A stretch of 64,000 nucleotides of DNA from Candidatus Latescibacterota bacterium (lineage in GTDB: Bacteria > Latescibacterota > UBA2968 > UBA8231): the NCBI GenBank assembly GCA_965221775.1, contig CBDCSU010000006.1, forward strand, positions 992,001 to 1,056,000, written 5' to 3'. Positions 1-64,000 of the stretch are shown one piece after another. The translations under genes and the position numbers were made by a program. Under the pieces are notes generated by a model. The model was not told the origin of the DNA, did no database searches, and saw only the letters and a program-made list of their open reading frames with translations. Numbering within the stretch: position 1 is the first letter of the stretch; each line of letters starts with the position of its first letter.

Positions 1-886
1 GGCCCTGCTCGACCCCGGCCGGCCCCTGGAGGAGCAGTTCGCCGGCGTCGAGGCGGTCATCGACCAGGGCGGCAGCGTCAGCACCCGGGCGATGATGGAC
101 GCCGCGGTCTCGGCGCGGCTGTGGCAGCTCCTGGGCACGGGGTTCGACCACTTCGACCTGGAGTACGTCAAGTCGAAGAGGATCCCCGCGGCCAACTGCC
201 CCGGCCCCTTCAGCGGCACCGCCCTGGCCGAGATGGCCATGATGTTCATCCTCATGCTGGCGCGGCGCTACCGCGAGGGCGTGCGCCGGTTCCGCGAGGG
301 CGAGCTCTACCAGCCGCTGTCCCATGAGCTGGAGGGCCGCACCCTGGGGATCATCGGCTTCGGGGCCAGCGGCCAGGAGCTGGCGCGGCGGGCCCGCCCC
401 TTCGGCCTGCGCGTGGTGGGCCTGGACGTGCGCCCCATCGAGGCGGAGGTGCTCCAGGAGCTGGGCGCCGAACTCCTCCTCGGCGAGGACCGGCTGGACG
501 AGGTGGTGGCGGCCAGCGACTACCTCTCCCTGCACCTGCATCTGAACGACAGCACCCGGCACCTGATCGACGCCCGTCGCCTCGCCCTGATGAAGCCCTC
601 GGCCTGCCTGATCAACGTCGCCCGCGGCGCCCTCGTGGACGAGGCGGCCATGGCGGAAGCGCTGCTCGACGGCCGCCTCGGGGGCGCCGGTCTGGACGTC
701 TTCGGGAAGGAGCCGCCCAACCCCGCCGATCCCGTGTACGCCCTTCCCAACGTCGTGGTCACCCCCCACATCGCGGGGGTCACGGCCGAGACCTCCCGCA
801 AGCGCGCGGCCTGCGCCGCCGGCAACGTCGACCGCGTCGCCGCCGGCCTGGAGCCCCTCTACCGCATCGACGGCGGGGAGTCGTGA
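1..886 (+). CDS. D-isomer-specific 2-hydroxyacid dehydrogenase (5' end truncated by window edge)
   Basis: Frame open from position 2; GIIGFGASG Rossmann motif, INVARGALVDE, GLDVF and TPHIAG motifs. Confidence 0.92.
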   Translation, partial: ALLDPGRPLEEQFAGVEAVIDQGGSVSTRAMMDAAVSARLWQLLGTGFDHFDLEYVKSKRIPAANCPGPFSGTALAEMAMMFILMLARRYREGVRRFREGELYQPLSHELEGRTLGIIGFGASGQELARRARPFGLRVVGLDVRPIEAEVLQELGAELLLGEDRLDEVVAASDYLSLHLHLNDSTRHLIDARRLALMKPSACLINVARGALVDEAAMAEALLDGRLGGAGLDVFGKEPPNPADPVYALPNVVVTPHIAGVTAETSRKRAACAAGNVDRVAAGLEPLYRIDGGES

Positions 887-1659
887 ACAGCCGCCTGAAG
901 GAGCGCCTCGACGCCGGACAGGCGGCGGTGGGCGCCCAGCTGCGCTTCGGATCTCCCGCCATCGCCGAGATGTTCGGCCACGCCGGCTTCGACTGGCTCG
1001 TCATCGACTCGGAGCACGCGCCCCAGACGCCGGAGGGCATCCAGGCGCAGCTCCAGGCCATCGGCAACACCCCGGCCACGCCGGTGGTGCGCCTGCCCCG
1101 GGTCGACGAGGAGCAGATGCGCCTCTACCTCGACATGGGGGCCCTGGGCATCATGGCCGCCTTCGTCGAGACCCCCCAGGACGCGGAGTTCGGCGCCCTC
1201 GCCTGCCGCTACCCGCCCCGGGGGATACGCAGCTTCGGCCCCCACCGAGCCGGCGGGTACGGACTCCGGACGGCGGAATACCTCGAGAAGATCGACGACC
1301 TCGTGAGCTTCATCCCCATCATCGAGTCGGGCCCCGGCGTGGACAACATCGAGGCCATCCTCGCCGTGGAGGGGGTCGACTTCCCCGTCATCGGGCCCGT
1401 GGACCTGTCCTTTGGCCTGGACACCCCCTTCGAGTTCGAGAGCAAGGTCTTCCAGGAGGCCCAGGCGAGGGTGGCCGCCGCCGCGGCGGCGGCGGGCAAG
1501 CCGGCGGGCCTGGGAATCTACCGGCCGGCCTTCGAGCCGGCGTCGCTGGAGAAGGCGCTGGAGGACGGATTCCAGGCGCTGCTGGTGGGCGGCGACGAGC
1601 CCTTCCTGGCCACCGCCTGCGAGATGATGGCGGGGGTGAGGCGGGAGCTGGACCTGTAG
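883..1659 (+). CDS. HpcH/HpaI aldolase family protein
   Basis: GFDWLVIDSEHAP, CRYPPRGIRSFG, IIES, IGPVDLS motifs; GTGA overlap with upstream gene. Confidence 0.9.
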   Translation: MNSRLKERLDAGQAAVGAQLRFGSPAIAEMFGHAGFDWLVIDSEHAPQTPEGIQAQLQAIGNTPATPVVRLPRVDEEQMRLYLDMGALGIMAAFVETPQDAEFGALACRYPPRGIRSFGPHRAGGYGLRTAEYLEKIDDLVSFIPIIESGPGVDNIEAILAVEGVDFPVIGPVDLSFGLDTPFEFESKVFQEAQARVAAAAAAAGKPAGLGIYRPAFEPASLEKALEDGFQALLVGGDEPFLATACEMMAGVRRELDL

Positions 1660-1849
1660 CGGCGGGCGGGGCCGTGTCCGCCGGGGCAGTCTGACGGTCA
1701 GCGCCGCTGGGACCGGGCCGCAGCGGCGACGGAAGCGCGCCGCCGGGAGTGGCGCCTTCCGCTGGTCCGCGGGGAGGCTCCTCGTTGGACACGCGCCGAG
1801 AGGCGGTCCGGCTGCCGCGGCTGAAGCTGGAGCCGCTACAGGGGCGCCT

Positions 1850-2359
1850 TCAGGGAGCCCCTTCCTCGGTGACGGGGATCCCCTTCGCCTCCGTGAAGGC
1901 CCGGATCGTCTGCAGGATCCGGGGCTTGACCTCCTGGTTGTCGGCGTATCCGAGCATGCCGAACTGGATCAACCGGGAGCGGCCCTCGCGGGGGACGAAC
2001 TCGGCGTTCATGAGGCTCAGGGTGATCCCGGCAAGGGAGTCCCACGGGACCCGCTGCCGCACGAACAGCCCCCGCTGGATCAGCAACTCCTCCTGCGAGA
2101 AGGCGAGGACCAGCTTGTTCAGCCGCCTGAAGAGGAGGCTGCCCGGCAGCACCAGAACCGCCACGCAGAGGTAGACCAGCCCGAGCACCAGCAGCTGAGT
2201 CCCCCCGGAGTCGATGTTGTTCCAGCGGGCCAGGTTCACCAGGCCATTGGCGGTGAACACCAGGGCGAGCAACCCCCACACGAAGCGGTTGGGCCAGCCC
2301 ACACGCGCGCTCAGGTCGAAGACCTGATTCTCCGCGGGTCCTGCCGGGGGCTCCGTCAT
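1850..2359 (-). CDS. Hypothetical membrane protein (2 TM segments plus a PH-like C-terminal part)
   Basis: ATG at 2359 preceded by AGGAGG; two hydrophobic stretches. Confidence 0.7.
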   Translation of the reverse strand: MTEPPAGPAENQVFDLSARVGWPNRFVWGLLALVFTANGLVNLARWNNIDSGGTQLLVLGLVYLCVAVLVLPGSLLFRRLNKLVLAFSQEELLIQRGLFVRQRVPWDSLAGITLSLMNAEFVPREGRSRLIQFGMLGYADNQEVKPRILQTIRAFTEAKGIPVTEEGAP

Positions 2360-2405
2360 GGGGTCCTCCTTCGATGGGTTGAGAGCCGCCCTGCTGAATC
2401 TCCGG

Positions 2406-3521
2406 CTACGGGGAGCCCGAGTCCAACTCCGCGGCGCGCAGTCCGCCGTGGCTCCGCAGCAGATCGGCGATGTCCTCTCTCTCACACTCGATGGCCGCAT
2501 CCAGGGCCGTCCCGGAGCGTCGCCTGTTGACGTCGATTCCATGGGACAGGAGGAACCTGACGACATCGAGCTTCGTCTCGTGCGGCCCGTAGGCGACAGC
2601 CAGGTAGAACAGTTGATCACACTCATTCACATCCGCCCCTCGCTGAAGGCACAATTCCGCGGAGGCGATGTTGCCGCTCACCAGGTGAAGGGAAGGCGCG
2701 CCGCCGGAATCCAGCAGGACCCTGACCAACTCGGTGCCCACGCCGCCCCGTATCTGGGCCGCCACTTCGACGGGCGTATGCCCCCAGCGATCGGGTTCAT
2801 TTGGATCCGCTCCGGCGGACAGCACCTTCTGGAGGCCTGCCGGATCCTGCTTCAGGACCTCCAGCGTAACCGGGGGGATGTAGTAGACCGAGACGGCCCC
2901 GCGGTTCAGCAGTACCCGAGCGACATCGGCATGGCCGTCTTCCGGGTAGTGGCCAAGGGCCTGTCGCAGCGCGATCTCATTGGGGTATTCCGCATAGTTC
3001 GGGTCCGCGGGATCACTCGGGTCGGCCCCCGCTTCCAGCAGCAAGGTGACCACATCCGGCCAGCCGATGATCCAGGACGCCACACACAGTGGGCTTCGCC
3101 CCTGCTCGTCCCGGGTTCCAATACAGCCCGGCTCACTCTCAAGAAGCTCGGCCACCCGCTCCGTGCGGTTGCTGGCCGCCGCCCCGAGGATATCGAAGGA
3201 AGGTCCCTCTTCGACCAGTATGCGGAGGGGCTCGGGGTCGTTGATCTGCATCTGGCTGTACGCCTTGTGGGCCGCATCGTAGATGGCCCTGTTGGAGTAC
3301 GCCCCTCGATGCAACAACATTCGAAGGATATCGCACTCCTTGTGACGCACCGTTACATCGAGCAGTCGATTCGGCCGGTCGTCCCCCGGCCAGAAGAACG
3401 TCGCATTCACGAGGGACGAGTCTGCATCCAACAGCCGGCGTGCGCTCTCCAGGTCCCCCTCGGCGATGCAATCGCAGAGAGGCTGCATCGTGGAGGGATG
3501 GATCTCGCGCCTGTTCGCCAT
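2406..3521 (-). CDS. Ankyrin-repeat protein
   Basis: Repeated GRSPL/GHTPV/GTALD...LL.AGADP/GADVN/GIDVN units; start may instead be 3578. Confidence 0.85.
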   Translation of the reverse strand: MANRREIHPSTMQPLCDCIAEGDLESARRLLDADSSLVNATFFWPGDDRPNRLLDVTVRHKECDILRMLLHRGAYSNRAIYDAAHKAYSQMQINDPEPLRILVEEGPSFDILGAAASNRTERVAELLESEPGCIGTRDEQGRSPLCVASWIIGWPDVVTLLLEAGADPSDPADPNYAEYPNEIALRQALGHYPEDGHADVARVLLNRGAVSVYYIPPVTLEVLKQDPAGLQKVLSAGADPNEPDRWGHTPVEVAAQIRGGVGTELVRVLLDSGGAPSLHLVSGNIASAELCLQRGADVNECDQLFYLAVAYGPHETKLDVVRFLLSHGIDVNRRRSGTALDAAIECEREDIADLLRSHGGLRAAELDSGSP

Positions 3522-3562
3522 CTTGCCCAATGCCAGTCGAAGAAACCTGTGCTCAGACCATG

Positions 3563-4360
3563 CTACAGCCTGCCGCACGGGACCTCATCATCCGGGCACA
3601 GTTCGTACCACCACTCGGGACATTGGCGGCTGACAACAACTACTCGATTCCAAGGAGCCACGACACGGACTCGTCTCCGGAGGCTGGCTAGTTCGGTTCT
3701 GCTCAAACCCGAGGCAGAAACGACACCAATATGGTCCACGAGGATGAGCCACCACTTATGCTCTTGTTCCCTGCCAGCGATCTTCCTCGATTTATCTTCA
3801 ATTGCGAATTCAACGCTCTCTTGTATTACAGGGTCGAGCAGAAGACCCTCTCCTTCCGAGATATTGCCGAGCGAGAATTGGACAATCGACGTCTCTATCC
3901 TGTGAAGTTCAAGGTGGATACCACATGGTAAGCACAGGTGCAGCACACTCAAGTGGTCGAGTTCATGCGAATGTTCACAGCCGCTGGAGTATCGTGACCT
4001 TAGCTCATCAAGCACTCCGCCATCACACCGCTCGACAAGAGGAGACAGCGCCTCCCGGATCTCCCTCTTTGCCTTCTTGGAATCAGGGTAACCCTCTGGC
4101 TGGTATTCGGCATCGACAATCCAGGTTCCTTCCCTTGGTCTCATCGTCTTGATTGTGGCCTCGATCAGACCACGCAGGGGGCGTTCAAACTCCTCTTCTC
4201 CCCGACCCTTGACCTGACGATTCAGTCGTCGAACCTCGACGGCAAATTCCCCGTCTGCCAGGAAATCCGGAGGATCTTGACATGGGCGCACGACGCCGTG
4301 ACCTTGGGATTCCAGCCATTGCTTGGCTAAGGTCTCGTCGCAATTGAGCCTGTTGTTCAA
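3563..4360 (-). CDS. Hypothetical protein, possible PD-(D/E)XK nuclease fold
   Basis: 265-aa ORF with DPPDF...FAVEVRRL motif; lower GC; purine-rich RBS. Confidence 0.65.
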   Translation of the reverse strand: MNNRLNCDETLAKQWLESQGHGVVRPCQDPPDFLADGEFAVEVRRLNRQVKGRGEEEFERPLRGLIEATIKTMRPREGTWIVDAEYQPEGYPDSKKAKREIREALSPLVERCDGGVLDELRSRYSSGCEHSHELDHLSVLHLCLPCGIHLELHRIETSIVQFSLGNISEGEGLLLDPVIQESVEFAIEDKSRKIAGREQEHKWWLILVDHIGVVSASGLSRTELASLRRRVRVVAPWNRVVVVSRQCPEWWYELCPDDEVPCGRL

Positions 4361-4533
4361 GCGATATCCCCCTTCTCCAGTAGGTGGATCATCAGAGTCA
4401 GGATGTGGGCGTTACATCCCTGACGTGCAAGATCGCCATCAGCATACCTATGCACCACCGTGCCCACATCTCCGGCCACCAGACCGTGCTCTACGATGGA
4501 CTCCTGGAGAACTACCAGGTCCAGTTCAGTCAT
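4357..4533 (-). pseudogene. DUF4926-family protein remnant with internal deletion/frameshift
   Basis: MTELDLVVLQESIVEHGLVAGDVGTVVHRYADG N-terminus; the family-typical C-terminal ILHVRDV follows immediately in another frame. Confidence 0.7.
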
Positions 4534-4544
4534 GTCATTCTCAC

Positions 4545-4600
4545 GGGTCCTGCTGGATAGGTGTCACCAGACGAGGTCGAGCTGAGCCGCCTTCGGTTGG
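4545..4600 (-). pseudogene. Possible DUF6883-family C-terminal remnant
   Basis: EGGSARPRLVT-(frameshift)-YPA directly upstream of the DUF4926 remnant. Confidence 0.45.
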
Positions 4601-4857
4601 TCCGGCTCCAGGCGCGGTGAGGTCGCCCGATCCTCCGCGGGCCTGCCGGGGGCTTCGGGGGCTGGCGGTCCGTACTCCACGTTGGCGGGATCCATGGCTC
4701 CGCCTCGGATCGATGCCAGTTACCGGAATCACTGGTCCATTTGCAGATGGACGGAGTCGGGCTTCCGCATCTGGATGACTTCGGAGACCTGCTCATCCCG
4801 AGGGACCGATGCCAAGTCAGCTTCGAGGACAGACGGATCGATTCACAGTCCTCTGAG

Positions 4858-5823
4858 TTACTGCACCACTTGTAGCTCGACCTTGGGAGGTTTCGGTCCA
4901 TGTAACCTCAACAGCCGTCGCGTTCTACTCCTCAGGGCGTTCGAGTCACCATGCACAAAGACGAACAAGGGCGTTCCATCGATTCTCCTCGCTCTGCTGA
5001 ATTGCTCGCCGTTCGGGTGCACTGGCTCGGTATTGACCAGATGGTTGCTTCCATTCCTCGACAGTATCGGGCTGTGACTCTCAGTCAGCAGTTTCTCCGA
5101 ATAGAGCTTCTCGACCGTAGCCGTGAGCACTTGAGTCCAGCGTCGTACACTGCGTACGCTGCCGTCCCAGAATCGGATCGCCGACGGCCTACAGCCCGAG
5201 CTGCCAGCATACTCGGATTTCTCATAGTCCATCAGCGGAACCCAGCCCGGTGACTCCGGCGCCGCGGCAGGGGCCGGTTCAGCTTCGGCCGGCGCAGTCG
5301 CGGAGGGCTCAGCCTTGACAATCGGCTCGCCGGCCTTCACCGGCTGGCCAGAGGTCAGGTTGGGCCGCCAGAGCAGCAGCAACTTGAGAGCGACTTCGTG
5401 GACCGGATTCCTGGAAATGGACACGTCCAACATCCGCCTTTCCTCCAAGGTGCCCCTCTGGAAGACGTCGTAGAGTTCCCAGTGGTCGCCGTCAGTCAGC
5501 GCGGCGAAGTCAATCCCCGACGCATTGGCATAGTTCAGCATCTGCATCTGGTGGGAGGCCAGCCGCTCCCCCAGCTTCTTGGCCTCCACCGTGGCCGCCG
5601 GCTGTTGGTCGGAGCGCAGCAACGCGTAGTCCGCCAAACCGCCGGTCACCCTGTATTCGGGTGTCACCACCGCGGGGTCGGATACGTCCCAGCCCAGGGC
5701 CTGCAGCAGGGGGTCCACCAGCGCCATTCGCGTGCGCGTTTCGTTTTCCCCCAGCGACGCCCCATGGGTTCCGATTCTCTCACGCAACGATTCGATGACA
5801 CCTGTCAGATCGTCCAGCAACAC
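4858..5823 (-). CDS. Stand-alone type I restriction enzyme HsdR N-terminal-like nuclease domain protein
   Basis: ENETRTRMALVDPLLQALGWD...PEY...ADYAL...VEAKK...QMLNYA...LTDGDHW; AGGAGG RBS before GTG. Confidence 0.85.
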   Translation of the reverse strand: MLLDDLTGVIESLRERIGTHGASLGENETRTRMALVDPLLQALGWDVSDPAVVTPEYRVTGGLADYALLRSDQQPAATVEAKKLGERLASHQMQMLNYANASGIDFAALTDGDHWELYDVFQRGTLEERRMLDVSISRNPVHEVALKLLLLWRPNLTSGQPVKAGEPIVKAEPSATAPAEAEPAPAAAPESPGWVPLMDYEKSEYAGSSGCRPSAIRFWDGSVRSVRRWTQVLTATVEKLYSEKLLTESHSPILSRNGSNHLVNTEPVHPNGEQFSRARRIDGTPLFVFVHGDSNALRSRTRRLLRLHGPKPPKVELQVVQ

Positions 5824-5989
5824 GCTGACCTCCTGTTAACCGCCCAACTGTGAGCCCTGCTCGAGACGGGACTATCCTAACCCATCCGGGCAGCCGAGCC
5901 CAGTCCGTCCAAGTTCATCTGCGTCCGCGGCCGCTTTCGCGGTCGTGCACTTGTGTCGCGACCTCCACGCCGGCCTCAATCGGTGGTGG

Positions 5990-6072
5990 AGTGTCCTATG
6001 GCTGTCTGGACCTGGACGTGTTGAAGTACTTCGCGGAGCGCTCTCCGAGAACGATCGGTTCCGCGACTTCAT
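5990..6072 (-). pseudogene. Frameshifted/truncated RelE/ParE-like toxin remnant
   Basis: ATG overlaps antitoxin stop (ATGA); MKSR then shifted frame TDRSRRALREVLQHVQVQ resembles toxin N-terminus. Confidence 0.55.
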
Positions 6073-6287
6073 GAGCCATGTGATTCGAGCGGCTCGGTCT
6101 TGCCTGCCCGGTACTCTGCAAGAGCCTCATCGGCAAGGCCGGACAACTGCTCTGCATTCAAGTCGAATGCGCGCTCCCACCGGCGCTCTGACTCGAACTC
6201 CGCCATCAACACGGCCGCAATCGCGTCTTGCTCCTCACTGGAGAGCTTCTTGAGTTCCGAGATCGCCTTTTCCAGAAGTTGAGTCAT
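6069..6287 (-). CDS. Putative type II antitoxin (72 aa)
   Basis: MTQLLEKAISELKKLSSEEQDAIAA...RWERAF...LADEALAEYRAGKT pattern; GGAGG RBS. Confidence 0.75.
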   Translation of the reverse strand: MTQLLEKAISELKKLSSEEQDAIAAVLMAEFESERRWERAFDLNAEQLSGLADEALAEYRAGKTEPLESHGS

Positions 6288-6589
6288 CAGGGGCCTCCAT
6301 GGCAGGTGTGCAAGAACGCCGATCCTGCTGACCTGTCCCAGGGCGCCCCGTGCGCGGAGGCCCGCCAAGTCCCATGCGCAACTCATGCACACGCGACTCC
6401 GGCCGCACGCAAGGATTGCGCACTGTCACCGGCGTTGAGTGCACGGCCGGTCCGGCAGGCTATTGGAGGAGGCTGCTCTCGTGCAGCGCGGACAACGTGG
6501 ATCGGTGCAGTGGGGTGGTTGGCTCGGAGGGCCGCCGGCCCGGGGACAGGCCGGCGGCCCGGGGGAAAAGCGGGGGGTGTTCGCCAGAC

Positions 6590-6706
6590 TCAGGCGCTTC
6601 GCGCCAGGATGACGCTGGCGTAGTGGGAGAAGGCGGAGAGTCCGGCGTAGCAGGACACGATGGCCGCGGGAACGGCGATCTCTCTGACGAATCGAAACCT
6701 CTTCAT
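6590..6706 (-). CDS. Small (38 aa) membrane peptide, not in ORF track
   Basis: MKRFRFVREIAVPAAIVSCYAGLSAFSHYASVILARSA*; GGAGG RBS; sigma54 promoter upstream. Confidence 0.7.
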   Translation of the reverse strand: MKRFRFVREIAVPAAIVSCYAGLSAFSHYASVILARSA

Positions 6707-6751
6707 GGTGGTCCTCCACTACTTGAGGGGTGAGTGTTCACCCTGCTTGAC

Positions 6752-6768
6752 TGCAATCGCCGTGCCAG
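6752..6768 (-). promoter_or_regulatory. sigma54 (-24/-12) promoter
   Basis: Minus strand CTGGCACGGCGATTGCA matches TGGCAC-N5-TTGCW. Confidence 0.8.
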
Positions 6769-6931
6769 TCCTTTTCTCCCGTGACCGGCCTCGGACAACG
6801 GTTTCCGGCAGCGGACACGGAACCCCGCCGGACCTCCGACCGCTGCATCCGTCCCGATCAACCGCTTTTCGCGGGGGCTTCACGGGGTTAGTCTCAAGTG
6901 GCAGGCAAGGTTCCCCCGGGACACCCGAACG

Positions 6932-8546
6932 ATGTTGGCACTCCCTCGACAGGTACTCCTGCTCTCCCTGGCCGGCCCCGCCGCGGCCGCGGCCGGGATG
7001 GCGCTGCACGCCCTCTTCGGGGAGCGGATCGTGCTGGCCATGTACGAGCAGCGCATGCCGGTGGCGCTGCTGAACGAGATCATCACCGGCCAGTCCATCC
7101 ACCCGGTGGGCTACCACCTGGAGCGGGCCGACGCCCTGGTCATGCGGGGGGCGCTGCTGCTGTTGGCCAGCGGTCCCGCCACCGGCGCCTGGATGTGGCT
7201 CTCCCGCGGCCTCCCCGCCCCCTGGAGCCGGCCGCTGGCGGGCGGCCTGCTGCTGTCCACCGCCTTCGTCTGCGGGATCTTCCTCCTCGAGGCGCCGCTC
7301 TTCGAGGTCCTGCCGGGGTGGTTCTGGCCGCTCCACACGACGGCGCTGCCGTGGGTCTGGCTGTGGGCGCCGCTGGCCGCCGGCACCGCGGCGGTGGCGG
7401 CGGTCGTTCTGCGGGCCCCCGGGCGCCGGCTCCGGAACGTGGTGCTCCTCGTCGTCTGGGGGGCCTGCATCCACCACGGGCTGGCGCTCACGGAGGGCCG
7501 CGGCCTCGACGTCCTGCGGAGCCGCTTCACCGACTCCGGGCACGGTGTCTTCGCCCGCGCCGCCGTCGAGCAGCCGAGTCTGTGGCGGGTGCTGACGCGC
7601 TACGACGAGCTGCTGGACGACGGCGAGCTGTCCCCCTTCTTCCACGCCACCAAGCCGCCGGGGCTGCAGGTCTTTCTCGGATTCGTCGAGCGCCTCGGGC
7701 GCGGCGTGCCGGGGCTGCCGGACGACCCCCTGCGGAGGCTGGCCACCTTCGCTGCCTTGGTGCTGCCGCTGCTGGCGTACGCAGCCGTGGTCCCCCTGTA
7801 CGCCCTGGCCCTCCGCTTCACCGACGACCGCGGCGCCCTGACCGCGGCCCTGCTCTACGTGCTGGCCCCCAGCGTCGGGCTCATCGGCATGCACGCCGAC
7901 CACTACCTGCACCCGCTGCTGGCCACGGCCTGCCTCTACCTGGCCGCCCGCGCCCTGCAGGACGGCGGCCTCTGGCCAGCCGCCCTGGCCGGGGCCGCCT
8001 TCTACCTGACCACGTGGGTCTCCTTCGCCCTGGCGCCCCTGGCCGTGGTGCCCCTCGCCCTGGCCTGGACGAACCGGAAAGCGGCGCCGGTCCTCTCGAG
8101 GCTCGCCGTTGCGGCCTGGGCCGCGGCCGGGTTCGCGGCGGCTCACGCGGTCATGACGGTGGTCTGCGGCTACGATGCCTGGCAGCGATTCGCGCAGGCC
8201 ATGGCTGTCCACGAGATCGCCAAGGCCGTCGAGTGGAGCCCGGGGAACCGCCTCTACTACGGCGCCCTCAACCTGCTGGAATTCGCCCTCTGGAGCGGCC
8301 CGGCGCTGGTCCTGCTGTGCGTTGCGGAGTTGCGGAGAGGGATCGGGGCGCCGGGAGCGGGACTGCTGTGCCTGCTGGCCTGCATGGCCGTCTTCGGCTC
8401 CACGGCGGGAGAGAGCGCGCGGCTGTGGATCTTCGCCCTGCCCCTGGCCGTCCTGTGCGCGGCCCTCTACCTCGGCCGCCGGCCCGACGAGGGGGGCCGC
8501 CTCCTGGGCCTGGCGCTGGCGATGCAGGGGATCCTGATGCTGGTGC

Positions 8547-8572
<26 letters not shown>
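6932..8572 (+). CDS. Polytopic membrane protein, GT-C glycosyltransferase-like
   Basis: Many TM segments; ATKPPG loop motif. Confidence 0.7.
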
Positions 8573-8996
<424 letters not shown>

Positions 8997-9009
8997 GGCG
9001 TCAGCGGCT

Positions 9010-10881
9010 TCAGGGCTCGCGCTCGAAGGTGCCGGATCCGGCGAAGTTCGTCGCGTCGCGCCAGTCGGGCTGCCACCACAACTGGGCCAGGGGACCCGTC
9101 TCCTCATCGAAGTCGTCGACGGCGATGTTGATCCGCACCCGGCGCCAGTCCTTGCCCTGGCGGTGCTCGACGTATCTCAGGGGGATGGAGACCTCGTACG
9201 CGTGGCCCGTCGGGGTGGGGATGCCCACGGCCTGCACGCCGAGGGAGTCCAGCTCCTCCGGAGCCACCAGGAGCATCTCCTCCAGCCGCTCGCCCGGGCT
9301 GATGGCGACGAAGACGCGCTCCTCCACGGAGCGGCTGGCGTCGCGTCCCCGGGAGCGCTCCGGGTCGGAACGGCCGTCGACGCGCAGCTCCAGCCCGTCC
9401 TGGGACCAGGCGTTGCCGCCGAGGTAGATGCGGCGCTCGTCGGTGACGTCCACGGCGACGTAGAGGTTGTCGTCGTCGTACTCGACGCCGAAGCGCCAGG
9501 AGCAGTCCTCCGGCCCGGTCCAGGAGTCCGCGTCGACGTCGATCTCGGCCGGTTCCGGCACGTGGAAGGCGAGCCGGTCCCAGTCGCTCAGGTCGCCGTC
9601 GATGGCGGGAGGGGCGGCGGTGCGCCGGGGCAGCTGGTAGATGCGGCTCACGACCATGGGGGAACGGCCGTCCACGGCGGGGATTTCGAACTCGTCCTGC
9701 ACGTACTCGGCCTGCCACTCCAACTGCAGCGGCGTCAGCTCGTCCACGTCCCGCTCCCCCTTCGTGGAGATCTCGAGGTCGATCCGTTCCACCGAGTTCT
9801 GGGGCAGCTCCCGGTCGATGGAGGCCGGCGACGGAACCAGCAGCGCGTGCCTGGCGAAACGGGCCGAGATGCGCAAGGGCACGTCGCCGTCGTTGGTGAG
9901 GCGGACGGAGGTGACGCCGCCGGCGAAGCGCTGCGAGCGGCCCATGATCGGCTCGACGACGACGGCGCGGCCCCGGATCAGGGGCTCCACGAGGCGCGCC
10001 ATCTCCTCGGTGCGGATGCTCTCGTCCCAGATGCCGTCGAGCATGAGGTTGGCGATGCGCGGGCCGTCGTCGGTCATCGTCACCCAAACCACGTGGTCGA
10101 ACTGGCCGTAGAGCGGCCCCGCCAGGGAGCTGCCGCCGCCGGTGGTGGCCAGCACGAAGTAGCGGCTGTCGTTGCGCACGTGCCGGGTGTAGCGGTGGAA
10201 GTGTCCGGCGAAGACGGTGTGCCGCCGCCCGGCGAGCAGCTCCTCCACTTCGGCCCAGCCCGTGTCCCGCAACTCGCCATCGTCGGCGTAGTTCCACAGG
10301 GGCTTGTGGACGAAGACCAAGGTCCAGCGCACGCCGCGGTGCTCGTCGAGCACGCCGGCCAGCCAGTCGCGCTGCTCGGGCCCGACGTTGGCCGGTTCCC
10401 CGTCCTCGGAGTTGAGGGCGACGAAGAGCACGTCGCGGTAGACGAAGGAGTAGTAGGCGCGGCCGAGGCGCTCGGCCCAGACCTCGGCCATGACGTCGTT
10501 GGAGATGTCGTGATTGCCCGGCAGGTAGAAGAAGGGCATGTCGAGGGCGTCGACGAAGGCGTCGAACTCGTCCCACTCGGCGTCGAGGGTTTCCCTGCTC
10601 TCGGTGTAGCCCTCGATCAGGTCGCCCACGCTCATGACGAACTCGGGCTGCAGCAGGTTGAGCTTGCCCACGGCATCGGCGAAGACGCCCTCCCGGTGGC
10701 CGCCGGTGCGGTCGGCGACGATGGCGAACTGGAAGTGGTCCGGGTCGTTGCGCAGGTCCAGGTGGGTCCACGGGTTGACCTGCTCGACCTCGATGCGCGG
10801 ACGGTCGGCGCTCTCGGCGGAGGCGAGGGCGGCGAGGGCGAGGATCAGGACCGGTGCGGCGGCGGCCGGCATTCTTGGCAT
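9010..10881 (-). CDS. Secreted calcineurin-like metallophosphoesterase with C-terminal CBM9/DOMON-like domain
   Basis: Signal peptide; ADRTG, VGDLI, PGNHD, FVHKP, AGHFH; IDGDLSDW...YDDDNLYVAVDVTD. Confidence 0.85.
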   Translation of the reverse strand: MPRMPAAAAPVLILALAALASAESADRPRIEVEQVNPWTHLDLRNDPDHFQFAIVADRTGGHREGVFADAVGKLNLLQPEFVMSVGDLIEGYTESRETLDAEWDEFDAFVDALDMPFFYLPGNHDISNDVMAEVWAERLGRAYYSFVYRDVLFVALNSEDGEPANVGPEQRDWLAGVLDEHRGVRWTLVFVHKPLWNYADDGELRDTGWAEVEELLAGRRHTVFAGHFHRYTRHVRNDSRYFVLATTGGGSSLAGPLYGQFDHVVWVTMTDDGPRIANLMLDGIWDESIRTEEMARLVEPLIRGRAVVVEPIMGRSQRFAGGVTSVRLTNDGDVPLRISARFARHALLVPSPASIDRELPQNSVERIDLEISTKGERDVDELTPLQLEWQAEYVQDEFEIPAVDGRSPMVVSRIYQLPRRTAAPPAIDGDLSDWDRLAFHVPEPAEIDVDADSWTGPEDCSWRFGVEYDDDNLYVAVDVTDERRIYLGGNAWSQDGLELRVDGRSDPERSRGRDASRSVEERVFVAISPGERLEEMLLVAPEELDSLGVQAVGIPTPTGHAYEVSIPLRYVEHRQGKDWRRVRINIAVDDFDEETGPLAQLWWQPDWRDATNFAGSGTFEREP

Positions 10882-11216
10882 TGGGTGGGCTCCACGGTGG
10901 CGGGGGAAGCGAGTCTTGCAGGACCGATGCCCGAAGGGACCGGGGCGTTCCGGACGGTGTATGGGATACGTCGGCCAGCAGTACAGTGGCAACCCCGGTC
11001 CCGCGGCCTGCGCGCCCCGCCCGGGCGGCCGGGCTTCCTCCGGGGCCGGAGGCCTGCCGGGTTGGCGGGCGGCCTCCGCGAGCGGATGGGGCCGGTTGGC
11101 GGACCACGGTCCCGCGGCCTGCGGCCTTGCCGGCAGCCCGGCTCCCCCGCGGGCGGACGCAGGCCGGTTGGCGGGTCCCGCTCAGGGGCGGTACATATAG
11201 GCCGCGTCCCCGAGTC

Positions 11217-12194
11217 ATGAGCGAATGCCATCCCGAAGCCGGTCTGCCGGCCGACTTTCTCTCCCGCGTGGAGCGGCTGCTGCCCGCCGCGCGCCTGGAC
11301 GGCTGGCGCCGCTCCCTGGGATCTCCGCCGTCAGCGGCCTTCCGCGTCAACACGCTGATGGCCGCCGAGGAGGAAACCGTGGCCGAGCTGCGGCGGGATG
11401 GGATCACCCCCCGGCCCCTGGAGTGGCCCCCGGGGGCCTGGGTGGCGGCGGCGGACCAGCGGCGCGCCCTGGTCGACAGCGGCGCCGCCCGCGAGGGGCG
11501 CGTGTACGTGCAGAACCCGTCGAGCATGGTGCCCGTCCTGCTGCTCGACCCGCAACCGGGGGAGGAGATCCTCGACCTGGCGGCGGCGCCGGGCGGCAAG
11601 ACGGTGCAGATCGCCGGACGCATGGACAACCGCGGACGCATCGCCGCGGTGGAGTCGGTGAAGGCGCGCTTCCACCGGCTGCGGCGCAACCTGGAGCGCT
11701 GCGGGGTCACCATCGCCCGGACCTACCTGGCCGACGGCGGCGGCGTGGGGCGCAAGGTGCCGGAGCGCTTCGACCGGGTGCTGCTCGACGCGCCGTGCAC
11801 CTCCGAGGGCCGCTTCCGCGCCGGCGACCTGGCCAGCTTCCGCTACTGGGGGCCGAAGAAGATCCGCGACATGGCGCGCAAGCAGAAGCAACTGGCCATC
11901 TCCGCGGTGCGCGCCCTCAAGCCCGGGGGCGTCCTCGTGTACTGCACCTGCACCCTGGCGCCGGAGGAGAACGAAGCCGTCGTCGACGGACTCCTCGAAC
12001 GCTTCGGGGAGGCCCTGAAGGTCGAGGCTCTCGACCTGCCGGAAGCGTTTGCGGAGCCCGCCCTGCCGGAGTGGGAGGGGCGGAGCTTCCAGGCGGCGGT
12101 GGGCCGTTGCGCGCGCCTGGCCCCCGACGAGACGCGGGAGGCGTTCTTCGCGGCGCGGCTGCGCAAGCTCGAGAGCACGGAGGCGGACGGATGA
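11217..12194 (+). CDS. RsmB/NOP family RNA (cytosine-C5) methyltransferase (RsmF-like)
   Basis: YVQNPSS, LDLAAAPGGKT, LLDAPCT, VYCTCT, ENE motifs. Confidence 0.92.
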   Translation: MSECHPEAGLPADFLSRVERLLPAARLDGWRRSLGSPPSAAFRVNTLMAAEEETVAELRRDGITPRPLEWPPGAWVAAADQRRALVDSGAAREGRVYVQNPSSMVPVLLLDPQPGEEILDLAAAPGGKTVQIAGRMDNRGRIAAVESVKARFHRLRRNLERCGVTIARTYLADGGGVGRKVPERFDRVLLDAPCTSEGRFRAGDLASFRYWGPKKIRDMARKQKQLAISAVRALKPGGVLVYCTCTLAPEENEAVVDGLLERFGEALKVEALDLPEAFAEPALPEWEGRSFQAAVGRCARLAPDETREAFFAARLRKLESTEADG

Positions 12195-12271
12195 GGGCGG
12201 CGGCCCTGACGGCGGCGCATGCGCGAGAGCACGGAGGCGGCGGCGTGAGGCCCGCTATCCTGACGGCGGCG
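12170..12271. repeat. Imperfect 54-bp-period tandem duplication spanning a gene junction
   Basis: cgagagcacggaggcgg...tgagg...cctgacggcggcg occurs twice in succession. Confidence 0.75.
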
Positions 12272-12730
12272 GTCCTGGGGGTGTGGGCCTGGGGCTGCGG
12301 CGACGCCGAGGACCCCCTGCGCTGGCGGGACCCGGAGGAGCTGCGCACCGTGCTGCTGATCGAGTCGGCGCCGCCGGGGCTGAGCGAGGCGGTGGTGGTC
12401 GACTCGGCGAGCTGGTTCCCGGCGGCGCTGCTGCCCACCGGCAACGAGAACGACGTCGAGGTGGAGGGGCCCTTCCGCATCGGGTTCCGCAACACCTCGG
12501 ATCAGCCGCTGCAGATGCGCTACGATCTGCGGTTCTTCGAGGAAGGCGGCTTCCTGGTCGACTGGTTCATCCCCTTCGGCCAGCCGGTGGTCTTCGCCGC
12601 CGGGGAGGCCGTTGTCGAAGAGGGCACCTTCCTGGTGCGCACCACGCCGACCATCGGCCGTTTCGGCCTGGCGGAGATGCGCATCGGAGCGCGCCTGACC
12701 TTTCCGGACCAACAGGAGGAGGAGAAATGA
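12245..12730 (+). CDS. Hypothetical lipoprotein
   Basis: Signal peptide ending AWGC; alternative start at 12191. Confidence 0.7.
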   Translation: MRPAILTAAVLGVWAWGCGDAEDPLRWRDPEELRTVLLIESAPPGLSEAVVVDSASWFPAALLPTGNENDVEVEGPFRIGFRNTSDQPLQMRYDLRFFEEGGFLVDWFIPFGQPVVFAAGEAVVEEGTFLVRTTPTIGRFGLAEMRIGARLTFPDQQEEEK

Positions 12731-13821
12731 GCGATTACCGCGGCGCCGTCATCGGCCTGGGCTGGATGGGCATGCTCTACGACCTCGCCCGGCGCCAGGG
12801 CACCTGGAACGTGGACGACATCGAACGGCCGACGCCGGAGCTGGACCTGCACCGGCGCTTCCACCATCACACCCACCCGGGCACGGAAGGCCTGCCCACC
12901 TCCTACGCCGAGGCCCTGCACGACCGGCCCGAGATCGAGCTGACGGCCGCCGCCGAGCGCGACCGCAAGCGCCTGCGGGCGTTCTCCGAGCGCTACGGCG
13001 TGCAGGCCCTCTACACCGACGCCGCGGAGATGCTGCGCGCCGAGCGCCCCGACATCGTCGCCGTCGCCACCAACGTCAAGCACCGGGCCGACCTCACCTG
13101 CCTGGCCGTCGAGTGCGGCGCCAAGGGGATCTTCACCGAGAAGCCGATGGCCCACACCCTCGAGGAGGCGGACCGCATGGTGAGCACCTGCGCCGCCGCC
13201 GGGGTGCCCCTGAGCTGCGGCTCCATCACCACCACCCATCCCTCCTTCGCCCGGGCCCGCCAGCTGCTGCGGGACGGCGACCTGGGGACACTGGTCTCCA
13301 TCGAGGCCTCCGGCCCCGCCGCCCAGCACCAGAACTGGTCGTACTTCCTCGACAGCCGGCCCGCCTGGGTGGCCGGCACCGGCGATCAGCCGCGGCGCGA
13401 GACCGGCAGCGACGAGTTCACCGGCCAGGGGATGATGGTCTGCGAGGACGGCCTCGTCGTGCACTTCCGCCGGGGCGCCCCCGGGGTGCGGCTCACCGGC
13501 GGCGGCGGCGAGATGTGGTTCGACTACCTGGAGGGGTGGCGGCGGACGCAGGACGTGGAGGTGGACGACGGCGTGCGGCGCACCCCCATGCCGTGGCCGA
13601 AGCCGCAGTTCGTGCCCCCCTACGGCGGCATCTACACCCTCAACGACGTGATGGACTGCCTCGCCGGGCGCCTGGACGAGCCCAAGAACTCGGGCCGCCG
13701 GGTGGCCGCGGCCCTGGAGGTGGAGATCGCCCTCAAGCTCTCCTCGGCCAACGGCGGGCAGCGCGTCGACCTGCCCCTGGCCGACCGCTCCCTCGGCCTG
13801 AACTACGACTGGTTCCGGTAG
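12727..13821 (+). CDS. Gfo/Idh/MocA family oxidoreductase
   Basis: VIGLGWMG, EKPMA motifs; GGAGGAG RBS. Confidence 0.88.
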   Translation: MSDYRGAVIGLGWMGMLYDLARRQGTWNVDDIERPTPELDLHRRFHHHTHPGTEGLPTSYAEALHDRPEIELTAAAERDRKRLRAFSERYGVQALYTDAAEMLRAERPDIVAVATNVKHRADLTCLAVECGAKGIFTEKPMAHTLEEADRMVSTCAAAGVPLSCGSITTTHPSFARARQLLRDGDLGTLVSIEASGPAAQHQNWSYFLDSRPAWVAGTGDQPRRETGSDEFTGQGMMVCEDGLVVHFRRGAPGVRLTGGGGEMWFDYLEGWRRTQDVEVDDGVRRTPMPWPKPQFVPPYGGIYTLNDVMDCLAGRLDEPKNSGRRVAAALEVEIALKLSSANGGQRVDLPLADRSLGLNYDWFR

Positions 13822-13833
13822 GCCCCGCCGCCG

Positions 13834-16395
13834 ATGCACGACATCGCCCTCGACCTGCTGATTCTGCTCGCCGGCATCTGGCTGGTGGCCGTCACCCTGC
13901 GGCCCCTGGGGCTGCCGACAGTGACGGGGGAGCTCATCGTCGGGGTGGTGGTGGGGCCGGCGGTACTGGGCCTGATCCGGCCCGACGAGACGATTCAACT
14001 GCTGGCCGAGATCGGCATCTTCTTCCTCATGTTCCACGCCGGGGTGGAGACCCAGCCCCACGAGTTCTTCGGCGCCCTCAAGCGCTCCGTCGGCGTCGCC
14101 GTGGTCGGCGCCATCGTCCCCTTCGGCGTCGGCTTCGGCCTGGCCCTCGCCTTCGGCCTCGACTACGTGGGCGCCACCTTCGTCGGCCTCACCATGGCGA
14201 CCACGGCGGTGGTCATCACCCTCAAGAGCCTGCGCGACCTGGGCCTGGCCAACACCCGCGTGGCCCACGTCTTCCTCGCCTGCTGCGTCTTCGACAACCT
14301 GCTGACGATCGTGTTCTTCGGCGTCGTCATCGGCCTGCTCACCGGCGGCACCTTCGAGCCCATGGCCATCCTCGTCACCCTGGGCAAGGTGGCGGCCTTC
14401 TTCGCCGTCTGCTTCGGCCTGGCCACCTGGGTCTATCCGCGCCTGCACCTGCCCTTCCGCTCCGAGGGCGGCAAGGGCTTCACCTTCGTCCTGGTCACCG
14501 CCTTCGGCGCCGGTCTGATCGCCGAGGCGATCGGCCTGCACATGATCCTCGGCGCCTACCTGGCGGGGCTGTTCTTCGAGGAGAAGATCGCCCACCCCAA
14601 CCTCGTGCGGGTCGTCAACGACCGCGCCTACGGCATCGCCTACTCCTTCCTCGGGCCGATCTTCTTCATCTCCCTCGGGTTCTCCGTCACCTTCGACATC
14701 AGCGCCGCCCAGGTGGGGTTCGTCGTCCTCCTCACCCTCCTCGTCATCGTCGGCCAGATCGTCAGCGCCGGGGGCATGGCCCTGCGCGTGGGCCTGCCCT
14801 TCCGCGAGGCCCTCACCGTGGGCGTAGGCATGTGCGCCCGCGCCGAGATGGCCCTCATCCTCGCCTCCCTGGCCCTGAGCCGGGGCGCCTTCGACCAGGC
14901 CGTCTTCACCATCCTCATCTTCACCGCCTTCCTGCTCAACCTGTTCACGCCCCTGGCGCTGAAGGGCTGCGCCGTGCTCCTCCAGGGGCGGGCGGCGCGC
15001 CGGCAGGACGCGCCCCGCGGCGTCGTGATGATCGACAAGTTCGGCGACCCCCTGGTGGAGGAGCGGTTCACGGGGCAGCTGCCGCGAGACCTGCCCGACG
15101 TGGACGCGGGCGTCGTCATCTACGGATTCGGCCCCGAGGTGGAGGGGCTGATGGAGGAGCTCCGGAGCCGCGGGAGGCCCGCGGTGGTGATCGAGGAGGA
15201 CGAGGCCGTCGCCCGGCGGCTGCTGGCCCACGGTGAGCGGGTCGTGCACGCCTCCCTGGCCGAGGACGAGCTGGACCTGAGACGGCTGGCCGGGGCCCGG
15301 GCCCTGGTGGCCAACGGCGAGGACGACCGCAACGCCCTCTTCGCCCTCGGGGCCCGCGAGCAGGGGTTCCGGGGGACCATCGTGGCGCTGATCGACGAGC
15401 CCACCCGCCGAGCGCCGATGATGCTGGCCGGGGCCAGCGCCGCCTTCACCCCGAACCACGCCCTGGCCGCGGTCCTGGCCGTGCGCGCCAGCGCCCGCAT
15501 TGGCCCCCGCGTGGCCGGCGTCGAGCCCCTGGGCCAGCTGCTGGAGGTGGCCGAGATCCGCGTCCACGACGGCAGCCCCCTGGCGGGGGCGACCCTGGCC
15601 GGCAGCGAGCTGCGGGCCCGCACCGGCACCCAGATCGTCGGCCAGTGGAAGGAGGACTCCCTGCACTCGCCCCCCGGGGCCGGCGAGACCCTGCAGCCGG
15701 GGTCGATCCTGGTGGCCGCCGGCTCGCCGGAGAGCATCCGCCGCCTCGACGACTGGGTGCGACCGATCACCGAGGAGGGACCGCTGGTCGTCGTCGGCTC
15801 GGGCGACGTGCGGGAGAAGCTGGTGGAGATCCTGCGCAGCGCCGGCGAGCCAACCTTCGTCGTCGATCCCGCCGGCGGCGAGGGGGTGGACCTGGCCGGC
15901 GACATCCTCGACCGGGAGGTCCTCGAGCGCACCCCCATCGCCGGGGCCCGCGCCGTGAGCCTGGCCCACGAGACCGACAGCGCCGACCTGCTGGCCGCCA
16001 CCGTGGTGCGCGACTACGCCCCCGAGGTGCCGATCATCGCCGCCGTCAACCACGTGGAGAACGTGGGCCGCCTGCAGCAGGCCGGCGCCGACTTCGCCCT
16101 CTCCGTGAGCCAGGTGGCGGGCCAGATCCTCGCCCACCACGTCCTCGGCGAGGCGGTCTCCCACCAGCCGCGGATCAAGCTGGTGAAGATGCCCGCCCGC
16201 CGCTTCGGCGGCCGTCCCCTGGAGGCCCGCATCCGCGAGCGCACCGGCTGCTCGGTGATCGCCGTCGAGAGGGACGGCCAGGTGCAGCTGGATCTGCCGG
16301 CGTCCGAGCTGTCCGAGGCGGACGCCCTCTACGTCTGCGGAACGCCGGCGGCCTTCAACCTGCTCTACGAGCAGTTCCCGGAGGCGCGGGAGTAG
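13834..16395 (+). CDS. Cation:proton antiporter (CPA2/Kef-type) with tandem TrkA-N/TrkA-C domains
   Basis: About 12 TM N-terminus with LGAYLAGL, PIFFISLG, ARAEMALI; two RCK-N/RCK-C pairs. Confidence 0.9.
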   Translation: MHDIALDLLILLAGIWLVAVTLRPLGLPTVTGELIVGVVVGPAVLGLIRPDETIQLLAEIGIFFLMFHAGVETQPHEFFGALKRSVGVAVVGAIVPFGVGFGLALAFGLDYVGATFVGLTMATTAVVITLKSLRDLGLANTRVAHVFLACCVFDNLLTIVFFGVVIGLLTGGTFEPMAILVTLGKVAAFFAVCFGLATWVYPRLHLPFRSEGGKGFTFVLVTAFGAGLIAEAIGLHMILGAYLAGLFFEEKIAHPNLVRVVNDRAYGIAYSFLGPIFFISLGFSVTFDISAAQVGFVVLLTLLVIVGQIVSAGGMALRVGLPFREALTVGVGMCARAEMALILASLALSRGAFDQAVFTILIFTAFLLNLFTPLALKGCAVLLQGRAARRQDAPRGVVMIDKFGDPLVEERFTGQLPRDLPDVDAGVVIYGFGPEVEGLMEELRSRGRPAVVIEEDEAVARRLLAHGERVVHASLAEDELDLRRLAGARALVANGEDDRNALFALGAREQGFRGTIVALIDEPTRRAPMMLAGASAAFTPNHALAAVLAVRASARIGPRVAGVEPLGQLLEVAEIRVHDGSPLAGATLAGSELRARTGTQIVGQWKEDSLHSPPGAGETLQPGSILVAAGSPESIRRLDDWVRPITEEGPLVVVGSGDVREKLVEILRSAGEPTFVVDPAGGEGVDLAGDILDREVLERTPIAGARAVSLAHETDSADLLAATVVRDYAPEVPIIAAVNHVENVGRLQQAGADFALSVSQVAGQILAHHVLGEAVSHQPRIKLVKMPARRFGGRPLEARIRERTGCSVIAVERDGQVQLDLPASELSEADALYVCGTPAAFNLLYEQFPEARE

Positions 16396-17031
16396 TCAGT
16401 CGCCGAAGCGGAAGGGCGGGTACCTGTCGGTGGTTAGCAGGAAGGCGTAGGCCGTGACCCGCAGGCTCCAGCGCAGGGTTCCTTCCACGAACAGGAACAG
16501 CTCCCTGGGGTAGCGGCCGACGATGAGGATCACGAACCAGGCGAGGATGGTCACCAGGATGGCCAGGATCCAGATGATGGCCAGCACGATGTAGTGCGGG
16601 ATCGCCAGGATCCACTTGACCAGCGGCAGGAACCGGTTCAGCCCGCCTTGCGCGTCCGGGTACGGGATGTCGAGGTGGACGCCCTGCCCCTCGTCGGTGG
16701 AGGGATAGTCGTCGCGCAGCAGCAGCACGTAGGCCTCGACCCGGGTCCCGAAGCGGGTCAGCTCCAGGTTCCAGTCGAACCACCAGCGCGGGTACTTCCG
16801 CCGGAAGAGGATCATCAGCATGGGGGGCAGCCACAGCAGGCCCCCCGTGGCGAGGGCAGCCGGCCACTGGTACGCGCCCGCATCTTCGGTGACGAGCGAC
16901 CCGCCCACGAGGGCGAGAACGATCAGGATCGGCACCGCCAGGAGGAGCCGGAAGAAGACCGTGAGTCTGCGGCTGGACTCGGGGTAGTCGATGGAGAACT
17001 GGACGGGGTATGGAGCGGCCTGTTCGGTCAT
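16396..17031 (-). CDS. DUF4389 domain membrane protein
   Basis: Duplicated ILFRRKYPRWWF...RDDYP / IVGRYPRELF...TDRYPPF units. Confidence 0.88.
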   Translation of the reverse strand: MTEQAAPYPVQFSIDYPESSRRLTVFFRLLLAVPILIVLALVGGSLVTEDAGAYQWPAALATGGLLWLPPMLMILFRRKYPRWWFDWNLELTRFGTRVEAYVLLLRDDYPSTDEGQGVHLDIPYPDAQGGLNRFLPLVKWILAIPHYIVLAIIWILAILVTILAWFVILIVGRYPRELFLFVEGTLRWSLRVTAYAFLLTTDRYPPFRFGD

Positions 17032-17912
17032 CGGGCATCCCTCCTCGGCAACTGCTTCACGTCCCCCCAGCTGCCCGTCTGCACCGCCGTCCCGATCCCC
17101 TCCACCGGCATCTGGTAGAACCGCGGCTCGGACTCCAGCTGGCCGTCAGCGGTATTCCGCACCGTCGTGACGGCCCAGCGGGTGTGGCTCTCCCCCCTAA
17201 AGACGACGGCCCTGATCACGGGCTGCCCTGGCTGGACGTCGATGGCATCCCACACGACGAGGGCGTCCCCGGGCGTGTCCAGCTCCACCAGGTGGCCCGC
17301 CTCGTCGAGGACCCGGTCGACCCGCATCTGCCGCCAGATGCGGTAGCCGTCGGCTCCCTCCACCGCATCCCAACTCAGCAGGATGAAGCCGTCCTCACCG
17401 GCCTCGCCCTCGGGGGCGTATGGAGCTGCCACCACCGTCTCGGGCGGCGCCGGCAGGACCGGCGCGCCTGCGGAATGGAACCGCGGTCCGGACTCCAGCG
17501 GCCCGTCCCCGGTTTGCTGCACCGTCGTGACGGCCCACCGAGTCATGCCGCCGTCTCCCGCGGCGACGATGGTCCTGACGACGGGCGTCTCTCGCTCGAC
17601 GGCATCGACGACGCCCCACACCACGAGGGCGTCCGCGGGACGGTCCAGGTCTACCAAGTGGCCCGCCTCATCGAGGGCCCGATCGACCCGCACCGCTCGC
17701 CAGATCCGGTAGCCGTCGGCTCCCTCCACCGCGTCCCAGGTCAGCAGGATGAAGCCGCCCTCCTCGGCCTGGCCCTCCGGGGTGTACGGTTCGGCCAACA
17801 CCGTCTCGGGCGGCGCGGGCAGGGCCAGACCGGCGTTGACGGAGAGCAGCAGGGCGGGTATGGCCAGCATCGATGCGGGCCGTCGGCCCATGCGTGGTTG
17901 CTTGCGGTCCAT
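17028..17912 (-). CDS. Secreted protein with two ~120-aa FN3-like repeats and a TAV...SWGDVK tail
   Basis: GGAGG RBS, signal peptide, duplicated LPAPPETV...WDAVEGADGYRIWR...TRWAVTTV. Confidence 0.8.
   Translation of the reverse strand: MDRKQPRMGRRPASMLAIPALLLSVNAGLALPAPPETVLAEPYTPEGQAEEGGFILLTWDAVEGADGYRIWRAVRVDRALDEAGHLVDLDRPADALVVWGVVDAVERETPVVRTIVAAGDGGMTRWAVTTVQQTGDGPLESGPRFHSAGAPVLPAPPETVVAAPYAPEGEAGEDGFILLSWDAVEGADGYRIWRQMRVDRVLDEAGHLVELDTPGDALVVWDAIDVQPGQPVIRAVVFRGESHTRWAVTTVRNTADGQLESEPRFYQMPVEGIGTAVQTGSWGDVKQLPRRDAR
17115..17822 (-). repeat. Intragenic tandem duplication (~360-bp units)
   Basis: Two highly similar copies at nucleotide and protein level. Confidence 0.85.
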
Positions 17913-18002
17913 GCTCAATCCCTCCGGCAAGAGATGCTGCTTGACTTCTGAATATAGATCCTGAGCGTGCCCGCCAAGCCGGGGCTGCCGCAGGATCCGC
18001 AC

Positions 18003-19316
18003 TCATGACTCCATTACCAGCCGGAACCCGGGGATGGCGAACTGGAAGGTCAGGGGCCAGAAGTTGCGGTAGCTGATGCGGATGTGGTCCTTGGGCGTCG
18101 CCCAGCTCCCCCCCTTGAGGACCATCTTGTTGCTCATGAACTTGCCGTTGTACTCGGCGATGGCGCCGGGGTAGGGCCGGAATCCGGGGTAGGGCAAATA
18201 GGAGCTGTTGGTCCATTCCCAGACGTTGCCCATCATGTGCTTGAGCTCGCCTTCCTGAGGCGTCATCGCCGGCCGGTACAGCTCCCCTCCCAGAAGCACC
18301 GCCTCACTATTTCGCACCTGCGCCATGGCGTCGGTGCGCCGGGCGGCGTGCTCCCATTCCGCCTCGGTGGGCAGGCGCACGATCCTGTCCTCGCCGCGGC
18401 TTTTCCAGTTGGCGTAGGCCGCAGCCTCGAAGTAGCTCAGGTGAGAGACCGGCTCGTGGGGATCCGTCTCCTGCCAGCCTTGCAGGGTAAACCGCTGCCA
18501 CCTGCCGTCGATCTGTTTCCAGTAGAGGGGGGCCCGGGGGAAAATCTCCCGGTCCGCCAGCCGGAGCACCGGCCGCATGGAGCCGTCATCCCAGGCCTCG
18601 GCGAACCACCAGGCGAAGTTCTCGTAGCCGCCGTCGGCGATGAACTCCAGATATTCACCGTTGGTCACCGGGCGGTTCATCATGGCGAAGGAATGGATGT
18701 ATTGCCGGTGCACCCCGTACTCGTTGTCGAAGCCGAACCCGCCTTCCACGTTGCCCACCTCTGCTATGGTCTCCTCGAAGGGGACCCACCGGAGGGGGAT
18801 TTCCACCGAGCCCGGGGCGCGGGACTCGCCGCTGATGGGTCTGCCCTCTGCGCGGCCCTCGAACCGGTTGCGCAGAACCTCGGTGTAGAACAGCTCCTGG
18901 TGCTGCTGCTCGTGGTTGATTCCCAACTCCATCAGGCGGTCGAACTCTTCACCGTGGTCGCCGTCGAGGAGCAGGTCCATCACCTCGTCCACGTCGGACC
19001 GGTACTTCAGTATGCTCTGGAGAGGGGCCTCGTGGACGAGTACCGCTCCGCGGCAGGCCTGGCGCACGTGCTTGCCCGCCCCCTTGTAGTAGGAGTTGAA
19101 GTGATACCACAGCTTGCCGTCCCCCCCCAGGGACCCGGCGTACCTGCCGAGGATGACGGCGTCGAAGAACCAGTTGGTGTGGCCAAGGTTCCAGGCCGGC
19201 GGGCTCACCTCCTGCACGGCCTGGTGGTACAGCTCCTCCTCGCTCAGCAGCGCCACCATTTCGAGAGAGTGGTTGCGCACCCTGTGATACCTCTCGCGCA
19301 GAGAATCAACAGACAC
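18003..19316 (-). CDS. egtB: Ergothioneine sulfoxide synthase EgtB-like (DinB + FGE-sulfatase domains)
   Basis: GHTNWFF, FNSYY, HEQQHQEL, GNVWEWT, EYNGKFM, SYRNF; AAAGGAGG RBS before GTG. Confidence 0.85.
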   Translation of the reverse strand: MSVDSLRERYHRVRNHSLEMVALLSEEELYHQAVQEVSPPAWNLGHTNWFFDAVILGRYAGSLGGDGKLWYHFNSYYKGAGKHVRQACRGAVLVHEAPLQSILKYRSDVDEVMDLLLDGDHGEEFDRLMELGINHEQQHQELFYTEVLRNRFEGRAEGRPISGESRAPGSVEIPLRWVPFEETIAEVGNVEGGFGFDNEYGVHRQYIHSFAMMNRPVTNGEYLEFIADGGYENFAWWFAEAWDDGSMRPVLRLADREIFPRAPLYWKQIDGRWQRFTLQGWQETDPHEPVSHLSYFEAAAYANWKSRGEDRIVRLPTEAEWEHAARRTDAMAQVRNSEAVLLGGELYRPAMTPQEGELKHMMGNVWEWTNSSYLPYPGFRPYPGAIAEYNGKFMSNKMVLKGGSWATPKDHIRISYRNFWPLTFQFAIPGFRLVMES

Positions 19317-19453
19317 AATTCCTCCTTTACCCATGGGGATTTGTAAGGCACGCCTTTCGGGACCCGTCGTCAAGGGTTGGAGGTGCCGGTGTCAGGGGAG
19401 CCCGGACAGCCCCTGCAGGGCCGGCCATTCGGCCCGGTGGCATCAGAAACCGC

Positions 19454-19493
19454 TTGACAAGCCCTTCATTTACTCTATTTTGCAGAGTACTCT
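19454..19493 (+). promoter_or_regulatory. sigma70 promoter overlapped by palindromic operator
   Basis: TTGACA at 19454, TATTTT at 19476; TACTCT-N7-AGAGTA plus extra TACTCT half-site. Confidence 0.7.
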
Positions 19494-19547
19494 GTATCGA
19501 TCACCCCAGCAAGCACTCGAGTGCTGCCGCACTAGGAGAATCTCCCC

Positions 19548-20132
19548 ATGGAACCCGAGGTGACCCGGAAGCTGGAGGAAGACGTCTCCTTCGTCCGCCA
19601 GGCGGTGGAGCAGCGGGACAAGGCCGAGTACAAGTCGCTGGCGATCATCGTCATGTGGGCCGTGATCGTCGCCGTAGGATACGCCCTGAACGACTTCGCC
19701 ATGGACTACGTGCCGTTCTACTGGATGACCGCCCCCGTGGCCGGCTTCCTGGTCAGCCTCGCCCTCGGCAGCCGGTCCGACAGGAAGCGGGGACTGAGCC
19801 GGCCGGGCCTGAGCGCCCGCCACGGTCTGCACTGGGGCACCATCTTCCTCGGCGGCATGGCGGTGATCTCCATCGCCGTGGCTCACCGGTTCGACGGCTG
19901 GGTCATCGGCCAGCTCTTCGCCCTCCTCACCGGCGTGGTGTTCTTCCTGGGCGGTCTCCACCTCGACCGGCGCACCCTCTGGCCGGGGGTCCTGCTCATC
20001 TGCGGGGCCGCCGCCGTCGACCACATTCAGCCATACCCGTGGACCATCGTCGGCCTGGCCACCGCCGCGACCCTGGTGGCCAGCGCCCTGTGGATGAAGC
20101 CGAAGGATGAAGAAGCCGTCGCAGCCGGCTGA
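19548..20132 (+). CDS. Hypothetical 6-TM membrane protein
   Basis: AGGAG RBS; six hydrophobic segments. Confidence 0.8.
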   Translation: MEPEVTRKLEEDVSFVRQAVEQRDKAEYKSLAIIVMWAVIVAVGYALNDFAMDYVPFYWMTAPVAGFLVSLALGSRSDRKRGLSRPGLSARHGLHWGTIFLGGMAVISIAVAHRFDGWVIGQLFALLTGVVFFLGGLHLDRRTLWPGVLLICGAAAVDHIQPYPWTIVGLATAATLVASALWMKPKDEEAVAAG

Positions 20133-20451
20133 GGTCACCTCCGAGGGGCTGGTCCGGCTGGACAAGCTGCTGGAGCACCGCAGCCGTTTGGGCGCCTGCG
20201 TGCTGCTGGCCGACGTGGAGGCCATGACCTTCACCAGCCTGAAGGGTCACCTGAAGGAGACGGACGGCAACATGGGGGCGCATCTGCGCAAGCTGGAGGA
20301 CGCCGGCTACCTGGACGTGTCCAAGCGCTTCGAGAACCGCAAGCCGGTCACCTGGTACCGCCTCACCCGCAAGGGGGCGGAGGCCCTGCGGAGCCACCTG
20401 GAGGCGCTGCAGACGGTGATCCGCGGCGCGAGGCTTGGCCCTCTGGGGTGA
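20107..20451 (+). CDS. Winged-helix transcriptional regulator (HTH_34/MarR-like)
   Basis: ETDGNMGAHLRKLEDAGYL...KPVTWYRLT.KG. Confidence 0.9.
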   Translation: MKKPSQPAEVTSEGLVRLDKLLEHRSRLGACVLLADVEAMTFTSLKGHLKETDGNMGAHLRKLEDAGYLDVSKRFENRKPVTWYRLTRKGAEALRSHLEALQTVIRGARLGPLG

Positions 20452-22676
20452 CCAGCTGCGTGTCCTGGCTGTTCGCCCTCCTCGGCGGGGCCTGCTTCGC
20501 CGCCGCTGTCGACGCGCAGGACCCGGCCGTCGTGCAGGGTCAGGTCGTCGACGGAGCGGGAGAGCCCGTCGCCTTCGCCAACGTCCAGATCGCCGGGACC
20601 ACGGACGGGGCCGCCACCGGGCGCGACGGGCGCTTCCGGTTCGCCACCCGGCACCTGGAGAAGCGCGAGATCGTGGCCTCCTTCATCGGCTTTGAGCCGG
20701 CGCGGCAGACCCTGCGGCTGGCGCCGGGCGACACCGCCGCCGTCCGCCTGGTGCTGCGCCGGGTCCTGATCGAGCTCGGCGAGACCGCGGTCACGGCCAG
20801 CACCTGGTCCACCGGCGAGAGGGAGGACGTCACCCTCTCCCCCCTGGACGTGGTCACCACCGCGGGCGCCGCCGCCGACATCTTCCGGGCCGTCAAGACC
20901 TTCCCCGGCGCCGCCATGGTCGACGACGGCGCCGGCCTCTTCGTGCGCGGCGGCGACGTGAGCGAGACCCTGATCCTGCTCGACCAGGCGACCGTCGTTC
21001 ACCCCTACCGCCACGAGTCGCCCACCGGCGGCGTCTTCGGCACCATCCCGCCCTTCATGGTCAAGGGGACCGTGTTCTCCACGGGCGGCTTCCCGGCCCG
21101 CTACGGCAACACCCTCTCGGCGGTGCTGGCCATGGAGAGCCAGGACCTGCCCGAACAGTCCCGCTCCAACCTCAACTTCGGCCTCGCCGCCCTCTCCCTC
21201 GGTGTCGACTCACCCGTCGTCCCCGACGCCCTCGGCCTGCGCCTCTCGGGCAACCTCAGCCTCACCGACCTCCTCTTCCGGGTCAACGGCCACGGCGGCG
21301 CCTTCGAGACCTACCCGCGCTCCCACGACGGCAACCTCAACCTCGTCTACCGGTACTCCCCGGCGGGGCGTCTCAAGCTCTTCAGCTTCATCACCGGCGA
21401 CCGCCTCGGGGTGCGGGTCGACGAACCCTCCTTCGACGGCTTCTACCGCAACCGCACCGCCAGCCGGCTCCACAACCTGCAGTGGAGGGACATCCTCGGC
21501 GGCTGGCTGATCCGGACCAGCGCCTCCCTCAACAGCTACTCGGCGCGCCGGCGGCTGGGCAGCCTCGACCTGGAGCCCGCCGACCTGACCACGAAGCTCC
21601 GCGCCGACCTGGAGGGCGGCCTCGGCGACCGCGCCTGGCTGCGCTTCGGCGGCGAGACGGAGCGGATGGACAACCGCTTCCGCGGCACCCTCCCGCGGCG
21701 GGGGGACATCTTCGATCCGGAGGCGGAGGTCTTCGAGTTGGACCACACCTATGGCGCCCGGCGCACCGGCGCCTACGTCGAGGTCGATCTGAAGCCGGCC
21801 CACGCCGTCGCCGTCAATGCCGGGGTCCGCGCCGATCACCACGACCTGGCCCGCCGCCTCGCCGTCGACCCGCGGCTGTCGGCGCGCTGGTCCTTCACCC
21901 GAAGCACGGACCTGCGCCTGGCCTGGGGGGTCTATCACCAGTTCCCCTCGCCGATGGAGTACGACCCGGTGAGCGGCAACCCGGATCTGGGGCCCCAGCG
22001 GGCGCAGCACTGGATCGCGGGCCTGACCCACGAGCGCCGGGAGCTGATGATGCGGGTGGAGGCCTACCACAAGCCCTACCGCGGCCTGGTGCTCCACGAC
22101 CCCCGTCTCAACTACACCAACGGCGGCCGCGGCCCCGCCTCCGGGCTGGACCTGTTCGTCAAGCGCGGCGGCTTCCTGCGGACCCGCGTCAGCGGCTGGG
22201 CGGCGTACAGCCTGATGCGCTCGCGGCGGCTGCAGCCGCGCCACCTCGGCCGGGGGGTGACCTACGAGGAAGCCCCTTCGCCCTTCGACATCACCCACAA
22301 CCTCACGGTGGTGGGGAAGGCGCTGCTGACGGCAGGACTCAGCGGCGGCCTGACCCTCAGGCACGCCTCCGGCCGTCCGGTCACCCCCGTGACGGGCGCG
22401 GTCCCGGCGGAGGCGGGGGGCTACTACCTGCCGGTGCAGGGCCCCGTCGGCTCGGAGCGGCTGCCCGCCTTCCAGCGGCTGGACGCGAGCCTGAGCTACC
22501 TGCGGCCCTTCGGGGAGGGGCACCAGGCCGTGCTCTACCTGGCCGTGAGCAACCTCCTCGACCGGGAGAACGTCCTCGACTACGACTACAGCCTCGACTA
22601 CGCCGAGCGCCGGCCGCGCACCACGCGCTTCCGTCGGTCCGTCTACTTCGGCGCCATGCTCACCTTCAACCGCTGA
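20448..22676 (+). CDS. TonB-dependent receptor with N-terminal carboxypeptidase-regulatory-like domain
   Basis: GQVVD...SFIGF, plug LFVRGG, TGGFPARYG, DPRLS, VSNLLDREN barrel motifs. Confidence 0.9.
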   Translation: MTSCVSWLFALLGGACFAAAVDAQDPAVVQGQVVDGAGEPVAFANVQIAGTTDGAATGRDGRFRFATRHLEKREIVASFIGFEPARQTLRLAPGDTAAVRLVLRRVLIELGETAVTASTWSTGEREDVTLSPLDVVTTAGAAADIFRAVKTFPGAAMVDDGAGLFVRGGDVSETLILLDQATVVHPYRHESPTGGVFGTIPPFMVKGTVFSTGGFPARYGNTLSAVLAMESQDLPEQSRSNLNFGLAALSLGVDSPVVPDALGLRLSGNLSLTDLLFRVNGHGGAFETYPRSHDGNLNLVYRYSPAGRLKLFSFITGDRLGVRVDEPSFDGFYRNRTASRLHNLQWRDILGGWLIRTSASLNSYSARRRLGSLDLEPADLTTKLRADLEGGLGDRAWLRFGGETERMDNRFRGTLPRRGDIFDPEAEVFELDHTYGARRTGAYVEVDLKPAHAVAVNAGVRADHHDLARRLAVDPRLSARWSFTRSTDLRLAWGVYHQFPSPMEYDPVSGNPDLGPQRAQHWIAGLTHERRELMMRVEAYHKPYRGLVLHDPRLNYTNGGRGPASGLDLFVKRGGFLRTRVSGWAAYSLMRSRRLQPRHLGRGVTYEEAPSPFDITHNLTVVGKALLTAGLSGGLTLRHASGRPVTPVTGAVPAEAGGYYLPVQGPVGSERLPAFQRLDASLSYLRPFGEGHQAVLYLAVSNLLDRENVLDYDYSLDYAERRPRTTRFRRSVYFGAMLTFNR

Positions 22677-22695
22677 GCCATCCTGGAGGAACGAC

Positions 22696-23466
22696 ATGAG
22701 ACACCTGCTGCTGCTCGCCCTCGGCCTCTTCCTGCCCTCCGCCTCTCTTTCCGGGCCCGCCGACAGCCTGATCGCCACGGGCCGGGCGGACTTGAAGGCG
22801 GGAGTGAATCACGGGGATCTCGAGCGCATGATGGCGGCCCGGGCCGCCTTCGAGCGAGCCGCCGACACGGAGCGGGCCGCCTGGGCCCGCTACTACGCGG
22901 CCCTGGCCGACTTCCGCATCGCCAACCACCTCCTCACCCGGGAAGAGGGATCGAAGGACCGGGCCTCGGCGCACCTGGAGAGCGCCGTGGAGAGCCTGAA
23001 GGAGGTCGTCCGCCTCGACGCGGAGTCCGCCGAGGCCTGGGCGCTGCTGAACAGCGTCTATGGGCGGCAGATCTCCCTGAGCCCGATGAAGGGGATGCTG
23101 CTGGGACGCCGGTCGAAGCGGGCCCTCCAGATGGCCGGGCGCCTGGCGCCGGACAACCCCCGGGTGGTGCTGGCCGCGGCCGTGTCCGACTTCAGCACCC
23201 CCGGCATGTGGGGCGGCGACAAGGAGAGGGCCATGGAGGGGTTCCGGAGGGCCGCGGAGCTCTTCGCCGTGGAAGAGCCGGCCGATCCGCTGCAGCCGGT
23301 GTGGGGGCACGACGAGGTCTACGCCTGGATCGGCCTGGCCCACCTCGACCGGGACGAGCGCGAGCAGGCGAGGGCCGCCTTCGAGAAGGCCCTGGAGATC
23401 GAGCCCGACTTCGGCTGGGTCCGCTACGCCCTGCTGCCGGGACTCGACGAGGCCGCCGCCGAGTGA
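22696..23466 (+). CDS. Secreted tetratricopeptide-repeat protein
   Basis: Signal peptide; AWALL...APDNPRV, FEKALEIEPDF. Confidence 0.85.
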   Translation: MRHLLLLALGLFLPSASLSGPADSLIATGRADLKAGVNHGDLERMMAARAAFERAADTERAAWARYYAALADFRIANHLLTREEGSKDRASAHLESAVESLKEVVRLDAESAEAWALLNSVYGRQISLSPMKGMLLGRRSKRALQMAGRLAPDNPRVVLAAAVSDFSTPGMWGGDKERAMEGFRRAAELFAVEEPADPLQPVWGHDEVYAWIGLAHLDRDEREQARAAFEKALEIEPDFGWVRYALLPGLDEAAAE

Positions 23467-23476
23467 GCCCGGGCGC

Positions 23477-24532
23477 CTAGGCGGCCTCGCGCACCTCGGG
23501 AGACCAGTCCCGCCAGATGCCGCCGTCGGTGGGGTCCACCACCAGCGGGTCGGGCACCGACTCGGGCGTCTTGAGGAACCCGTAGATCGTCGCCTGGCGG
23601 ATCACGTCCGTGGAGGTGTTGAGGCCCGCCATGTGCAGGATCTTGGTGTGCCACAGGACCACGGTGCCCGCCGGGCCGTGGCAGTCCACCGGCTCGGTGT
23701 CGTCCTTGATCCGCGTGATGACGGGGTCGCTGTAGCCGCCGGCGCGGCGCACGGCCAGGTGCTTGTCGGTGTGCTTCTCGCCGGCGCGGAACGCCTCCCA
23801 CTGCTCCGGCCAGATCCTGGAGTGGCTCCCCGGCCAGACGGTGAAGCCGCCGCAGCCGGGGGGCAGGTCGTCGATGTAGGCCGACACCTGCAGCCGGATG
23901 CGCCCGTAGCAGGCGCCGTCCGAATGGGCCCCCGGATACCCGGACGCCGGGGGCGGACTCCCGGGCAGGGTGCAGTAGAGTCCGCGCGTGCCCTGGCCGT
24001 TGATCCACAGGGGGCCGGTGGCCGGCAGCCGCAGGGCCGGCTCGGTGCGGAAGGTGCCCTGCGGCGGATAGCCCATGGCGTGGCCCACGTGGGAGACCAG
24101 CCCGCCCACGGCATCGTCGCACATGAAGGCGGGGCCGGTGGCGGCGCCCGAGGCGTCCAGCCCCGCCGGCCGCACGACCGTGCCCTGTCCCAGGAGCTGT
24201 TCCGCCACCTCCCACAACGCCCGGGGCGCCAGGTCGAGGAGCAGCTCCTCGCCGCCGTTGCGCACGTAGAACCGCTGGCCCCTGCCGCTGAAGTAGGCGT
24301 CTCCGCCGCCCTCGGGCCGGGCCGCCGCCAGGCGGTCGCTCTCCTCCTCGGTGATGGGGCCCCAGGTGGCCGGATCGTCCCGCTTCATGCGCGGCAGGTG
24401 CTCGCCGGCGATCTCCCACATCTGGTCCCGCGCCCGGCGGCAGAGCTCCGGGTCGAGCACCGCCGGCAGCACGAGGTATCCGTCCCGCTTGAAGCGGGAG
24501 ATCTGGTCCGTGGTCAGCAGATCGACAGCCAT
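23477..24532 (-). CDS. Phytanoyl-CoA dioxygenase (PhyH) family protein
   Basis: FKRDGYLVL, HSD, GGFTVWPGSH, AGTVVLWH..ILH. Confidence 0.88.
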   Translation of the reverse strand: MAVDLLTTDQISRFKRDGYLVLPAVLDPELCRRARDQMWEIAGEHLPRMKRDDPATWGPITEEESDRLAAARPEGGGDAYFSGRGQRFYVRNGGEELLLDLAPRALWEVAEQLLGQGTVVRPAGLDASGAATGPAFMCDDAVGGLVSHVGHAMGYPPQGTFRTEPALRLPATGPLWINGQGTRGLYCTLPGSPPPASGYPGAHSDGACYGRIRLQVSAYIDDLPPGCGGFTVWPGSHSRIWPEQWEAFRAGEKHTDKHLAVRRAGGYSDPVITRIKDDTEPVDCHGPAGTVVLWHTKILHMAGLNTSTDVIRQATIYGFLKTPESVPDPLVVDPTDGGIWRDWSPEVREAA

Positions 24533-26469
24533 CAGCGTCCCTCCTGTTGCAGGTGAGGCTGGAAGCCCAGGCCCCCGCGCACCAGGGACTCCCAGCAGTG
24601 CACGGGCGACCGGGCGAGGACGGCCGGCAGCTCCGCCCGCAGATCGGCGATGGCCGGGACCTCCCCCTCGTCCGGCGGACCCAGGTGCGCCAGCCGGCCC
24701 AGGGCGTCCATGGCGAAGCCCACGGAGATGACGTTCTCGTCGTCGCGGACCACCCCCTTCAGCGCCTCGATCGCCGGCTCCAGGGCGTCGCCCGCGGCGG
24801 CGGCCCCGTGGGAGCAGAGGATGACCATCGACCACAGGGCGTTCTCGCGCACGGCGGAGCGCACCGGCGCGAACCGCTCCAGGCCGAAGTCGACGCCGCC
24901 GCCCTCGCAGATGTCGCTGTCGTCGGTGGGCCGCACGAACTTGATGCTGCGGCCCTGGGCCCGGTCCATGGCCAGCCGGTTCTCCTCACGGTCCAGGCTC
25001 CGCAGGAGGGCGCGGAAGCAGTCGGGGATGCGCTCGCGGCCGACCCCCGTGGCCGCGGCCCGGCGGCCGAGGCAGCCCAGGGCGCCGGCGGCGACGGAGC
25101 GGACGTACACGGAGGGGTCCTCGTGGAGGCGGGCGGTGACCGCCTCCAGGACCTCGGCCGTCAGGGGGGCGGCGTCGCCGAGGCCGTGGACGCCGGCCTT
25201 GCGGACCCACTTCACGGGGGAGGCCGCAGCCTCGAGGAAGGCGGAGGTGGCTTCCTCTCCGACGGTGATCAGGCCGTAGGCGGCGGCCCGGCGCACGCTC
25301 TCGCGGTGGTCGTGGAGGGCCTGGCCCAGGATCCGCACGGCCAGGTCCGTATCGCCGATGGAGGCGATCTGGTAGGCGGCGCCGACGCGGACCGGCTCGG
25401 CGGGCTCGTGACGGGCGCGAAGCCGCGTTGACAGTCGCTCAGCCTCCTGATCCCGCGCCGCCGGCGAGCGGGCGGCGGCTTCGGGCCGCGGTGGCGGCGG
25501 CCGGCCGGTGCGGATCCAGTGATCGTGGTAGCGCCAGACCGCGGTGACGTCGTCGTCCGCCTCCGACAGATCGATCCCCGTCATAGGGTCGGTGGAGGGA
25601 TTCCGCCAGTCGACCTCGGCGAACCCGTCCTCCCCGGCGGCCGGCGCGTCGGTGGTCCGGTAGAGCCAGAAGCGCCACATGAAGCGGGGCCGGTCCTGCC
25701 AGGTCCGCCAGTCGTCGCGGCGGTGGTTGCCCCGGTGGAAGGTGTTGTGCGAGTAGAGGACGACGCTGCCCGCCGCCAGCGGCGCCGCCTCGAAGGACCG
25801 CACCAGCGGCCACCCGGTGTTCGTCACCGCCTCCCGCATGCGCCGGTCGTGGGCGGTGCGGCCCTGGCGGATCTCCTCGGGATCGTACTCGGAGTCGGGG
25901 CCGCTCGCCGCCTTCCCCTCCATGCCGCCGAGCTGGTAGGCGAAGTCGAGGTGATCGGCGCCGGCGAAGTTGTCGTGGTTCTCCTCGTGGTCGAAGGTCC
26001 AGTAGTGGGAGTAGGGCACCGTGGCCGTGGGCCCCATCTCCGGCGCCACCGCCTGCGGGTAGTAGAGCATCTCCATCTGCACCGCCTGGTGGTGGCGCAG
26101 CTTGCGGCCGTTGTAGGGCCCGTTGTCGTCCTTGTGCCAGTGCTGGTCCCGCCCGCCGCTGGCGAAGGTGGCGTTGTGGGTGAAGGGCACGACCGCCCAG
26201 CTCTCGCCCAGGAGCCGGTCCAGGGCCCCCACCAGGCCCGGGGCGTTGAGCACCTCAAGGATCTCGGGCAGGCTTCCGGGGGTGACGGGCTTCCCCTCGC
26301 GGACGGCCTCTTTCTCCCGCTCGTAGATGCGCCCGTGGATCTCGGGGGAGATCCCGAGGCTCTCGGGGGACAGCAGCACGATCCCCCGGCTCGCGAAGTC
26401 CCGCACCAGCCGCTCCGGCGGGGTGCCGGGCAGGGGCGGGGGGGAGGGTTGGTCGGCTTCAGCGGTCAA
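24532..26469 (-). CDS. PhyH-like dioxygenase domain fused to HEAT repeats
   Basis: QHWHKD, GPTATVPYSH, AGSVVLYSH.TFHRG; C-terminal VRRAAAYGL/VRSVAAGALG repeats. Confidence 0.82.
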   Translation of the reverse strand: MTAEADQPSPPPLPGTPPERLVRDFASRGIVLLSPESLGISPEIHGRIYEREKEAVREGKPVTPGSLPEILEVLNAPGLVGALDRLLGESWAVVPFTHNATFASGGRDQHWHKDDNGPYNGRKLRHHQAVQMEMLYYPQAVAPEMGPTATVPYSHYWTFDHEENHDNFAGADHLDFAYQLGGMEGKAASGPDSEYDPEEIRQGRTAHDRRMREAVTNTGWPLVRSFEAAPLAAGSVVLYSHNTFHRGNHRRDDWRTWQDRPRFMWRFWLYRTTDAPAAGEDGFAEVDWRNPSTDPMTGIDLSEADDDVTAVWRYHDHWIRTGRPPPPRPEAAARSPAARDQEAERLSTRLRARHEPAEPVRVGAAYQIASIGDTDLAVRILGQALHDHRESVRRAAAYGLITVGEEATSAFLEAAASPVKWVRKAGVHGLGDAAPLTAEVLEAVTARLHEDPSVYVRSVAAGALGCLGRRAAATGVGRERIPDCFRALLRSLDREENRLAMDRAQGRSIKFVRPTDDSDICEGGGVDFGLERFAPVRSAVRENALWSMVILCSHGAAAAGDALEPAIEALKGVVRDDENVISVGFAMDALGRLAHLGPPDEGEVPAIADLRAELPAVLARSPVHCWESLVRGGLGFQPHLQQEGR

Positions 26470-26501
26470 TCCGATTCCCCTGAGAAGGGCCGGTCACGAC
26501 A

Positions 26502-26538
26502 AAGGGGTTGCGAGAGAAGGTGTGTCCCGCAACCCCTT
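26502..26538 (-). terminator. Hairpin downstream of tRNA-Arg
   Basis: AAGGGGTTGCG...CGCAACCCCTT inverted repeat. Confidence 0.5.
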
Positions 26539-26550
26539 ACTTGTCGAAAG

Positions 26551-26627
26551 TGGTGCACCCAGGAGGACTCGAACCCCCAACCTTCTGATCCGTAGTCAGA
26601 TGCTCTATCCAATTGAGCTATAGGTGC
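26551..26627 (-). tRNA. tRNA-Arg(ACG)
   Basis: Cloverleaf GCACCTA...TGGGTGCA-CCA; anticodon loop CTACGGA. Confidence 0.96.
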
Positions 26628-26667
26628 ACGGACCGGAGATCAGAAGGTACGGCGGACCCCTACATCG

Positions 26668-27840
26668 TCAAGACAGGGCCTCGAGGTACTTGTAGCCCGA
26701 CCCGGTGTTGAAGAGGACGACCCGCTCGCCGCCGCCGAGCCAGCCGCGATCCTTCAGCGCCAGCAGGGCGGCGAGGGTGGCGCCGCCCTCGGGGGCCGGG
26801 AAGATCCCCGTGTGCCGCGCCAGGTCCCGGCTCCGGGCGATCAGCTCCTCGTCGGTGACGGCCACCGCCGTGCCGCCGCTCTCGCGCAGGGCCCGCAGCA
26901 TGAGGAAGTCGGCCACGGCGCCGGGCACGCGCAGGCCCGAGGCGATGGTGCGGGCGTCGGCCCAGGGCTCGGCGGACTCGTGGCCGGCCTCGAAGGCGCG
27001 CACGATGGGGGCGCAGCCGGCGGCCTGCACCGAGACCATGCGCGGCCTGCGGCCGGGCTCGATCCAGCCGAGCTGCTCCAGCTCCTCGAAGGCCTTCCAC
27101 ATGCCGATGAGGCCGGTGCCGCCGCCGGTGGGGTAGACGACGACGTCGGGCAGGCTCCAGCCGAACTGCTCGGCCAGCTCGTAGCCCATCGTCTTCTTGC
27201 CCTCCGCCCGGTAGGGCTCCTTGAGGGTGGACATGTCGAACCAGCCCTCTGCCTCGCGGCGCTCGCCGACGATGCGCCCGCAGTCGGTGATCAGGCCGTC
27301 CACCAGCTCCAGCCGGCCGCCGCAGGCGGTCACCTCGACCTGGAAGGCGGCGGGCGTGTCCCTCGGCATGAAGACGTGGCACTCCAGGCCGGCGGCGGCG
27401 GCGTACGCGGCCAGGGCGCCGCCGGCGTTCCCCGCCGTGGGGATGGCGGCCTTCACCGCCCCCCGGGCGGCGGCGGCGGTGACCGCCGCGGAAAGGCCCC
27501 GAGCCTTGAAGGAGCCCGTGGGGTTGACGGACTCGTCCTTGACCCACAGGCGATCGAAACCGCACCAGTCGCCGAGGCGCCGGGCCCGGCGCAAGGGCGT
27601 CCAGCCCTCGTCTAGGGTGACGGCCGCGTCCCCGGCGCGCAGGGGCATGACCTCGCGGTAGCGCCACATGGACGGCGTCCGGCCGGCCAGCTCGTCGCGG
27701 CTGACGGCGCCGCGGGCGGCGGCCAGGTCGTAGCGCGCGAAGAGGGGGGCGCCGGCGTCGGAGAGGTTGTGCAGGCCGTCGACGTCGCAGCGAGCGCCGG
27801 TGCGGGTGCACTCCAGGTGGGTGAAGAAGGACCCGCTCAC
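26668..27840 (-). CDS. thrC: Threonine synthase
   Basis: KDESVNPTGSFKARG PLP-lysine motif, TAGNAG, PTGGGTG, NTGSGYK. Confidence 0.9.
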   Translation of the reverse strand: MSGSFFTHLECTRTGARCDVDGLHNLSDAGAPLFARYDLAAARGAVSRDELAGRTPSMWRYREVMPLRAGDAAVTLDEGWTPLRRARRLGDWCGFDRLWVKDESVNPTGSFKARGLSAAVTAAAARGAVKAAIPTAGNAGGALAAYAAAAGLECHVFMPRDTPAAFQVEVTACGGRLELVDGLITDCGRIVGERREAEGWFDMSTLKEPYRAEGKKTMGYELAEQFGWSLPDVVVYPTGGGTGLIGMWKAFEELEQLGWIEPGRRPRMVSVQAAGCAPIVRAFEAGHESAEPWADARTIASGLRVPGAVADFLMLRALRESGGTAVAVTDEELIARSRDLARHTGIFPAPEGGATLAALLALKDRGWLGGGERVVLFNTGSGYKYLEALS

Positions 27841-28421
27841 GGGGCTCCGTACAGGCCGTGGTCGGCGATGTAGCCCTCCACCGCCTCGGGCACCAGGCAG
27901 CGCACCGGCAGGCCGGCCCGCACCCGGCGGCGGATCTCGGTGGAGGAGATGTCGAAGACGGGGGTGTCGACGCGCTCGACGCGGTCCGCCAGGGCGCCGG
28001 CGGGCAGCGCCCCCGACTCGACGCGGGAGCCGGCGATCACCGTGGCCAGCGCGAGGATGCCCTCCGGGTCGTGCCAGCTCTCCAGCTCGGGCACGTTGTC
28101 GGCGCCGATGATGAGGAAGCGCTCGTCAGCGGGCCCCTCGTCGCGGAGCCGGCGCAGGGTGTCGACGGTGTACGAGACCCCCGGGCGCCGCAGCTCGAGG
28201 TCGCTGGCCTCCAGCCGGTCGTGGCCCTCCACGGCGGCGCAGACCATCCGCCAGCGGTGCTCCGGCGGGGTCGGCACCTCGCTCTTGTGGGGAGGCTCGG
28301 CGGCGGGCACGAAGAGCACGCGGTCCAGGTGGAGGGCCTCCAGGACGTGGCGCGCCAGGAGGAGGTGGCCGCAGTGGACGGGGTCGAAGGTGCCTCCGAG
28401 GATCCCGAGACGCTCCCCCAC
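27837..28421 (-). CDS. nadD: Nicotinate-nucleotide adenylyltransferase
   Basis: GGTFDPVHCGH, PPHK, SYTVDT, IIGAD, ISSTEIR. Confidence 0.95.
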   Translation of the reverse strand: MGERLGILGGTFDPVHCGHLLLARHVLEALHLDRVLFVPAAEPPHKSEVPTPPEHRWRMVCAAVEGHDRLEASDLELRRPGVSYTVDTLRRLRDEGPADERFLIIGADNVPELESWHDPEGILALATVIAGSRVESGALPAGALADRVERVDTPVFDISSTEIRRRVRAGLPVRCLVPEAVEGYIADHGLYGAP

Positions 28422-28425
28422 GGCC

Positions 28426-29181
28426 TCACTCGGCGTCCTGCCCGGCCTCGGCGATCCACTCGCGCACGTCCTCGAGGAGGTCCTCGTCCCCGGAGCCCGA
28501 GAGCACCTCGTCCCACAGGGCCTGCGCCTCGTCGGGGCGGCCCTGCCGGCTGTGGATGCGGCCGATGCGGGCCAGGCCCTGCCAGTACCAGTCGGTGTCC
28601 GGGTAGGCGCGGACCATCTGCTCGTAGGTCATCTTCGCCGCGTCCAGGTGCCCCTGGCGGTGGTACAGCCGGGCGGCGAGGAAGTCCTTCTCCGCGAGCC
28701 GGCCCCGGCACTCGCGGATGCGCCCGCTGGCGTCGGCCACCAGCGGACTGCCGGGGTTGTCCTCGATGAACCGGCGGTACGCCGCCAGGGCCTGGTAGGT
28801 CTCGGCCTGGTCGAGCTCGGCTCGGCGGCTCTGCTCAAAGTAGGACTCGCCGATCTTGTACTGGGCCTCCACGAGGCGCGCGCTGGAGGGATAGGTGTCG
28901 ACGAGCCGTTCGTACTCGAAGACGGCGCTGACGTACTCCTCGAGGTGGAAGAAGGACTCGGCCAGGTGGTACTGGGCCTCGGCCACCTCGGCGAAACCCG
29001 GGTAGTTGCTCAGCACCCGCTGGAAGTTGTCCACCGCCCGCAGGTAGCGCCCCTTCTCGAAGTCCTCCATCCCCTTGTCGTAGTAGAACCCGGCCCCCTG
29101 CAACTGCTCCGGATCCTTCTTGCCGGCGCACCCGGCGACAAGCGCCGCCGCCAGGAACGAGGCGAGTCCGCGGAGGGACAT
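28426..29181 (-). CDS. bamD: Outer membrane assembly factor BamD (lipoprotein)
   Basis: Lipobox VAGC, TPRs, ELDQAET, RLAEKDF..ARLY; nadD context. Confidence 0.85.
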   Translation of the reverse strand: MSLRGLASFLAAALVAGCAGKKDPEQLQGAGFYYDKGMEDFEKGRYLRAVDNFQRVLSNYPGFAEVAEAQYHLAESFFHLEEYVSAVFEYERLVDTYPSSARLVEAQYKIGESYFEQSRRAELDQAETYQALAAYRRFIEDNPGSPLVADASGRIRECRGRLAEKDFLAARLYHRQGHLDAAKMTYEQMVRAYPDTDWYWQGLARIGRIHSRQGRPDEAQALWDEVLSGSGDEDLLEDVREWIAEAGQDAE

Positions 29182-29786
29182 CAGCGATTCGAGTAGAAGA
29201 GGTAGACGAGGGAGCCCAGGACGGAACTGACGATGGCCGGTTCCACGTACTTGCCCCAAGTGCGTTTCTCCATCTCGGTCTCGGCGAAATCGAAGCGGGA
29301 TTGCTGGAGCGCATCGAGCTCGCCCTTCGGAATGCGGTCTCTCAGCCCGGCTCTCCCCTCACCGGACCACAGACGCTCGCCCCCCATGTCGAGATCCAGC
29401 TGCAGGCCCACGCGGCATCGGCGGGTGACGTTGTTGGTCAGCAGCCCGGACCGCCCGGTGACGGCGACTTCGATGACCCGGTACGACAGGTGGGCGGCCG
29501 CCGCCGAGGTGTCGGCGGTCACCGCCAGGCCCCGGGTGAGCAGCTCCTCGAGGAGCAGGTGCTCGAAAAGCCAGTTGGCGTCGTCCTTGGCGGCGGGTTG
29601 GAGGCTCACCTTCTCGAAGCCCTCGCCGTGCCCGGCGGTGTCGAGGCCGGCCACCGCCTCCTGCACCGCCCGGGTGGCCGCTCGCGACACGAGATCGAGA
29701 TTGCTCGGACCCAGAGCGCCGGACCGGCCGGGCTGCAGGAGAAGGACCGCGGCGAGGACGAGGACGCGGCGGGGGGCCGGACTCAC
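29181..29786 (-). CDS. Hypothetical exported protein
   Basis: Signal peptide; C-terminal EPAIVSSVLGSLVYLFYSNR; overlaps both neighbours. Confidence 0.75.
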   Translation of the reverse strand: MSPAPRRVLVLAAVLLLQPGRSGALGPSNLDLVSRAATRAVQEAVAGLDTAGHGEGFEKVSLQPAAKDDANWLFEHLLLEELLTRGLAVTADTSAAAAHLSYRVIEVAVTGRSGLLTNNVTRRCRVGLQLDLDMGGERLWSGEGRAGLRDRIPKGELDALQQSRFDFAETEMEKRTWGKYVEPAIVSSVLGSLVYLFYSNR

Positions 29787-30538
29787 GGCCCCTCCAGCTG
29801 CCGCAGCTCCTCGCGCGCCTCGTCGACGTACTCGCTGCCGGGGTAGTTCTGCAGGAGCTTGCGGAAGGCGGCCACGGCCTGGTCGGACTCGCCGAGAGCC
29901 AGGTACGCCCGGGCGATCATCAGCTGGGCGTCGTCGGCCTTCTCGGTGTAGGGGTAGGCGAGGACCTTGGTGAACTCCGCCAGGGCGGGGCGGAACCGGC
30001 GCTGCAGGTAGCGGGCCTCGCCGATCCAGTAGCGGGCGTTGTCGGCCAGGTCGCTGTCGGGGGCGCGCTCCAGGATCTCGGAGAATGCGGCCACCGCCTC
30101 GTCGAAGCGGCGCTCCCGGTGCTGATCGCGGGCGCTGGCGTAAGCGGCGGCGGCATCGAAGGTCGGGTCTGCGCCGGCCGTTGCGGCGGCGCCGGGACTG
30201 GCAGCCGGGCTCGAGCCGGCGCCGGCCGGGGGGATGGCGCCGGCGCCGGCCGGGGGTTTGGCGCTGGCGCCGGAGGCGCCGGATCCCTCGAGGGCGGCCA
30301 CCCGCTCGTGCAGGGCGGCGAGGCTCTCCTCGGCGCGCCGCAGGCGCTCGGCCAGGTCCTCCCCGCGGTCGGCGTAGGCCTGCTGATCGCGGCCCATGGC
30401 CTCCAGCTTCTCGCGCAGGTCGGCGGAGTTGTCCGCCGCGCGGGTCCCCGGAGCGGTGCCGGCGCAACCCGTCCCCGCGGCCCAGGCGGCGGCGAGGAGA
30501 AGGCGCAACAGCGATCCTGGTGAGAGGGTCGGTCTCAT
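29783..30538 (-). CDS. cpoB: Tol-Pal cell division coordinator CpoB/YbgF-like lipoprotein
   Basis: Coiled coil plus TPR with LADNARYWIGE, KADDAQL, YPGS. Confidence 0.8.
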   Translation of the reverse strand: MRPTLSPGSLLRLLLAAAWAAGTGCAGTAPGTRAADNSADLREKLEAMGRDQQAYADRGEDLAERLRRAEESLAALHERVAALEGSGASGASAKPPAGAGAIPPAGAGSSPAASPGAAATAGADPTFDAAAAYASARDQHRERRFDEAVAAFSEILERAPDSDLADNARYWIGEARYLQRRFRPALAEFTKVLAYPYTEKADDAQLMIARAYLALGESDQAVAAFRKLLQNYPGSEYVDEAREELRQLEGP

Positions 30539-30599
30539 TCTCGGCAGCCTTTCCTAAGATGCGCAGGCCGTCCGCAAACGTCCAGCGGCGGCGGAGCGC

Positions 30600-31082
30600 T
30601 CACCCGGGGGCGGCGGACCAGCGGCTGATGAGGCCCTTCGTCGACCGCCCGGAGACGTGGCACAGGACCCGCACCTGGCCCCCGGCCTCCTCCACCACCC
30701 GGCGGCCGACCACCTCGTCCAGGGAGTAGTCGCCTCCCTTGACCAGCACGTCGGGCAGCAGGTCCGCCACCAGCGGCTCGACGCGGGTCCCGGGGAAGAG
30801 GGTGACGGCGTTCACGTCCTCCAGGGCGCACAGCAGGGCGGCGCGGTCCCGCTGCGGCACCAGGGGGCGCCCCGGGCCCTTCAACCGGCGCACGCCGTCG
30901 TCGTCGTTGAGTCCGACCACGAGGAGATCGCCCAGGGCCCGGGCCTCCTGCAGGTACTCCACGTGGCCGCGGTGCAGCAGGTCGAAGCAGCCGTTGGTGA
31001 AGACCACGACGCGGCCGTCGCGGCGGCAGCGGGCGCGCAGATCGAGGAGGGAGGAGCGGGAGAGGAGCTTCTCGGAGTGCAC
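30600..31082 (-). CDS. rfaE2: D-glycero-beta-D-manno-heptose-1-phosphate adenylyltransferase
   Basis: FTNGCFDLLHRGH, GLNDD, LKGPGRP, VKGGDY. Confidence 0.92.
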   Translation of the reverse strand: MHSEKLLSRSSLLDLRARCRRDGRVVVFTNGCFDLLHRGHVEYLQEARALGDLLVVGLNDDDGVRRLKGPGRPLVPQRDRAALLCALEDVNAVTLFPGTRVEPLVADLLPDVLVKGGDYSLDEVVGRRVVEEAGGQVRVLCHVSGRSTKGLISRWSAAPG

Positions 31083-31134
31083 GGAGGATCAAAAGGAGAC
31101 GGCCCTGAGCGAGGGACTCGCAAAGGGCCGCGAA

Positions 31135-31212
31135 TGGGGTGGATGACGGGAGTTGAACCCGCGCCCTCCAGGGCCACAACCTGGCGCTCTAACCAACTGA
31201 GCTACATCCACC
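31135..31212 (-). tRNA. tRNA-His(GTG)
   Basis: G-1 plus GTGGATG acceptor; anticodon loop TTGTGGC; CCA end. Confidence 0.95.
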
Positions 31213-31225
31213 ACACGTCGAAGAA

Positions 31226-31302
31226 TGGCGTGCCCACCAGGACTCGAACCTGGGACATTCTGCTTAGAAGGCAGATGCTCTGTCCAGCTGAGCTATGGGC
31301 AC
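31226..31302 (-). tRNA. tRNA-Arg(TCT)
   Basis: GTGCCCA acceptor; anticodon loop CTTCTAA; CCA end. Confidence 0.95.
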
Positions 31303-31367
31303 CTGCGAGCCTTGTGGGCCGGAGTGTCAAGATACGGACCGGTGGAAATAGGGGCCAACCGTGCAAG

Positions 31368-31445
31368 TGGTCGGGGTGGTCGGATTCGAACCGACGACCC
31401 CCTGCTCCCAAAGCAGGTGCGCTAACCGGACTGCGCTACACCCCG
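31368..31445 (-). tRNA. tRNA-Pro(TGG)
   Basis: CGGGGTG acceptor; anticodon loop TTTGGGA; CCA end. Confidence 0.95.
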
Positions 31446-32255
31446 AACCCGGTTGATCTCGCGCCGCAGCCTGTCGGCCTCGGCGCGCGCCGCCTCGGCG
31501 AAGTCGGCGCCCTCGGAGGCGTGCATGACGCTGCGCGAGGCGTTGATCAGCAACCCCGCCCCGTCGCGGCGCAGGCCGCCGGCCACCGACCCGGCCAGAT
31601 CCCCCCCCTGGGCGCCGACGCCGGGCACCAGAAAGGGAAGCTCCGGGGCCAACCTCCGCAAGCCGGCCATCGACTCGGCGCGAGTGGCGCCGACCACGAG
31701 TCCGCAGTTGCCGTGCTCGGCGTTCCACTCCAGGGCCCGGCGCGCCACCCGCTCCCACAGCCGGTCCCCCCCCTCCACGGCGGCAGCCTCGAAGTCGGCG
31801 GCCCCCGGGTTGGAGGTCAGGCAGACGAGGAAGACGCCGCGGTCGGCGTGGCGGGTGAAGGGCAGGACGGCGTCGGAGCCCATGTAGGGGGTCACGGTGA
31901 CGGCGTCGGCGCCGAGCTCGGTGAAGATCGCATGGGCCCAGCGTCCGGCCACGGGCCCTATGTCTCCGCACTTGGCGTCGACCACCACCGGCACCGGATC
32001 GGGGACGGCCTCGATGGTGGCGGCCAGCGCCTCCCACCCGCCGGCGCCGAGAGCGGCGTAGAAGGCGAGGTTGGGCTTGAAGCAGCAGACGAGGTCCGCC
32101 GTGGCCTCCACCAGGCAGCAGTTGAACTCCAGCACGCCGGAGGCGTCGCGGGCGAGGCCGGCGGGCAGGCGCTCGGGGACCGGGTCGAGCCCGACGCACA
32201 ACAGGGAGTCGTTGGCGGCGACGGACCGCGACAGGCGTTCGGCGAAGGTGCTCAC
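31422..32255 (-). CDS. pyrF: Orotidine-5'-phosphate decarboxylase
   Basis: LCVGLDP, FKPNLAFY, DAKCGDI, LTSNPG, VVGAT, VPGVGAQGG, NASRS. Confidence 0.95.
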   Translation of the reverse strand: MSTFAERLSRSVAANDSLLCVGLDPVPERLPAGLARDASGVLEFNCCLVEATADLVCCFKPNLAFYAALGAGGWEALAATIEAVPDPVPVVVDAKCGDIGPVAGRWAHAIFTELGADAVTVTPYMGSDAVLPFTRHADRGVFLVCLTSNPGAADFEAAAVEGGDRLWERVARRALEWNAEHGNCGLVVGATRAESMAGLRRLAPELPFLVPGVGAQGGDLAGSVAGGLRRDGAGLLINASRSVMHASEGADFAEAARAEADRLRREINRVRGVAQSG

Positions 32256-33337
32256 GGAGAGATGGTCACGGAGTCCGGGAGCGTATCCGCCGGCGCCGGG
32301 GCTCGCGTCTGGAGCAGGGAGTCGAGGAAGTCCCGATAGACGATCGGAGGCGCAAGGTGGTCCGCGAGACCGGCCGTATCCGTCGCCGCCTCCGCCAGGC
32401 TGTCGGGGACGGGGGCCGCGCCCACCACCGGCGGCTCGGGTGGCCGCGGCGGTTTGGGTCCGACCACGAAGACCACCCGCCCCCTGGAGAGGAAGTCTCC
32501 GTGGAGGTCGGCCAGCTGCAGGCGTGTCGCGTCGCCAGCGCGGATCACGGCATCGGCGCGGAAGGGGCCCGAGGCGCCGGTCACCTCCACCAGGAACGGG
32601 TGGGCGGGCTCCCCTCCGACGCGCTGGCTGAGGATGGCGCGGCGCAGATCCTTCTCCCAGCCGGCCAGGCCCGAGCGTACCGCCAGAGCCCGGTCGACGT
32701 GACCGGCTGCATAGATGACACGCCCGCGGTCGTCGACGATCCGCGGCGACAGGCTCGGACGCAGCTGCGTGCCCCGGGCATCGACGACGAGCCCCGTGTA
32801 CGGCCCCCCCGGCAGGAGTGCGATCAGGGAGTCGCGCGCGGGAAGCTCGGTCGGCGGCAGGGAGACGAGCCGCTCGGATGCCGGTGGCAGCACGGCCCGG
32901 GCGAGATCCCCGAGAAGGGGCAGGCGCACCTCCAGCCGGCAGACGCCCCGGGTCTGGCGGCGGGAGCCGGACACGACCCGCGCGTCACCCGCCAGCTGCG
33001 CCACCCGTTCGCGTACCGGCCCGCTGGCCGCCATGGCCCGGCCGACCCGGGTGCGGGCGTCGACGCGCACCTTGGCCACGGCCTCCTGGAGGCCGGCCAG
33101 GGCCGCCGTCCTGGCGGCGCGGAGTCCCGTCAGGCGCTGCCGGGCGGGGCTGCCCTCCTCTCCGGCCGACGCCTCACCGGTGACGGTGAGGGTCCCCGCG
33201 GTCCAGTCGATGCGGGCCTGGAGCCGCCCGCCGGAGGGGGCCTTGACGTAGAGGGTCTCCACCAGGGCCCACGAGGTCCCCTGCGCCGCGGCGGCACTGC
33301 ACAACAGGAGGATGATGAGGGGAAGGGAGGTCTGCAC
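32252..33337 (-). CDS. Hypothetical exported protein (LPP20-like N-terminal region)
   Basis: Signal peptide; IDWT.G, RAART.A, YTGLVVDARG..L.PSLSP. Confidence 0.7.
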   Translation of the reverse strand: MQTSLPLIILLLCSAAAAQGTSWALVETLYVKAPSGGRLQARIDWTAGTLTVTGEASAGEEGSPARQRLTGLRAARTAALAGLQEAVAKVRVDARTRVGRAMAASGPVRERVAQLAGDARVVSGSRRQTRGVCRLEVRLPLLGDLARAVLPPASERLVSLPPTELPARDSLIALLPGGPYTGLVVDARGTQLRPSLSPRIVDDRGRVIYAAGHVDRALAVRSGLAGWEKDLRRAILSQRVGGEPAHPFLVEVTGASGPFRADAVIRAGDATRLQLADLHGDFLSRGRVVFVVGPKPPRPPEPPVVGAAPVPDSLAEAATDTAGLADHLAPPIVYRDFLDSLLQTRAPAPADTLPDSVTISP

Positions 33338-33343
33338 GTGAAG

Positions 33344-33719
33344 GGCCGGAGTGGTTCTGTAAGCCGAGTTCTGTCGGAGACCGGCTGCGCCGGTCTCCGG
33401 GTGAGCATTCATCTGGGACGGCGGTTGCCCGCCGCCTCGTGCGGCCTACCCGGGAGTCGTTGCGAGGCGGGCCACCTCTCCTCCCCTATTTGGCCTTGCT
33501 CCGGATGAGGTTTGCCGTGCCGTCCCCGTCGCCGGCGACGCGGTGAGCTCTTACCTCACCTTTTCACCCTTACCCGGCGCGAGCCGGGCGGTCTGTTTTC
33601 TGTGGCACTTTCTGTGGGGTCGCCCCCCCTGGGCGTTACCCAGCATCCTGCCCTGCGGAGCTCGGACTTTCCTCAGGGCCGGCGGCGCCGGCCCCGCGTT
33701 CACCCGAACCACTCCGGCC
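33344..33719 (-). ncRNA. rnpB: RNase P RNA (type A)
   Basis: GAGGAAAGTCCG, AGTGCCACAGAAAA, GGTGAAAAGGTG.GGTAAGAGC, ACAGAACTCGGCTTA; complementary P1 ends. Confidence 0.97.
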
Positions 33720-33748
33720 GTTCGATGCCATGGGCGTCATGAGCCGCC

Positions 33749-34465
33749 TCAGGACGACTCCTCGTCCCAGGCGAGAAGGGCGCCGCAGTTCTCGCAGCTG
33801 ACGACCTGCTCGTGGCGGCGGACGCGGCTCTTCATCTGCGCCGGCAGCTGGCGGAAGCAGGCGCCGCAGGCGCCCTTGCGCACGGGAGCCACCGTCCGCC
33901 CGCGGTTGCTCCGGGAGATCTCGTAGGTGCGCAGCAAGTCCCGGTCGATCCCCTCCGCCTCGGCCTCACGGCGTTGCTGCACGGCGTCGACCTCGCCCTG
34001 CAGGGAATCGAGGCGGGTCTGCAGCTCGTCGATCCGGGACTGCTGTTCCTCGCGGACGGCGTCGACATCCTGCTGCTCGAGATCGACCTGCTCGCGAACG
34101 CTCTCGCTCGATTCGATGAGATCGAGGATCTGGCCCTCGTACTCCGACATCCTCGACTTGCAGGCCTCGACCTCGAGCTGGAGGGCGTCGTACTCCTTGT
34201 TGGTGCGGACCTCGGAGAAACGCGCCTCCAGCTTCTTCAACTGATCGCGGGCGTCCTCGAGCTCGTGCTCGAGGTGCCGCTGCCGGCGCTGCTGGTCCTG
34301 CAGGCGCTCGGTGAGCTCCTTGAGGTCCCGCTCGGCACGGTCGATCTCGCCGCGCCGCTCCTCGATCTCCGCGGGATACTTGCTCTTGGCCTCCTCCAGA
34401 GCCTTGAGCTCGAGGTCGACGTTCTGGACCTTGAGCAACTGCTGCAAACCTTCCTTGAGGGACAC
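33749..34465 (-). CDS. C4-type zinc-ribbon coiled-coil protein (DUF164)
   Basis: TNKEYDAL, CGAC...CENC; typical position upstream of rnpB. Confidence 0.9.
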   Translation of the reverse strand: MSLKEGLQQLLKVQNVDLELKALEEAKSKYPAEIEERRGEIDRAERDLKELTERLQDQQRRQRHLEHELEDARDQLKKLEARFSEVRTNKEYDALQLEVEACKSRMSEYEGQILDLIESSESVREQVDLEQQDVDAVREEQQSRIDELQTRLDSLQGEVDAVQQRREAEAEGIDRDLLRTYEISRSNRGRTVAPVRKGACGACFRQLPAQMKSRVRRHEQVVSCENCGALLAWDEESS

Positions 34466-34652
34466 CCGGACTCCTCTCTCTCCGTGGAGGCGAGGCTTCC
34501 GGACGGGTCGACGCAGTCCGTCCGGCCGCGAAATACCAAGCCCGATATAATAGGATAGCCGCCGGCATGGTCAATACCGGGCCTGCGGCCGGGTCCCTCG
34601 GTTGCGGCGTGGTTGGCCGCGGCGGAAATTACCGGCCAAGGACGGAACGCCC

Positions 34653-35603
34653 ATGCTCAAGGCCGGCTTCATCGGCGCCGGCGGACGCGCCCGCGGCGCC
34701 CACTATCCCGCCCTCGCCCGCCTCGACGGCGTGGAGATCGCCGCCGTCTGCGAGCTCGACGGCGAGCGCCTGCGGCTCGTCGTCGACGAGTACGGATTCG
34801 ACCGCACCTTCAGCGACCACCGCGAGATGCTGGCCACCGTCGACCTCGACGTGGTCTACTGCGTCATGCACGAGAGGTGGGTGCTGAACCCCGCTCTCGA
34901 CTGTCTCAACGCCGGCAAGCACCTCTTCATCGAGAAACCCCCCGGCGCCAACAGCGGCGAGACCCGGCAGATGCTGGAGGCCGCCGTCGCCAACGACGTG
35001 TACTGCATGGTCGGGCTCCAGCGCCGCTACGCCGCCGTCACCCGCGAGGCCATGCGCCGCGTGGCCGCCAGGGGGCCGGTCTCGGTCGCCAACGTCACCT
35101 TCAACAAGCGGATCCTCGGCGGCGACGGCCGCGAGTTCAGCACCACCTTGTGGGACGACGTGATCCACGTCGTCGACCTGCTGCGTCACATGGCCGGCGG
35201 CGAGCCGGTGGAGGTGGCGGCGTACCGCGACCGCTTCGGCGGCGACAGCCGCAACTGCTACACCTCCATGGTCCGCTTCGACAACGGCGCCACGGGCGTC
35301 GTCTTCGGCAACCGCGCCTCCGGAGGCCGGGTGCTGCGCTCCGAGTTGCACGGCGTGGGGGTCGGCTGCTACATGAAGATTCCCTCGGAGATCGAGATCC
35401 TCGAGGATGACCGGACCACCGTCTTGGGCGGCTGGGAGGTGGACGGCGTCGACGAGGAGGACCGGCAGCGCTACGAGGGCACCCTCACCATGCACGAGCA
35501 CTTCGTCGACTGCATCGACAAGGGCGAGACGCCCCTGACCGATCTCCGCGACGTGATCCACACCGTCGATCTGGTCGACCGGATCGAAGGCCCCCTGCCC
35601 TGA
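34653..35603 (+). CDS. Gfo/Idh/MocA family oxidoreductase
   Basis: GFIGAGG, EKPPG, IHVVD motifs. Confidence 0.9.
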   Translation: MLKAGFIGAGGRARGAHYPALARLDGVEIAAVCELDGERLRLVVDEYGFDRTFSDHREMLATVDLDVVYCVMHERWVLNPALDCLNAGKHLFIEKPPGANSGETRQMLEAAVANDVYCMVGLQRRYAAVTREAMRRVAARGPVSVANVTFNKRILGGDGREFSTTLWDDVIHVVDLLRHMAGGEPVEVAAYRDRFGGDSRNCYTSMVRFDNGATGVVFGNRASGGRVLRSELHGVGVGCYMKIPSEIEILEDDRTTVLGGWEVDGVDEEDRQRYEGTLTMHEHFVDCIDKGETPLTDLRDVIHTVDLVDRIEGPLP

Positions 35604-35644
35604 CCGAAGCCCGGACACCGCGCCGCCGGAGCCTGTGGCTGGTC

Positions 35645-36940
35645 GTGCTCCTGGCCGCGGTCCTGCGCCTCGCCGCGGCCATTCCCGGCATGGCCGCGCC
35701 GGAGACCGCCTTCTTCCGGCCCGACACGCCCTCGTACGTGCAGCCGGCGCTGGCCCTGCTCGAAGAGGGCCGTTACGTCGGAGCCCCGGGAGAAACCGAG
35801 CCGTACACCCTGCGAGGCCCCGGGTACCCGGCCTTCCTGGCCCTCGTCTTCGGCGTCCTCGGCCAGGGCCTTCACCTTCCGGTGCTCCTCTTCTGCGTCC
35901 TCGGGGCCCTCACCTGCATTCCCGTGTACCGCGTGGGCTGCTGGTTCGGCGGCCCCGCGGTGGGAACCGTTGCCGCCCTGCTGCTGGCCCTCAACCTCAC
36001 CAGCATCGCCCATGCTCCGCTCTATCTCTCCGACACCCTGTTCGCGCTGATCACCGCGTGGATGCTCTACTTCTTCGCCCGCTTCTACTACCGCCGGAGG
36101 CTGCCGGATCTATGGCTGGCCGTGTTCCTCGACGCCGCCGGTACCTTGATCCGCCCCACGGGACTGCTGTGGATCGTGCCCTGCCTCTTCCTGGTCCTCG
36201 TCTTCCGGGGTCTCCCCGTGCGCCACCGGCTGATGGGGGCCGCGGGCTGTCTGCTGATCTTCGCCGCGGTCCTGACCCCGTGGATGTACCGCAACTCGCT
36301 GGCCGGCGGCGGCTTCCGCCTCGACACCAACGTCGGCAACACCCTCTACTATCACAATTGCGCCGCCCTCGTGTCGGTGGTGACCGGGGTCCCCCGCCTC
36401 ACCCTGCGCGACCGCTGGACAGGCGAGGCCGAGGCCGAGTTCGCCGCCCATCCCGGCCGCTACCCGGACGAGGACGCCCGCACCGGCTACAAGCTCGCCA
36501 GGGCCCGTGAGCTGATCGGCGCCCACAAGTGGACCTATCTGCGCCTGCACTTCAACCCCTCGATCCTGCTGCCTGACGCGCCGACCTTCTTCGAGCTCCT
36601 CGGACTGACGCAGGCGGGGCGGGGCACCCTCGACGTGCTGCACCGCCAGGGTGTACTCGCCGCCGTGCGCCACTACTTCGGCGACCGCGCCTGGCTGCTG
36701 CTGCCCCTGCTGCCGGCCCTCGCCGTCGTCGGGGCGACCTACCTCGGATGCCTGGTCCAGCTCGGCCGGTGGATGCACCGCCGGGAGTGGTTCCTCGGCT
36801 GCGTCTTTCTCGCCTTCGTGGCCTACTACCTGGTCCTGCCCGGACCCGTGGTCATGCCCAGGTACCACCTGCCCGCGCTCCCCCTGATGTGCGTCATGGC
36901 AGGGGCGGTGTGGGCATCGTGGATGCGGCGGCCGGGATGA
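35645..36940 (+). CDS. GT39/ArnT-like membrane glycosyltransferase
   Basis: DTPSY, RGPGYP, LSDTLF, LIRP, PWMYRN, PRYHLP; start uncertain. Confidence 0.8.
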   Translation: MLLAAVLRLAAAIPGMAAPETAFFRPDTPSYVQPALALLEEGRYVGAPGETEPYTLRGPGYPAFLALVFGVLGQGLHLPVLLFCVLGALTCIPVYRVGCWFGGPAVGTVAALLLALNLTSIAHAPLYLSDTLFALITAWMLYFFARFYYRRRLPDLWLAVFLDAAGTLIRPTGLLWIVPCLFLVLVFRGLPVRHRLMGAAGCLLIFAAVLTPWMYRNSLAGGGFRLDTNVGNTLYYHNCAALVSVVTGVPRLTLRDRWTGEAEAEFAAHPGRYPDEDARTGYKLARARELIGAHKWTYLRLHFNPSILLPDAPTFFELLGLTQAGRGTLDVLHRQGVLAAVRHYFGDRAWLLLPLLPALAVVGATYLGCLVQLGRWMHRREWFLGCVFLAFVAYYLVLPGPVVMPRYHLPALPLMCVMAGAVWASWMRRPG

Positions 36941-37755
36941 ACCGCGACCACCGCCTGCGGCTGCTCGCCTGTCTCACCGTCGCCTTCTGGACCGCCGTCT
37001 TCCTGCAGGCGCCGATCCCGCAGGATCCGGCCTATCACGAGTTCGCCGATCAGCGCCCGCTGCTCGGCATCCCGCACTGCCTCGACGTGATCTCCAACCT
37101 GCCCTTCCTCCTCGTGGGTCTGTGGGGATCGCGCCTCCTCTTCCGCCTCGCCGCGACCCCGGGGCAGCAGGCCTTCCTGCGCCCGGCGGACGCGCTGGCC
37201 TACCAGGTCCTCTTCCTCGCGGTGGCGCTGGTCGGTCTCGGCTCCGCGTGGTATCACCTGGACCCCGGCAACGGGAGACTGGTGTGGGACCGCCTGCCCA
37301 TGAGCGTCGCCTTCATGGCCTTCCTCGCCGCGGCTCTCGCCGAGCGCGTGGACCGGCGCGCCGGCCTCCTGGCGCTGCCGCCGCTGGTCGCCTTCGGCCT
37401 CTTCAGCGTGCTCTACTGGCACTTCACGGAGCAGGCGGGAGCCGGAGACCTCCGCTACTACATCGTCGCCCAGGCCTACCCGGTGGTCTTCGTGCCCCTC
37501 ATGGTGCGGCTGCTGCCGTCGCCCTACACGCGCGGCTCCGATCTCTACGTGGCCGCCCTCCTCTACCTGCTGGCGAAGGCCGCAGAGGTCTTCGATCAGG
37601 AGATCTACGGGGCCGGGGGATGGATCAGCGGCCACACGTGGAAGCACCTGCTGGCCGCTCTCGGGGCCTGGTGGGTGCTGCGCATGCTCCGGCGCCGCCG
37701 GCTCGTCGAGGAGCCGCAGGGCCGGGCCGGGGATCGACGCGGGAGGGTGGACTAG
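36937..37755 (+). CDS. Alkaline ceramidase-like (CREST) membrane protein
   Basis: QDPAYHEFADQR, SNLPF, GSAWYH, WDRLPM, SGHTWKH. Confidence 0.85.
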   Translation: MNRDHRLRLLACLTVAFWTAVFLQAPIPQDPAYHEFADQRPLLGIPHCLDVISNLPFLLVGLWGSRLLFRLAATPGQQAFLRPADALAYQVLFLAVALVGLGSAWYHLDPGNGRLVWDRLPMSVAFMAFLAAALAERVDRRAGLLALPPLVAFGLFSVLYWHFTEQAGAGDLRYYIVAQAYPVVFVPLMVRLLPSPYTRGSDLYVAALLYLLAKAAEVFDQEIYGAGGWISGHTWKHLLAALGAWWVLRMLRRRRLVEEPQGRAGDRRGRVD

Positions 37756-38687
37756 TTGACTGCGGACCCGGGCGGACGGCCCTGGCGCAGGGCGGAGGCG
37801 CGGCGCCTGAGGCGGGCGGCTTCGTCGGCCTGGCCGGCATCCAGGATCGCCGCCAGGTCCTCCATGACCAGTGCCAGCGCAAGGGGTGGCCCGCCGGCTC
37901 CCTGGTACGAGGCGACGGCGCGCTGGTACTGGGTGACGGCCTCGTCCCGCCGGCCCTGGTACTCGTAGAGCCGGCCCAGGGCATGGTGGGCGAGAGCCAC
38001 GTCCTCGTGATCGGGGCCGTACAGGCTCTCGAAACGGCCGCGGGACTCGCCGTAGTACTGCTCCGCCTTCCCCAGGTCGTCGCCGATGGCGTTCTCGAAG
38101 CCGAAGGCGTAGAGCTGCAGGGCGAGGGCGCGTTCGGCGAGGGAGTCCGCCCGCGCGGTGTCGCCGCGCAACCGCAGGACCCTGCTGAGTCCGTGCAGGG
38201 TATAGGACATCGTCCGGTCCTCGGGGAGCAGGTCGACGAGACCGGCCTCCCCCAGCTGCAGTATCTCGGACCAGTGGGTCTCGGCCCGGTCCACGCGGCC
38301 GAGGCGCAGACTGATCTCGGCGAGGGAGCCGAGGGTGCGCGCCAGGACCAGACCCGAGAGACTGTCCGCCGCCATCCGCTCCCGCTGCAGGGCCAGGACC
38401 TCGACGTAGAGGCTCTCCGCCTGGGCCAGGTCGCCCCTCATGGCGCGGCCCATGGCCAACCCGCTGAGGGCCGCCAGCCGGCCCTCGCGGGACCCCGCGG
38501 CGGCGGCTTCTTCCAACGCGGCGCCGAAGTGGGTCACGGCGCGGTCGTAGAGCTTGTCGTGGAGTGCCTTCTGGCCGCCGCGGACCCGCACCTGCCAGGG
38601 CTCCAGCTCCGGCTCGCCGCAGCCGGCGAGGACCCCCGTGAGCAGGCAGGCGGTGATGGCCAGAGGGAGAAACGAGGTGTCGCGCAT
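37752..38687 (-). CDS. TPR lipoprotein
   Basis: Lipobox LAGC; kinesin-light-chain-type TPRs (YGPDHEDVA). Confidence 0.8.
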   Translation of the reverse strand: MRDTSFLPLAITACLLTGVLAGCGEPELEPWQVRVRGGQKALHDKLYDRAVTHFGAALEEAAAAGSREGRLAALSGLAMGRAMRGDLAQAESLYVEVLALQRERMAADSLSGLVLARTLGSLAEISLRLGRVDRAETHWSEILQLGEAGLVDLLPEDRTMSYTLHGLSRVLRLRGDTARADSLAERALALQLYAFGFENAIGDDLGKAEQYYGESRGRFESLYGPDHEDVALAHHALGRLYEYQGRRDEAVTQYQRAVASYQGAGGPPLALALVMEDLAAILDAGQADEAARLRRRASALRQGRPPGSAVN

Positions 38688-38807
38688 GGAGTTTGAACCA
38701 AAGGGCGGGTCCCGAAACCGTCAACCAGTTTGCGCCGGGACCCGCGCCTTCGCCTAGGTACGGGTTTCCCGGGCCCATCCCCCTTCCCAGGAGAGCGGAA
38801 CCCCGAG

Positions 38808-39431
38808 GTGAACGCCGTCGGCAACGATCTGGTCTACCTGGCCGACCCGGAGATCGCCGGGCACCACCTCCGGGCCCGCTTCGTCGCGCGCGTGTGCGCT
38901 CCCGGGGAGCGCGACCGCCTGTCCGGCAGCGGCGAGCCACTCGTGCTGCTGTGGTCGCTGTGGGCCGCCAAGGAGGCCGCCTACAAGGCGGCGGGCAAAA
39001 CGCGCCCGGGCCTGGTCTTCGCGCCGCGCCTCTACGAGGTGGACGCCGCCATGGGCCGGGTACGCTACCGGGACCTGGAGATGCGGGTGCGGCTCTCGAG
39101 GGACCCGCTGTGGGTCCACGCGGTGGCGGTCTGCGGCGAGGGAGATCCCGGTCGGGCGGTGGCCGGTGTCGAGCCCATCCGCGGCGGCCGTCACCAGAGC
39201 CAGGCCGTGCGCGACCTCGCCCGGCGCGGGGTGGCCGCCCACTTCGGCCTGCAGGAGACGCGCCTGGCCATCGAGAGGCGCCGCGACCCCGGGGCCCGGG
39301 ACGGACTGGCGCCGCCCCGGCTGCTGCTCGACGGGCGCCCGGCCGGCATCGATATCAGCCTCTCCCACGACGGACCCTTCGCGGCCTTCGCCGCCCTGCC
39401 TCAGGGAGCCCCCCCGGCTTCGAGCCGCTGA
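38808..39431 (+). CDS. 4'-phosphopantetheinyl transferase
   Basis: VGNDLV, LWAAKEAAYK, ISLSHDG. Confidence 0.88.
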   Translation: MNAVGNDLVYLADPEIAGHHLRARFVARVCAPGERDRLSGSGEPLVLLWSLWAAKEAAYKAAGKTRPGLVFAPRLYEVDAAMGRVRYRDLEMRVRLSRDPLWVHAVAVCGEGDPGRAVAGVEPIRGGRHQSQAVRDLARRGVAAHFGLQETRLAIERRRDPGARDGLAPPRLLLDGRPAGIDISLSHDGPFAAFAALPQGAPPASSR

Positions 39432-40234
39432 CGCAGCTCGCGCTCCTCCTCGGCCAGGTTCGCCACCTCCGCCAGCACCCGCCGCCCGGCCTTGACCTGG
39501 TTGCGCAGCAGCCGCGGGTCCTCCCCGTCGAAGGGCGACAGGTCGACGGGGGCGCCGAAAGCGACGATGACCGGGGGGCCGGAGCCGGTGTAGTTGTAGA
39601 CCGCCTCGCGGGCCAGGTTGTCGCTGATCCCGTTGATGAAGACGGGGATCACGATAGCCCTCGACTGCAGCAGGACGCGTCCGAACCCGGGCTCGGCGGG
39701 CAGCAGCTCGTAGGGGTCGGGTCCCCTGCCGCGCGTGCCCTCCGGGTGGATGCCGACGAAGGTCTCCGGCGACCGCAGTTGCTCGATCAGGTAGTCGAGG
39801 CAGGCGCGGGTGACGCCGCGCTTGGCCCGCGGCCGGAAGATCGGCGGGTACATGTTGCAGGAGCTGGCCAGGAAGTTGACGAGGATACCCAGGGGGTTGT
39901 CGTAGAAGAAGTTGGAGCGGACGGGGAAGAACCAGCGCCGCCAGAAGCCGACGTGCTCCACGAGGTGGGCGAGGATGAAGAACTGATCGAGAAAGGTGCG
40001 ATGGTTGGCCGCCATGATCACGCCGCGGTCCGGCTGCAGGGAGGCAACCCTCTCGAGCCCGATCAGGTGGGTCCGGCGGCTCGTGCCCAGCAGCACGAAC
40101 CGCCGCTGCAGGCGCAGGTTGAGCCAGTAGAAGGCGCGTTGCACCGCCGGCGTCTCGTTCATCCACCCCGCGAAGGCGAGGCCGAGACGCTCGACGTGGC
40201 TCAGGCTGGCCCGTTCATCGGCGGATATGCGCAC
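39401..40234 (-). CDS. Lysophospholipid (PlsC-like) acyltransferase
   Basis: ANHRTFLD (HX4D), HPEGTRG. Confidence 0.88.
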   Translation of the reverse strand: MRISADERASLSHVERLGLAFAGWMNETPAVQRAFYWLNLRLQRRFVLLGTSRRTHLIGLERVASLQPDRGVIMAANHRTFLDQFFILAHLVEHVGFWRRWFFPVRSNFFYDNPLGILVNFLASSCNMYPPIFRPRAKRGVTRACLDYLIEQLRSPETFVGIHPEGTRGRGPDPYELLPAEPGFGRVLLQSRAIVIPVFINGISDNLAREAVYNYTGSGPPVIVAFGAPVDLSPFDGEDPRLLRNQVKAGRRVLAEVANLAEEERELRQRLEAGGAP

Positions 40235-40270
40235 GAGGCCGGCCTGGTGGCGGAGGGGGTCCTGCGGGGA

Positions 40271-40519
40271 TCAGCCCGAGGTGGCCACGATCAGGTTCAC
40301 CGCGTCGCCCACGGTGGCCACCTGATCGGCGTCGTCGTCGGAGACCTCGATGCCGAAAGCGTCCTCGATCTCCAGCACGATGTCGACGAGCCGGGCGGAG
40401 TTGACCTCCAGGTCGGCCTGCAGCGAGGTCTCCATGGAGACCCCCGACAGGGCTTCCTCGTTCTTGGCGAAAGGCTTGAGGATGGCGACGATCTTGTCGA
40501 AGACTTCCTGCGTGTTCAT
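40271..40519 (-). CDS. Acyl carrier protein (NS-type attachment motif)
   Basis: DLEVNSARLVDIVLEIEDAFGIEV...TVGDAV. Confidence 0.92.
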   Translation of the reverse strand: MNTQEVFDKIVAILKPFAKNEEALSGVSMETSLQADLEVNSARLVDIVLEIEDAFGIEVSDDDADQVATVGDAVNLIVATSG

Positions 40520-40558
40520 CGTGTCGTTCCTTGCGTTGCGGTGAAGTGGTTTTTCTGG

Positions 40559-41842
40559 TCAGTCGAACTTCCGGAAGATGACGCAGCCGTTGACGTCTCC
40601 GAAGCCGAAGCTGGCCTTGGCGATGACCGCGAGATCGGGCGCCTCCACGGTCTCGTGGGGAATGCGGTCGGCGTAGGCCTCCAGTTCGGGGTGCAGATCC
40701 TCGCAATTCAGCGACCCGTGGACAAATCCCTCGTGCAGCTCGAGGACGGCGGCGACGCACTCGAGGCCGCCGGCGGCGCCGAGGCCGTGGCCGATGAGGG
40801 ACTTGGTGCTCTGGATCCAGGGCATGTCACCAGGCTCGCGGCCGAGGGCCCGGGACCAGTTGTGGACCTCGTGGGGGTCGGCGAAGGTGGCGGTGAGGTG
40901 GCCGTTGATGGCGTCGACCTCCTGGCCGCGAATGCCGGCCATGTCGAGGGCCGCCCCCAGGCAGCGCTGCACGCTCACCGGGTTCGGCGCCGTCATGCTG
41001 CCCCCCTGGCGATGGCCGCCGCAGTTGAGGGCGCAGCCGATGACCTCGGCGTAGATGCGGGCGCCGCGCTCGCGGGCGCTGTCCAGCTCCTCGAGCATGA
41101 GCACGCCGGCGCCCGACCCGGGCACGAACCCGGCGGCGCTGGCGCTCATCGGGCGGGAGGCGGCCTCGGGCTCGTCGTTCTTCGTGCGATTGAGGACGCG
41201 CATGGCGTCGAAGCCGGCCCAGATGTAGTGGGAGTGGCCCTCGGAGCCGCCGGCCAGCATGCGCCGCGCGAGTCCGTCGCGGATGCGGTGATAGCCCTGG
41301 ATGACCGCCTCGGTGCCGGTGTTGCAGGCGCTGGAGTTGGTGCTCACCTGGTTGCCCAGGCCGAGCTTGCCGGCGATGCGGGCGCTGTTGCCGCTCGACA
41401 TGATCTGCTCGACCATGGTGCTGCCGAGGCGCTTCACCCGGCCCGCTTGGGTGCGCGGCGCCAGGGTCTCGGCGATCGTGTCGATGCCGCCGATGCCGGT
41501 GCCGATGATGCCTCCCGTGTCCCAGTCGGGCTCGCCGCCGTCGGGCTCGGGCAGGTCCAGTCCGGCGTCGGTCCAGGCGTCGATGGTGGCGATGGCGGCG
41601 TAGACCATGTTGGCGTTCATGGCGAACAGCTCTTCGCCGGTGAGGTAGCGGCCCTGGATCTCCTCCACGTTGGCGGGCACGCCGCCCACCTGGCAGGCGA
41701 AGTTCAGGTCGGCGAGCTGCTGGTGAAAGGCGATGCCGCTCACGCCGTCGCGCAGGGCCCGGCCGAACTCCTCCAGGCCGTGTCCGTTGGGGGCCAGCAC
41801 CCCCATGCCGGTGACGACGACGCGCGGTTCAGAATTGCTCAC
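40559..41842 (-). CDS. Beta-ketoacyl-ACP synthase (FabF/FabB-like)
   Basis: VVVTGMG, SSAC, NGHLTAT, KSLIGHGLGAAG, SFGFG. Confidence 0.92.
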   Translation of the reverse strand: MSNSEPRVVVTGMGVLAPNGHGLEEFGRALRDGVSGIAFHQQLADLNFACQVGGVPANVEEIQGRYLTGEELFAMNANMVYAAIATIDAWTDAGLDLPEPDGGEPDWDTGGIIGTGIGGIDTIAETLAPRTQAGRVKRLGSTMVEQIMSSGNSARIAGKLGLGNQVSTNSSACNTGTEAVIQGYHRIRDGLARRMLAGGSEGHSHYIWAGFDAMRVLNRTKNDEPEAASRPMSASAAGFVPGSGAGVLMLEELDSARERGARIYAEVIGCALNCGGHRQGGSMTAPNPVSVQRCLGAALDMAGIRGQEVDAINGHLTATFADPHEVHNWSRALGREPGDMPWIQSTKSLIGHGLGAAGGLECVAAVLELHEGFVHGSLNCEDLHPELEAYADRIPHETVEAPDLAVIAKASFGFGDVNGCVIFRKFD

Positions 41843-42287
41843 GGGCGACTCCCATTCCGGAGACCGTGCCGCCGGCCACGTAGGTCCCGTCGGCCAGCTT
41901 CAGCTCGACCTTCGATTTCAGCTTCCTCCTTCTCCAGAACATCTTCTCGGCGGAGACGCGCACCGTCTCCCCCGGCCCCACGACGCGCTCGAACTCGACC
42001 TCGGCATCGGTGAAGAGGGTGACCGTCTTCGCCACCTCCCGCGCCGGAAGCTCCATGCCCAGCAGGTGGATGCCGAGGGCCACCAGACCCGTCTGGCACA
42101 TCGTCTCGATGAGGATCACCCCCGGGGTCACGGGATGCCCCGGGAAGTGGCCGGCGTAGAACGTCTCGTCGTCGCGGAAGGTGTACTCGCCCACGGCGCT
42201 GGTCTCGCCCAGGTCCACCAGGCGGTCGATGAAGCGGAAGGGCCGCTGCTGCGGGATGAGGTCCAGGACCTGCTCCGGCGTCAGCAT
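41829..42287 (-). CDS. 3-hydroxyacyl-ACP dehydratase (FabZ-like)
   Basis: IPQQRPFRFID, GHFPGHPVTPGVILIE. Confidence 0.9.
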   Translation of the reverse strand: MLTPEQVLDLIPQQRPFRFIDRLVDLGETSAVGEYTFRDDETFYAGHFPGHPVTPGVILIETMCQTGLVALGIHLLGMELPAREVAKTVTLFTDAEVEFERVVGPGETVRVSAEKMFWRRRKLKSKVELKLADGTYVAGGTVSGMGVAREQF

Positions 42288-42877
42288 CAGGCGCGGTCCA
42301 TGATGCCACCGACGCTGTGCTCCGAGCGCAGCGGGTAGTCGGGGTAGGCGATGCCGAGGAACATGCCGACCTTGGCGTCCCTGACGGTGTAGATGTGCTC
42401 GCCGTCGACCAGGACCTTCGCCGTGCCGATGGCCACGGCGGAGCCGGACTCCTTGAGCTGGGAGAACCGCCGGATGTCGACCTCGTAGCGCACGGTGCGG
42501 TTGTAGGGGCGGATCTGGCCGGCGAACTCCACCTCCTTGCAGCCCAGGGCCCGCCCCGAGCCCGGGGCCCCGCAGGCGGCGATGTAGAGCCCCACGAGCT
42601 GCCAGACGCCGTCGACGCCGAGACAGCCGGGCTGCACCGGGTCGGAGCGGAAGTGGCAATGGAAGAACCAGTCGTGGGGGGCGATGTCCTGCTCGCCGAC
42701 GATGCGGCCCCGCGGCCCCCGGCGCTCGAGCTCGGTGACCCGCGTGATCATGAGCATGGGCGGGGCCGGCAGGCGGATGAACTCCTCCGGCGCGTCGGCG
42801 ACGAGGTTGCCCTGGGACAGGGCCAACAGCTCCCCGGAGTCGTAGTGGCCGCGCTCGACGAACTCCGCGTAGGTCAC
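42287..42877 (-). CDS. fabA: 3-hydroxydecanoyl-ACP dehydratase/isomerase
   Basis: RLPAPPMLM, WFFHCHF..DPVQPGCLGVDGVWQLVG, GRALG, F.GQI.P. Confidence 0.88.
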   Translation of the reverse strand: MTYAEFVERGHYDSGELLALSQGNLVADAPEEFIRLPAPPMLMITRVTELERRGPRGRIVGEQDIAPHDWFFHCHFRSDPVQPGCLGVDGVWQLVGLYIAACGAPGSGRALGCKEVEFAGQIRPYNRTVRYEVDIRRFSQLKESGSAVAIGTAKVLVDGEHIYTVRDAKVGMFLGIAYPDYPLRSEHSVGGIMDRA

Positions 42878-43878
42878 GGCCCTTCCCCCGCGTCGATGCG
42901 CATCGCCGACCAGGTGAGCCCCGCCCCGACGACGACCAGGATGAGGGAGTCGCCCTCTTCCATGTCGTCCCAGCACTGGGAGAGGACCCCGGGCGCCCCG
43001 GCGGCCCCGGTGTTGCCGAAGCGGTCGACGTTGTACCAGTGGGCATCCTCTTCGAGGCCGAGGCGCCGGGCCACGGCCTCCAGCATCAGCAGGTTGGCCT
43101 GGTGACCGATGAAGCGCACCCGGCCGCCGGTGGCGGCGGTGCGTTCGCGCGCCCCCGGCAGCAGGTCCTCGGCCGAGGAGGCCGTCGTCTTGATGGCGAA
43201 GCGCTGCACCGCGTTGCCGTCCTGCCAGAAGTGGCCGAAGCGCGGGATTCGGACCGCCTCCCAGCGAGCCGAGTCGGCCGCCAGGGTCGTCTCCACCACC
43301 CGCAGAGGGCCCGGTTCCCGCGAGGAGAGGACGGCGGCGCTCGTGCCGTCGCCCCACAGCACCGCCGTGCGGCGGTCGCCGTAGTCGATGGCGCGGGTCG
43401 TGTTCTCCGGGTTGACGACGAGCACGAAGGGAGGAAGGCCGGACATGGAGGACAGGAAGTGCAACTGGGCGCCGAAGGTGGAACAGGCCGAGTTGAGGTC
43501 GATCCCCGGGGCGTCGATCTCGAGGGCCGCGGCGATCCGGCTGGCCTCGGCCGGGATGGCGGTGTCGGGATAGCACCCGCCGGCGATCACCAGTCCGATC
43601 TGCTCGCGGCCGACGCCGGCGCGGTCGAGGGCCAGCCCGGAGGCGCGCACCGACGTCTCGGCATTGTCGTAGACCGCCGCCTCCCGCGCCTGGCGCGGAT
43701 CCCCGTTGCGCGTCTCCCGGATGTAGTCCAGGGGCAGCACCGTGCGGCGCTCGCGGATCCCCACCCGCTCCAGGATCCAGCCGTCGTCAGTGCCGATGTC
43801 CAAGTCCTCGAGAAACGCGTTGTCGATGACGTTCTCGGGATGGAAGTGCCCCATGCCGTGGATGAACAGATCCGCCAT
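42874..43878 (-). CDS. Beta-ketoacyl-ACP synthase III (FabH-like)
   Basis: GIRERR, NSACS, GHQAN, FGNTG triad motifs. Confidence 0.9.
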   Translation of the reverse strand: MADLFIHGMGHFHPENVIDNAFLEDLDIGTDDGWILERVGIRERRTVLPLDYIRETRNGDPRQAREAAVYDNAETSVRASGLALDRAGVGREQIGLVIAGGCYPDTAIPAEASRIAAALEIDAPGIDLNSACSTFGAQLHFLSSMSGLPPFVLVVNPENTTRAIDYGDRRTAVLWGDGTSAAVLSSREPGPLRVVETTLAADSARWEAVRIPRFGHFWQDGNAVQRFAIKTTASSAEDLLPGARERTAATGGRVRFIGHQANLLMLEAVARRLGLEEDAHWYNVDRFGNTGAAGAPGVLSQCWDDMEEGDSLILVVVGAGLTWSAMRIDAGEGP

Positions 43879-43930
43879 CTGGCCTCAGCCGCGAACCTCC
43901 GCCCGATCAGGGTAAGGCAGACCCGGGCTA

Positions 43931-43971
43931 AACAGGCGTAACAATCTGTTCTCCAACAGGTTGGGTGTCAA
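43931..43971 (-). promoter_or_regulatory. sigma70-like promoter of the fatty-acid cluster with overlapping CTGTT/AACAG inverted repeats
   Basis: Minus strand TTGACA-N17-CAGATT; CTGTT-N4-AACAG at 43946-43959. Confidence 0.55.
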
Positions 43972-44076
43972 AGGAGGACTCTCCCGCCGGGGGCGGGCCG
44001 GGCCCGCCGTCGATTGCACAGACACCGGTTCCGCCCCGGCCCGTCGCCGGGTCGGGTGGGAGGGCAGCCCACGAGG

Positions 44077-44253
44077 TCAGGCCCCGGGGTCCGCCCGCGT
44101 GGGTGTCACCTCCGGCACGGGGCCGGTGTCGGTGGGGTCTCCCGGAGGGGGTTCGGACTCCACGCCCGGAGAACTGGTCGTGAAGACCCCCCTGCCGCAG
44201 GAGGCCAGCAGGACGAGCAGGAGCAGGAGCGCGAGAGAGCGGCGGAGCGCCAT
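44077..44253 (-). CDS. Small (58 aa) Pro/Thr-rich lipoprotein, not in ORF track
   Basis: MALRRSLALLLLLVLLASC lipobox; GGAG RBS. Confidence 0.7.
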   Translation of the reverse strand: MALRRSLALLLLLVLLASCGRGVFTTSSPGVESEPPPGDPTDTGPVPEVTPTRADPGA

Positions 44254-44354
44254 GGGGACAGCTCCCGTCTACGGGGCCAGGAGATCACGGCCAGCCGGGG
44301 CCGCAGCGGAACGGCCCCGCCCGAGGGTTGCCGGCGGGGCCGTTTGCACACACA

Positions 44355-44431
44355 TGGTGGGCGATGCTGGATTTGAACCAGCGACCTCCGGTATGTGAGA
44401 CCGGCGCTCTAACCAACTGAGCTAATCGCCC
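44355..44431 (-). tRNA. tRNA-Val(CAC)
   Basis: GGGCGAT acceptor; anticodon loop CTCACAT; CCA end. Confidence 0.95.
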
Positions 44432-44444
44432 GGCGGTGAAGGCC

Positions 44445-44521
44445 TGGTGGGCCCACCAGGGTTCGAACCTGGGACCAACGGATTATGAGTCCGCCGCTCT
44501 GACCAGCTGAGCTATGGGCCC
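44445..44521 (-). tRNA. tRNA-Ile2(CAT) (lysidine type; Met not excluded)
   Basis: GGGCCCA acceptor, anticodon loop CTCATAA, position after dnaG. Confidence 0.9.
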
Positions 44522-44568
44522 GGGGGGTACGACCGGCCGGACAAAGTTGCCGACGCCGCCCGGCAGGG

Positions 44569-46398
44569 TCAAGACTGAGCGGCCGATCCCTGGCCCTCCA
44601 GCCGCGTCCGTTCCACCACGAGCCGGCGATGGGCGGCCTGCAGCCGCTCCACCTCGGCTGAGTCGCCGGCCTCCGAAGCCCGCCGCAGCTGCCGGGTGGC
44701 GTTCTCGATGCGCCGCGTGAGGTCCGCGCGCCTCAGCCGATGCAGGTGGTCGCGCCACAGCTCCTCCACGTGTCCGGGGTCGAAGCTCTCCATGGCGCAG
44801 GTGGAGACCAGGCGCCGGAGGTCCTCGTCCACGTGGTTCAGCAAGGCCGTTAGGTCGACGTGGCCGTCCTCCGGCGGATGGCCGGTGAGATAGTCCACCA
44901 GGCGGCGGACGTCGGCATCGGCGAAGAGCTCGGAGGCGAGGTGCTCGCGGCTCCGCCCGACCAGCTCCGGGTGCTGCAGCAGCAGGCCGACGAACTGGCG
45001 CTCAAGCTCGCTCCCGGTGGCCGGCTTCGGGGCGCCCCCCGCGGTGCGCGGCCGGGGAGCCTGGGCCTCCGGCTCCTCGGGGAGGGCCCGCCGGGGACGG
45101 GACAGGGCCGCGCCCACGTCCCGCCGCAGCGCCTGCTCGTCGACCTCGAAGCGCTGCGCCACGCGGCGCAGCATGAGGTCGCGGCGGACCTCCTCGCGGC
45201 ACTGCGAGAACAGGGGTACCAGCCGGTCCACGGCGCGGGCCCGGCCGGCGACGGAGGTCAGGTCGACGGCCGCCGCCATGCGGTCGAGGTAGACGTCGAG
45301 GGCGGGAGGAGCCGACTCGACCAGCTCCTCCAGCGCCTCGGCGCCGCCCTCCCGGCGGACGAAGCTGTCGGGATCCTGACCCGGGGGAAGGGTGGCGATG
45401 CGGGTGTCGAGCTCCGTCCCGAGGAGCACCTCCACACCGCGCTCGGCCGCCGTGCCCCCGGCGGCGTCGCCGTCGAAGAGCAGGACGACGCGCTCGGCGT
45501 AGCGCCCCAGCAGCCTCGCGTGGGCCGGCGTCAGGGAAGTCCCGGAGGAGGCGACGACGTGGGTGGCGCCGTGCTGCACCAGGCCGATGACGTCCATGTA
45601 GCCCTCGACCACCAGCGCCGTCCGTCGGCGGCGGATCGACTCCCGCGCCCCGGCCATCCCGTAGAGCACACCGCTCTTGTGATAGATCGGGGTCTCCGGA
45701 GAGTTGAGATACTTCGGCTCGTCGTCGTCGCGCAGGGCCCGCGCGCCGAAGCCGATGGTGCGGCCCGACAGGTTGGTGATGGGGAATACGACGCGGTCCC
45801 GGAAGCGGTCGTAGTGGCCGCGGCCGGAGCGGCCCGGAAGGGCGAGGCCGGCCTGCTCCAGTTCCTCGGCGCGGAAGCCTCTCCTGGGCTTCGTCGCCAT
45901 GTCGAGGAAGCTGGTCCATCCCCCCGGGGCGTAGCCGAGGCGGAAGGTCTCGGCGGTCTCGTCGGTGACCCCGCGGCGGTGCAGGTAGCGCAGCGCCGCC
46001 GCGCCCTCGGGACGGCGCAGCATGTACTGGAAGTACTTCGCCGCAAGCTCGTTGGCGCGGAAGAGCCGGTCGTTGCGCTCGTCGTCGGCCGCGGCGCCCC
46101 CGGACCGGGGCAGCGGAATCCCGGCGCGCCCGGCGAGGAAGGTGACGGCCTCGAGGAAGGAGACCTTGTCGATCTCCTGGAGGAACTTGTAGACGTCGCC
46201 GCCGACGCCGCAGCCGAAGCAGTGATAGATCTGCAGCTCGGGATTGACGTTGAAGGAGGGCGTGTTCTCGTTGTGAAACGGGCACAGCCCGAGCCAGTTG
46301 CGGCCCTGTTGACGGAGCTGGACGTGCTCCGAGGCGACCTCGACGATGTCGGTGGCCGCCTTGATGCGCTCGATGGTATCCCGGGGGATTTCGGGCAT
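44569..46398 (-). CDS. dnaG: DNA primase
   Basis: CPFHNENTPSF...CFGC zinc finger, KYLNSPET, VEGYMDV, FDGDAAG, DPD. Confidence 0.97.
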   Translation of the reverse strand: MPEIPRDTIERIKAATDIVEVASEHVQLRQQGRNWLGLCPFHNENTPSFNVNPELQIYHCFGCGVGGDVYKFLQEIDKVSFLEAVTFLAGRAGIPLPRSGGAAADDERNDRLFRANELAAKYFQYMLRRPEGAAALRYLHRRGVTDETAETFRLGYAPGGWTSFLDMATKPRRGFRAEELEQAGLALPGRSGRGHYDRFRDRVVFPITNLSGRTIGFGARALRDDDEPKYLNSPETPIYHKSGVLYGMAGARESIRRRRTALVVEGYMDVIGLVQHGATHVVASSGTSLTPAHARLLGRYAERVVLLFDGDAAGGTAAERGVEVLLGTELDTRIATLPPGQDPDSFVRREGGAEALEELVESAPPALDVYLDRMAAAVDLTSVAGRARAVDRLVPLFSQCREEVRRDLMLRRVAQRFEVDEQALRRDVGAALSRPRRALPEEPEAQAPRPRTAGGAPKPATGSELERQFVGLLLQHPELVGRSREHLASELFADADVRRLVDYLTGHPPEDGHVDLTALLNHVDEDLRRLVSTCAMESFDPGHVEELWRDHLHRLRRADLTRRIENATRQLRRASEAGDSAEVERLQAAHRRLVVERTRLEGQGSAAQS

Positions 46399-46506
46399 GG
46401 GCAGGGGCGGAGAGAGGACCGGGCGTGCACAAGCTATCCGTCCCCCCGAACCGGGTCAAAGCCCGCGGGTGGGATCGGGCGGCGCGGCGTGTCCGGGTGT
46501 TTGCGC

Positions 46507-46535
46507 TTGACAACTCCGGACGGCTTGGATAACTT
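46507..46535 (+). promoter_or_regulatory. sigma70 promoter for rho
   Basis: TTGACA-N17-TAACTT. Confidence 0.7.
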
Positions 46536-46809
46536 GAGCCGCGTTGTTGAAAGCGGTTTTCCTCCCAACGTCCGGGGCTCCATTTCCGGATCCCCCTGAT
46601 CTCGACTCGAATATCCCAGCGCAGCCAGCCGGCTGACCAGTGTCCGCAGTTCGTATCGGCGGACCTGCGGCGCGGCGGTATCCGGTCTTCCGAGATCTGA
46701 ACTTACGCGGCCGGCAGTTCCCCGCCGGTCCCCCCGGGGCGGCTTCGCCGCCTCATTCCAAACCCCTCCGCACCAAACCAGCCCACCCTTCGGAAAGGTA
46801 ACGAGCCGC

Positions 46810-48255
46810 ATGCCCCCGCAGCGCCCGAACAGCGAACGTACCGAGCGCGGCAACAGCCGCTCCCGCTACCGCGGCAACCGCGACCGGCCCCCGGTCGTGC
46901 GTCAAGCGCCAACCCAGGACGGCGACGGTCTCCCCGAGCGCCCCGAGCGCTCTGAACGCCCCGAACGGCCGGAGAACGCCTCCGAGTCCAGGTCCCGGGT
47001 CGAGCGCCTGAACATCATCGAGCTGCAGGCGATGAACATCCTCGACCAGCAGGCGCTGGCCAAGGACCTCGGCGTGCTGGACTACCACTCGCTGCGCAAG
47101 CAGGAGCTGATCTTCTCGATCCTGAAGGCGCAGACCGAGCGCAGCGGCCTGCTCTTCGCCCAAGGCGTCCTCGAAGTCCTCGAGGAGGGCTTCGGGTTCC
47201 TGCGGTCCCCGACCTACAACTACCTGCCGGGACCCGACGACATCTACGTCTCCCACTCCCAGATCAAGCGCTTCAGCCTGCGTTCGGGAGACACGATCTC
47301 CGGACAGGTGCGGCCGCCCAAGAACGACGAGAAGTACTTCGCCCTGCTGCGCGTGGAGGCGATCAACTTCGAGGATCCCGAGGTCACGAAGAACAAGACG
47401 ATCTTCGAGAACCTCACGGCCCTGCATCCCCGGGAGCGGCTCCAGCTCGAGCACAATCCCAAGAACATGACCACGCGCATCCTCGACCTGCTCTCGCCCA
47501 TCGGCAAGGGGCAGCGAGGACTGATCGTGGCCCCGCCGTACACCGGCAAGACGATGCTGCTGCAGAACCTGGCCAACGCCATCACCACCAACCACCCCGA
47601 GTGCGTCCTCATCGTGCTGCTCATCGACGAGCGCCCCGAGGAGGTGACGGAGATGTCGCGCTCGGTCAAGGGCGAGGTGGTGAGCTCCACCTTCGACGAG
47701 CCGGCTACGCGGCACGTGCAGGTGGCGGAGATGGTCATCGAGAAGGCCAAACGTCTCACCGAGCACCGCCGCGACGTGGTGATCCTCCTCGACAGCATCA
47801 CCCGCCTGGCGCGGGCCTACAACGTGGTCACGCCCCATTCGGGACGCATCCTCACCGGCGGCGTCGACTCCACGGCCCTGCAGCACCCGCGCCGGTTCTT
47901 CGCGGCGGCGCGCAACGTCGAGGAAGGCGGCTCCCTGACCATCATCGGCACCGCCCTCGTCGACACGGGCAGCCGCATGGACGAGGTGATCTTCGAGGAG
48001 TTCAAGGGCACCGGCAACATGCAGGTCACCCTCGACCGGCGCCTGAGCAACCGCCGCACCTGGCCGGCCATGGACGTGACCGCCACGGCGACGCGCAAGG
48101 AGGAACTGCTGCTCTCGGAGTTCGAGCTCACCCGCTCCCACATCCTCCGCCGGATCCTCAACCAGATGGGGGTCGTGGAGGGCATGGAGTTCCTCCTCGA
48201 GCGCATGGACGGCACGACGTCGAACGAGGAGTTCCTCAAGGCGATGAACGACTGA
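46810..48255 (+). CDS. rho: Transcription termination factor Rho
   Basis: [48 protein letters not shown]. Confidence 0.98.
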
Positions 48256-48315
48256 GCTTGCCGATACCGGGCCGTATCCTATTTTCCCGTCAGTGACTCG
48301 CAGCGAGCCGGAACG

Positions 48316-48633
48316 ATGAAACAAGACATCCATCCAGAGTACAAACCGGTCATCTTCTACGATGTCAGCGTCGACTTCAAGGTGCTGACGCGGTCGACGG
48401 CGACTTCCGACGAGAAGATGGCCTGGGACGACGGACAGGAGTACCCCGTCATCCGCTTCGACCTCAGCTCGGCGTCCCACGCCTTCTACACCGGCAAGGA
48501 GCAGCAGCTCTCCGAGAGGGGCGGCCGCATCGAGCAGTTCCGCCAGCGTTACGCGGGCTACAACGCCGGCAAGACGGACGAGGCGGAGGAGGCGCCGGCC
48601 GAGGAGCCGGCCGCCGAAGCGACCGACGGTTAG
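48316..48633 (+). CDS. rpmE: 50S ribosomal protein L31, type B (no zinc cysteines)
   Basis: MKQDIHPEY...SSASHAFYTG...GRIEQF. Confidence 0.93.
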   Translation: MKQDIHPEYKPVIFYDVSVDFKVLTRSTATSDEKMAWDDGQEYPVIRFDLSSASHAFYTGKEQQLSERGGRIEQFRQRYAGYNAGKTDEAEEAPAEEPAAEATDG

Positions 48634-48650
48634 CCGCCCCGGCGGCGACG

Positions 48651-48703
48651 ACGGGTGATGGGCGGAGGCGCACGCGGCGCTTCGGCCCATCACCCGTTTT
48701 TTG
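48651..48703 (+). terminator. Intrinsic terminator after rpmE
   Basis: ACGGGTGATGGGC...GCCCATCACCCGT followed by a T run. Confidence 0.85.
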
Positions 48704-48739
48704 TTTTCTCCGAAGGATGCCGCGGAGGAGGCGGCTGAC

Positions 48740-49816
48740 GTGCTCGAACGGCTGGAGGAGATCGAGGGGCGCTACGCCGAGCTCAACGAGCGGCTCTCCC
48801 GCCCGGAGGTGGCGCGCAACGCCGCCGAGTACCGGAAGCTGGCCCGGGAGGCGGGCGATCTCAAGGAGACCGTTGAGACCACGGCGCGCTACCGGGAGGT
48901 CCTGGCCCGCCGGGACGAGGCGCGGCAGATCCTCGCCGACGGCGGCGACGAGGAGCTCCTCGAGCTGGCGCGCGCCGAGCTGGAGACGCTCGACCCCGAA
49001 GCCGAAACCCTCACAGAGGCCCTCAAGCTGCTGCTGGTCCCCAGGGACCCCAACGACGCCCGCAACGCCATCGTCGAGATCCGCGCCGGGGCGGGCGGCG
49101 ACGAGGCCGGGCTCTTCGCCGCCGACCTCTACCGGATGTACGACCGCTACGCCGAGCGCCGCCGCTGGGCCATCGAACCCCTGTCGTCGAGCACCAACCC
49201 CGCCGGCGGATTCAAGGAGGCGGTCCTCCTGGTCTCGGGCGCCGGCGCCTTCGGGCGCCTCAAGTTCGAGAGCGGGGTGCACCGCGTGCAGCGGGTCCCC
49301 AAGACCGAGGCCAGCGGCCGGATCCACACCTCGGCCGCCTCGGTGGCGGTCCTGCCCGAGGCGGAGGACGTGGAGGTGGAGATCGATTCCGAGGACCTGG
49401 AGATCGACGTCTTCCGATCCGGCGGCCCCGGCGGTCAGAGCGTCAACACCACCGATTCGGCGGTCCGGGTCACCCACAAGCCCACGGGCCTGGTGGTCAG
49501 CTGCCAGGACGAGAAGTCCCAGTTGAAGAACAAGACCAAGGCCCTGAAGGTCCTTCGGGCGCGGCTTCTGGAGTTCCGGAAGGCGGAGCAGGAGGCGGAG
49601 CTGTCGCGGGAGCGCCGGCAGCAGATCGGCTCCGGGGACCGCAGCGACAAGATCCGCACCTACAACTTCCCCCAGGGCCGGGTCACCGACCACCGCGTCA
49701 AGCTCAGTCTCTACCAGCTCGAGGAGGTCCTCGACGGGGGCATCGATGCCTTCGTCGAGGAGCTGATCTCCGCCGAGCAGCAGCGCGTCCTGGCCGCCGG
49801 GCCCGCTCCGGGCTGA
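48740..49816 (+). CDS. prfA: Peptide chain release factor 1
   Basis: VPKTE (PxT), [14 protein letters not shown]; GGAGG before GTG. Confidence 0.97.
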
Positions 49817-50685
49817 TGGCCGGCGACGGACGCCGCTGGAAACCCCTCGACCTGCTGCGGGAGGCCAGCGGCTTTCTCGGCTCACGGGGTCTCGACAGCC
49901 CGCGTCTCGAGGCGGAGCTGCTGCTGGCAGCCGCCCTCGGCGTCCGCCGCCTCGACCTCTACCTGCAGTTCGACAGGATCCTGACCGCCGCCGAGGTCGA
50001 GGCCTTCCGCGGCTTCGTGCGCCAGCGCCTGGCGGGGCGGCCGTCCCAGTACATCACCGGCGAGGCCGGGTTCCGCCTCCTCGACCTGCACGTGGACGAC
50101 AGCGTCCTGGTGCCCCGCCCCGAGACCGAGCTGCTCGTGGAGGAGGCCCTGGCCTTTCTCGGCGACGCGCCTCCGGGACCCGTCCTCGACCTGGGCTGCG
50201 GCGCCGGCGCCATCGCCATCGCCGTGGCCCGCGAGCGCGAGGGCGTCCCGGTGGTGGCCAGCGATCTGTCCCATGAGGCGCTGGTCCTGGCGCGGCGCAA
50301 CGCCCGGCGCCACGGCCTCGAGGACCGCATCCGCTTCGTGTGCGGGGACCTGTGCGCCCCCCTGGGCTCGCGGCGCTACCGGGCCGTGCTCTGCAACCCT
50401 CCCTACATCCCCACCGCCGATCTGGAGACGCTCGAGCCCGAGGTCCGCGACCACGAGCCGCGCCTGGCCCTCGACGGCGGCCCCGACGGGCTCGACCTGA
50501 TCCGCAGGGTCGCCGGGACCGTCCTGCCTCACCTGGAGCCGGCGGGCCGGCTGTTCCTCGAGATCGGGGCCTGCCAGTCCGAGGAGGCTTCCCGCCTGGT
50601 CCGCGAGGCCGGCTTCGGCGAGCCCGAGGTGCGTCCCGACACGGCCGGCCTCCCCCGGCTGATCATCGCCGCGGCGCCTTCCTGA
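49816..50685 (+). CDS. prmC: Release factor glutamine methyltransferase
   Basis: LVPRPETE, LDLGCGAG, NPPY, ALDGGPDGL. Confidence 0.96.
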   Translation: MAGDGRRWKPLDLLREASGFLGSRGLDSPRLEAELLLAAALGVRRLDLYLQFDRILTAAEVEAFRGFVRQRLAGRPSQYITGEAGFRLLDLHVDDSVLVPRPETELLVEEALAFLGDAPPGPVLDLGCGAGAIAIAVAREREGVPVVASDLSHEALVLARRNARRHGLEDRIRFVCGDLCAPLGSRRYRAVLCNPPYIPTADLETLEPEVRDHEPRLALDGGPDGLDLIRRVAGTVLPHLEPAGRLFLEIGACQSEEASRLVREAGFGEPEVRPDTAGLPRLIIAAAPS

Positions 50686-50888
50686 TCCCCGGCGGCGCCG
50701 CCCGCCGACGCACCGCCGGCGCGTGAGCCCCGGTTCACGCCGATGTCTCCCGCTCCACACGGACCCCTCCCGGCGAACCGGAGCCGCGCCGGATCACAAC
50801 CCTTTGATATTGCTGGTGTTGCGTGGGGAGCCGGCAGCTTCCCGGAGATGGCACGTTCCTTGATTCGGTCTTTCCGGCGTGAATTCCC

Positions 50889-50928
50889 TTGACAAGATGC
50901 ACAAATCTGCACTATTCTTTTGTGCATC
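50889..50928 (+). promoter_or_regulatory. recA promoter overlapped by a 10-bp-arm inverted repeat
   Basis: TTGACA at 50889, TATTCT at 50913; GATGCACAAA-N13-TTTGTGCATC. Confidence 0.7.
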
Positions 50929-50993
50929 GACGAGGTGCCAACTCCAGGCGGGCCGTCAGGCTCGCGGCCCCACCCTTCAAAAGGAGTCAAGCG

Positions 50994-52091
50994 ATGGTCT
51001 CCAAGAGCACCGGCGACGCACCGAAGGACAAGCAGAAGGCCATGGATCAGGCCCTCGCCCAGGTGCAAAAGCAGTACGGCAAGGGCGCCATCATGCGCCT
51101 GGGCGAGTCCCAGGTGGTCGACGTCGACGTCATCCCTACGGGGTGTCTCTCCCTCGATGCCGCTCTCGGCATCGGCGGCCTGCCGCGCGGCCGGGTCATC
51201 GAGATGTTCGGCCCCGAGTCGGCGGGCAAGACGATGTGCGCCCTCACCGCGGTCGCCCAGGCGCAACAGCGCGGGGGCACGGCCGCCTTCATCGACGCCG
51301 AGCACTCCCTCGACGTCGGTTTCGCCCGCCGCCTCGGCATCGACGTCGAGAATCTCCTGGTCTCCCAGCCCGACTGCGGCGAGGAGGCGCTGGAGATCAC
51401 CGACACGCTCGTCCGTTCCGGCGCCATCGACGTGGTCGTCGTCGACTCGGTGGCCGCCCTCGTGCCGCGCGCCGAGCTCGAGGGAGAGATGGGAGACTCC
51501 CAGATGGGCCTGCAGGCCCGGCTCATGTCCCAGGCCCTGCGCAAGCTCACCGGATCGATCCAGAAGTCCCGCACCACGGTGATCTTCATCAACCAGCTGC
51601 GCATGAAGATCGGCGTCATGTTCGGCAACCCGGAGACGACCACCGGCGGCCGGGCCCTGTGCTTCTACGCTTCCGTCCGCCTCGACATCCGCGGCATCGG
51701 CACCATCAAGGATGGGGAGGAGGTCATCGGGCGGCGCACGCGCATCAAGGTGGTCAAGAACAAGGTGGCGCCGCCCTTCCGCGAGGCCGAGTTCGACATC
51801 ATGTTCCGCGGCGACGACGTGGGCATCTCCCGCGAGGGCGACCTCATCGACCTCGGCGTGCAGCACCGGGTCGTCGACAAGAGCGGCACCTGGTTCTCCT
51901 ACGGCGGCGAGCGCCTCGGCCAGGGCAAGGAGAACGCCCGCCTCTTCCTGCGCGAGAATCCCCAGCTCGCCGGTCAGATCGAGGACGAGGTGCGCCACCT
52001 GCTGGAGATCCCGCTGCCGGGGACGGACCCGCGCCCGGGCGGCGACGACACCGAGGCGGCCCCCGCCAAGGCACAGAAAGCGGCGGCCTGA
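50994..52091 (+). CDS. recA: Recombinase A
   Basis: [43 protein letters not shown]; AAGGAG RBS. Confidence 0.98.
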
Positions 52092-52213
52092 CGCCCTTCC
52101 TCCACGGAGCGGCCCCCGCGTCCTCCCGCCCGGAGGGTTTCCGGGAATCCTGACCGCGGCGGCCGCTCCCCCCTCCCCCCTGCTCCCCGGCCTCCCCCTG
52201 TGGCCCTCCCCTG

Positions 52214-52258
52214 CGAGAGGGGCTGTCGCTCGACTCGACAGCCCCTCTCGTTACATTT
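52214..52258 (+). terminator. Perfect 15-bp stem hairpin downstream of recA
   Basis: CGAGAGGGGCTGTCG-N7-CGACAGCCCCTCTCG then TTACATTT. Confidence 0.6.
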
Positions 52259-52267
52259 CGGCAGGCC

Positions 52268-52603
52268 ATGGATCCCAACTGGGTCGTCAAGAAAAACGAG
52301 TGGTCGTCGGAATCCGCCGGCGCCATCCCCTTCCTGGAGGCCGTGCGCGTCCTGTTCGCCGTGCACGAGCTGGTCGAACGGTTCCCCGTGCTCCTCGAGT
52401 ACCACCTGCGCAGCGACATCCGCCGCCGGGTCTCGGCCTCCGGCCTGCGCTCCGTCCGAGGCGACTTCCACGTGCAGACGATCTGCCGCTACCTGGAGCA
52501 GTCCTCCGAGGGGGTCTTCGTCATCGAACGCCACCTGCCCCCCGACCTGGAGGAGGACCGGGCCCTCCTGCTGCAGGCCCTCGAGCAGGCCGGGGGAGCC
52601 TGA
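52268..52603 (+). CDS. Hypothetical protein (111 aa)
   Basis: Strong GC3 bias; TGATG coupling to hpt. Confidence 0.7.
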   Translation: MDPNWVVKKNEWSSESAGAIPFLEAVRVLFAVHELVERFPVLLEYHLRSDIRRRVSASGLRSVRGDFHVQTICRYLEQSSEGVFVIERHLPPDLEEDRALLLQALEQAGGA

Positions 52604-53139
52604 TGGCCGCCGCCGTCCGCGTCCTCTTCGACGAGGGCGCCATCGCCAGGAGGGTGTCGGCCCTGGCCTCCCAGATCGCCGCCGACCACGGCGGCAGGCC
52701 GCCCGTGATCGTGGGCATCCGCAACGGGGCCGTGCCCTTCATGATGGATCTGCTCCGCGCCCTCCCGGCCCCCTGGCGCCCCGGCCTCGTCTTCGACTTC
52801 CTCGACGCCGCCTCCTACGCGGGATCCCGGTCCATCGGCGACGTGCGTCTGGCCGGGGACCTCGTCGTCTCCGTCGAGGGACAGGAGGTTCTCGTCGTCG
52901 ACGGCATCGTCGACACGGGCCGGACGATGGAGGCCGTGCTGAATCACCTCCGGGGCAAGAAGCCCTCCCAAGTCCGCGTCTGCACCCTGCTGGACAAGCC
53001 CAGCCGCCGCAGCGTGCCCGTGCCGATCGACTACCGCGGCTTCGAGGTGGAGGACCTGTTCGTCGTCGGCTACGGGATGGATCTCGACCAGCGCTTCCGC
53101 GGCCTGCGCCACATCGGCGTCGTCGAAGAGAGTGACTGA
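52603..53139 (+). CDS. hpt: Hypoxanthine phosphoribosyltransferase
   Basis: ASYAG, VLVVDGIVDTGRT, LLDKP, FVVGYGMD. Confidence 0.92.
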   Translation: MAAAVRVLFDEGAIARRVSALASQIAADHGGRPPVIVGIRNGAVPFMMDLLRALPAPWRPGLVFDFLDAASYAGSRSIGDVRLAGDLVVSVEGQEVLVVDGIVDTGRTMEAVLNHLRGKKPSQVRVCTLLDKPSRRSVPVPIDYRGFEVEDLFVVGYGMDLDQRFRGLRHIGVVEESD

Positions 53140-53298
53140 AGCGGCCGGCGTCGGCTGCCCGGGCGCCATTTGCGATGCCCGCGGCATCCCCTGAAATTCG
53201 CACAAGCCGGGGCCGGCGGAGGGGACGAACCGACACGGCCGGCCAGCGGCGATCCCGGCGCCCCCGAGAGGCGCCGCCCCTCCATCCGGAGAGCAATC

Positions 53299-54162
53299 AT
53301 GGCCGAAACGAAATCCCCAAGGAAGCGCGGCAAGACCCCCCTGATCCTGTTGTCCCCTGCCAAGTCCCTCGACTTCGAGACGCCGGCGCCAACGAAGAAG
53401 GCCGGGATCCCCCGGTTCCTGGACGATCAGACGGGAGAGCTGGCCGGGCTCCTCAAGGAGAAGACCGCCGTCGAGCTGGCAGGGCTGATGAGCCTGAGCG
53501 CGAGGCTGGCAGAGCTCAACTTCCGCCGCTACCAGAGCTTCGACCCGGCCGTCGTCCGCCGACAGGCGAAGAAGGCCGGCCAGACCGGGGGCCGCGGCCG
53601 GGAGGCCACTCCCCCGACGGCCAAGCAGGCCCTGTGGGCCTTTACCGGGGACGTGTACCAGGGCTTCGACGCCCCCTCCCTGAAGGGGCGGAACATCGAC
53701 CGCGCCGACCAGCGCATCCGCATCCTCTCCGGCCTCTACGGGTATCTCAGGCCCCTCGACCTGATGCTCCCCTACCGGCTGGAGATGGGCACCCGGCTGG
53801 AGACACCCCGGGGCCGGGATCTCTACCAGTTCTGGGGCAGCGCCATCACCGAGGGCCTGGCCGAGGAGGGACCGCCCTGGATCTGCAACCTGGCGAGCAA
53901 GGAGTACTACCGGTCGGTGCGCGAGAAGGAGCTGCCCTGTCCGGTGGTGCACCCGGTCTTCCAGGACGAGTCGGGGGGGACCTTCAAGGTGCTGGGCATG
54001 TTCGCCAAGCACGCCCGCGGTCTCATGGCCCGGTGGCTGGTCGACAACGACGTGCGGGACCCGGGGGAGCTGCCGGAATTCGATGGCGGCGGCTACCGCT
54101 TCAACGCCCCTGATTCGACCCCGTCGGCGCCTGTATTCAGACGCCCGGCGACTGCCAGGTAG
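53299..54162 (+). CDS. yaaA: Peroxide stress protein YaaA
   Basis: LLSPAKSL, F.GDVY, ILSGLYG.LRPLD, YRLEMG, NLASKEY, AKHARG. Confidence 0.93.
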   Translation: MAETKSPRKRGKTPLILLSPAKSLDFETPAPTKKAGIPRFLDDQTGELAGLLKEKTAVELAGLMSLSARLAELNFRRYQSFDPAVVRRQAKKAGQTGGRGREATPPTAKQALWAFTGDVYQGFDAPSLKGRNIDRADQRIRILSGLYGYLRPLDLMLPYRLEMGTRLETPRGRDLYQFWGSAITEGLAEEGPPWICNLASKEYYRSVREKELPCPVVHPVFQDESGGTFKVLGMFAKHARGLMARWLVDNDVRDPGELPEFDGGGYRFNAPDSTPSAPVFRRPATAR

Positions 54163-54478
54163 GTCCACCCACCCCAAGGCGGGCCCCGCCGAGGCCGGGG
54201 AGAGCGGAGCGGTCTCGGGCGCCCGGCGGCGGTTCGGTCCGTGGAGCCTTCGGGGCGCGCCCACCTTCCGGGAAGGGTTGGGCCGGCCGGGGCAGCGGCG
54301 GCCTCGAGGGCTTCGCATCGCTGTTGGCGCGGCGCAGAGCTCCTGGATCGGTCGGCCTGGGAGTTGCGCCAGCTCCAGAGACGCCGTGCGCCTGGTCCCT
54401 GGTCCTGCCGGGACAGTCTCTCCGCCGCCAGACGCCCTCCCGCCCGGTGCCCCGGCGAGATCCGGCAGGGCTTCCCGG

Positions 54479-55321
54479 TCAGCCGTGCAGACCCGTCTCC
54501 CGGAAGGCCCGCTGGAGGGTCCGGTGGCAGAGCGCCGCGGCCTCCATGGGATCGTACCCCGGCCGGCGGTGGACGGCCATGCTCACCTCCGCGGTGACGC
54601 AGCCCGCGTAGCCGGCGGCATCCATCCGCCGCAGGTAGTCGCAGTAGTCGAAGGGCCCCTCCCCCGGGATCAGGAACTCGAAGTCGGGCACGCGCCCCCG
54701 CTGGTCCTTCACGTGGGTGTGCGCCGCCCACGGCGCCAGCAGCTCCACGCTGCGTCCCGTGGGGATGCCGCTGACCTCGAAGTGGCTGATGTCGAAGTTG
54801 AGCCGCAGGTGCGGCGAGTCCACCTGCCGCAGCAGCTCGACGATCTTCCCGGGCTGCTCGCACAGTCCGTCGCCGATGTGCGGCTCCAGGGCCAGGACCA
54901 CCCCCCGGGACGCGCAGTAGTCGACGATCTCGCCCAGCCGCTCGAGGACGAAGCCCTCGCCGCCGTTCCAGGTCTCCGGCGTGCTGCCGAGGACGCTGTC
55001 GACAACCGGGGGGCCCTGGGGTCCGGCCCAGTCGACGCAGAGGTCGACGGCGCCCGTGAGCCGGCGCCAGTTCTCGGCGTGGGCGTCCGCCTCCGGGCTG
55101 AGCAGGCTGGAGTGGCCGCCCACGGCGGTCAGCTCGAGGCCGTGCTCGTCGAGGAGGCGCCGGATGCGCCGGCGCTCGGCGGCGTCGAGGGTGTCCAGCT
55201 CGGTGGTGAAGCCGCGGATGACGGCGATCTCGACGCCGTCGAAACCGAGCCCCGCCAGGTGCCGCAGGGCATCGTCGATGGGCACCCGCGGCATGCCCCA
55301 GGTGGTGTAGCCCATCTTCAC
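54479..55321 (-). CDS. Sugar phosphate isomerase/epimerase (TIM barrel)
   Basis: GFDGVEI, LALEPH, FDISH, HTHVKD, PGEG. Confidence 0.88.
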   Translation of the reverse strand: MKMGYTTWGMPRVPIDDALRHLAGLGFDGVEIAVIRGFTTELDTLDAAERRRIRRLLDEHGLELTAVGGHSSLLSPEADAHAENWRRLTGAVDLCVDWAGPQGPPVVDSVLGSTPETWNGGEGFVLERLGEIVDYCASRGVVLALEPHIGDGLCEQPGKIVELLRQVDSPHLRLNFDISHFEVSGIPTGRSVELLAPWAAHTHVKDQRGRVPDFEFLIPGEGPFDYCDYLRRMDAAGYAGCVTAEVSMAVHRRPGYDPMEAAALCHRTLQRAFRETGLHG

Positions 55322-55329
55322 GGGGCGGC

Positions 55330-56262
55330 CTACACCCGGTTGAGGAAGTCCGCCTCGGCCTGCAGCACCTCGGCCGCATCGAAACCCGGCTCTCCGGGCC
55401 CCGTCTTGGCGCTGCACTTCATCCCCAGGAAGGCGGGCTCCGTCGACCGGCCCAGCCGCTCGGCGCAGGCCTCGCCGTCGGCCAGGGTGAAGCCGCTTTC
55501 CGGGTCGAGGTGCGAGTTGTGACCGTCGGCGAAGCCGTCGGGCGTGGCCGCCGCCCCGGACAGAATCACGCCGGCCAGGGGCACGGGCGAGGCCAGGACC
55601 TCCTCCACCACGTCCAGGGGCCGGTCGCCGTTGATCAGCAGGCGGCCCCAGTTGATCACCGCCGATACCGGCGGCCCCCCCGGGGCGTTGGCCGCGGCCA
55701 CCGCCTCAAGGAGCTGGGCCGTGTTCAGGGAGGCCTTCTTGGCGCTCGGGAAGGGGATGGCGTGATCGGCGGCCAGACTGTCGGTGATCTCCACGGCGAG
55801 GCGGCAGTCGGGCAGGACCGCGGCGAGGGCGCCGCGCAGCTCCAGCAGGCTCCGGTAGAGGGACACGGAATGGGCCACGGGGCCGCCGGTCCGCTGCCCC
55901 ACGTGGACCTCCAGGGCGGCGATGCCGATGCCTTCGCCCTGCAGACGCAGGCACTGCTGGATCACCGACTGCGCGTCGAGGACGGCCTCGCGCCGGCCCC
56001 GCTCCTCGGTCGAGCCGAGGCCGTAGGCGACGTTCGACTGCCCCTTGCCGGCCCACTGGGCGACCAGGGTCACCACCAGCGACGCCGAGACCTCGGAGAA
56101 CACCTCCTGCAGGGGCTCGCTCAGCGGCGTCCCGGCCAGCAGCGGGATCTCGAAGCAGCTCAACTTCCATTCGCCGGCGGCGTGGCGGTACCAGCCGGCC
56201 TGCTCATCGGGCGGCAGAGCGCCGATGGCGGCGTAGGCGCCCAGGACCTTCCTGTCGATCAC
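55330..56262 (-). CDS. DUF4862-like TIM-barrel protein
   Basis: GAYAA, FEIP, YGLGS, INWGR, ILSGA, DGH motifs. Confidence 0.7.
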   Translation of the reverse strand: MIDRKVLGAYAAIGALPPDEQAGWYRHAAGEWKLSCFEIPLLAGTPLSEPLQEVFSEVSASLVVTLVAQWAGKGQSNVAYGLGSTEERGRREAVLDAQSVIQQCLRLQGEGIGIAALEVHVGQRTGGPVAHSVSLYRSLLELRGALAAVLPDCRLAVEITDSLAADHAIPFPSAKKASLNTAQLLEAVAAANAPGGPPVSAVINWGRLLINGDRPLDVVEEVLASPVPLAGVILSGAAATPDGFADGHNSHLDPESGFTLADGEACAERLGRSTEPAFLGMKCSAKTGPGEPGFDAAEVLQAEADFLNRV

Positions 56263-56834
56263 GGTTGACTCCTCTGTGGGGGATGGTCGGCGGTGGCGGC
56301 TTCCAGCTTCACCGCCGCCCAGCTGCTGCCGCTCACCGACGTGGCGGCGGCGGCCAGGATCTCGACTTCATAGAAGTGGGCCGGTCCGAGAGCGCGCAAC
56401 TCCATGTTGTCGGCCCGCGCCCCGGCGGGCAGCTCGATCTCGACCCAGTCGTTCGCGACGCGGGAGAAGTCGTCGACCCGGGCGGTCTGCTCTCCCGGGG
56501 GATCGCGCACCGCGCCCTCGTCCTCGAGATACCCGCCCGCGAAGGTGCGGACCTGGTAGTCGTTGGCGATCTCGCCGACGCGGATGCGCACGCCTTCGAT
56601 CTCGCGGATCCCGCGCCAGGCGAAGACCAGGATGCCCTTGGAGTTCCAGACGAAGGGCCGGGCGCCGGCCTCGGGCGGGACCAGGCCGTCGGTGAGCCAA
56701 GCCGGGTCGCCCTCGTGCTCGTTCCAGGTGGTGGCCCGGGTGAGGGCGTCGACGGCGACGTTGCGGCCGGCCTCGGCGGGCAGGAGGAGGACGAGCAGGG
56801 GCAGACCCGCCCACCAGGGGCGGAAGGGAGGCAT
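56259..56834 (-). CDS. Secreted protein with discoidin/F5-8-like fold and TSV...SWAAVK tail
   Basis: Signal peptide, RNVA...LTDG, FYEVEI, C-terminal motif. Confidence 0.7.
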   Translation of the reverse strand: MPPFRPWWAGLPLLVLLLPAEAGRNVAVDALTRATTWNEHEGDPAWLTDGLVPPEAGARPFVWNSKGILVFAWRGIREIEGVRIRVGEIANDYQVRTFAGGYLEDEGAVRDPPGEQTARVDDFSRVANDWVEIELPAGARADNMELRALGPAHFYEVEILAAAATSVSGSSWAAVKLEAATADHPPQRSQP

Positions 56835-57550
56835 CACCGGCCCGCGGCCAGCCCGGCCCAGTTGCGGTAGACGGGCTCGCCCACGCGGTGGAGCTCCGCG
56901 AGCCGGCCCGGCGTCTCCGCCAGCAAGTCGGCGGCCTCGAGGCCCGCCGCGCGCGCCTCCTCCTCGAAGGAGGTGATCATGTCGGCGGCGCCCTTTGCTG
57001 TCACCTCCATGTGGAAGAGCAGGCCATAGGCGCCGGCACCGTAGACGAAGGCCTGGCACGCCGTCTGCGCCGAAGAGGCCAGGTGTGCGGCCCCCGGGGG
57101 CAGGTCGAAGATGTCGCCGTGCCAGTGGAAGGCGTGGAACCGGCCGCCCGCGGCGGCGGCCTCCTTCCACAGGGGATCGCCGGCGGCGAGTCCGCCCAGG
57201 CGCACCTCGTGCCAGCCGATCTCCGGGGCCTCCCCCTTGCGCACGCGGGACCCGAGGACGGCGGCCAGCAGCTGGCTGCCCAGACAGACGCCAAGGACGG
57301 GGAGCTCCGCCTTCAGGGCCCCTTCGGCCAGACGCATCTCGTCCTCCAGCCACGGATAGCGGTCGCTCTCGTACACGCCCATGGGGCCGCCCATGAGCAC
57401 CAGGCCGGCGTAGCCCTCCATGTCGCCGGGCACCCGCTGTCCCGCGTACGAGTGGACGTACTCGGCCTTCAGTCCCGCGGCCGTCAGGGCCTGCTCGATG
57501 GTGCCGAGGTTCTCCACGGGATGGTGCTGCATCACGAGGACGGTCGACAT
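56834..57550 (-). CDS. Class I glutamine amidotransferase-like protein
   Basis: MGGPMG, GVCLGSQL, WHGD, FHME. Confidence 0.9.
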   Translation of the reverse strand: MSTVLVMQHHPVENLGTIEQALTAAGLKAEYVHSYAGQRVPGDMEGYAGLVLMGGPMGVYESDRYPWLEDEMRLAEGALKAELPVLGVCLGSQLLAAVLGSRVRKGEAPEIGWHEVRLGGLAAGDPLWKEAAAAGGRFHAFHWHGDIFDLPPGAAHLASSAQTACQAFVYGAGAYGLLFHMEVTAKGAADMITSFEEEARAAGLEAADLLAETPGRLAELHRVGEPVYRNWAGLAAGR

Positions 57551-58665
57551 CAGCCGCTCTCCTTGTCGGGTCCGATGCGGGGGCTTCCGCCGGGGGGCAC
57601 GTAGACCGGCTCCGGCTCCAGGGACACACCGAAGGTCTGGCGCACGCCGGCGGCGACCTCCCCGGCCAGGGCCAGCACGTCGGCGCTGCCGCCGCCCCGG
57701 TTGACGAGGGCCAGGGCATGGCGCTCCGAGATGGCGGCGCCGCCCCGGAGGGTTCCGCGGACAAAGCCGGCGCGCTCCACGAGCCAGGCGGCGGCGACCT
57801 TGTGGCGTCCGCCTCCCGCGGGATACACCGGGATCTCGGCGGCAGACCCGCCCCGCCCCCGCCAGCGCTCCCGCACCTCGGCCAGCTGCGCCGCGGTCAG
57901 CACCGGGTTGAGGAAGAACGACCCCGCCGAGCGCGAGTCCGGGCCGCTGTCCAGGAGCATCGCCTTGCCGCGGCGCAGATGCAGGACCGCCTCGCGCACG
58001 GCGTTGGAGACGGGCGCTCCCGCCGGCAGGCTCTCCAGGTCGACGCCTTCCGCCTCCAGCCGGCGCCCCAGCTCGGGATAGCGGATCTCGGGACGGCGGC
58101 TCTTCGGCAGCCGGTAGGTGACCCGTGTGATGATGCAGCGGTCGCGGTCCTCGCCCTTGAAGCGGCTGGTTCGGTAGCCGAAGCCGCACTCCTCGTTGGT
58201 GAAGACCCTGGCCTCGCCCGAAGCGCGGTCGATGGCCCTCACCTCGACGATGGTGTCGCAGACCTCCTGGCCGTAGGCGCCCACGTTCTGCATCGGCGTG
58301 GCCCCCACCTGGCCGGGGATGCCGGAGAGGCACTCGACGCCGGCCAGGTCGGCCTCGATGCAGCGGCGCACGAGGGCGTCCCAGTCCTCGCCCGCGGCGG
58401 CGGAGACGGCGGCGGCGGCGCCGCTCTCCTCGATGCGCACGCCGAGGAGCCCCACGTGCAGCACGAGACCGTCGTAGCCGGCGTCGTCGAAGAGGGTGTT
58501 GCTGCCGCCCCCCAGCACGTGCACCGGCAGGCCGCGGGACCGGCCCCACCTCAGGGCCTCGCGGACCTCCTCCTCGGTGGTGCAGTGGGCGAAGTGGCGG
58601 GCCTCGCCGCCCAGGCCGAGGCTGGTGTACGGGGCGAGTCGGACGCCGTCGACGATCCTCATCAT
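57550..58665 (-). CDS. murB: UDP-N-acetylmuramate dehydrogenase
   Basis: GGGSN, GIPGQVGATPMQNVGAYG, FGYRTS, SAGSFFLNP, HALALVN, LEPEP. Confidence 0.95.
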   Translation of the reverse strand: MMRIVDGVRLAPYTSLGLGGEARHFAHCTTEEEVREALRWGRSRGLPVHVLGGGSNTLFDDAGYDGLVLHVGLLGVRIEESGAAAAVSAAAGEDWDALVRRCIEADLAGVECLSGIPGQVGATPMQNVGAYGQEVCDTIVEVRAIDRASGEARVFTNEECGFGYRTSRFKGEDRDRCIITRVTYRLPKSRRPEIRYPELGRRLEAEGVDLESLPAGAPVSNAVREAVLHLRRGKAMLLDSGPDSRSAGSFFLNPVLTAAQLAEVRERWRGRGGSAAEIPVYPAGGGRHKVAAAWLVERAGFVRGTLRGGAAISERHALALVNRGGGSADVLALAGEVAAGVRQTFGVSLEPEPVYVPPGGSPRIGPDKESG

Positions 58666-58756
58666 CTCTTTGCCGGTGTATCAGGGCGCCCGTAACTTCC
58701 ACAACAACACCGGCCCGCTCAAACCTCCCCACCCCTCCGAAAGCCTCCGGCTTACC

Positions 58757-60055
58757 GTGCGCACCGACATCCCCGACGATCTCCGGGCCGAGGCCTCGGT
58801 GCGCGACGCCGAGGCCGCCCTGCGCACCTGCGTGCACTGCGGGTTCTGCAACGCCACCTGTCCCACCTACCTGCTCACCGGCAACGAGCTGGAAGGCCCG
58901 AGAGGCCGGATCTACCTGATGAAGAGCGTCCTCGAGGGGCGGGTGGAACCATCGACGGCGACTCTCGGCCACATCGACAACTGCCTCGGCTGCCTCGCCT
59001 GCGAGACCACCTGCCCCAGCGGGGTCCTCTACTCGAGGCTGCTCGACGACGCCCGTCCCCGCCTCGAGAAGATGCGCCGCCGAGGGCTCGCCGACCGCCT
59101 GCAGCGCGCCCTGATCACGCGGCTGCTGCCCCACCCCGGCCGCTTCCGGCTCGCCCTGCACCTGGCCCGCTGGACGCGTCCGCTGGCCGCCCTGCTGCCC
59201 CGGCGGTTCCGGCACCTGGCGGCCATGGCTCCCCGGCGGCTGCCGGCGCCGGCGGGACTGGCGACCCCGGGCGTGCACGCCCCCCGGGGGCCGGCGCGTC
59301 TGCGCGCCGCCCTGCTCACCGGCTGCGCCCAGTCGGTCCTCGGGCCGGCGATCAACGACGCCGCCGTGCGCCTCCTCACGCGCCTCGGGGTGGAGGTGGT
59401 GATCCCCCCGGAGGCGGGCTGCTGCGGGGCCCTCACCTGGCACATGGGCGAGCGCCCGCGGAGCCTGCAGTGGATGGCGAACAACATCGACGTCTGGAGC
59501 CGGCTCCTCGACGACGGGGTCGACGCGGTGGTGCTCACCACCTCCGGATGCGCCACCGCCGTGCGCGAGTACGGGCACATCTTCGCCGAGGACCCCGAAC
59601 GCGCCGGGTCCGCCGGGCGGGTGGCGGCGGCGACCCGGGACATCGCCGAGATCGTCGCCGACCTCGGCCTCGGCGAGACGGTGGAGATCCCGCCGCTGCG
59701 CCTGGCCTACCACGACGCCTGCTCCCTGCAGCACGGACTGAAGGTCCGCGACCAACCGAGGCGCCTGCTGGGCGAGGCGGGCTTCCAGGTGGTCGAGATC
59801 CCCGAGGGCCACATCTGCTGCGGCAGCGCCGGCACCTACAACCTGCTGCGGCCGCACCTCGCCGGGCCCCTGCAGCAGCGCAAGGCCGACCACATCCGCG
59901 GCCTGGAGCCGGACGCGGTGGCGGCGGGCAACATCGGCTGCCTGGAGCAGATCGGGGCCGCCGTAGGCTGTCCGGTGGTCCACACCGTGGAGCTCCTCGA
60001 CTGGGCCACCGGCGGACCCCGCCCCGAGGCGCTGGCGGAGGCCGGTTCCGCTTGA
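58757..60055 (+). CDS. glcF: Glycolate oxidase iron-sulfur subunit
   Basis: CVHCGFCNATCPTY, CLGCLACETTCPSGV, two CCG domains. Confidence 0.9.
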   Translation: MRTDIPDDLRAEASVRDAEAALRTCVHCGFCNATCPTYLLTGNELEGPRGRIYLMKSVLEGRVEPSTATLGHIDNCLGCLACETTCPSGVLYSRLLDDARPRLEKMRRRGLADRLQRALITRLLPHPGRFRLALHLARWTRPLAALLPRRFRHLAAMAPRRLPAPAGLATPGVHAPRGPARLRAALLTGCAQSVLGPAINDAAVRLLTRLGVEVVIPPEAGCCGALTWHMGERPRSLQWMANNIDVWSRLLDDGVDAVVLTTSGCATAVREYGHIFAEDPERAGSAGRVAAATRDIAEIVADLGLGETVEIPPLRLAYHDACSLQHGLKVRDQPRRLLGEAGFQVVEIPEGHICCGSAGTYNLLRPHLAGPLQQRKADHIRGLEPDAVAAGNIGCLEQIGAAVGCPVVHTVELLDWATGGPRPEALAEAGSA

Positions 60056-61011
60056 TCGGCGGGCGCCGCCTGATCCTCCTGTCCGCCGCGGCTGTCGCCG
60101 CTGGCCTGGGGCCGGGCATCGAGGCGCCCGGGCCATGGGGCCTCGACGCGCTCTCGGCCGCCACCCCCGGCCACGTGGCCGTCATCGGCGCCGCCACCCC
60201 GTCCGGCCCGGGGGCCCCCGAGTCGGCCACCGCAGCGGATCTCGGGCGCGGCGCCATCTACCTCTCCGGGGGTCTGCACAGGGCCATCGACCCGTCCTCC
60301 GAGCGAATCCTCGTGCGCCCCGGTCACGGCCCCATGGACGCGCGGGCGACGGCCCTGCACGCGCAGGTGGTCGCCGCCGTGGTCAAGGAGGTCGCGGGGA
60401 CCGCGCCGGAGGCCGGCATCGGCCTGCTGCTGGGCGGCGTCCCGGGGACGGCGGCGGAGCCGGCCGCCGGACTGGCCGAGGCCCTGGCGGCCCTGCGCGA
60501 AGACCCGGAGCTGGCCGGGGTCGCCCTCGAGATCCTGGATCTGCGCGAGGAAGAGCTGGAGGAGACGCAGGTGCCGGGGGGCGGCTCCGAATCCTACGCC
60601 ATGGCGATCAGCGTGCTTGAGTGCGACGCCCTCGTCAACATCGCCCGGCCGGGGGCCCCCCTGGCCGGCCTCGACAACCTCCGGGGCCTGGCCGGTCCCG
60701 TGGCCGGGGGTGCGGCCCCCGGCGCCGTCGACCTGATCCTGCTGGCGGAGGTGGACTACACCCTCCTCGACATGACCGCACACGAGGGCGCGCCCGGCGG
60801 CTCCCTGGTGCTGGCCGGCGCCGACGGCATCGCCGTGGACCGCGCCGCCGCCGCCCTCCTCGGGGTCGAGGGGGAATCCCTGTCGCCGCTGGTCGCCGCC
60901 GGGGGCCTGCGCATCGGCGTCTCCATCCTGGCCAACATCAAGGTCGCCGGCCTCGAGGTCCCGGGATCGTGGACGCCGCCGCCGGACACCACCGGCGTGG
61001 AGCCGCGCTAG
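60052..61011 (+). CDS. Hypothetical exported protein, degenerate DUF362-like
   Basis: ECDALVNIA, LAGADGIAVDRAAAALLG; N-terminal hydrophobic segment. Confidence 0.55.
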   Translation: MIGGRRLILLSAAAVAAGLGPGIEAPGPWGLDALSAATPGHVAVIGAATPSGPGAPESATAADLGRGAIYLSGGLHRAIDPSSERILVRPGHGPMDARATALHAQVVAAVVKEVAGTAPEAGIGLLLGGVPGTAAEPAAGLAEALAALREDPELAGVALEILDLREEELEETQVPGGGSESYAMAISVLECDALVNIARPGAPLAGLDNLRGLAGPVAGGAAPGAVDLILLAEVDYTLLDMTAHEGAPGGSLVLAGADGIAVDRAAAALLGVEGESLSPLVAAGGLRIGVSILANIKVAGLEVPGSWTPPPDTTGVEPR

Positions 61012-61159
61012 TCTCGCCGCCGCCCCGTGGCCCGGGGTCTTCGCCCTGGGTCCCGAGTTCCCATGACGGTGGACCCTCGACTACAACCCCGACCTGCCGG
61101 CGGTGGACAACGTCCGCTCCGCCGAGGCCCGCCGGGACTGCGGCGCCCCACCGCGCGCG

Positions 61160-61312
61160 GGCGTCTCTGCGCGTCTACAACCTGCAGGGGCAGAGGGTGC
61201 GCACCCTGATCGAGGGCGAGGTGTCAGCCGGCTGCGGCGAGGTTTCCTGGGACGGCCGGGACCAGCACGGGCGCCCGGTGCCGGCGGCGTCTGCCTCTAC
61301 CGCCTGGAGAGC
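61160..61312 (+). pseudogene. FlgD Ig-like C-terminal domain fragment
   Basis: LRVYNLQGQRVRTL...VSWDGRDQHGRPV then frameshift to GVCLYRL; no start. Confidence 0.7.
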
Positions 61313-61330
61313 CAGCTCCCCTGATCATCG

Positions 61331-62127
61331 CACATCCACGCCGACGCCGTCATCGGCTGGGCTGGTCGGTCTTCAACGACTACGACTCCGAGGGCAACCC
61401 CCTGAGGTTCCGGCCCCGCACCGTGTGCGCCCTGGCCGGCGCCTGCCGGCGCATCCGCCACCTGTCGCTGGCCGACTCCCTCGGCGTCGACTTCCACAAG
61501 ACCGGGTTCGCCCCCTAAGTCTCCAGCCTCGTGGTGGTGAAGGACGGGGAGGACCTGCAACTGGTGACGCGGAGCCCGGAGCAGATGCCCTACCTCTACC
61601 ACTCTCGGCTACCACCGGCCCGGCATGTACACCCTTGAGACCTCCGGGCCGGCACCGGTCCCTTGGCCGCCCTCTCCAACTACCGCCTCTTCGGCGAGCG
61701 GGGCCTCCAGGCCGCGATCGGCCATCTCGTCGAGATGGCCCAGCTCCTGCGCGAGCACCTCGAAGGACACGAGGGCAGGACCGTCCTTCAACGGCGACAA
61801 CTTCGGCACGGTGACCCTCTTCCGCGCCTCTCTCCCGGGGGTGGACACCTTTTCCATCAAGGAGCGGAGTTCGACGACCCGGCCTGGCGGGAAAGCCTGA
61901 TCGCCGGCAACGACTTCAACTGGAAGGTACTCGACTACGTGCACTCGGAGGCGTTGGAGGGGCGGGGCGTCGTCATCTCCTCCACCGACTGCTATCGCCG
62001 CACCGCCTACGACGAGCCGATCGTGGCCCTGAAGTCGTACATCCTGTCACCCTTCGTCGGCGAGCGCGACATCGAGGCGGTGGTGGCCAAGCTCCTGGAG
62101 GCCCGGGAGAAGATCGGGGGTGGTTAG
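61331..62127 (+). pseudogene. Group II PLP-dependent decarboxylase, 5'-truncated and frameshifted
   Basis: HIHADAVIGW, ADSLGVDFHKTGFAP then TAA at 61516; several frameshifts; ALKSYILSPF. Confidence 0.85.
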
Positions 62128-62305
62128 CCCGGACCAGTCGGGCTTGGAGCCCGTCAAGCTCGCCGCTGTGATGCCTATCCCGACGATCCTGTCGGTGCGA
62201 GCGTCATCAGTCGCCCTGTAGGATAAACTTTCGCTCGAATTGCTTCTCTCTCAGCCACAAGCTATCATCGTCGGCCGCCTAAGGCACAAACCCCCGGAGG
62301 ACCAA

Positions 62306-64000
62306 GTGAGTGATCTCGACATCGAGCATTTCTTGGGGCGCCTGAAGCAACTTGACGCACTGCGCGATTCAGACACGGTGAGACGTGGAGAACTCGACCG
62401 CATAGAGCCCCGCTACGCGGATGAATGGCCCCGGCAGCTCAACCCAGCAGTCGGTGAGGCACTGACACAGGCGGGAATAGCCCAGCCCTACCAGCATCAG
62501 GCCGATGCCATCGCCCTCAGCCTGAGCGGCGCGGACGTGGTGATGGAGTCCCCCACCGCCAGCGGCAAGACCCTATCCTTCACCGCCCCAATGCTCCACG
62601 CCCTGAAGCAAACTCGTGATTCCCATGCGCTGATGATCTACCCCATGAAGGCCCTGGCTTTCGACCAGCGTGAGCAAATCCGCCACATTTGCGAACCGCT
62701 CGGTGTAGAATCATGGCCTTACGATGGCGACGCGTCAGAGGACATCAAGACTTGCCTACGGGAAAGCCCTCCTCACATCTTACTGACCAATCCCGAATAT
62801 CTCAATATGTCATTCCTGGCAAGCCGGGAGTCGTGGAACAAACATGCGAAGGGATCTCGATTCCTGCGCAACTTACGCTATGTCGTCATTGATGAAATGC
62901 ACGAATACCGTGGGTTCTTCGGCAGCAACATGGCACTCTTGTTGCGCAGGTTTTTCCTACATCTCAGTCGCATTGAAGCACACCCCCAGGTGTTTCTTTC
63001 CACCGCGACCTGTGCCAATCCGAGGGAACATGCCCAGTCCCTGACCGGACGCGACATGGAAGTAGTGTCCGCAAGGAACGTGCTACGTCCCAGACGGCAC
63101 TTCCTCTTCGTTGATCCGGAAATCCCCTCCTTTCAGTACAGGGAAGTACTCCAGTTGCGTATCGAGCAAGCTGCACTCACCGCCCTTACTGAAGGGTTGC
63201 AGGTTCTGGTGTTCTGCCCCACCAAGCGCTTCCTGGAGGGGGCATTCCGCAATTGTCGGCGCAAGGCAGATGAGCAGGGCTTCGACCCAGATCAGATCTC
63301 TGCATTCCATGCCGACCTCAAGAGCGAACAACGTCAGGACATTCAGCAGGAGATCAAGGCAGGCAGAGTCCGTGTGGTGTTCACTACTAACGCCTTGGAA
63401 ATTGGGCTCGACGTTGGCGGCCTGGATGGAGTGATTCTAGCAGGTTTCCCCCCCAGCATAATGTCGGCTTGGCAGCAGATTGGCCGCGCCGGACGCGCGT
63501 GGGACCAAGATGCCTTCGTGCTCTTCTACGCCATGAACGACCCCATCGATCGCTTCTTTGTGGGCAATCTCGGAGCCTTCTTGGAAAAGCCCTTCGACGA
63601 ACTGGTGGTAGATCCTGCCAACGAAGAACTGATCGGCAAACACCTTCCTTCCCTGGTCGAAGAAACCGGAGGAAAAGTCTCGACTAGTGAAGAGGCCATA
63701 CTCGGCGGGCCATTCTACAGAAGGGCAGAGAAGAACACCGGGACGGTTCCGGCAGGCTTCAAGCCACAATTCGCTCTGAATCTCCGTGGAGCTATCGGAC
63801 AGTCTTTCGTCTTGAAGAGAGGCAATGAAGAACTGGGACAGGTTTCTGCCATGCGAAGGTTTCGTGAAGCCTACATAGGAGCCATTTTCCCCTTCTTTGG
63901 CCACCGCTATCATGTGCGCTCCCATGAGGAACAGTCTGTCGTCCTTGAAGACTCTGAACAGCACCTCCGAACCGAACCCGGATTCTACACAGTACTTTCC
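62306..64000 (+). CDS. SF2 DEAD/DEAH helicase, Hrq1/MrfA (DUF1998-associated) type; runs off the window
   Basis: GGAGG RBS; PYQHQ, PTASGKT, YPMKALAFDQ, TNPEYL, IDEMH, STAT, TNALELGLDVG, QQIGRAGR. Confidence 0.92.
   Translation, partial: MSDLDIEHFLGRLKQLDALRDSDTVRRGELDRIEPRYADEWPRQLNPAVGEALTQAGIAQPYQHQADAIALSLSGADVVMESPTASGKTLSFTAPMLHALKQTRDSHALMIYPMKALAFDQREQIRHICEPLGVESWPYDGDASEDIKTCLRESPPHILLTNPEYLNMSFLASRESWNKHAKGSRFLRNLRYVVIDEMHEYRGFFGSNMALLLRRFFLHLSRIEAHPQVFLSTATCANPREHAQSLTGRDMEVVSARNVLRPRRHFLFVDPEIPSFQYREVLQLRIEQAALTALTEGLQVLVFCPTKRFLEGAFRNCRRKADEQGFDPDQISAFHADLKSEQRQDIQQEIKAGRVRVVFTTNALEIGLDVGGLDGVILAGFPPSIMSAWQQIGRAGRAWDQDAFVLFYAMNDPIDRFFVGNLGAFLEKPFDELVVDPANEELIGKHLPSLVEETGGKVSTSEEAILGGPFYRRAEKNTGTVPAGFKPQFALNLRGAIGQSFVLKRGNEELGQVSAMRRFREAYIGAIFPFFGHRYHVRSHEEQSVVLEDSEQHLRTEPGFYTVLS

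Follow-up and report, generated by a model that had tools for sequence, protein, structure and literature searches.

A cluster of seven genes found in a 64-kb window (the whole stretch of DNA analysed here, from a Candidatus Latescibacterota bacterium) probably encodes a private pathway of the FabA type that would form an unsaturated acyl chain independently of oxygen and deliver it to a glycerolipid. Somewhat better than even, in our judgement, is the chance that its products form an auxiliary type II fatty acid synthase (FAS) module working on its own carrier protein by the steps proposed below. The module is a conserved unit that is widespread in uncultured soil bacteria; a search of the literature found no description of it, in agreement with the sequence-only reading, which had singled it out as the best candidate for an undescribed system.

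The seven genes are intact and translationally coupled; they were called from GC3 values above 0.9 (the GC content of the window is 72%) and from Pfam matches. The six biosynthetic genes lie on the minus strand. The first gene of the operon (42874–43878, 334 aa) encodes a FabH-like KAS III with matches to ACP_syn_III_C (65.6 bits) and ACP_syn_III (48.9 bits), and it is followed by the genes for a FabA-like 3-hydroxyacyl-ACP dehydratase and putative isomerase (42287–42877, 196 aa from a GTG start; FabA domain, 129.7 bits), a FabZ-like dehydratase (41829–42287, 152 aa; FabA-like domain, 56.3 bits), an elongating β-ketoacyl-ACP synthase or KS (40559–41842, 427 aa; ketoacyl-synt, 107.1 bits, and Ketoacyl-synt_C, 86 bits), a dedicated ACP (40271–40519, 82 aa; PP-binding, 31.3 bits) and an acyltransferase (AT) of the LPLAT/PlsC superfamily (39401–40234, 277 aa; PF01553, 55.2 bits). 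The plus strand carries the gene for an Sfp-sized 4'-phosphopantetheinyl transferase or PPTase (38808–39431, 207 aa from GTG 38808; ACPS, 41 bits), whose start codon and ribosome-binding site were read from the sequence; if TTG 38730 is the start, the product has 233 aa. The stop codon of the FabH-like gene overlaps the FabA-like start in GTGA, and that of the FabA-like gene overlaps the FabZ-like start in TGATG; the FabZ-like and KS genes share 14 nt, gaps of 39 and 36 nt separate KS from ACP and ACP from AT, and the 3' end of the PPTase gene converges on that of the AT gene with an overlap of 31 nt. These junctions, the Pfam matches and the alignments described below bear out the initial proposal of six packed, co-directional genes with intact catalytic motifs and a convergent PPTase gene. 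On weak evidence, a possible promoter region was placed on the minus strand at 43946–43972, approx. 70–95 nt upstream of the FabH-like start, where TTGACA is followed by the palindrome CTGTTGGAGAACAG. This palindrome occurs once in the window against 0.31 matches expected, and among the relatives only the close ones L001, L002 and L004 retain it; a promoter scan found no sigma-70 site.

The Fab-type proteins of the module are 31–44% identical to the Fab proteins of E. coli, and the FabA-like protein is the sole one of the seven that scores above a curated NCBIfam cut-off. It reaches 192.1 bits with NF003509 (cut-off 124) and 163 bits with TIGR01749, below the cut-off of 238; it is 44% identical to E. 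coli FabA, with the catalytic His (FFHCHF) and Asp (PGCLGVDGVWQ) aligned. The FabH-like protein is 31% identical to E. coli FabH and obtains 185.5 bits with PRK09352, short of the cut-off of 249; the alignment reveals conserved equivalents of Cys112, His244 and Asn274, together with altered pocket residues (F87 to I or T, L142 to T or N, and R249 to L or A). With the two FabZ equivalog models the FabZ-like protein scores 73.1 and 70.8 bits, below their cut-offs of 113 and 155, and its nearest solved relatives are FabZ-type dehydratases (approx. 53 bits); its catalytic His and Glu (GHFPGHPVTPGVILIE) are aligned. By the curated cut-offs the KS is neither FabF (282.7 bits versus 493.75) nor FabB (231.7 versus 630); it is 33% identical to FabB and 31% to FabF from E. 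coli, and its catalytic Cys, His, Lys and His are aligned. Its best 120 homologues are all at least 73% identical, and every match named by organism is a metagenome-assembled genome (MAG). This KS is equidistant from FabB and FabF, and that it handles cis-3 intermediates as FabB does is an assumption of the reading that we favour. In the AT, residues H78 and D83 of the HX4D motif are invariant in 33 of 33 aligned homologues, as are the complete HX4D, FPVRS and HPEGTR blocks; its solved relatives are remote, i.e., PlsC (5kym) and tafazzin, with E values of approx. 0.004, and no solved relative of the PPTase was detected at E up to 0.1.

The carrier protein falls below all the NCBIfam ACP cut-offs (59.7 versus 66 bits for the best model), and E. 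coli AcpP gave no blastp match to it at E up to 0.001. Its serine aligns with the phosphopantetheine serine of the B. subtilis ACP, and the site (V/I)NSARLVD, in place of the usual DSLD, is invariant in all 19 loci that contain the module; in 18 of these the PPTase gene adjoins the module. The presence of such a divergent ACP beside an Sfp-sized PPTase upholds the suggestion of a dedicated pair. A plain FabA/FabB pathway needs no private ACP, and this counts against the reading that we favour.

The synteny comparison suggested by the sequence-only reading was carried out with 80 loci seeded by acyltransferase homologues, and it detected the module, as a unit shared between phyla, in 19 of them; the MAGs of origin are labelled Latescibacterota, Gemmatimonadaceae, Polyangiaceae, Myxococcales and Planctomycetota. 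Identities to the proteins of the window are 61–87% for FabA, 52–87% for FabZ, 63–80% for KS and 52–80% for ACP, with a patchy distribution across phyla and a variable gene order. In the other 61 loci the acyltransferase homologue (38–52% identity) stands alone, for instance beside the nuo operon in Kofleriaceae; hence, the tie of the AT to the module is not obligatory.

The FabA-like protein is not an oddity: its metagenomic homologues with an identity of at least 78% make up more than 120 clusters, and NCBI already gives them the name FabA. The module FabA belongs to a clade separate from the characterised canonical FabA (24 rows, support 99/99), so that isomerase activity is not transferable by orthology. 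In the tree it groups with single-domain FabA-like proteins, and eight multidomain DH segments fall outside this group; its identity is 40–47% to single-domain FabA and 31–39% to many multidomain proteins. Many of its 150 best representatives are proteins of 1200–2900 aa with three to eight FabA-like stretches.

A complete elongation cycle is not encoded in the window: tblastn (E up to 0.01) found no fabD, enoyl reductase or second copy of KS, ACP, FabH or FabZ in its 64 kb, and none of the 42 flanking ORFs scanned matched the Pfam families SDR or Acyl_transf_1. The reported absence of fabD and fabI stands for the window, but it is a peculiarity of its own clade, which is without both enzymes; in 12 relatives an enoyl-ACP reductase gene is located directly upstream of FabH or FabA, and in 6 there is a FabD gene. 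These reductases are SDR proteins with the Y-x6-K spacing of enoyl-ACP reductases (12 loci), and their best NCBIfam match is FabL, at 93–136 bits versus a cut-off of 328. Eighteen of the 19 loci are without a candidate ketoreductase next to the module (in L009 a single additional classical SDR occurs there), which indicates that the module is not self-sufficient and depends on a FAS encoded elsewhere; a housekeeping FAS is presumably present in another part of this genome. That the cluster is instead the organism's only, housekeeping FAS in an unusual layout seems to us very improbable. It does combine a KAS III for initiation with a KS for elongation, a pair of dehydratases and an ACP, and its core proteins are conserved across phyla at housekeeping-like levels; nevertheless, the lack of ketoreductase, enoyl reductase and FabD in the cluster and the window means that the cycle cannot run on the cluster genes alone. 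Moreover, six of the seven proteins fall below curated cut-offs that housekeeping orthologues normally pass, the ACP is without the DSLD site, the PPTase is Sfp-sized and not AcpS-sized, and both the patchy distribution and the variable gene order are at odds with this role. The earlier view that the layout is not the canonical housekeeping one is supported.

Two other products deserve consideration, both of them unlikely. The cluster could be a secondary-lipid or pigment synthase, i.e., a dissociated counterpart of the aryl-polyene/flexirubin type II PKS or of the Pfa PUFA synthases, whose polyene or polyunsaturated chain would be anchored to a lipid by the LPLAT. The parts list (two hot-dog dehydratases, KS, dedicated ACP, Sfp-type PPTase and LPLAT) resembles that of aryl-polyene clusters (ApeI/P, ApeO/C, ApeE/F and ApeD); the dehydratases, KS, dedicated ACP and LPLAT also occur together in flexirubin and xanthomonadin clusters. 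The list likewise resembles that of the Pfa systems, which have FabA-like dehydratase chemistry, the Sfp-type PPTase PfaE and, in myxobacterial Pfa3, an AGPAT domain for delivery; the proteins with multiple FabA stretches, the B12-radical SAM genes beside the module in L009 and L010 and a CrtI-like oxidase in L009 point in the same direction. Against this, the module has a single KS without a chain-length-factor partner, and neither the window nor most relatives have a ketoreductase, thioesterase, starter-activating (adenylating) enzyme, ammonia lyase or LolA/MMPL export genes; the enoyl reductase of the relatives, superfluous to a polyene route, argues for a fatty acid product; and the Pfa synthases are very large type I proteins whose many domains include tandem ACPs, KS-CLF and KR, whereas the module proteins are discrete and its FabA groups with single-domain proteins. 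About equally doubtful, and based on analogy, is a special acyl chain destined for an envelope lipid other than a phospholipid (lipid A-type, ornithine-lipid-type or another surface lipid). The rhizobial acpXL-fabZXL-fabF2XL-fabF1XL-lpxXL cluster for very-long-chain fatty acids is an auxiliary FAS II with the same logic of private ACP, dedicated dehydratase, KS and product-installing acyltransferase; in the window, genes for a PMT_2 (ArnT-like) glycosyltransferase, for a 7TM protein of the ceramidase family and for a TPR lipoprotein adjoin the cluster, and 7TM genes of the CREST/PAQR type are found again close to the module in L007, L019 and L021. However, the rhizobial cluster has two KS genes and no FabA, FabH-like protein or PPTase, and its acyltransferase, of the LpxL family (PF03279), targets lipid A, while the module AT belongs to PF01553; the PMT_2 and TPR neighbours are retained only in the close relatives L001–L004, and no lipid A or ornithine-lipid gene was found among 138 neighbour proteins scanned. 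The mycobacterial FAS-II (AcpM, KasA/B, HadABC, InhA and MabA) likewise elongates chains on a specialised ACP, as a second system next to a primary FAS, but it uses the HadABC dehydratase family, its cluster is without FabA and LPLAT, and it elongates long acyl primers to meromycolates.

The closest known system to the route that we favour is the oxygen-independent FabA-FabB pathway of E. coli and Pseudomonas, with which the module shares a FabA-family dehydratase (catalytic His and Asp, NF003509 passed) that is encoded in one operon together with an elongating KS. It differs in its separate FabA clade, below TIGR01749, in a KS that is not FabB by cut-off, in its own ACP, PPTase, FabH-like, FabZ-like and LPLAT proteins, with enoyl reductase and FabD also in relatives, and in its occurrence in non-proteobacterial MAGs. 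In the auxiliary, private-carrier route proposed here, the convergent PPTase would convert the dedicated ACP to its holo form, the FabH-like enzyme would prime synthesis, the single KS would elongate the chain and the FabZ-like enzyme would carry out the ordinary dehydrations. The FabA-like enzyme would dehydrate and, at a single chain length, isomerise the trans-2 to the cis-3 intermediate, which would escape enoyl reduction and retain its cis double bond without a requirement for oxygen; the LPLAT would then transfer the finished chain from the private ACP to a glycerolipid acceptor. Ketoreduction would have to be borrowed from the main FAS of the cell and, in the clade of the window, so would enoyl reduction and malonyl loading. 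We infer the isomerase activity and the unsaturated product, and a phospholipid would be the acceptor of the AT.

A possible role under anoxic conditions is suggested by the surroundings of the module in other genomes. Genes for nosZ, nosD, norB, a nirK-like protein or nnrS occur within 10 kb of the module in 4 of 19 loci (L018, L020, L021 and L074, of the Myxococcota type) versus 0 of 61 module-less loci, and an orthologous regulator of the Crp/Fnr family (45–56% identity) adjoins the module in L019, L021 and L074. In L074 the genes form the co-directional array AT-nirK-like-crp-FabD-ENR-FabA-FabZ-KS-ACP-PPT, with a TTGATCGATGTCAA box 54 bp upstream of its first gene. Denitrification genes are absent from the window itself, where the cluster has neither an adjoining Crp-family regulator nor an FNR-type box in its vicinity; the link to anoxic life comes from these four distant relatives and one putative binding-site match. 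If the reading that we favour is correct, the module would make an unsaturated membrane lipid chain without oxygen.

The GC content of the window is 72%, and spurious reading frames stay open on both strands, e.g. a plus-strand frame of 1106 aa that runs across the cluster; the real genes were picked by third-position GC together with domain searches. These supported every gene of the cluster described in the sequence-only reading, i.e., on the minus strand, a FabH-like gene (42874-43878), a FabA-like gene (42287-42877), a FabZ-like gene (41829-42287) and the genes for a beta-ketoacyl-ACP synthase (KS; 40559-41842), an ACP (40271-40519) and an acyltransferase of family PF01553 (AT; 39401-40234), and, on the plus strand and convergent to them, an ACPS-family 4'-phosphopantetheinyl transferase (PPTase) gene that extends from 38808 (or 38730) to 39431. 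The FabH, FabA, FabZ and KS genes are translationally coupled (GTGA, TGATG and an overlap of 14 nt), gaps of 39 and 36 nt precede those for ACP and AT, and the 3' ends of the PPTase and AT genes overlap by 31 nt. Alignments with homologues or with solved structures showed all the catalytic residues listed in that reading. Its statement that the cluster is devoid of fabD, fabG and fabI holds for the window, since no FabD or enoyl-reductase homologue and no SDR was detected in the whole 64 kb; neither was a second KS, ACP, FabH or FabZ. Likewise, the housekeeping layout, for which E. coli was the reference (plsX-fabH-fabD-fabG-acpP-fabF), is not matched, given that fabD, fabG and a canonical acpP are missing from the cluster.

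Upstream of the module lie tRNA-Val, tRNA-Met and dnaG, and downstream are genes for a TPR lipoprotein, a ceramidase-family 7TM protein, a PMT_2 glycosyltransferase and a GFO/IDH/MocA oxidoreductase; elsewhere in the window the genes are those of chromosomal housekeeping (rho, rpmE, prfA, prmC, recA, bamD-like and murB). The stretches 2001-6000, 18001-20000 and 62001-64000 have a GC of 0.57-0.65, versus 0.70-0.74 over most of the window, and may be islands or non-coding regions. A candidate promoter with operator lies just 5' of FabH (43946-43972) and consists of TTGACA and, after it, the perfect palindrome CTGTTGGAGAACAG; a sigma-70 promoter scan of 37500-44600 returned no site. The palindrome CTGTTNNNNAACAG is kept only in the close relatives L001, L002 and L004, and was rejected as a conserved operator, its one match in the window being not beyond chance (at least one match in 27 of 100 shuffles).

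The FabA-like protein is the only one of the module that scores above a curated NCBIfam cut-off; the other six (FabH, FabZ, KS, ACP, AT and PPTase) fall short of theirs. It reaches the cut-off of NF003509 (192.1 bits, cut-off 124) and misses that of TIGR01749 (163 bits, cut-off 238.15), and its catalytic His and Asp, in FFHCHF and PGCLGVDGVWQ, align to those of the FabA structures from E. coli and P. aeruginosa. Identity to the E. coli K-12 proteins is 44% for FabA, 31% for FabH, and 33% and 31% for KS compared with FabB and FabF, respectively. The KS fails the cut-offs for both FabB (NF005935, 231.7 bits versus 630) and fabF (TIGR03150, 282.7 bits versus 493.75), and a plasmid search with it gave no close relative, the best match being 36.5% identical. 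The FabH-like proteins retain the Cys, His and Asn residues as well as the equivalents of Trp32, Arg36 and Arg151, and show several pocket replacements with respect to E. coli (F87 to I/T, L142 to T/N, M207 and F213 to Q, and F304 to V; Arg249 is also replaced). In other KAS III enzymes, a small residue at position 87 goes with longer primers; by analogy, the change at this position may hint at longer primers, as a lead only.

The AT matches PF01553 as its sole family (55.2 bits, cut-off 23), and hence does not belong to the LpxL family PF03279. It is a member of the LPLAT/PlsC superfamily, with H78 and D83 (HX4D), F103-R106 and H163-G166 invariant in 33 of 33 sequences, and it falls under every PlsC equivalog cut-off. 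Its solved relatives are remote (PlsC 5kym and tafazzin, E about 0.004), and a 58%-identical homologue in the ESM Atlas led to generic PF01553 clusters only. Sfp-type members of the ACPS superfamily have about 200-240 aa and AcpS about 120-130 aa; with 207-233 aa and an ACPS score of 41 bits (cut-off 25), the PPTase is of the Sfp type by size and domain. No solved relative of the PPTase was found by sequence.

To assess conservation, homologues of the AT were collected (683 of 3486 candidates, with E no higher than 0.001) and 33 of these were used to build a profile, which retrieved 559 relatives in species genomes. Among the best 80 of these 559 loci, tblastn with the window proteins revealed the FabA/FabZ/KS/ACP module in 19 (L001-L010, L014-L021 and L074), labelled as Latescibacterota, Gemmatimonadaceae, Polyangiaceae, Myxococcales, Planctomycetota and 'Proteobacteria'. 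Loci L001-L004 represent the lineage of the window itself, because their AT is 88-95% identical and the flanks are in common. Two of these near-identical loci are labelled Candidatus Latescibacterota and two Gemmatimonadaceae, a conflict that makes the phylum of the window's organism uncertain. Across phyla, identity to the window is 61-87% for FabA, 52-87% for FabZ, 63-80% for KS and 52-80% for ACP, but merely 45-59% for AT and 38-50% for PPTase. FabH is present in 15 of the 19 loci; L021 and L074 do not have it, and in L014 and L017 its place is cut off by the end of the contig. The PPTase gene adjoins the module in 18; in the Myxococcota-type loci it is the last gene of the operon and AT is convergent or divergent, whereas in the Latescibacterota-type loci AT is the last gene and PPTase is convergent. 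A DDE_3 transposase gene is inserted between AT and PPTase in L005 (10913-12001). In the databases, the FabA-like protein has more than 120 clusters at 78% identity or higher and KS more than 120 at 73% or higher; only a minority of these matches carry an organism name, and those that do are all MAGs. The NCBI names are 'bifunctional 3-hydroxydecanoyl-ACP dehydratase/trans-2-decenoyl-ACP isomerase' and 'beta-ketoacyl-ACP synthase family protein', respectively.

A stand-alone AT homologue (about 40% identity) adjoins the nuo (complex I) operon in L022, L026, L028, L032, L037, L040, L042, L057, L079 and other Kofleriaceae-type loci, and one nuo-operon gene family recurs in 35 of the 61 module-less loci. 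These AT-only loci were considered as a clue to the acyl acceptor and set aside, the nuo neighbourhood in Kofleriaceae being uninformative.

All 19 module ACPs have in common the site (V/I)NSARLVD, whose serine aligns with the phosphopantetheine serine of B. subtilis ACP; the usual motif around this serine is DSLD. The window ACP is below all the NCBIfam ACP cut-offs and gave no blastp match to E. coli AcpP at E up to 0.001. The proposal of a dedicated ACP/PPTase pair is supported by an atypical carrier site in every module locus and an adjacent Sfp-sized PPTase in nearly all of them. The combination points to a carrier that would be insulated from the main FAS; that the main FAS uses different primers, and that this is the reason for a private ACP, is speculation.

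An exhaustive HMMER search with the FabA-like protein gave 2139 matches with an E value of 0.001 or lower, of which 56 had 1e-30 or lower. Among the top 150, many are large proteins (1200-2900 aa) in which a FabA-like stretch occurs three to eight times, and 13 of the 37 shorter representatives scanned reach the TIGR01749 cut-off. An IQ-TREE phylogeny was built from 55 rows, i.e., 13 from the module, 16 labelled canonical (three of which score just under the TIGR01749 cut-off, with 231-235 bits), 15 sub-threshold single-domain proteins, three domains taken from double-FabA proteins and eight multidomain segments. The module FabA shares a clade of 24 rows (UFboot/aLRT 99/99) with further sub-threshold FabA-like proteins, and both the canonical side (22 rows, 86/93) and the multidomain segments (100/98) lie outside this clade; in a quick tree, E. 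coli FabA was on the canonical side (aLRT 88). As to the identification as FabA made from the sequence, the model scores point both ways (NF003509 above, TIGR01749 below its cut-off), the catalytic His and Asp agree with a canonical enzyme, and the grouping apart from E. coli FabA does not. The five rows labelled Latescibacterota cluster together (100/94), and in this unrooted tree the nearest row from elsewhere, by path length, is that of the Polyangiaceae locus L018. Such a topology is compatible with transfer between phyla, in either direction as the tree is unrooted. Three database representatives inside the module clade (P0242, P0243 and P0249), of about 390-400 aa, have two fused FabA-like domains.

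Several relatives have additional genes. In 12 loci (L005-L010, L015, L018-L021 and L074) an SDR is found directly upstream of FabH or FabA; it shows the motif YAAVSAAK, with the Tyr and Lys (Tyr-x6-Lys) invariant in six of six aligned sequences. We take this spacing to be that of the FabI/FabL enoyl reductases, as opposed to Tyr-x3-Lys in ketoreductases; the best NCBIfam model was FabL, with scores (93-136 bits) far under the cut-off of 328. A FabD homologue lies near the module in six loci (L009, L015, L017, L018, L020 and L074), with scores of 157-247 bits where the fabD model requires 261. Both genes are absent from the window and from L001-L004, where the tRNA pair and dnaG abut FabH. In the window, the enoyl-reductase site of the relatives, between tRNA-Val and FabH, contains a small minus-strand ORF (44079-44253, 58 aa) with a lipoprotein-like signal (LLASC). 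No candidate ketoreductase was found beside the module in 18 of the 19 loci, the other being L009, with an extra classical SDR. B12-binding radical SAM genes flank the module in L009 (7464-11189), which also has a gene for a CrtI-like flavin oxidase, and in L010 (775-2163); these neighbours suggest that certain lineages may modify the acyl chain further. Class I methyltransferase genes are directly beside AT in L020 (10814-11965) and L014 (10857-11813), and the product of the former is similar to the malonyl-ACP O-methyltransferase BioC (137 bits, cut-off 185). Genes for ceramidase-family (PF05875) 7TM proteins are near the cluster in the window (36943-37755, plus strand) and its clade, and in L007 (12085-12960; 49-50% identity), whereas L019 (130-807) and L021 (1334-2005) have HlyIII/PAQR-family 7TM proteins that are 51% identical to each other. 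Both families are placed in the CREST superfamily, whose members are putative hydrolases of membrane lipids; two independent associations of such genes with the module are thereby seen.

A scan of the neighbours with Pfam and NCBIfam (138 proteins, and 17 more) uncovered denitrification genes beside the module: nosD (345 bits), nosF/Y-like genes and a di-haem peroxidase in L018; clade I nosZ (901 bits) and nosDFY in L020; nnrS, a Crp-family gene, an AhbD-like radical SAM gene, clade II nosZ (843 bits) and nosD in L021; and norB with a nirK-like gene (243 bits, cut-off 296) in L074. By tblastn, such genes occur in four of the 19 module loci versus none of the 61 module-less loci. An orthologous Crp/Fnr-family regulator (45-56% identity), which does not have the FNR cysteine cluster, adjoins the module in L019, L021 and L074. 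In L074, the genes for AT, the nirK-like protein, Crp, FabD, enoyl reductase, FabA, FabZ, KS, ACP and PPTase form a co-directional, tightly spaced array, and a TTGATCGATGTCAA box is located 54 bp upstream of its first gene. Only 17 boxes that fit the FNR consensus with up to one mismatch were found in the 1.34 Mb examined; L074 is the exception among 17 sequences checked, the other 16 having none near the module, and the sole match in the window (51579) is far from the cluster. Denitrification genes and a Crp/Fnr-family context are both missing from the window and from the Latescibacterota-type loci.

Taken together, we lean slightly towards the view that the module is a private FabA-type route, probably oxygen-independent, to an unsaturated chain that is delivered to a glycerolipid, much as had been proposed from the sequence. 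It would be a second type II FAS that works on its own ACP, uses FabA-type chemistry and has an LPLAT dedicated to it; a FabA-family dehydratase, a general FabZ and a single KS would follow the scheme of making unsaturated fatty acids without oxygen, which in Proteobacteria is textbook knowledge and runs on the housekeeping ACP. A FAS cycle is impossible without ketoreduction, so the module must use a FabG encoded elsewhere, and it is mainly from this that we infer its auxiliary status, which we hold to be quite likely. That it is instead the sole housekeeping FAS of the organism is very improbable, considering the missing reductases and FabD and the atypical ACP. Whether the product is unsaturated is close to an even call. 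The enoyl reductase of the relatives argues for a fatty acid rather than a polyene, and it speaks against a synthase of secondary lipids resembling the aryl polyene or Pfa systems, which we find unlikely. Aryl polyene clusters combine a KS and chain-length factor (CLF) pair, a ketoreductase, a thioesterase, starter activation and LolA/MMPL export; the window has one KS, and the other functions, CLF, ketoreductase, thioesterase and exporter included, are absent from the cluster and from the 42 ORFs scanned, while among the relatives a LolA-like gene appears in L008 alone, 3.3 kb upstream.

A further option, also with a low probability in our estimation, is a route like that of AcpXL to an envelope lipid other than a phospholipid; the envelope-lipid neighbours in the window would fit it, but the acyltransferase is of the wrong family, PF01553 in place of the LpxL-family enzyme (PF03279) of AcpXL/LpxXL-type VLCFA clusters. 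Ladderane-type clusters were also considered as a match and rejected, since the anammox clusters described in the comparative paper PMC2649909 are without FabA. Full-text searches of literature outside subscription journals turned up no description of the module, or of fab genes in nos or nor neighbourhoods.

The private FabA-type route would find a reason in the denitrification context of some Myxococcota, although a role of the module in anoxia is, in our judgement, a tentative suggestion with the balance somewhat against it. An extended scenario, which we consider doubtful, is that of a portable FAS needing just a borrowed ketoreductase, which would be turned on in denitrifying Myxococcota by an NO- or anoxia-sensing regulator of the Crp/Fnr family, would keep membranes unsaturated when oxygen-dependent desaturases fail, and would have spread to Latescibacterota and Planctomycetota; its boldest element is that the module might be a dissociated type II counterpart of Pfa-type synthases, making a chain beyond the reach of the main FAS.

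The module is real, intact and widely conserved, and is probably a variant of auxiliary ACP-dependent fatty acid synthesis, with a putative function. It bundles a distinct FabA clade with a private ACP, PPTase, KS, FabH, FabZ and LPLAT, to which relatives add an enoyl reductase and FabD, and it may offer an orthogonal ACP/PPTase/FAS/acyltransferase set for lipid engineering. Its carriers are abundant yet uncultured lineages of soil and sediment. If unsaturated chains do come from the module when cells grow anoxically by denitrification, this would account for the membrane fluidity of groups that are otherwise aerobic and desaturase-dependent, such as the Polyangiaceae, while they reduce N2O or NO, and the module would serve as a marker for this lifestyle.
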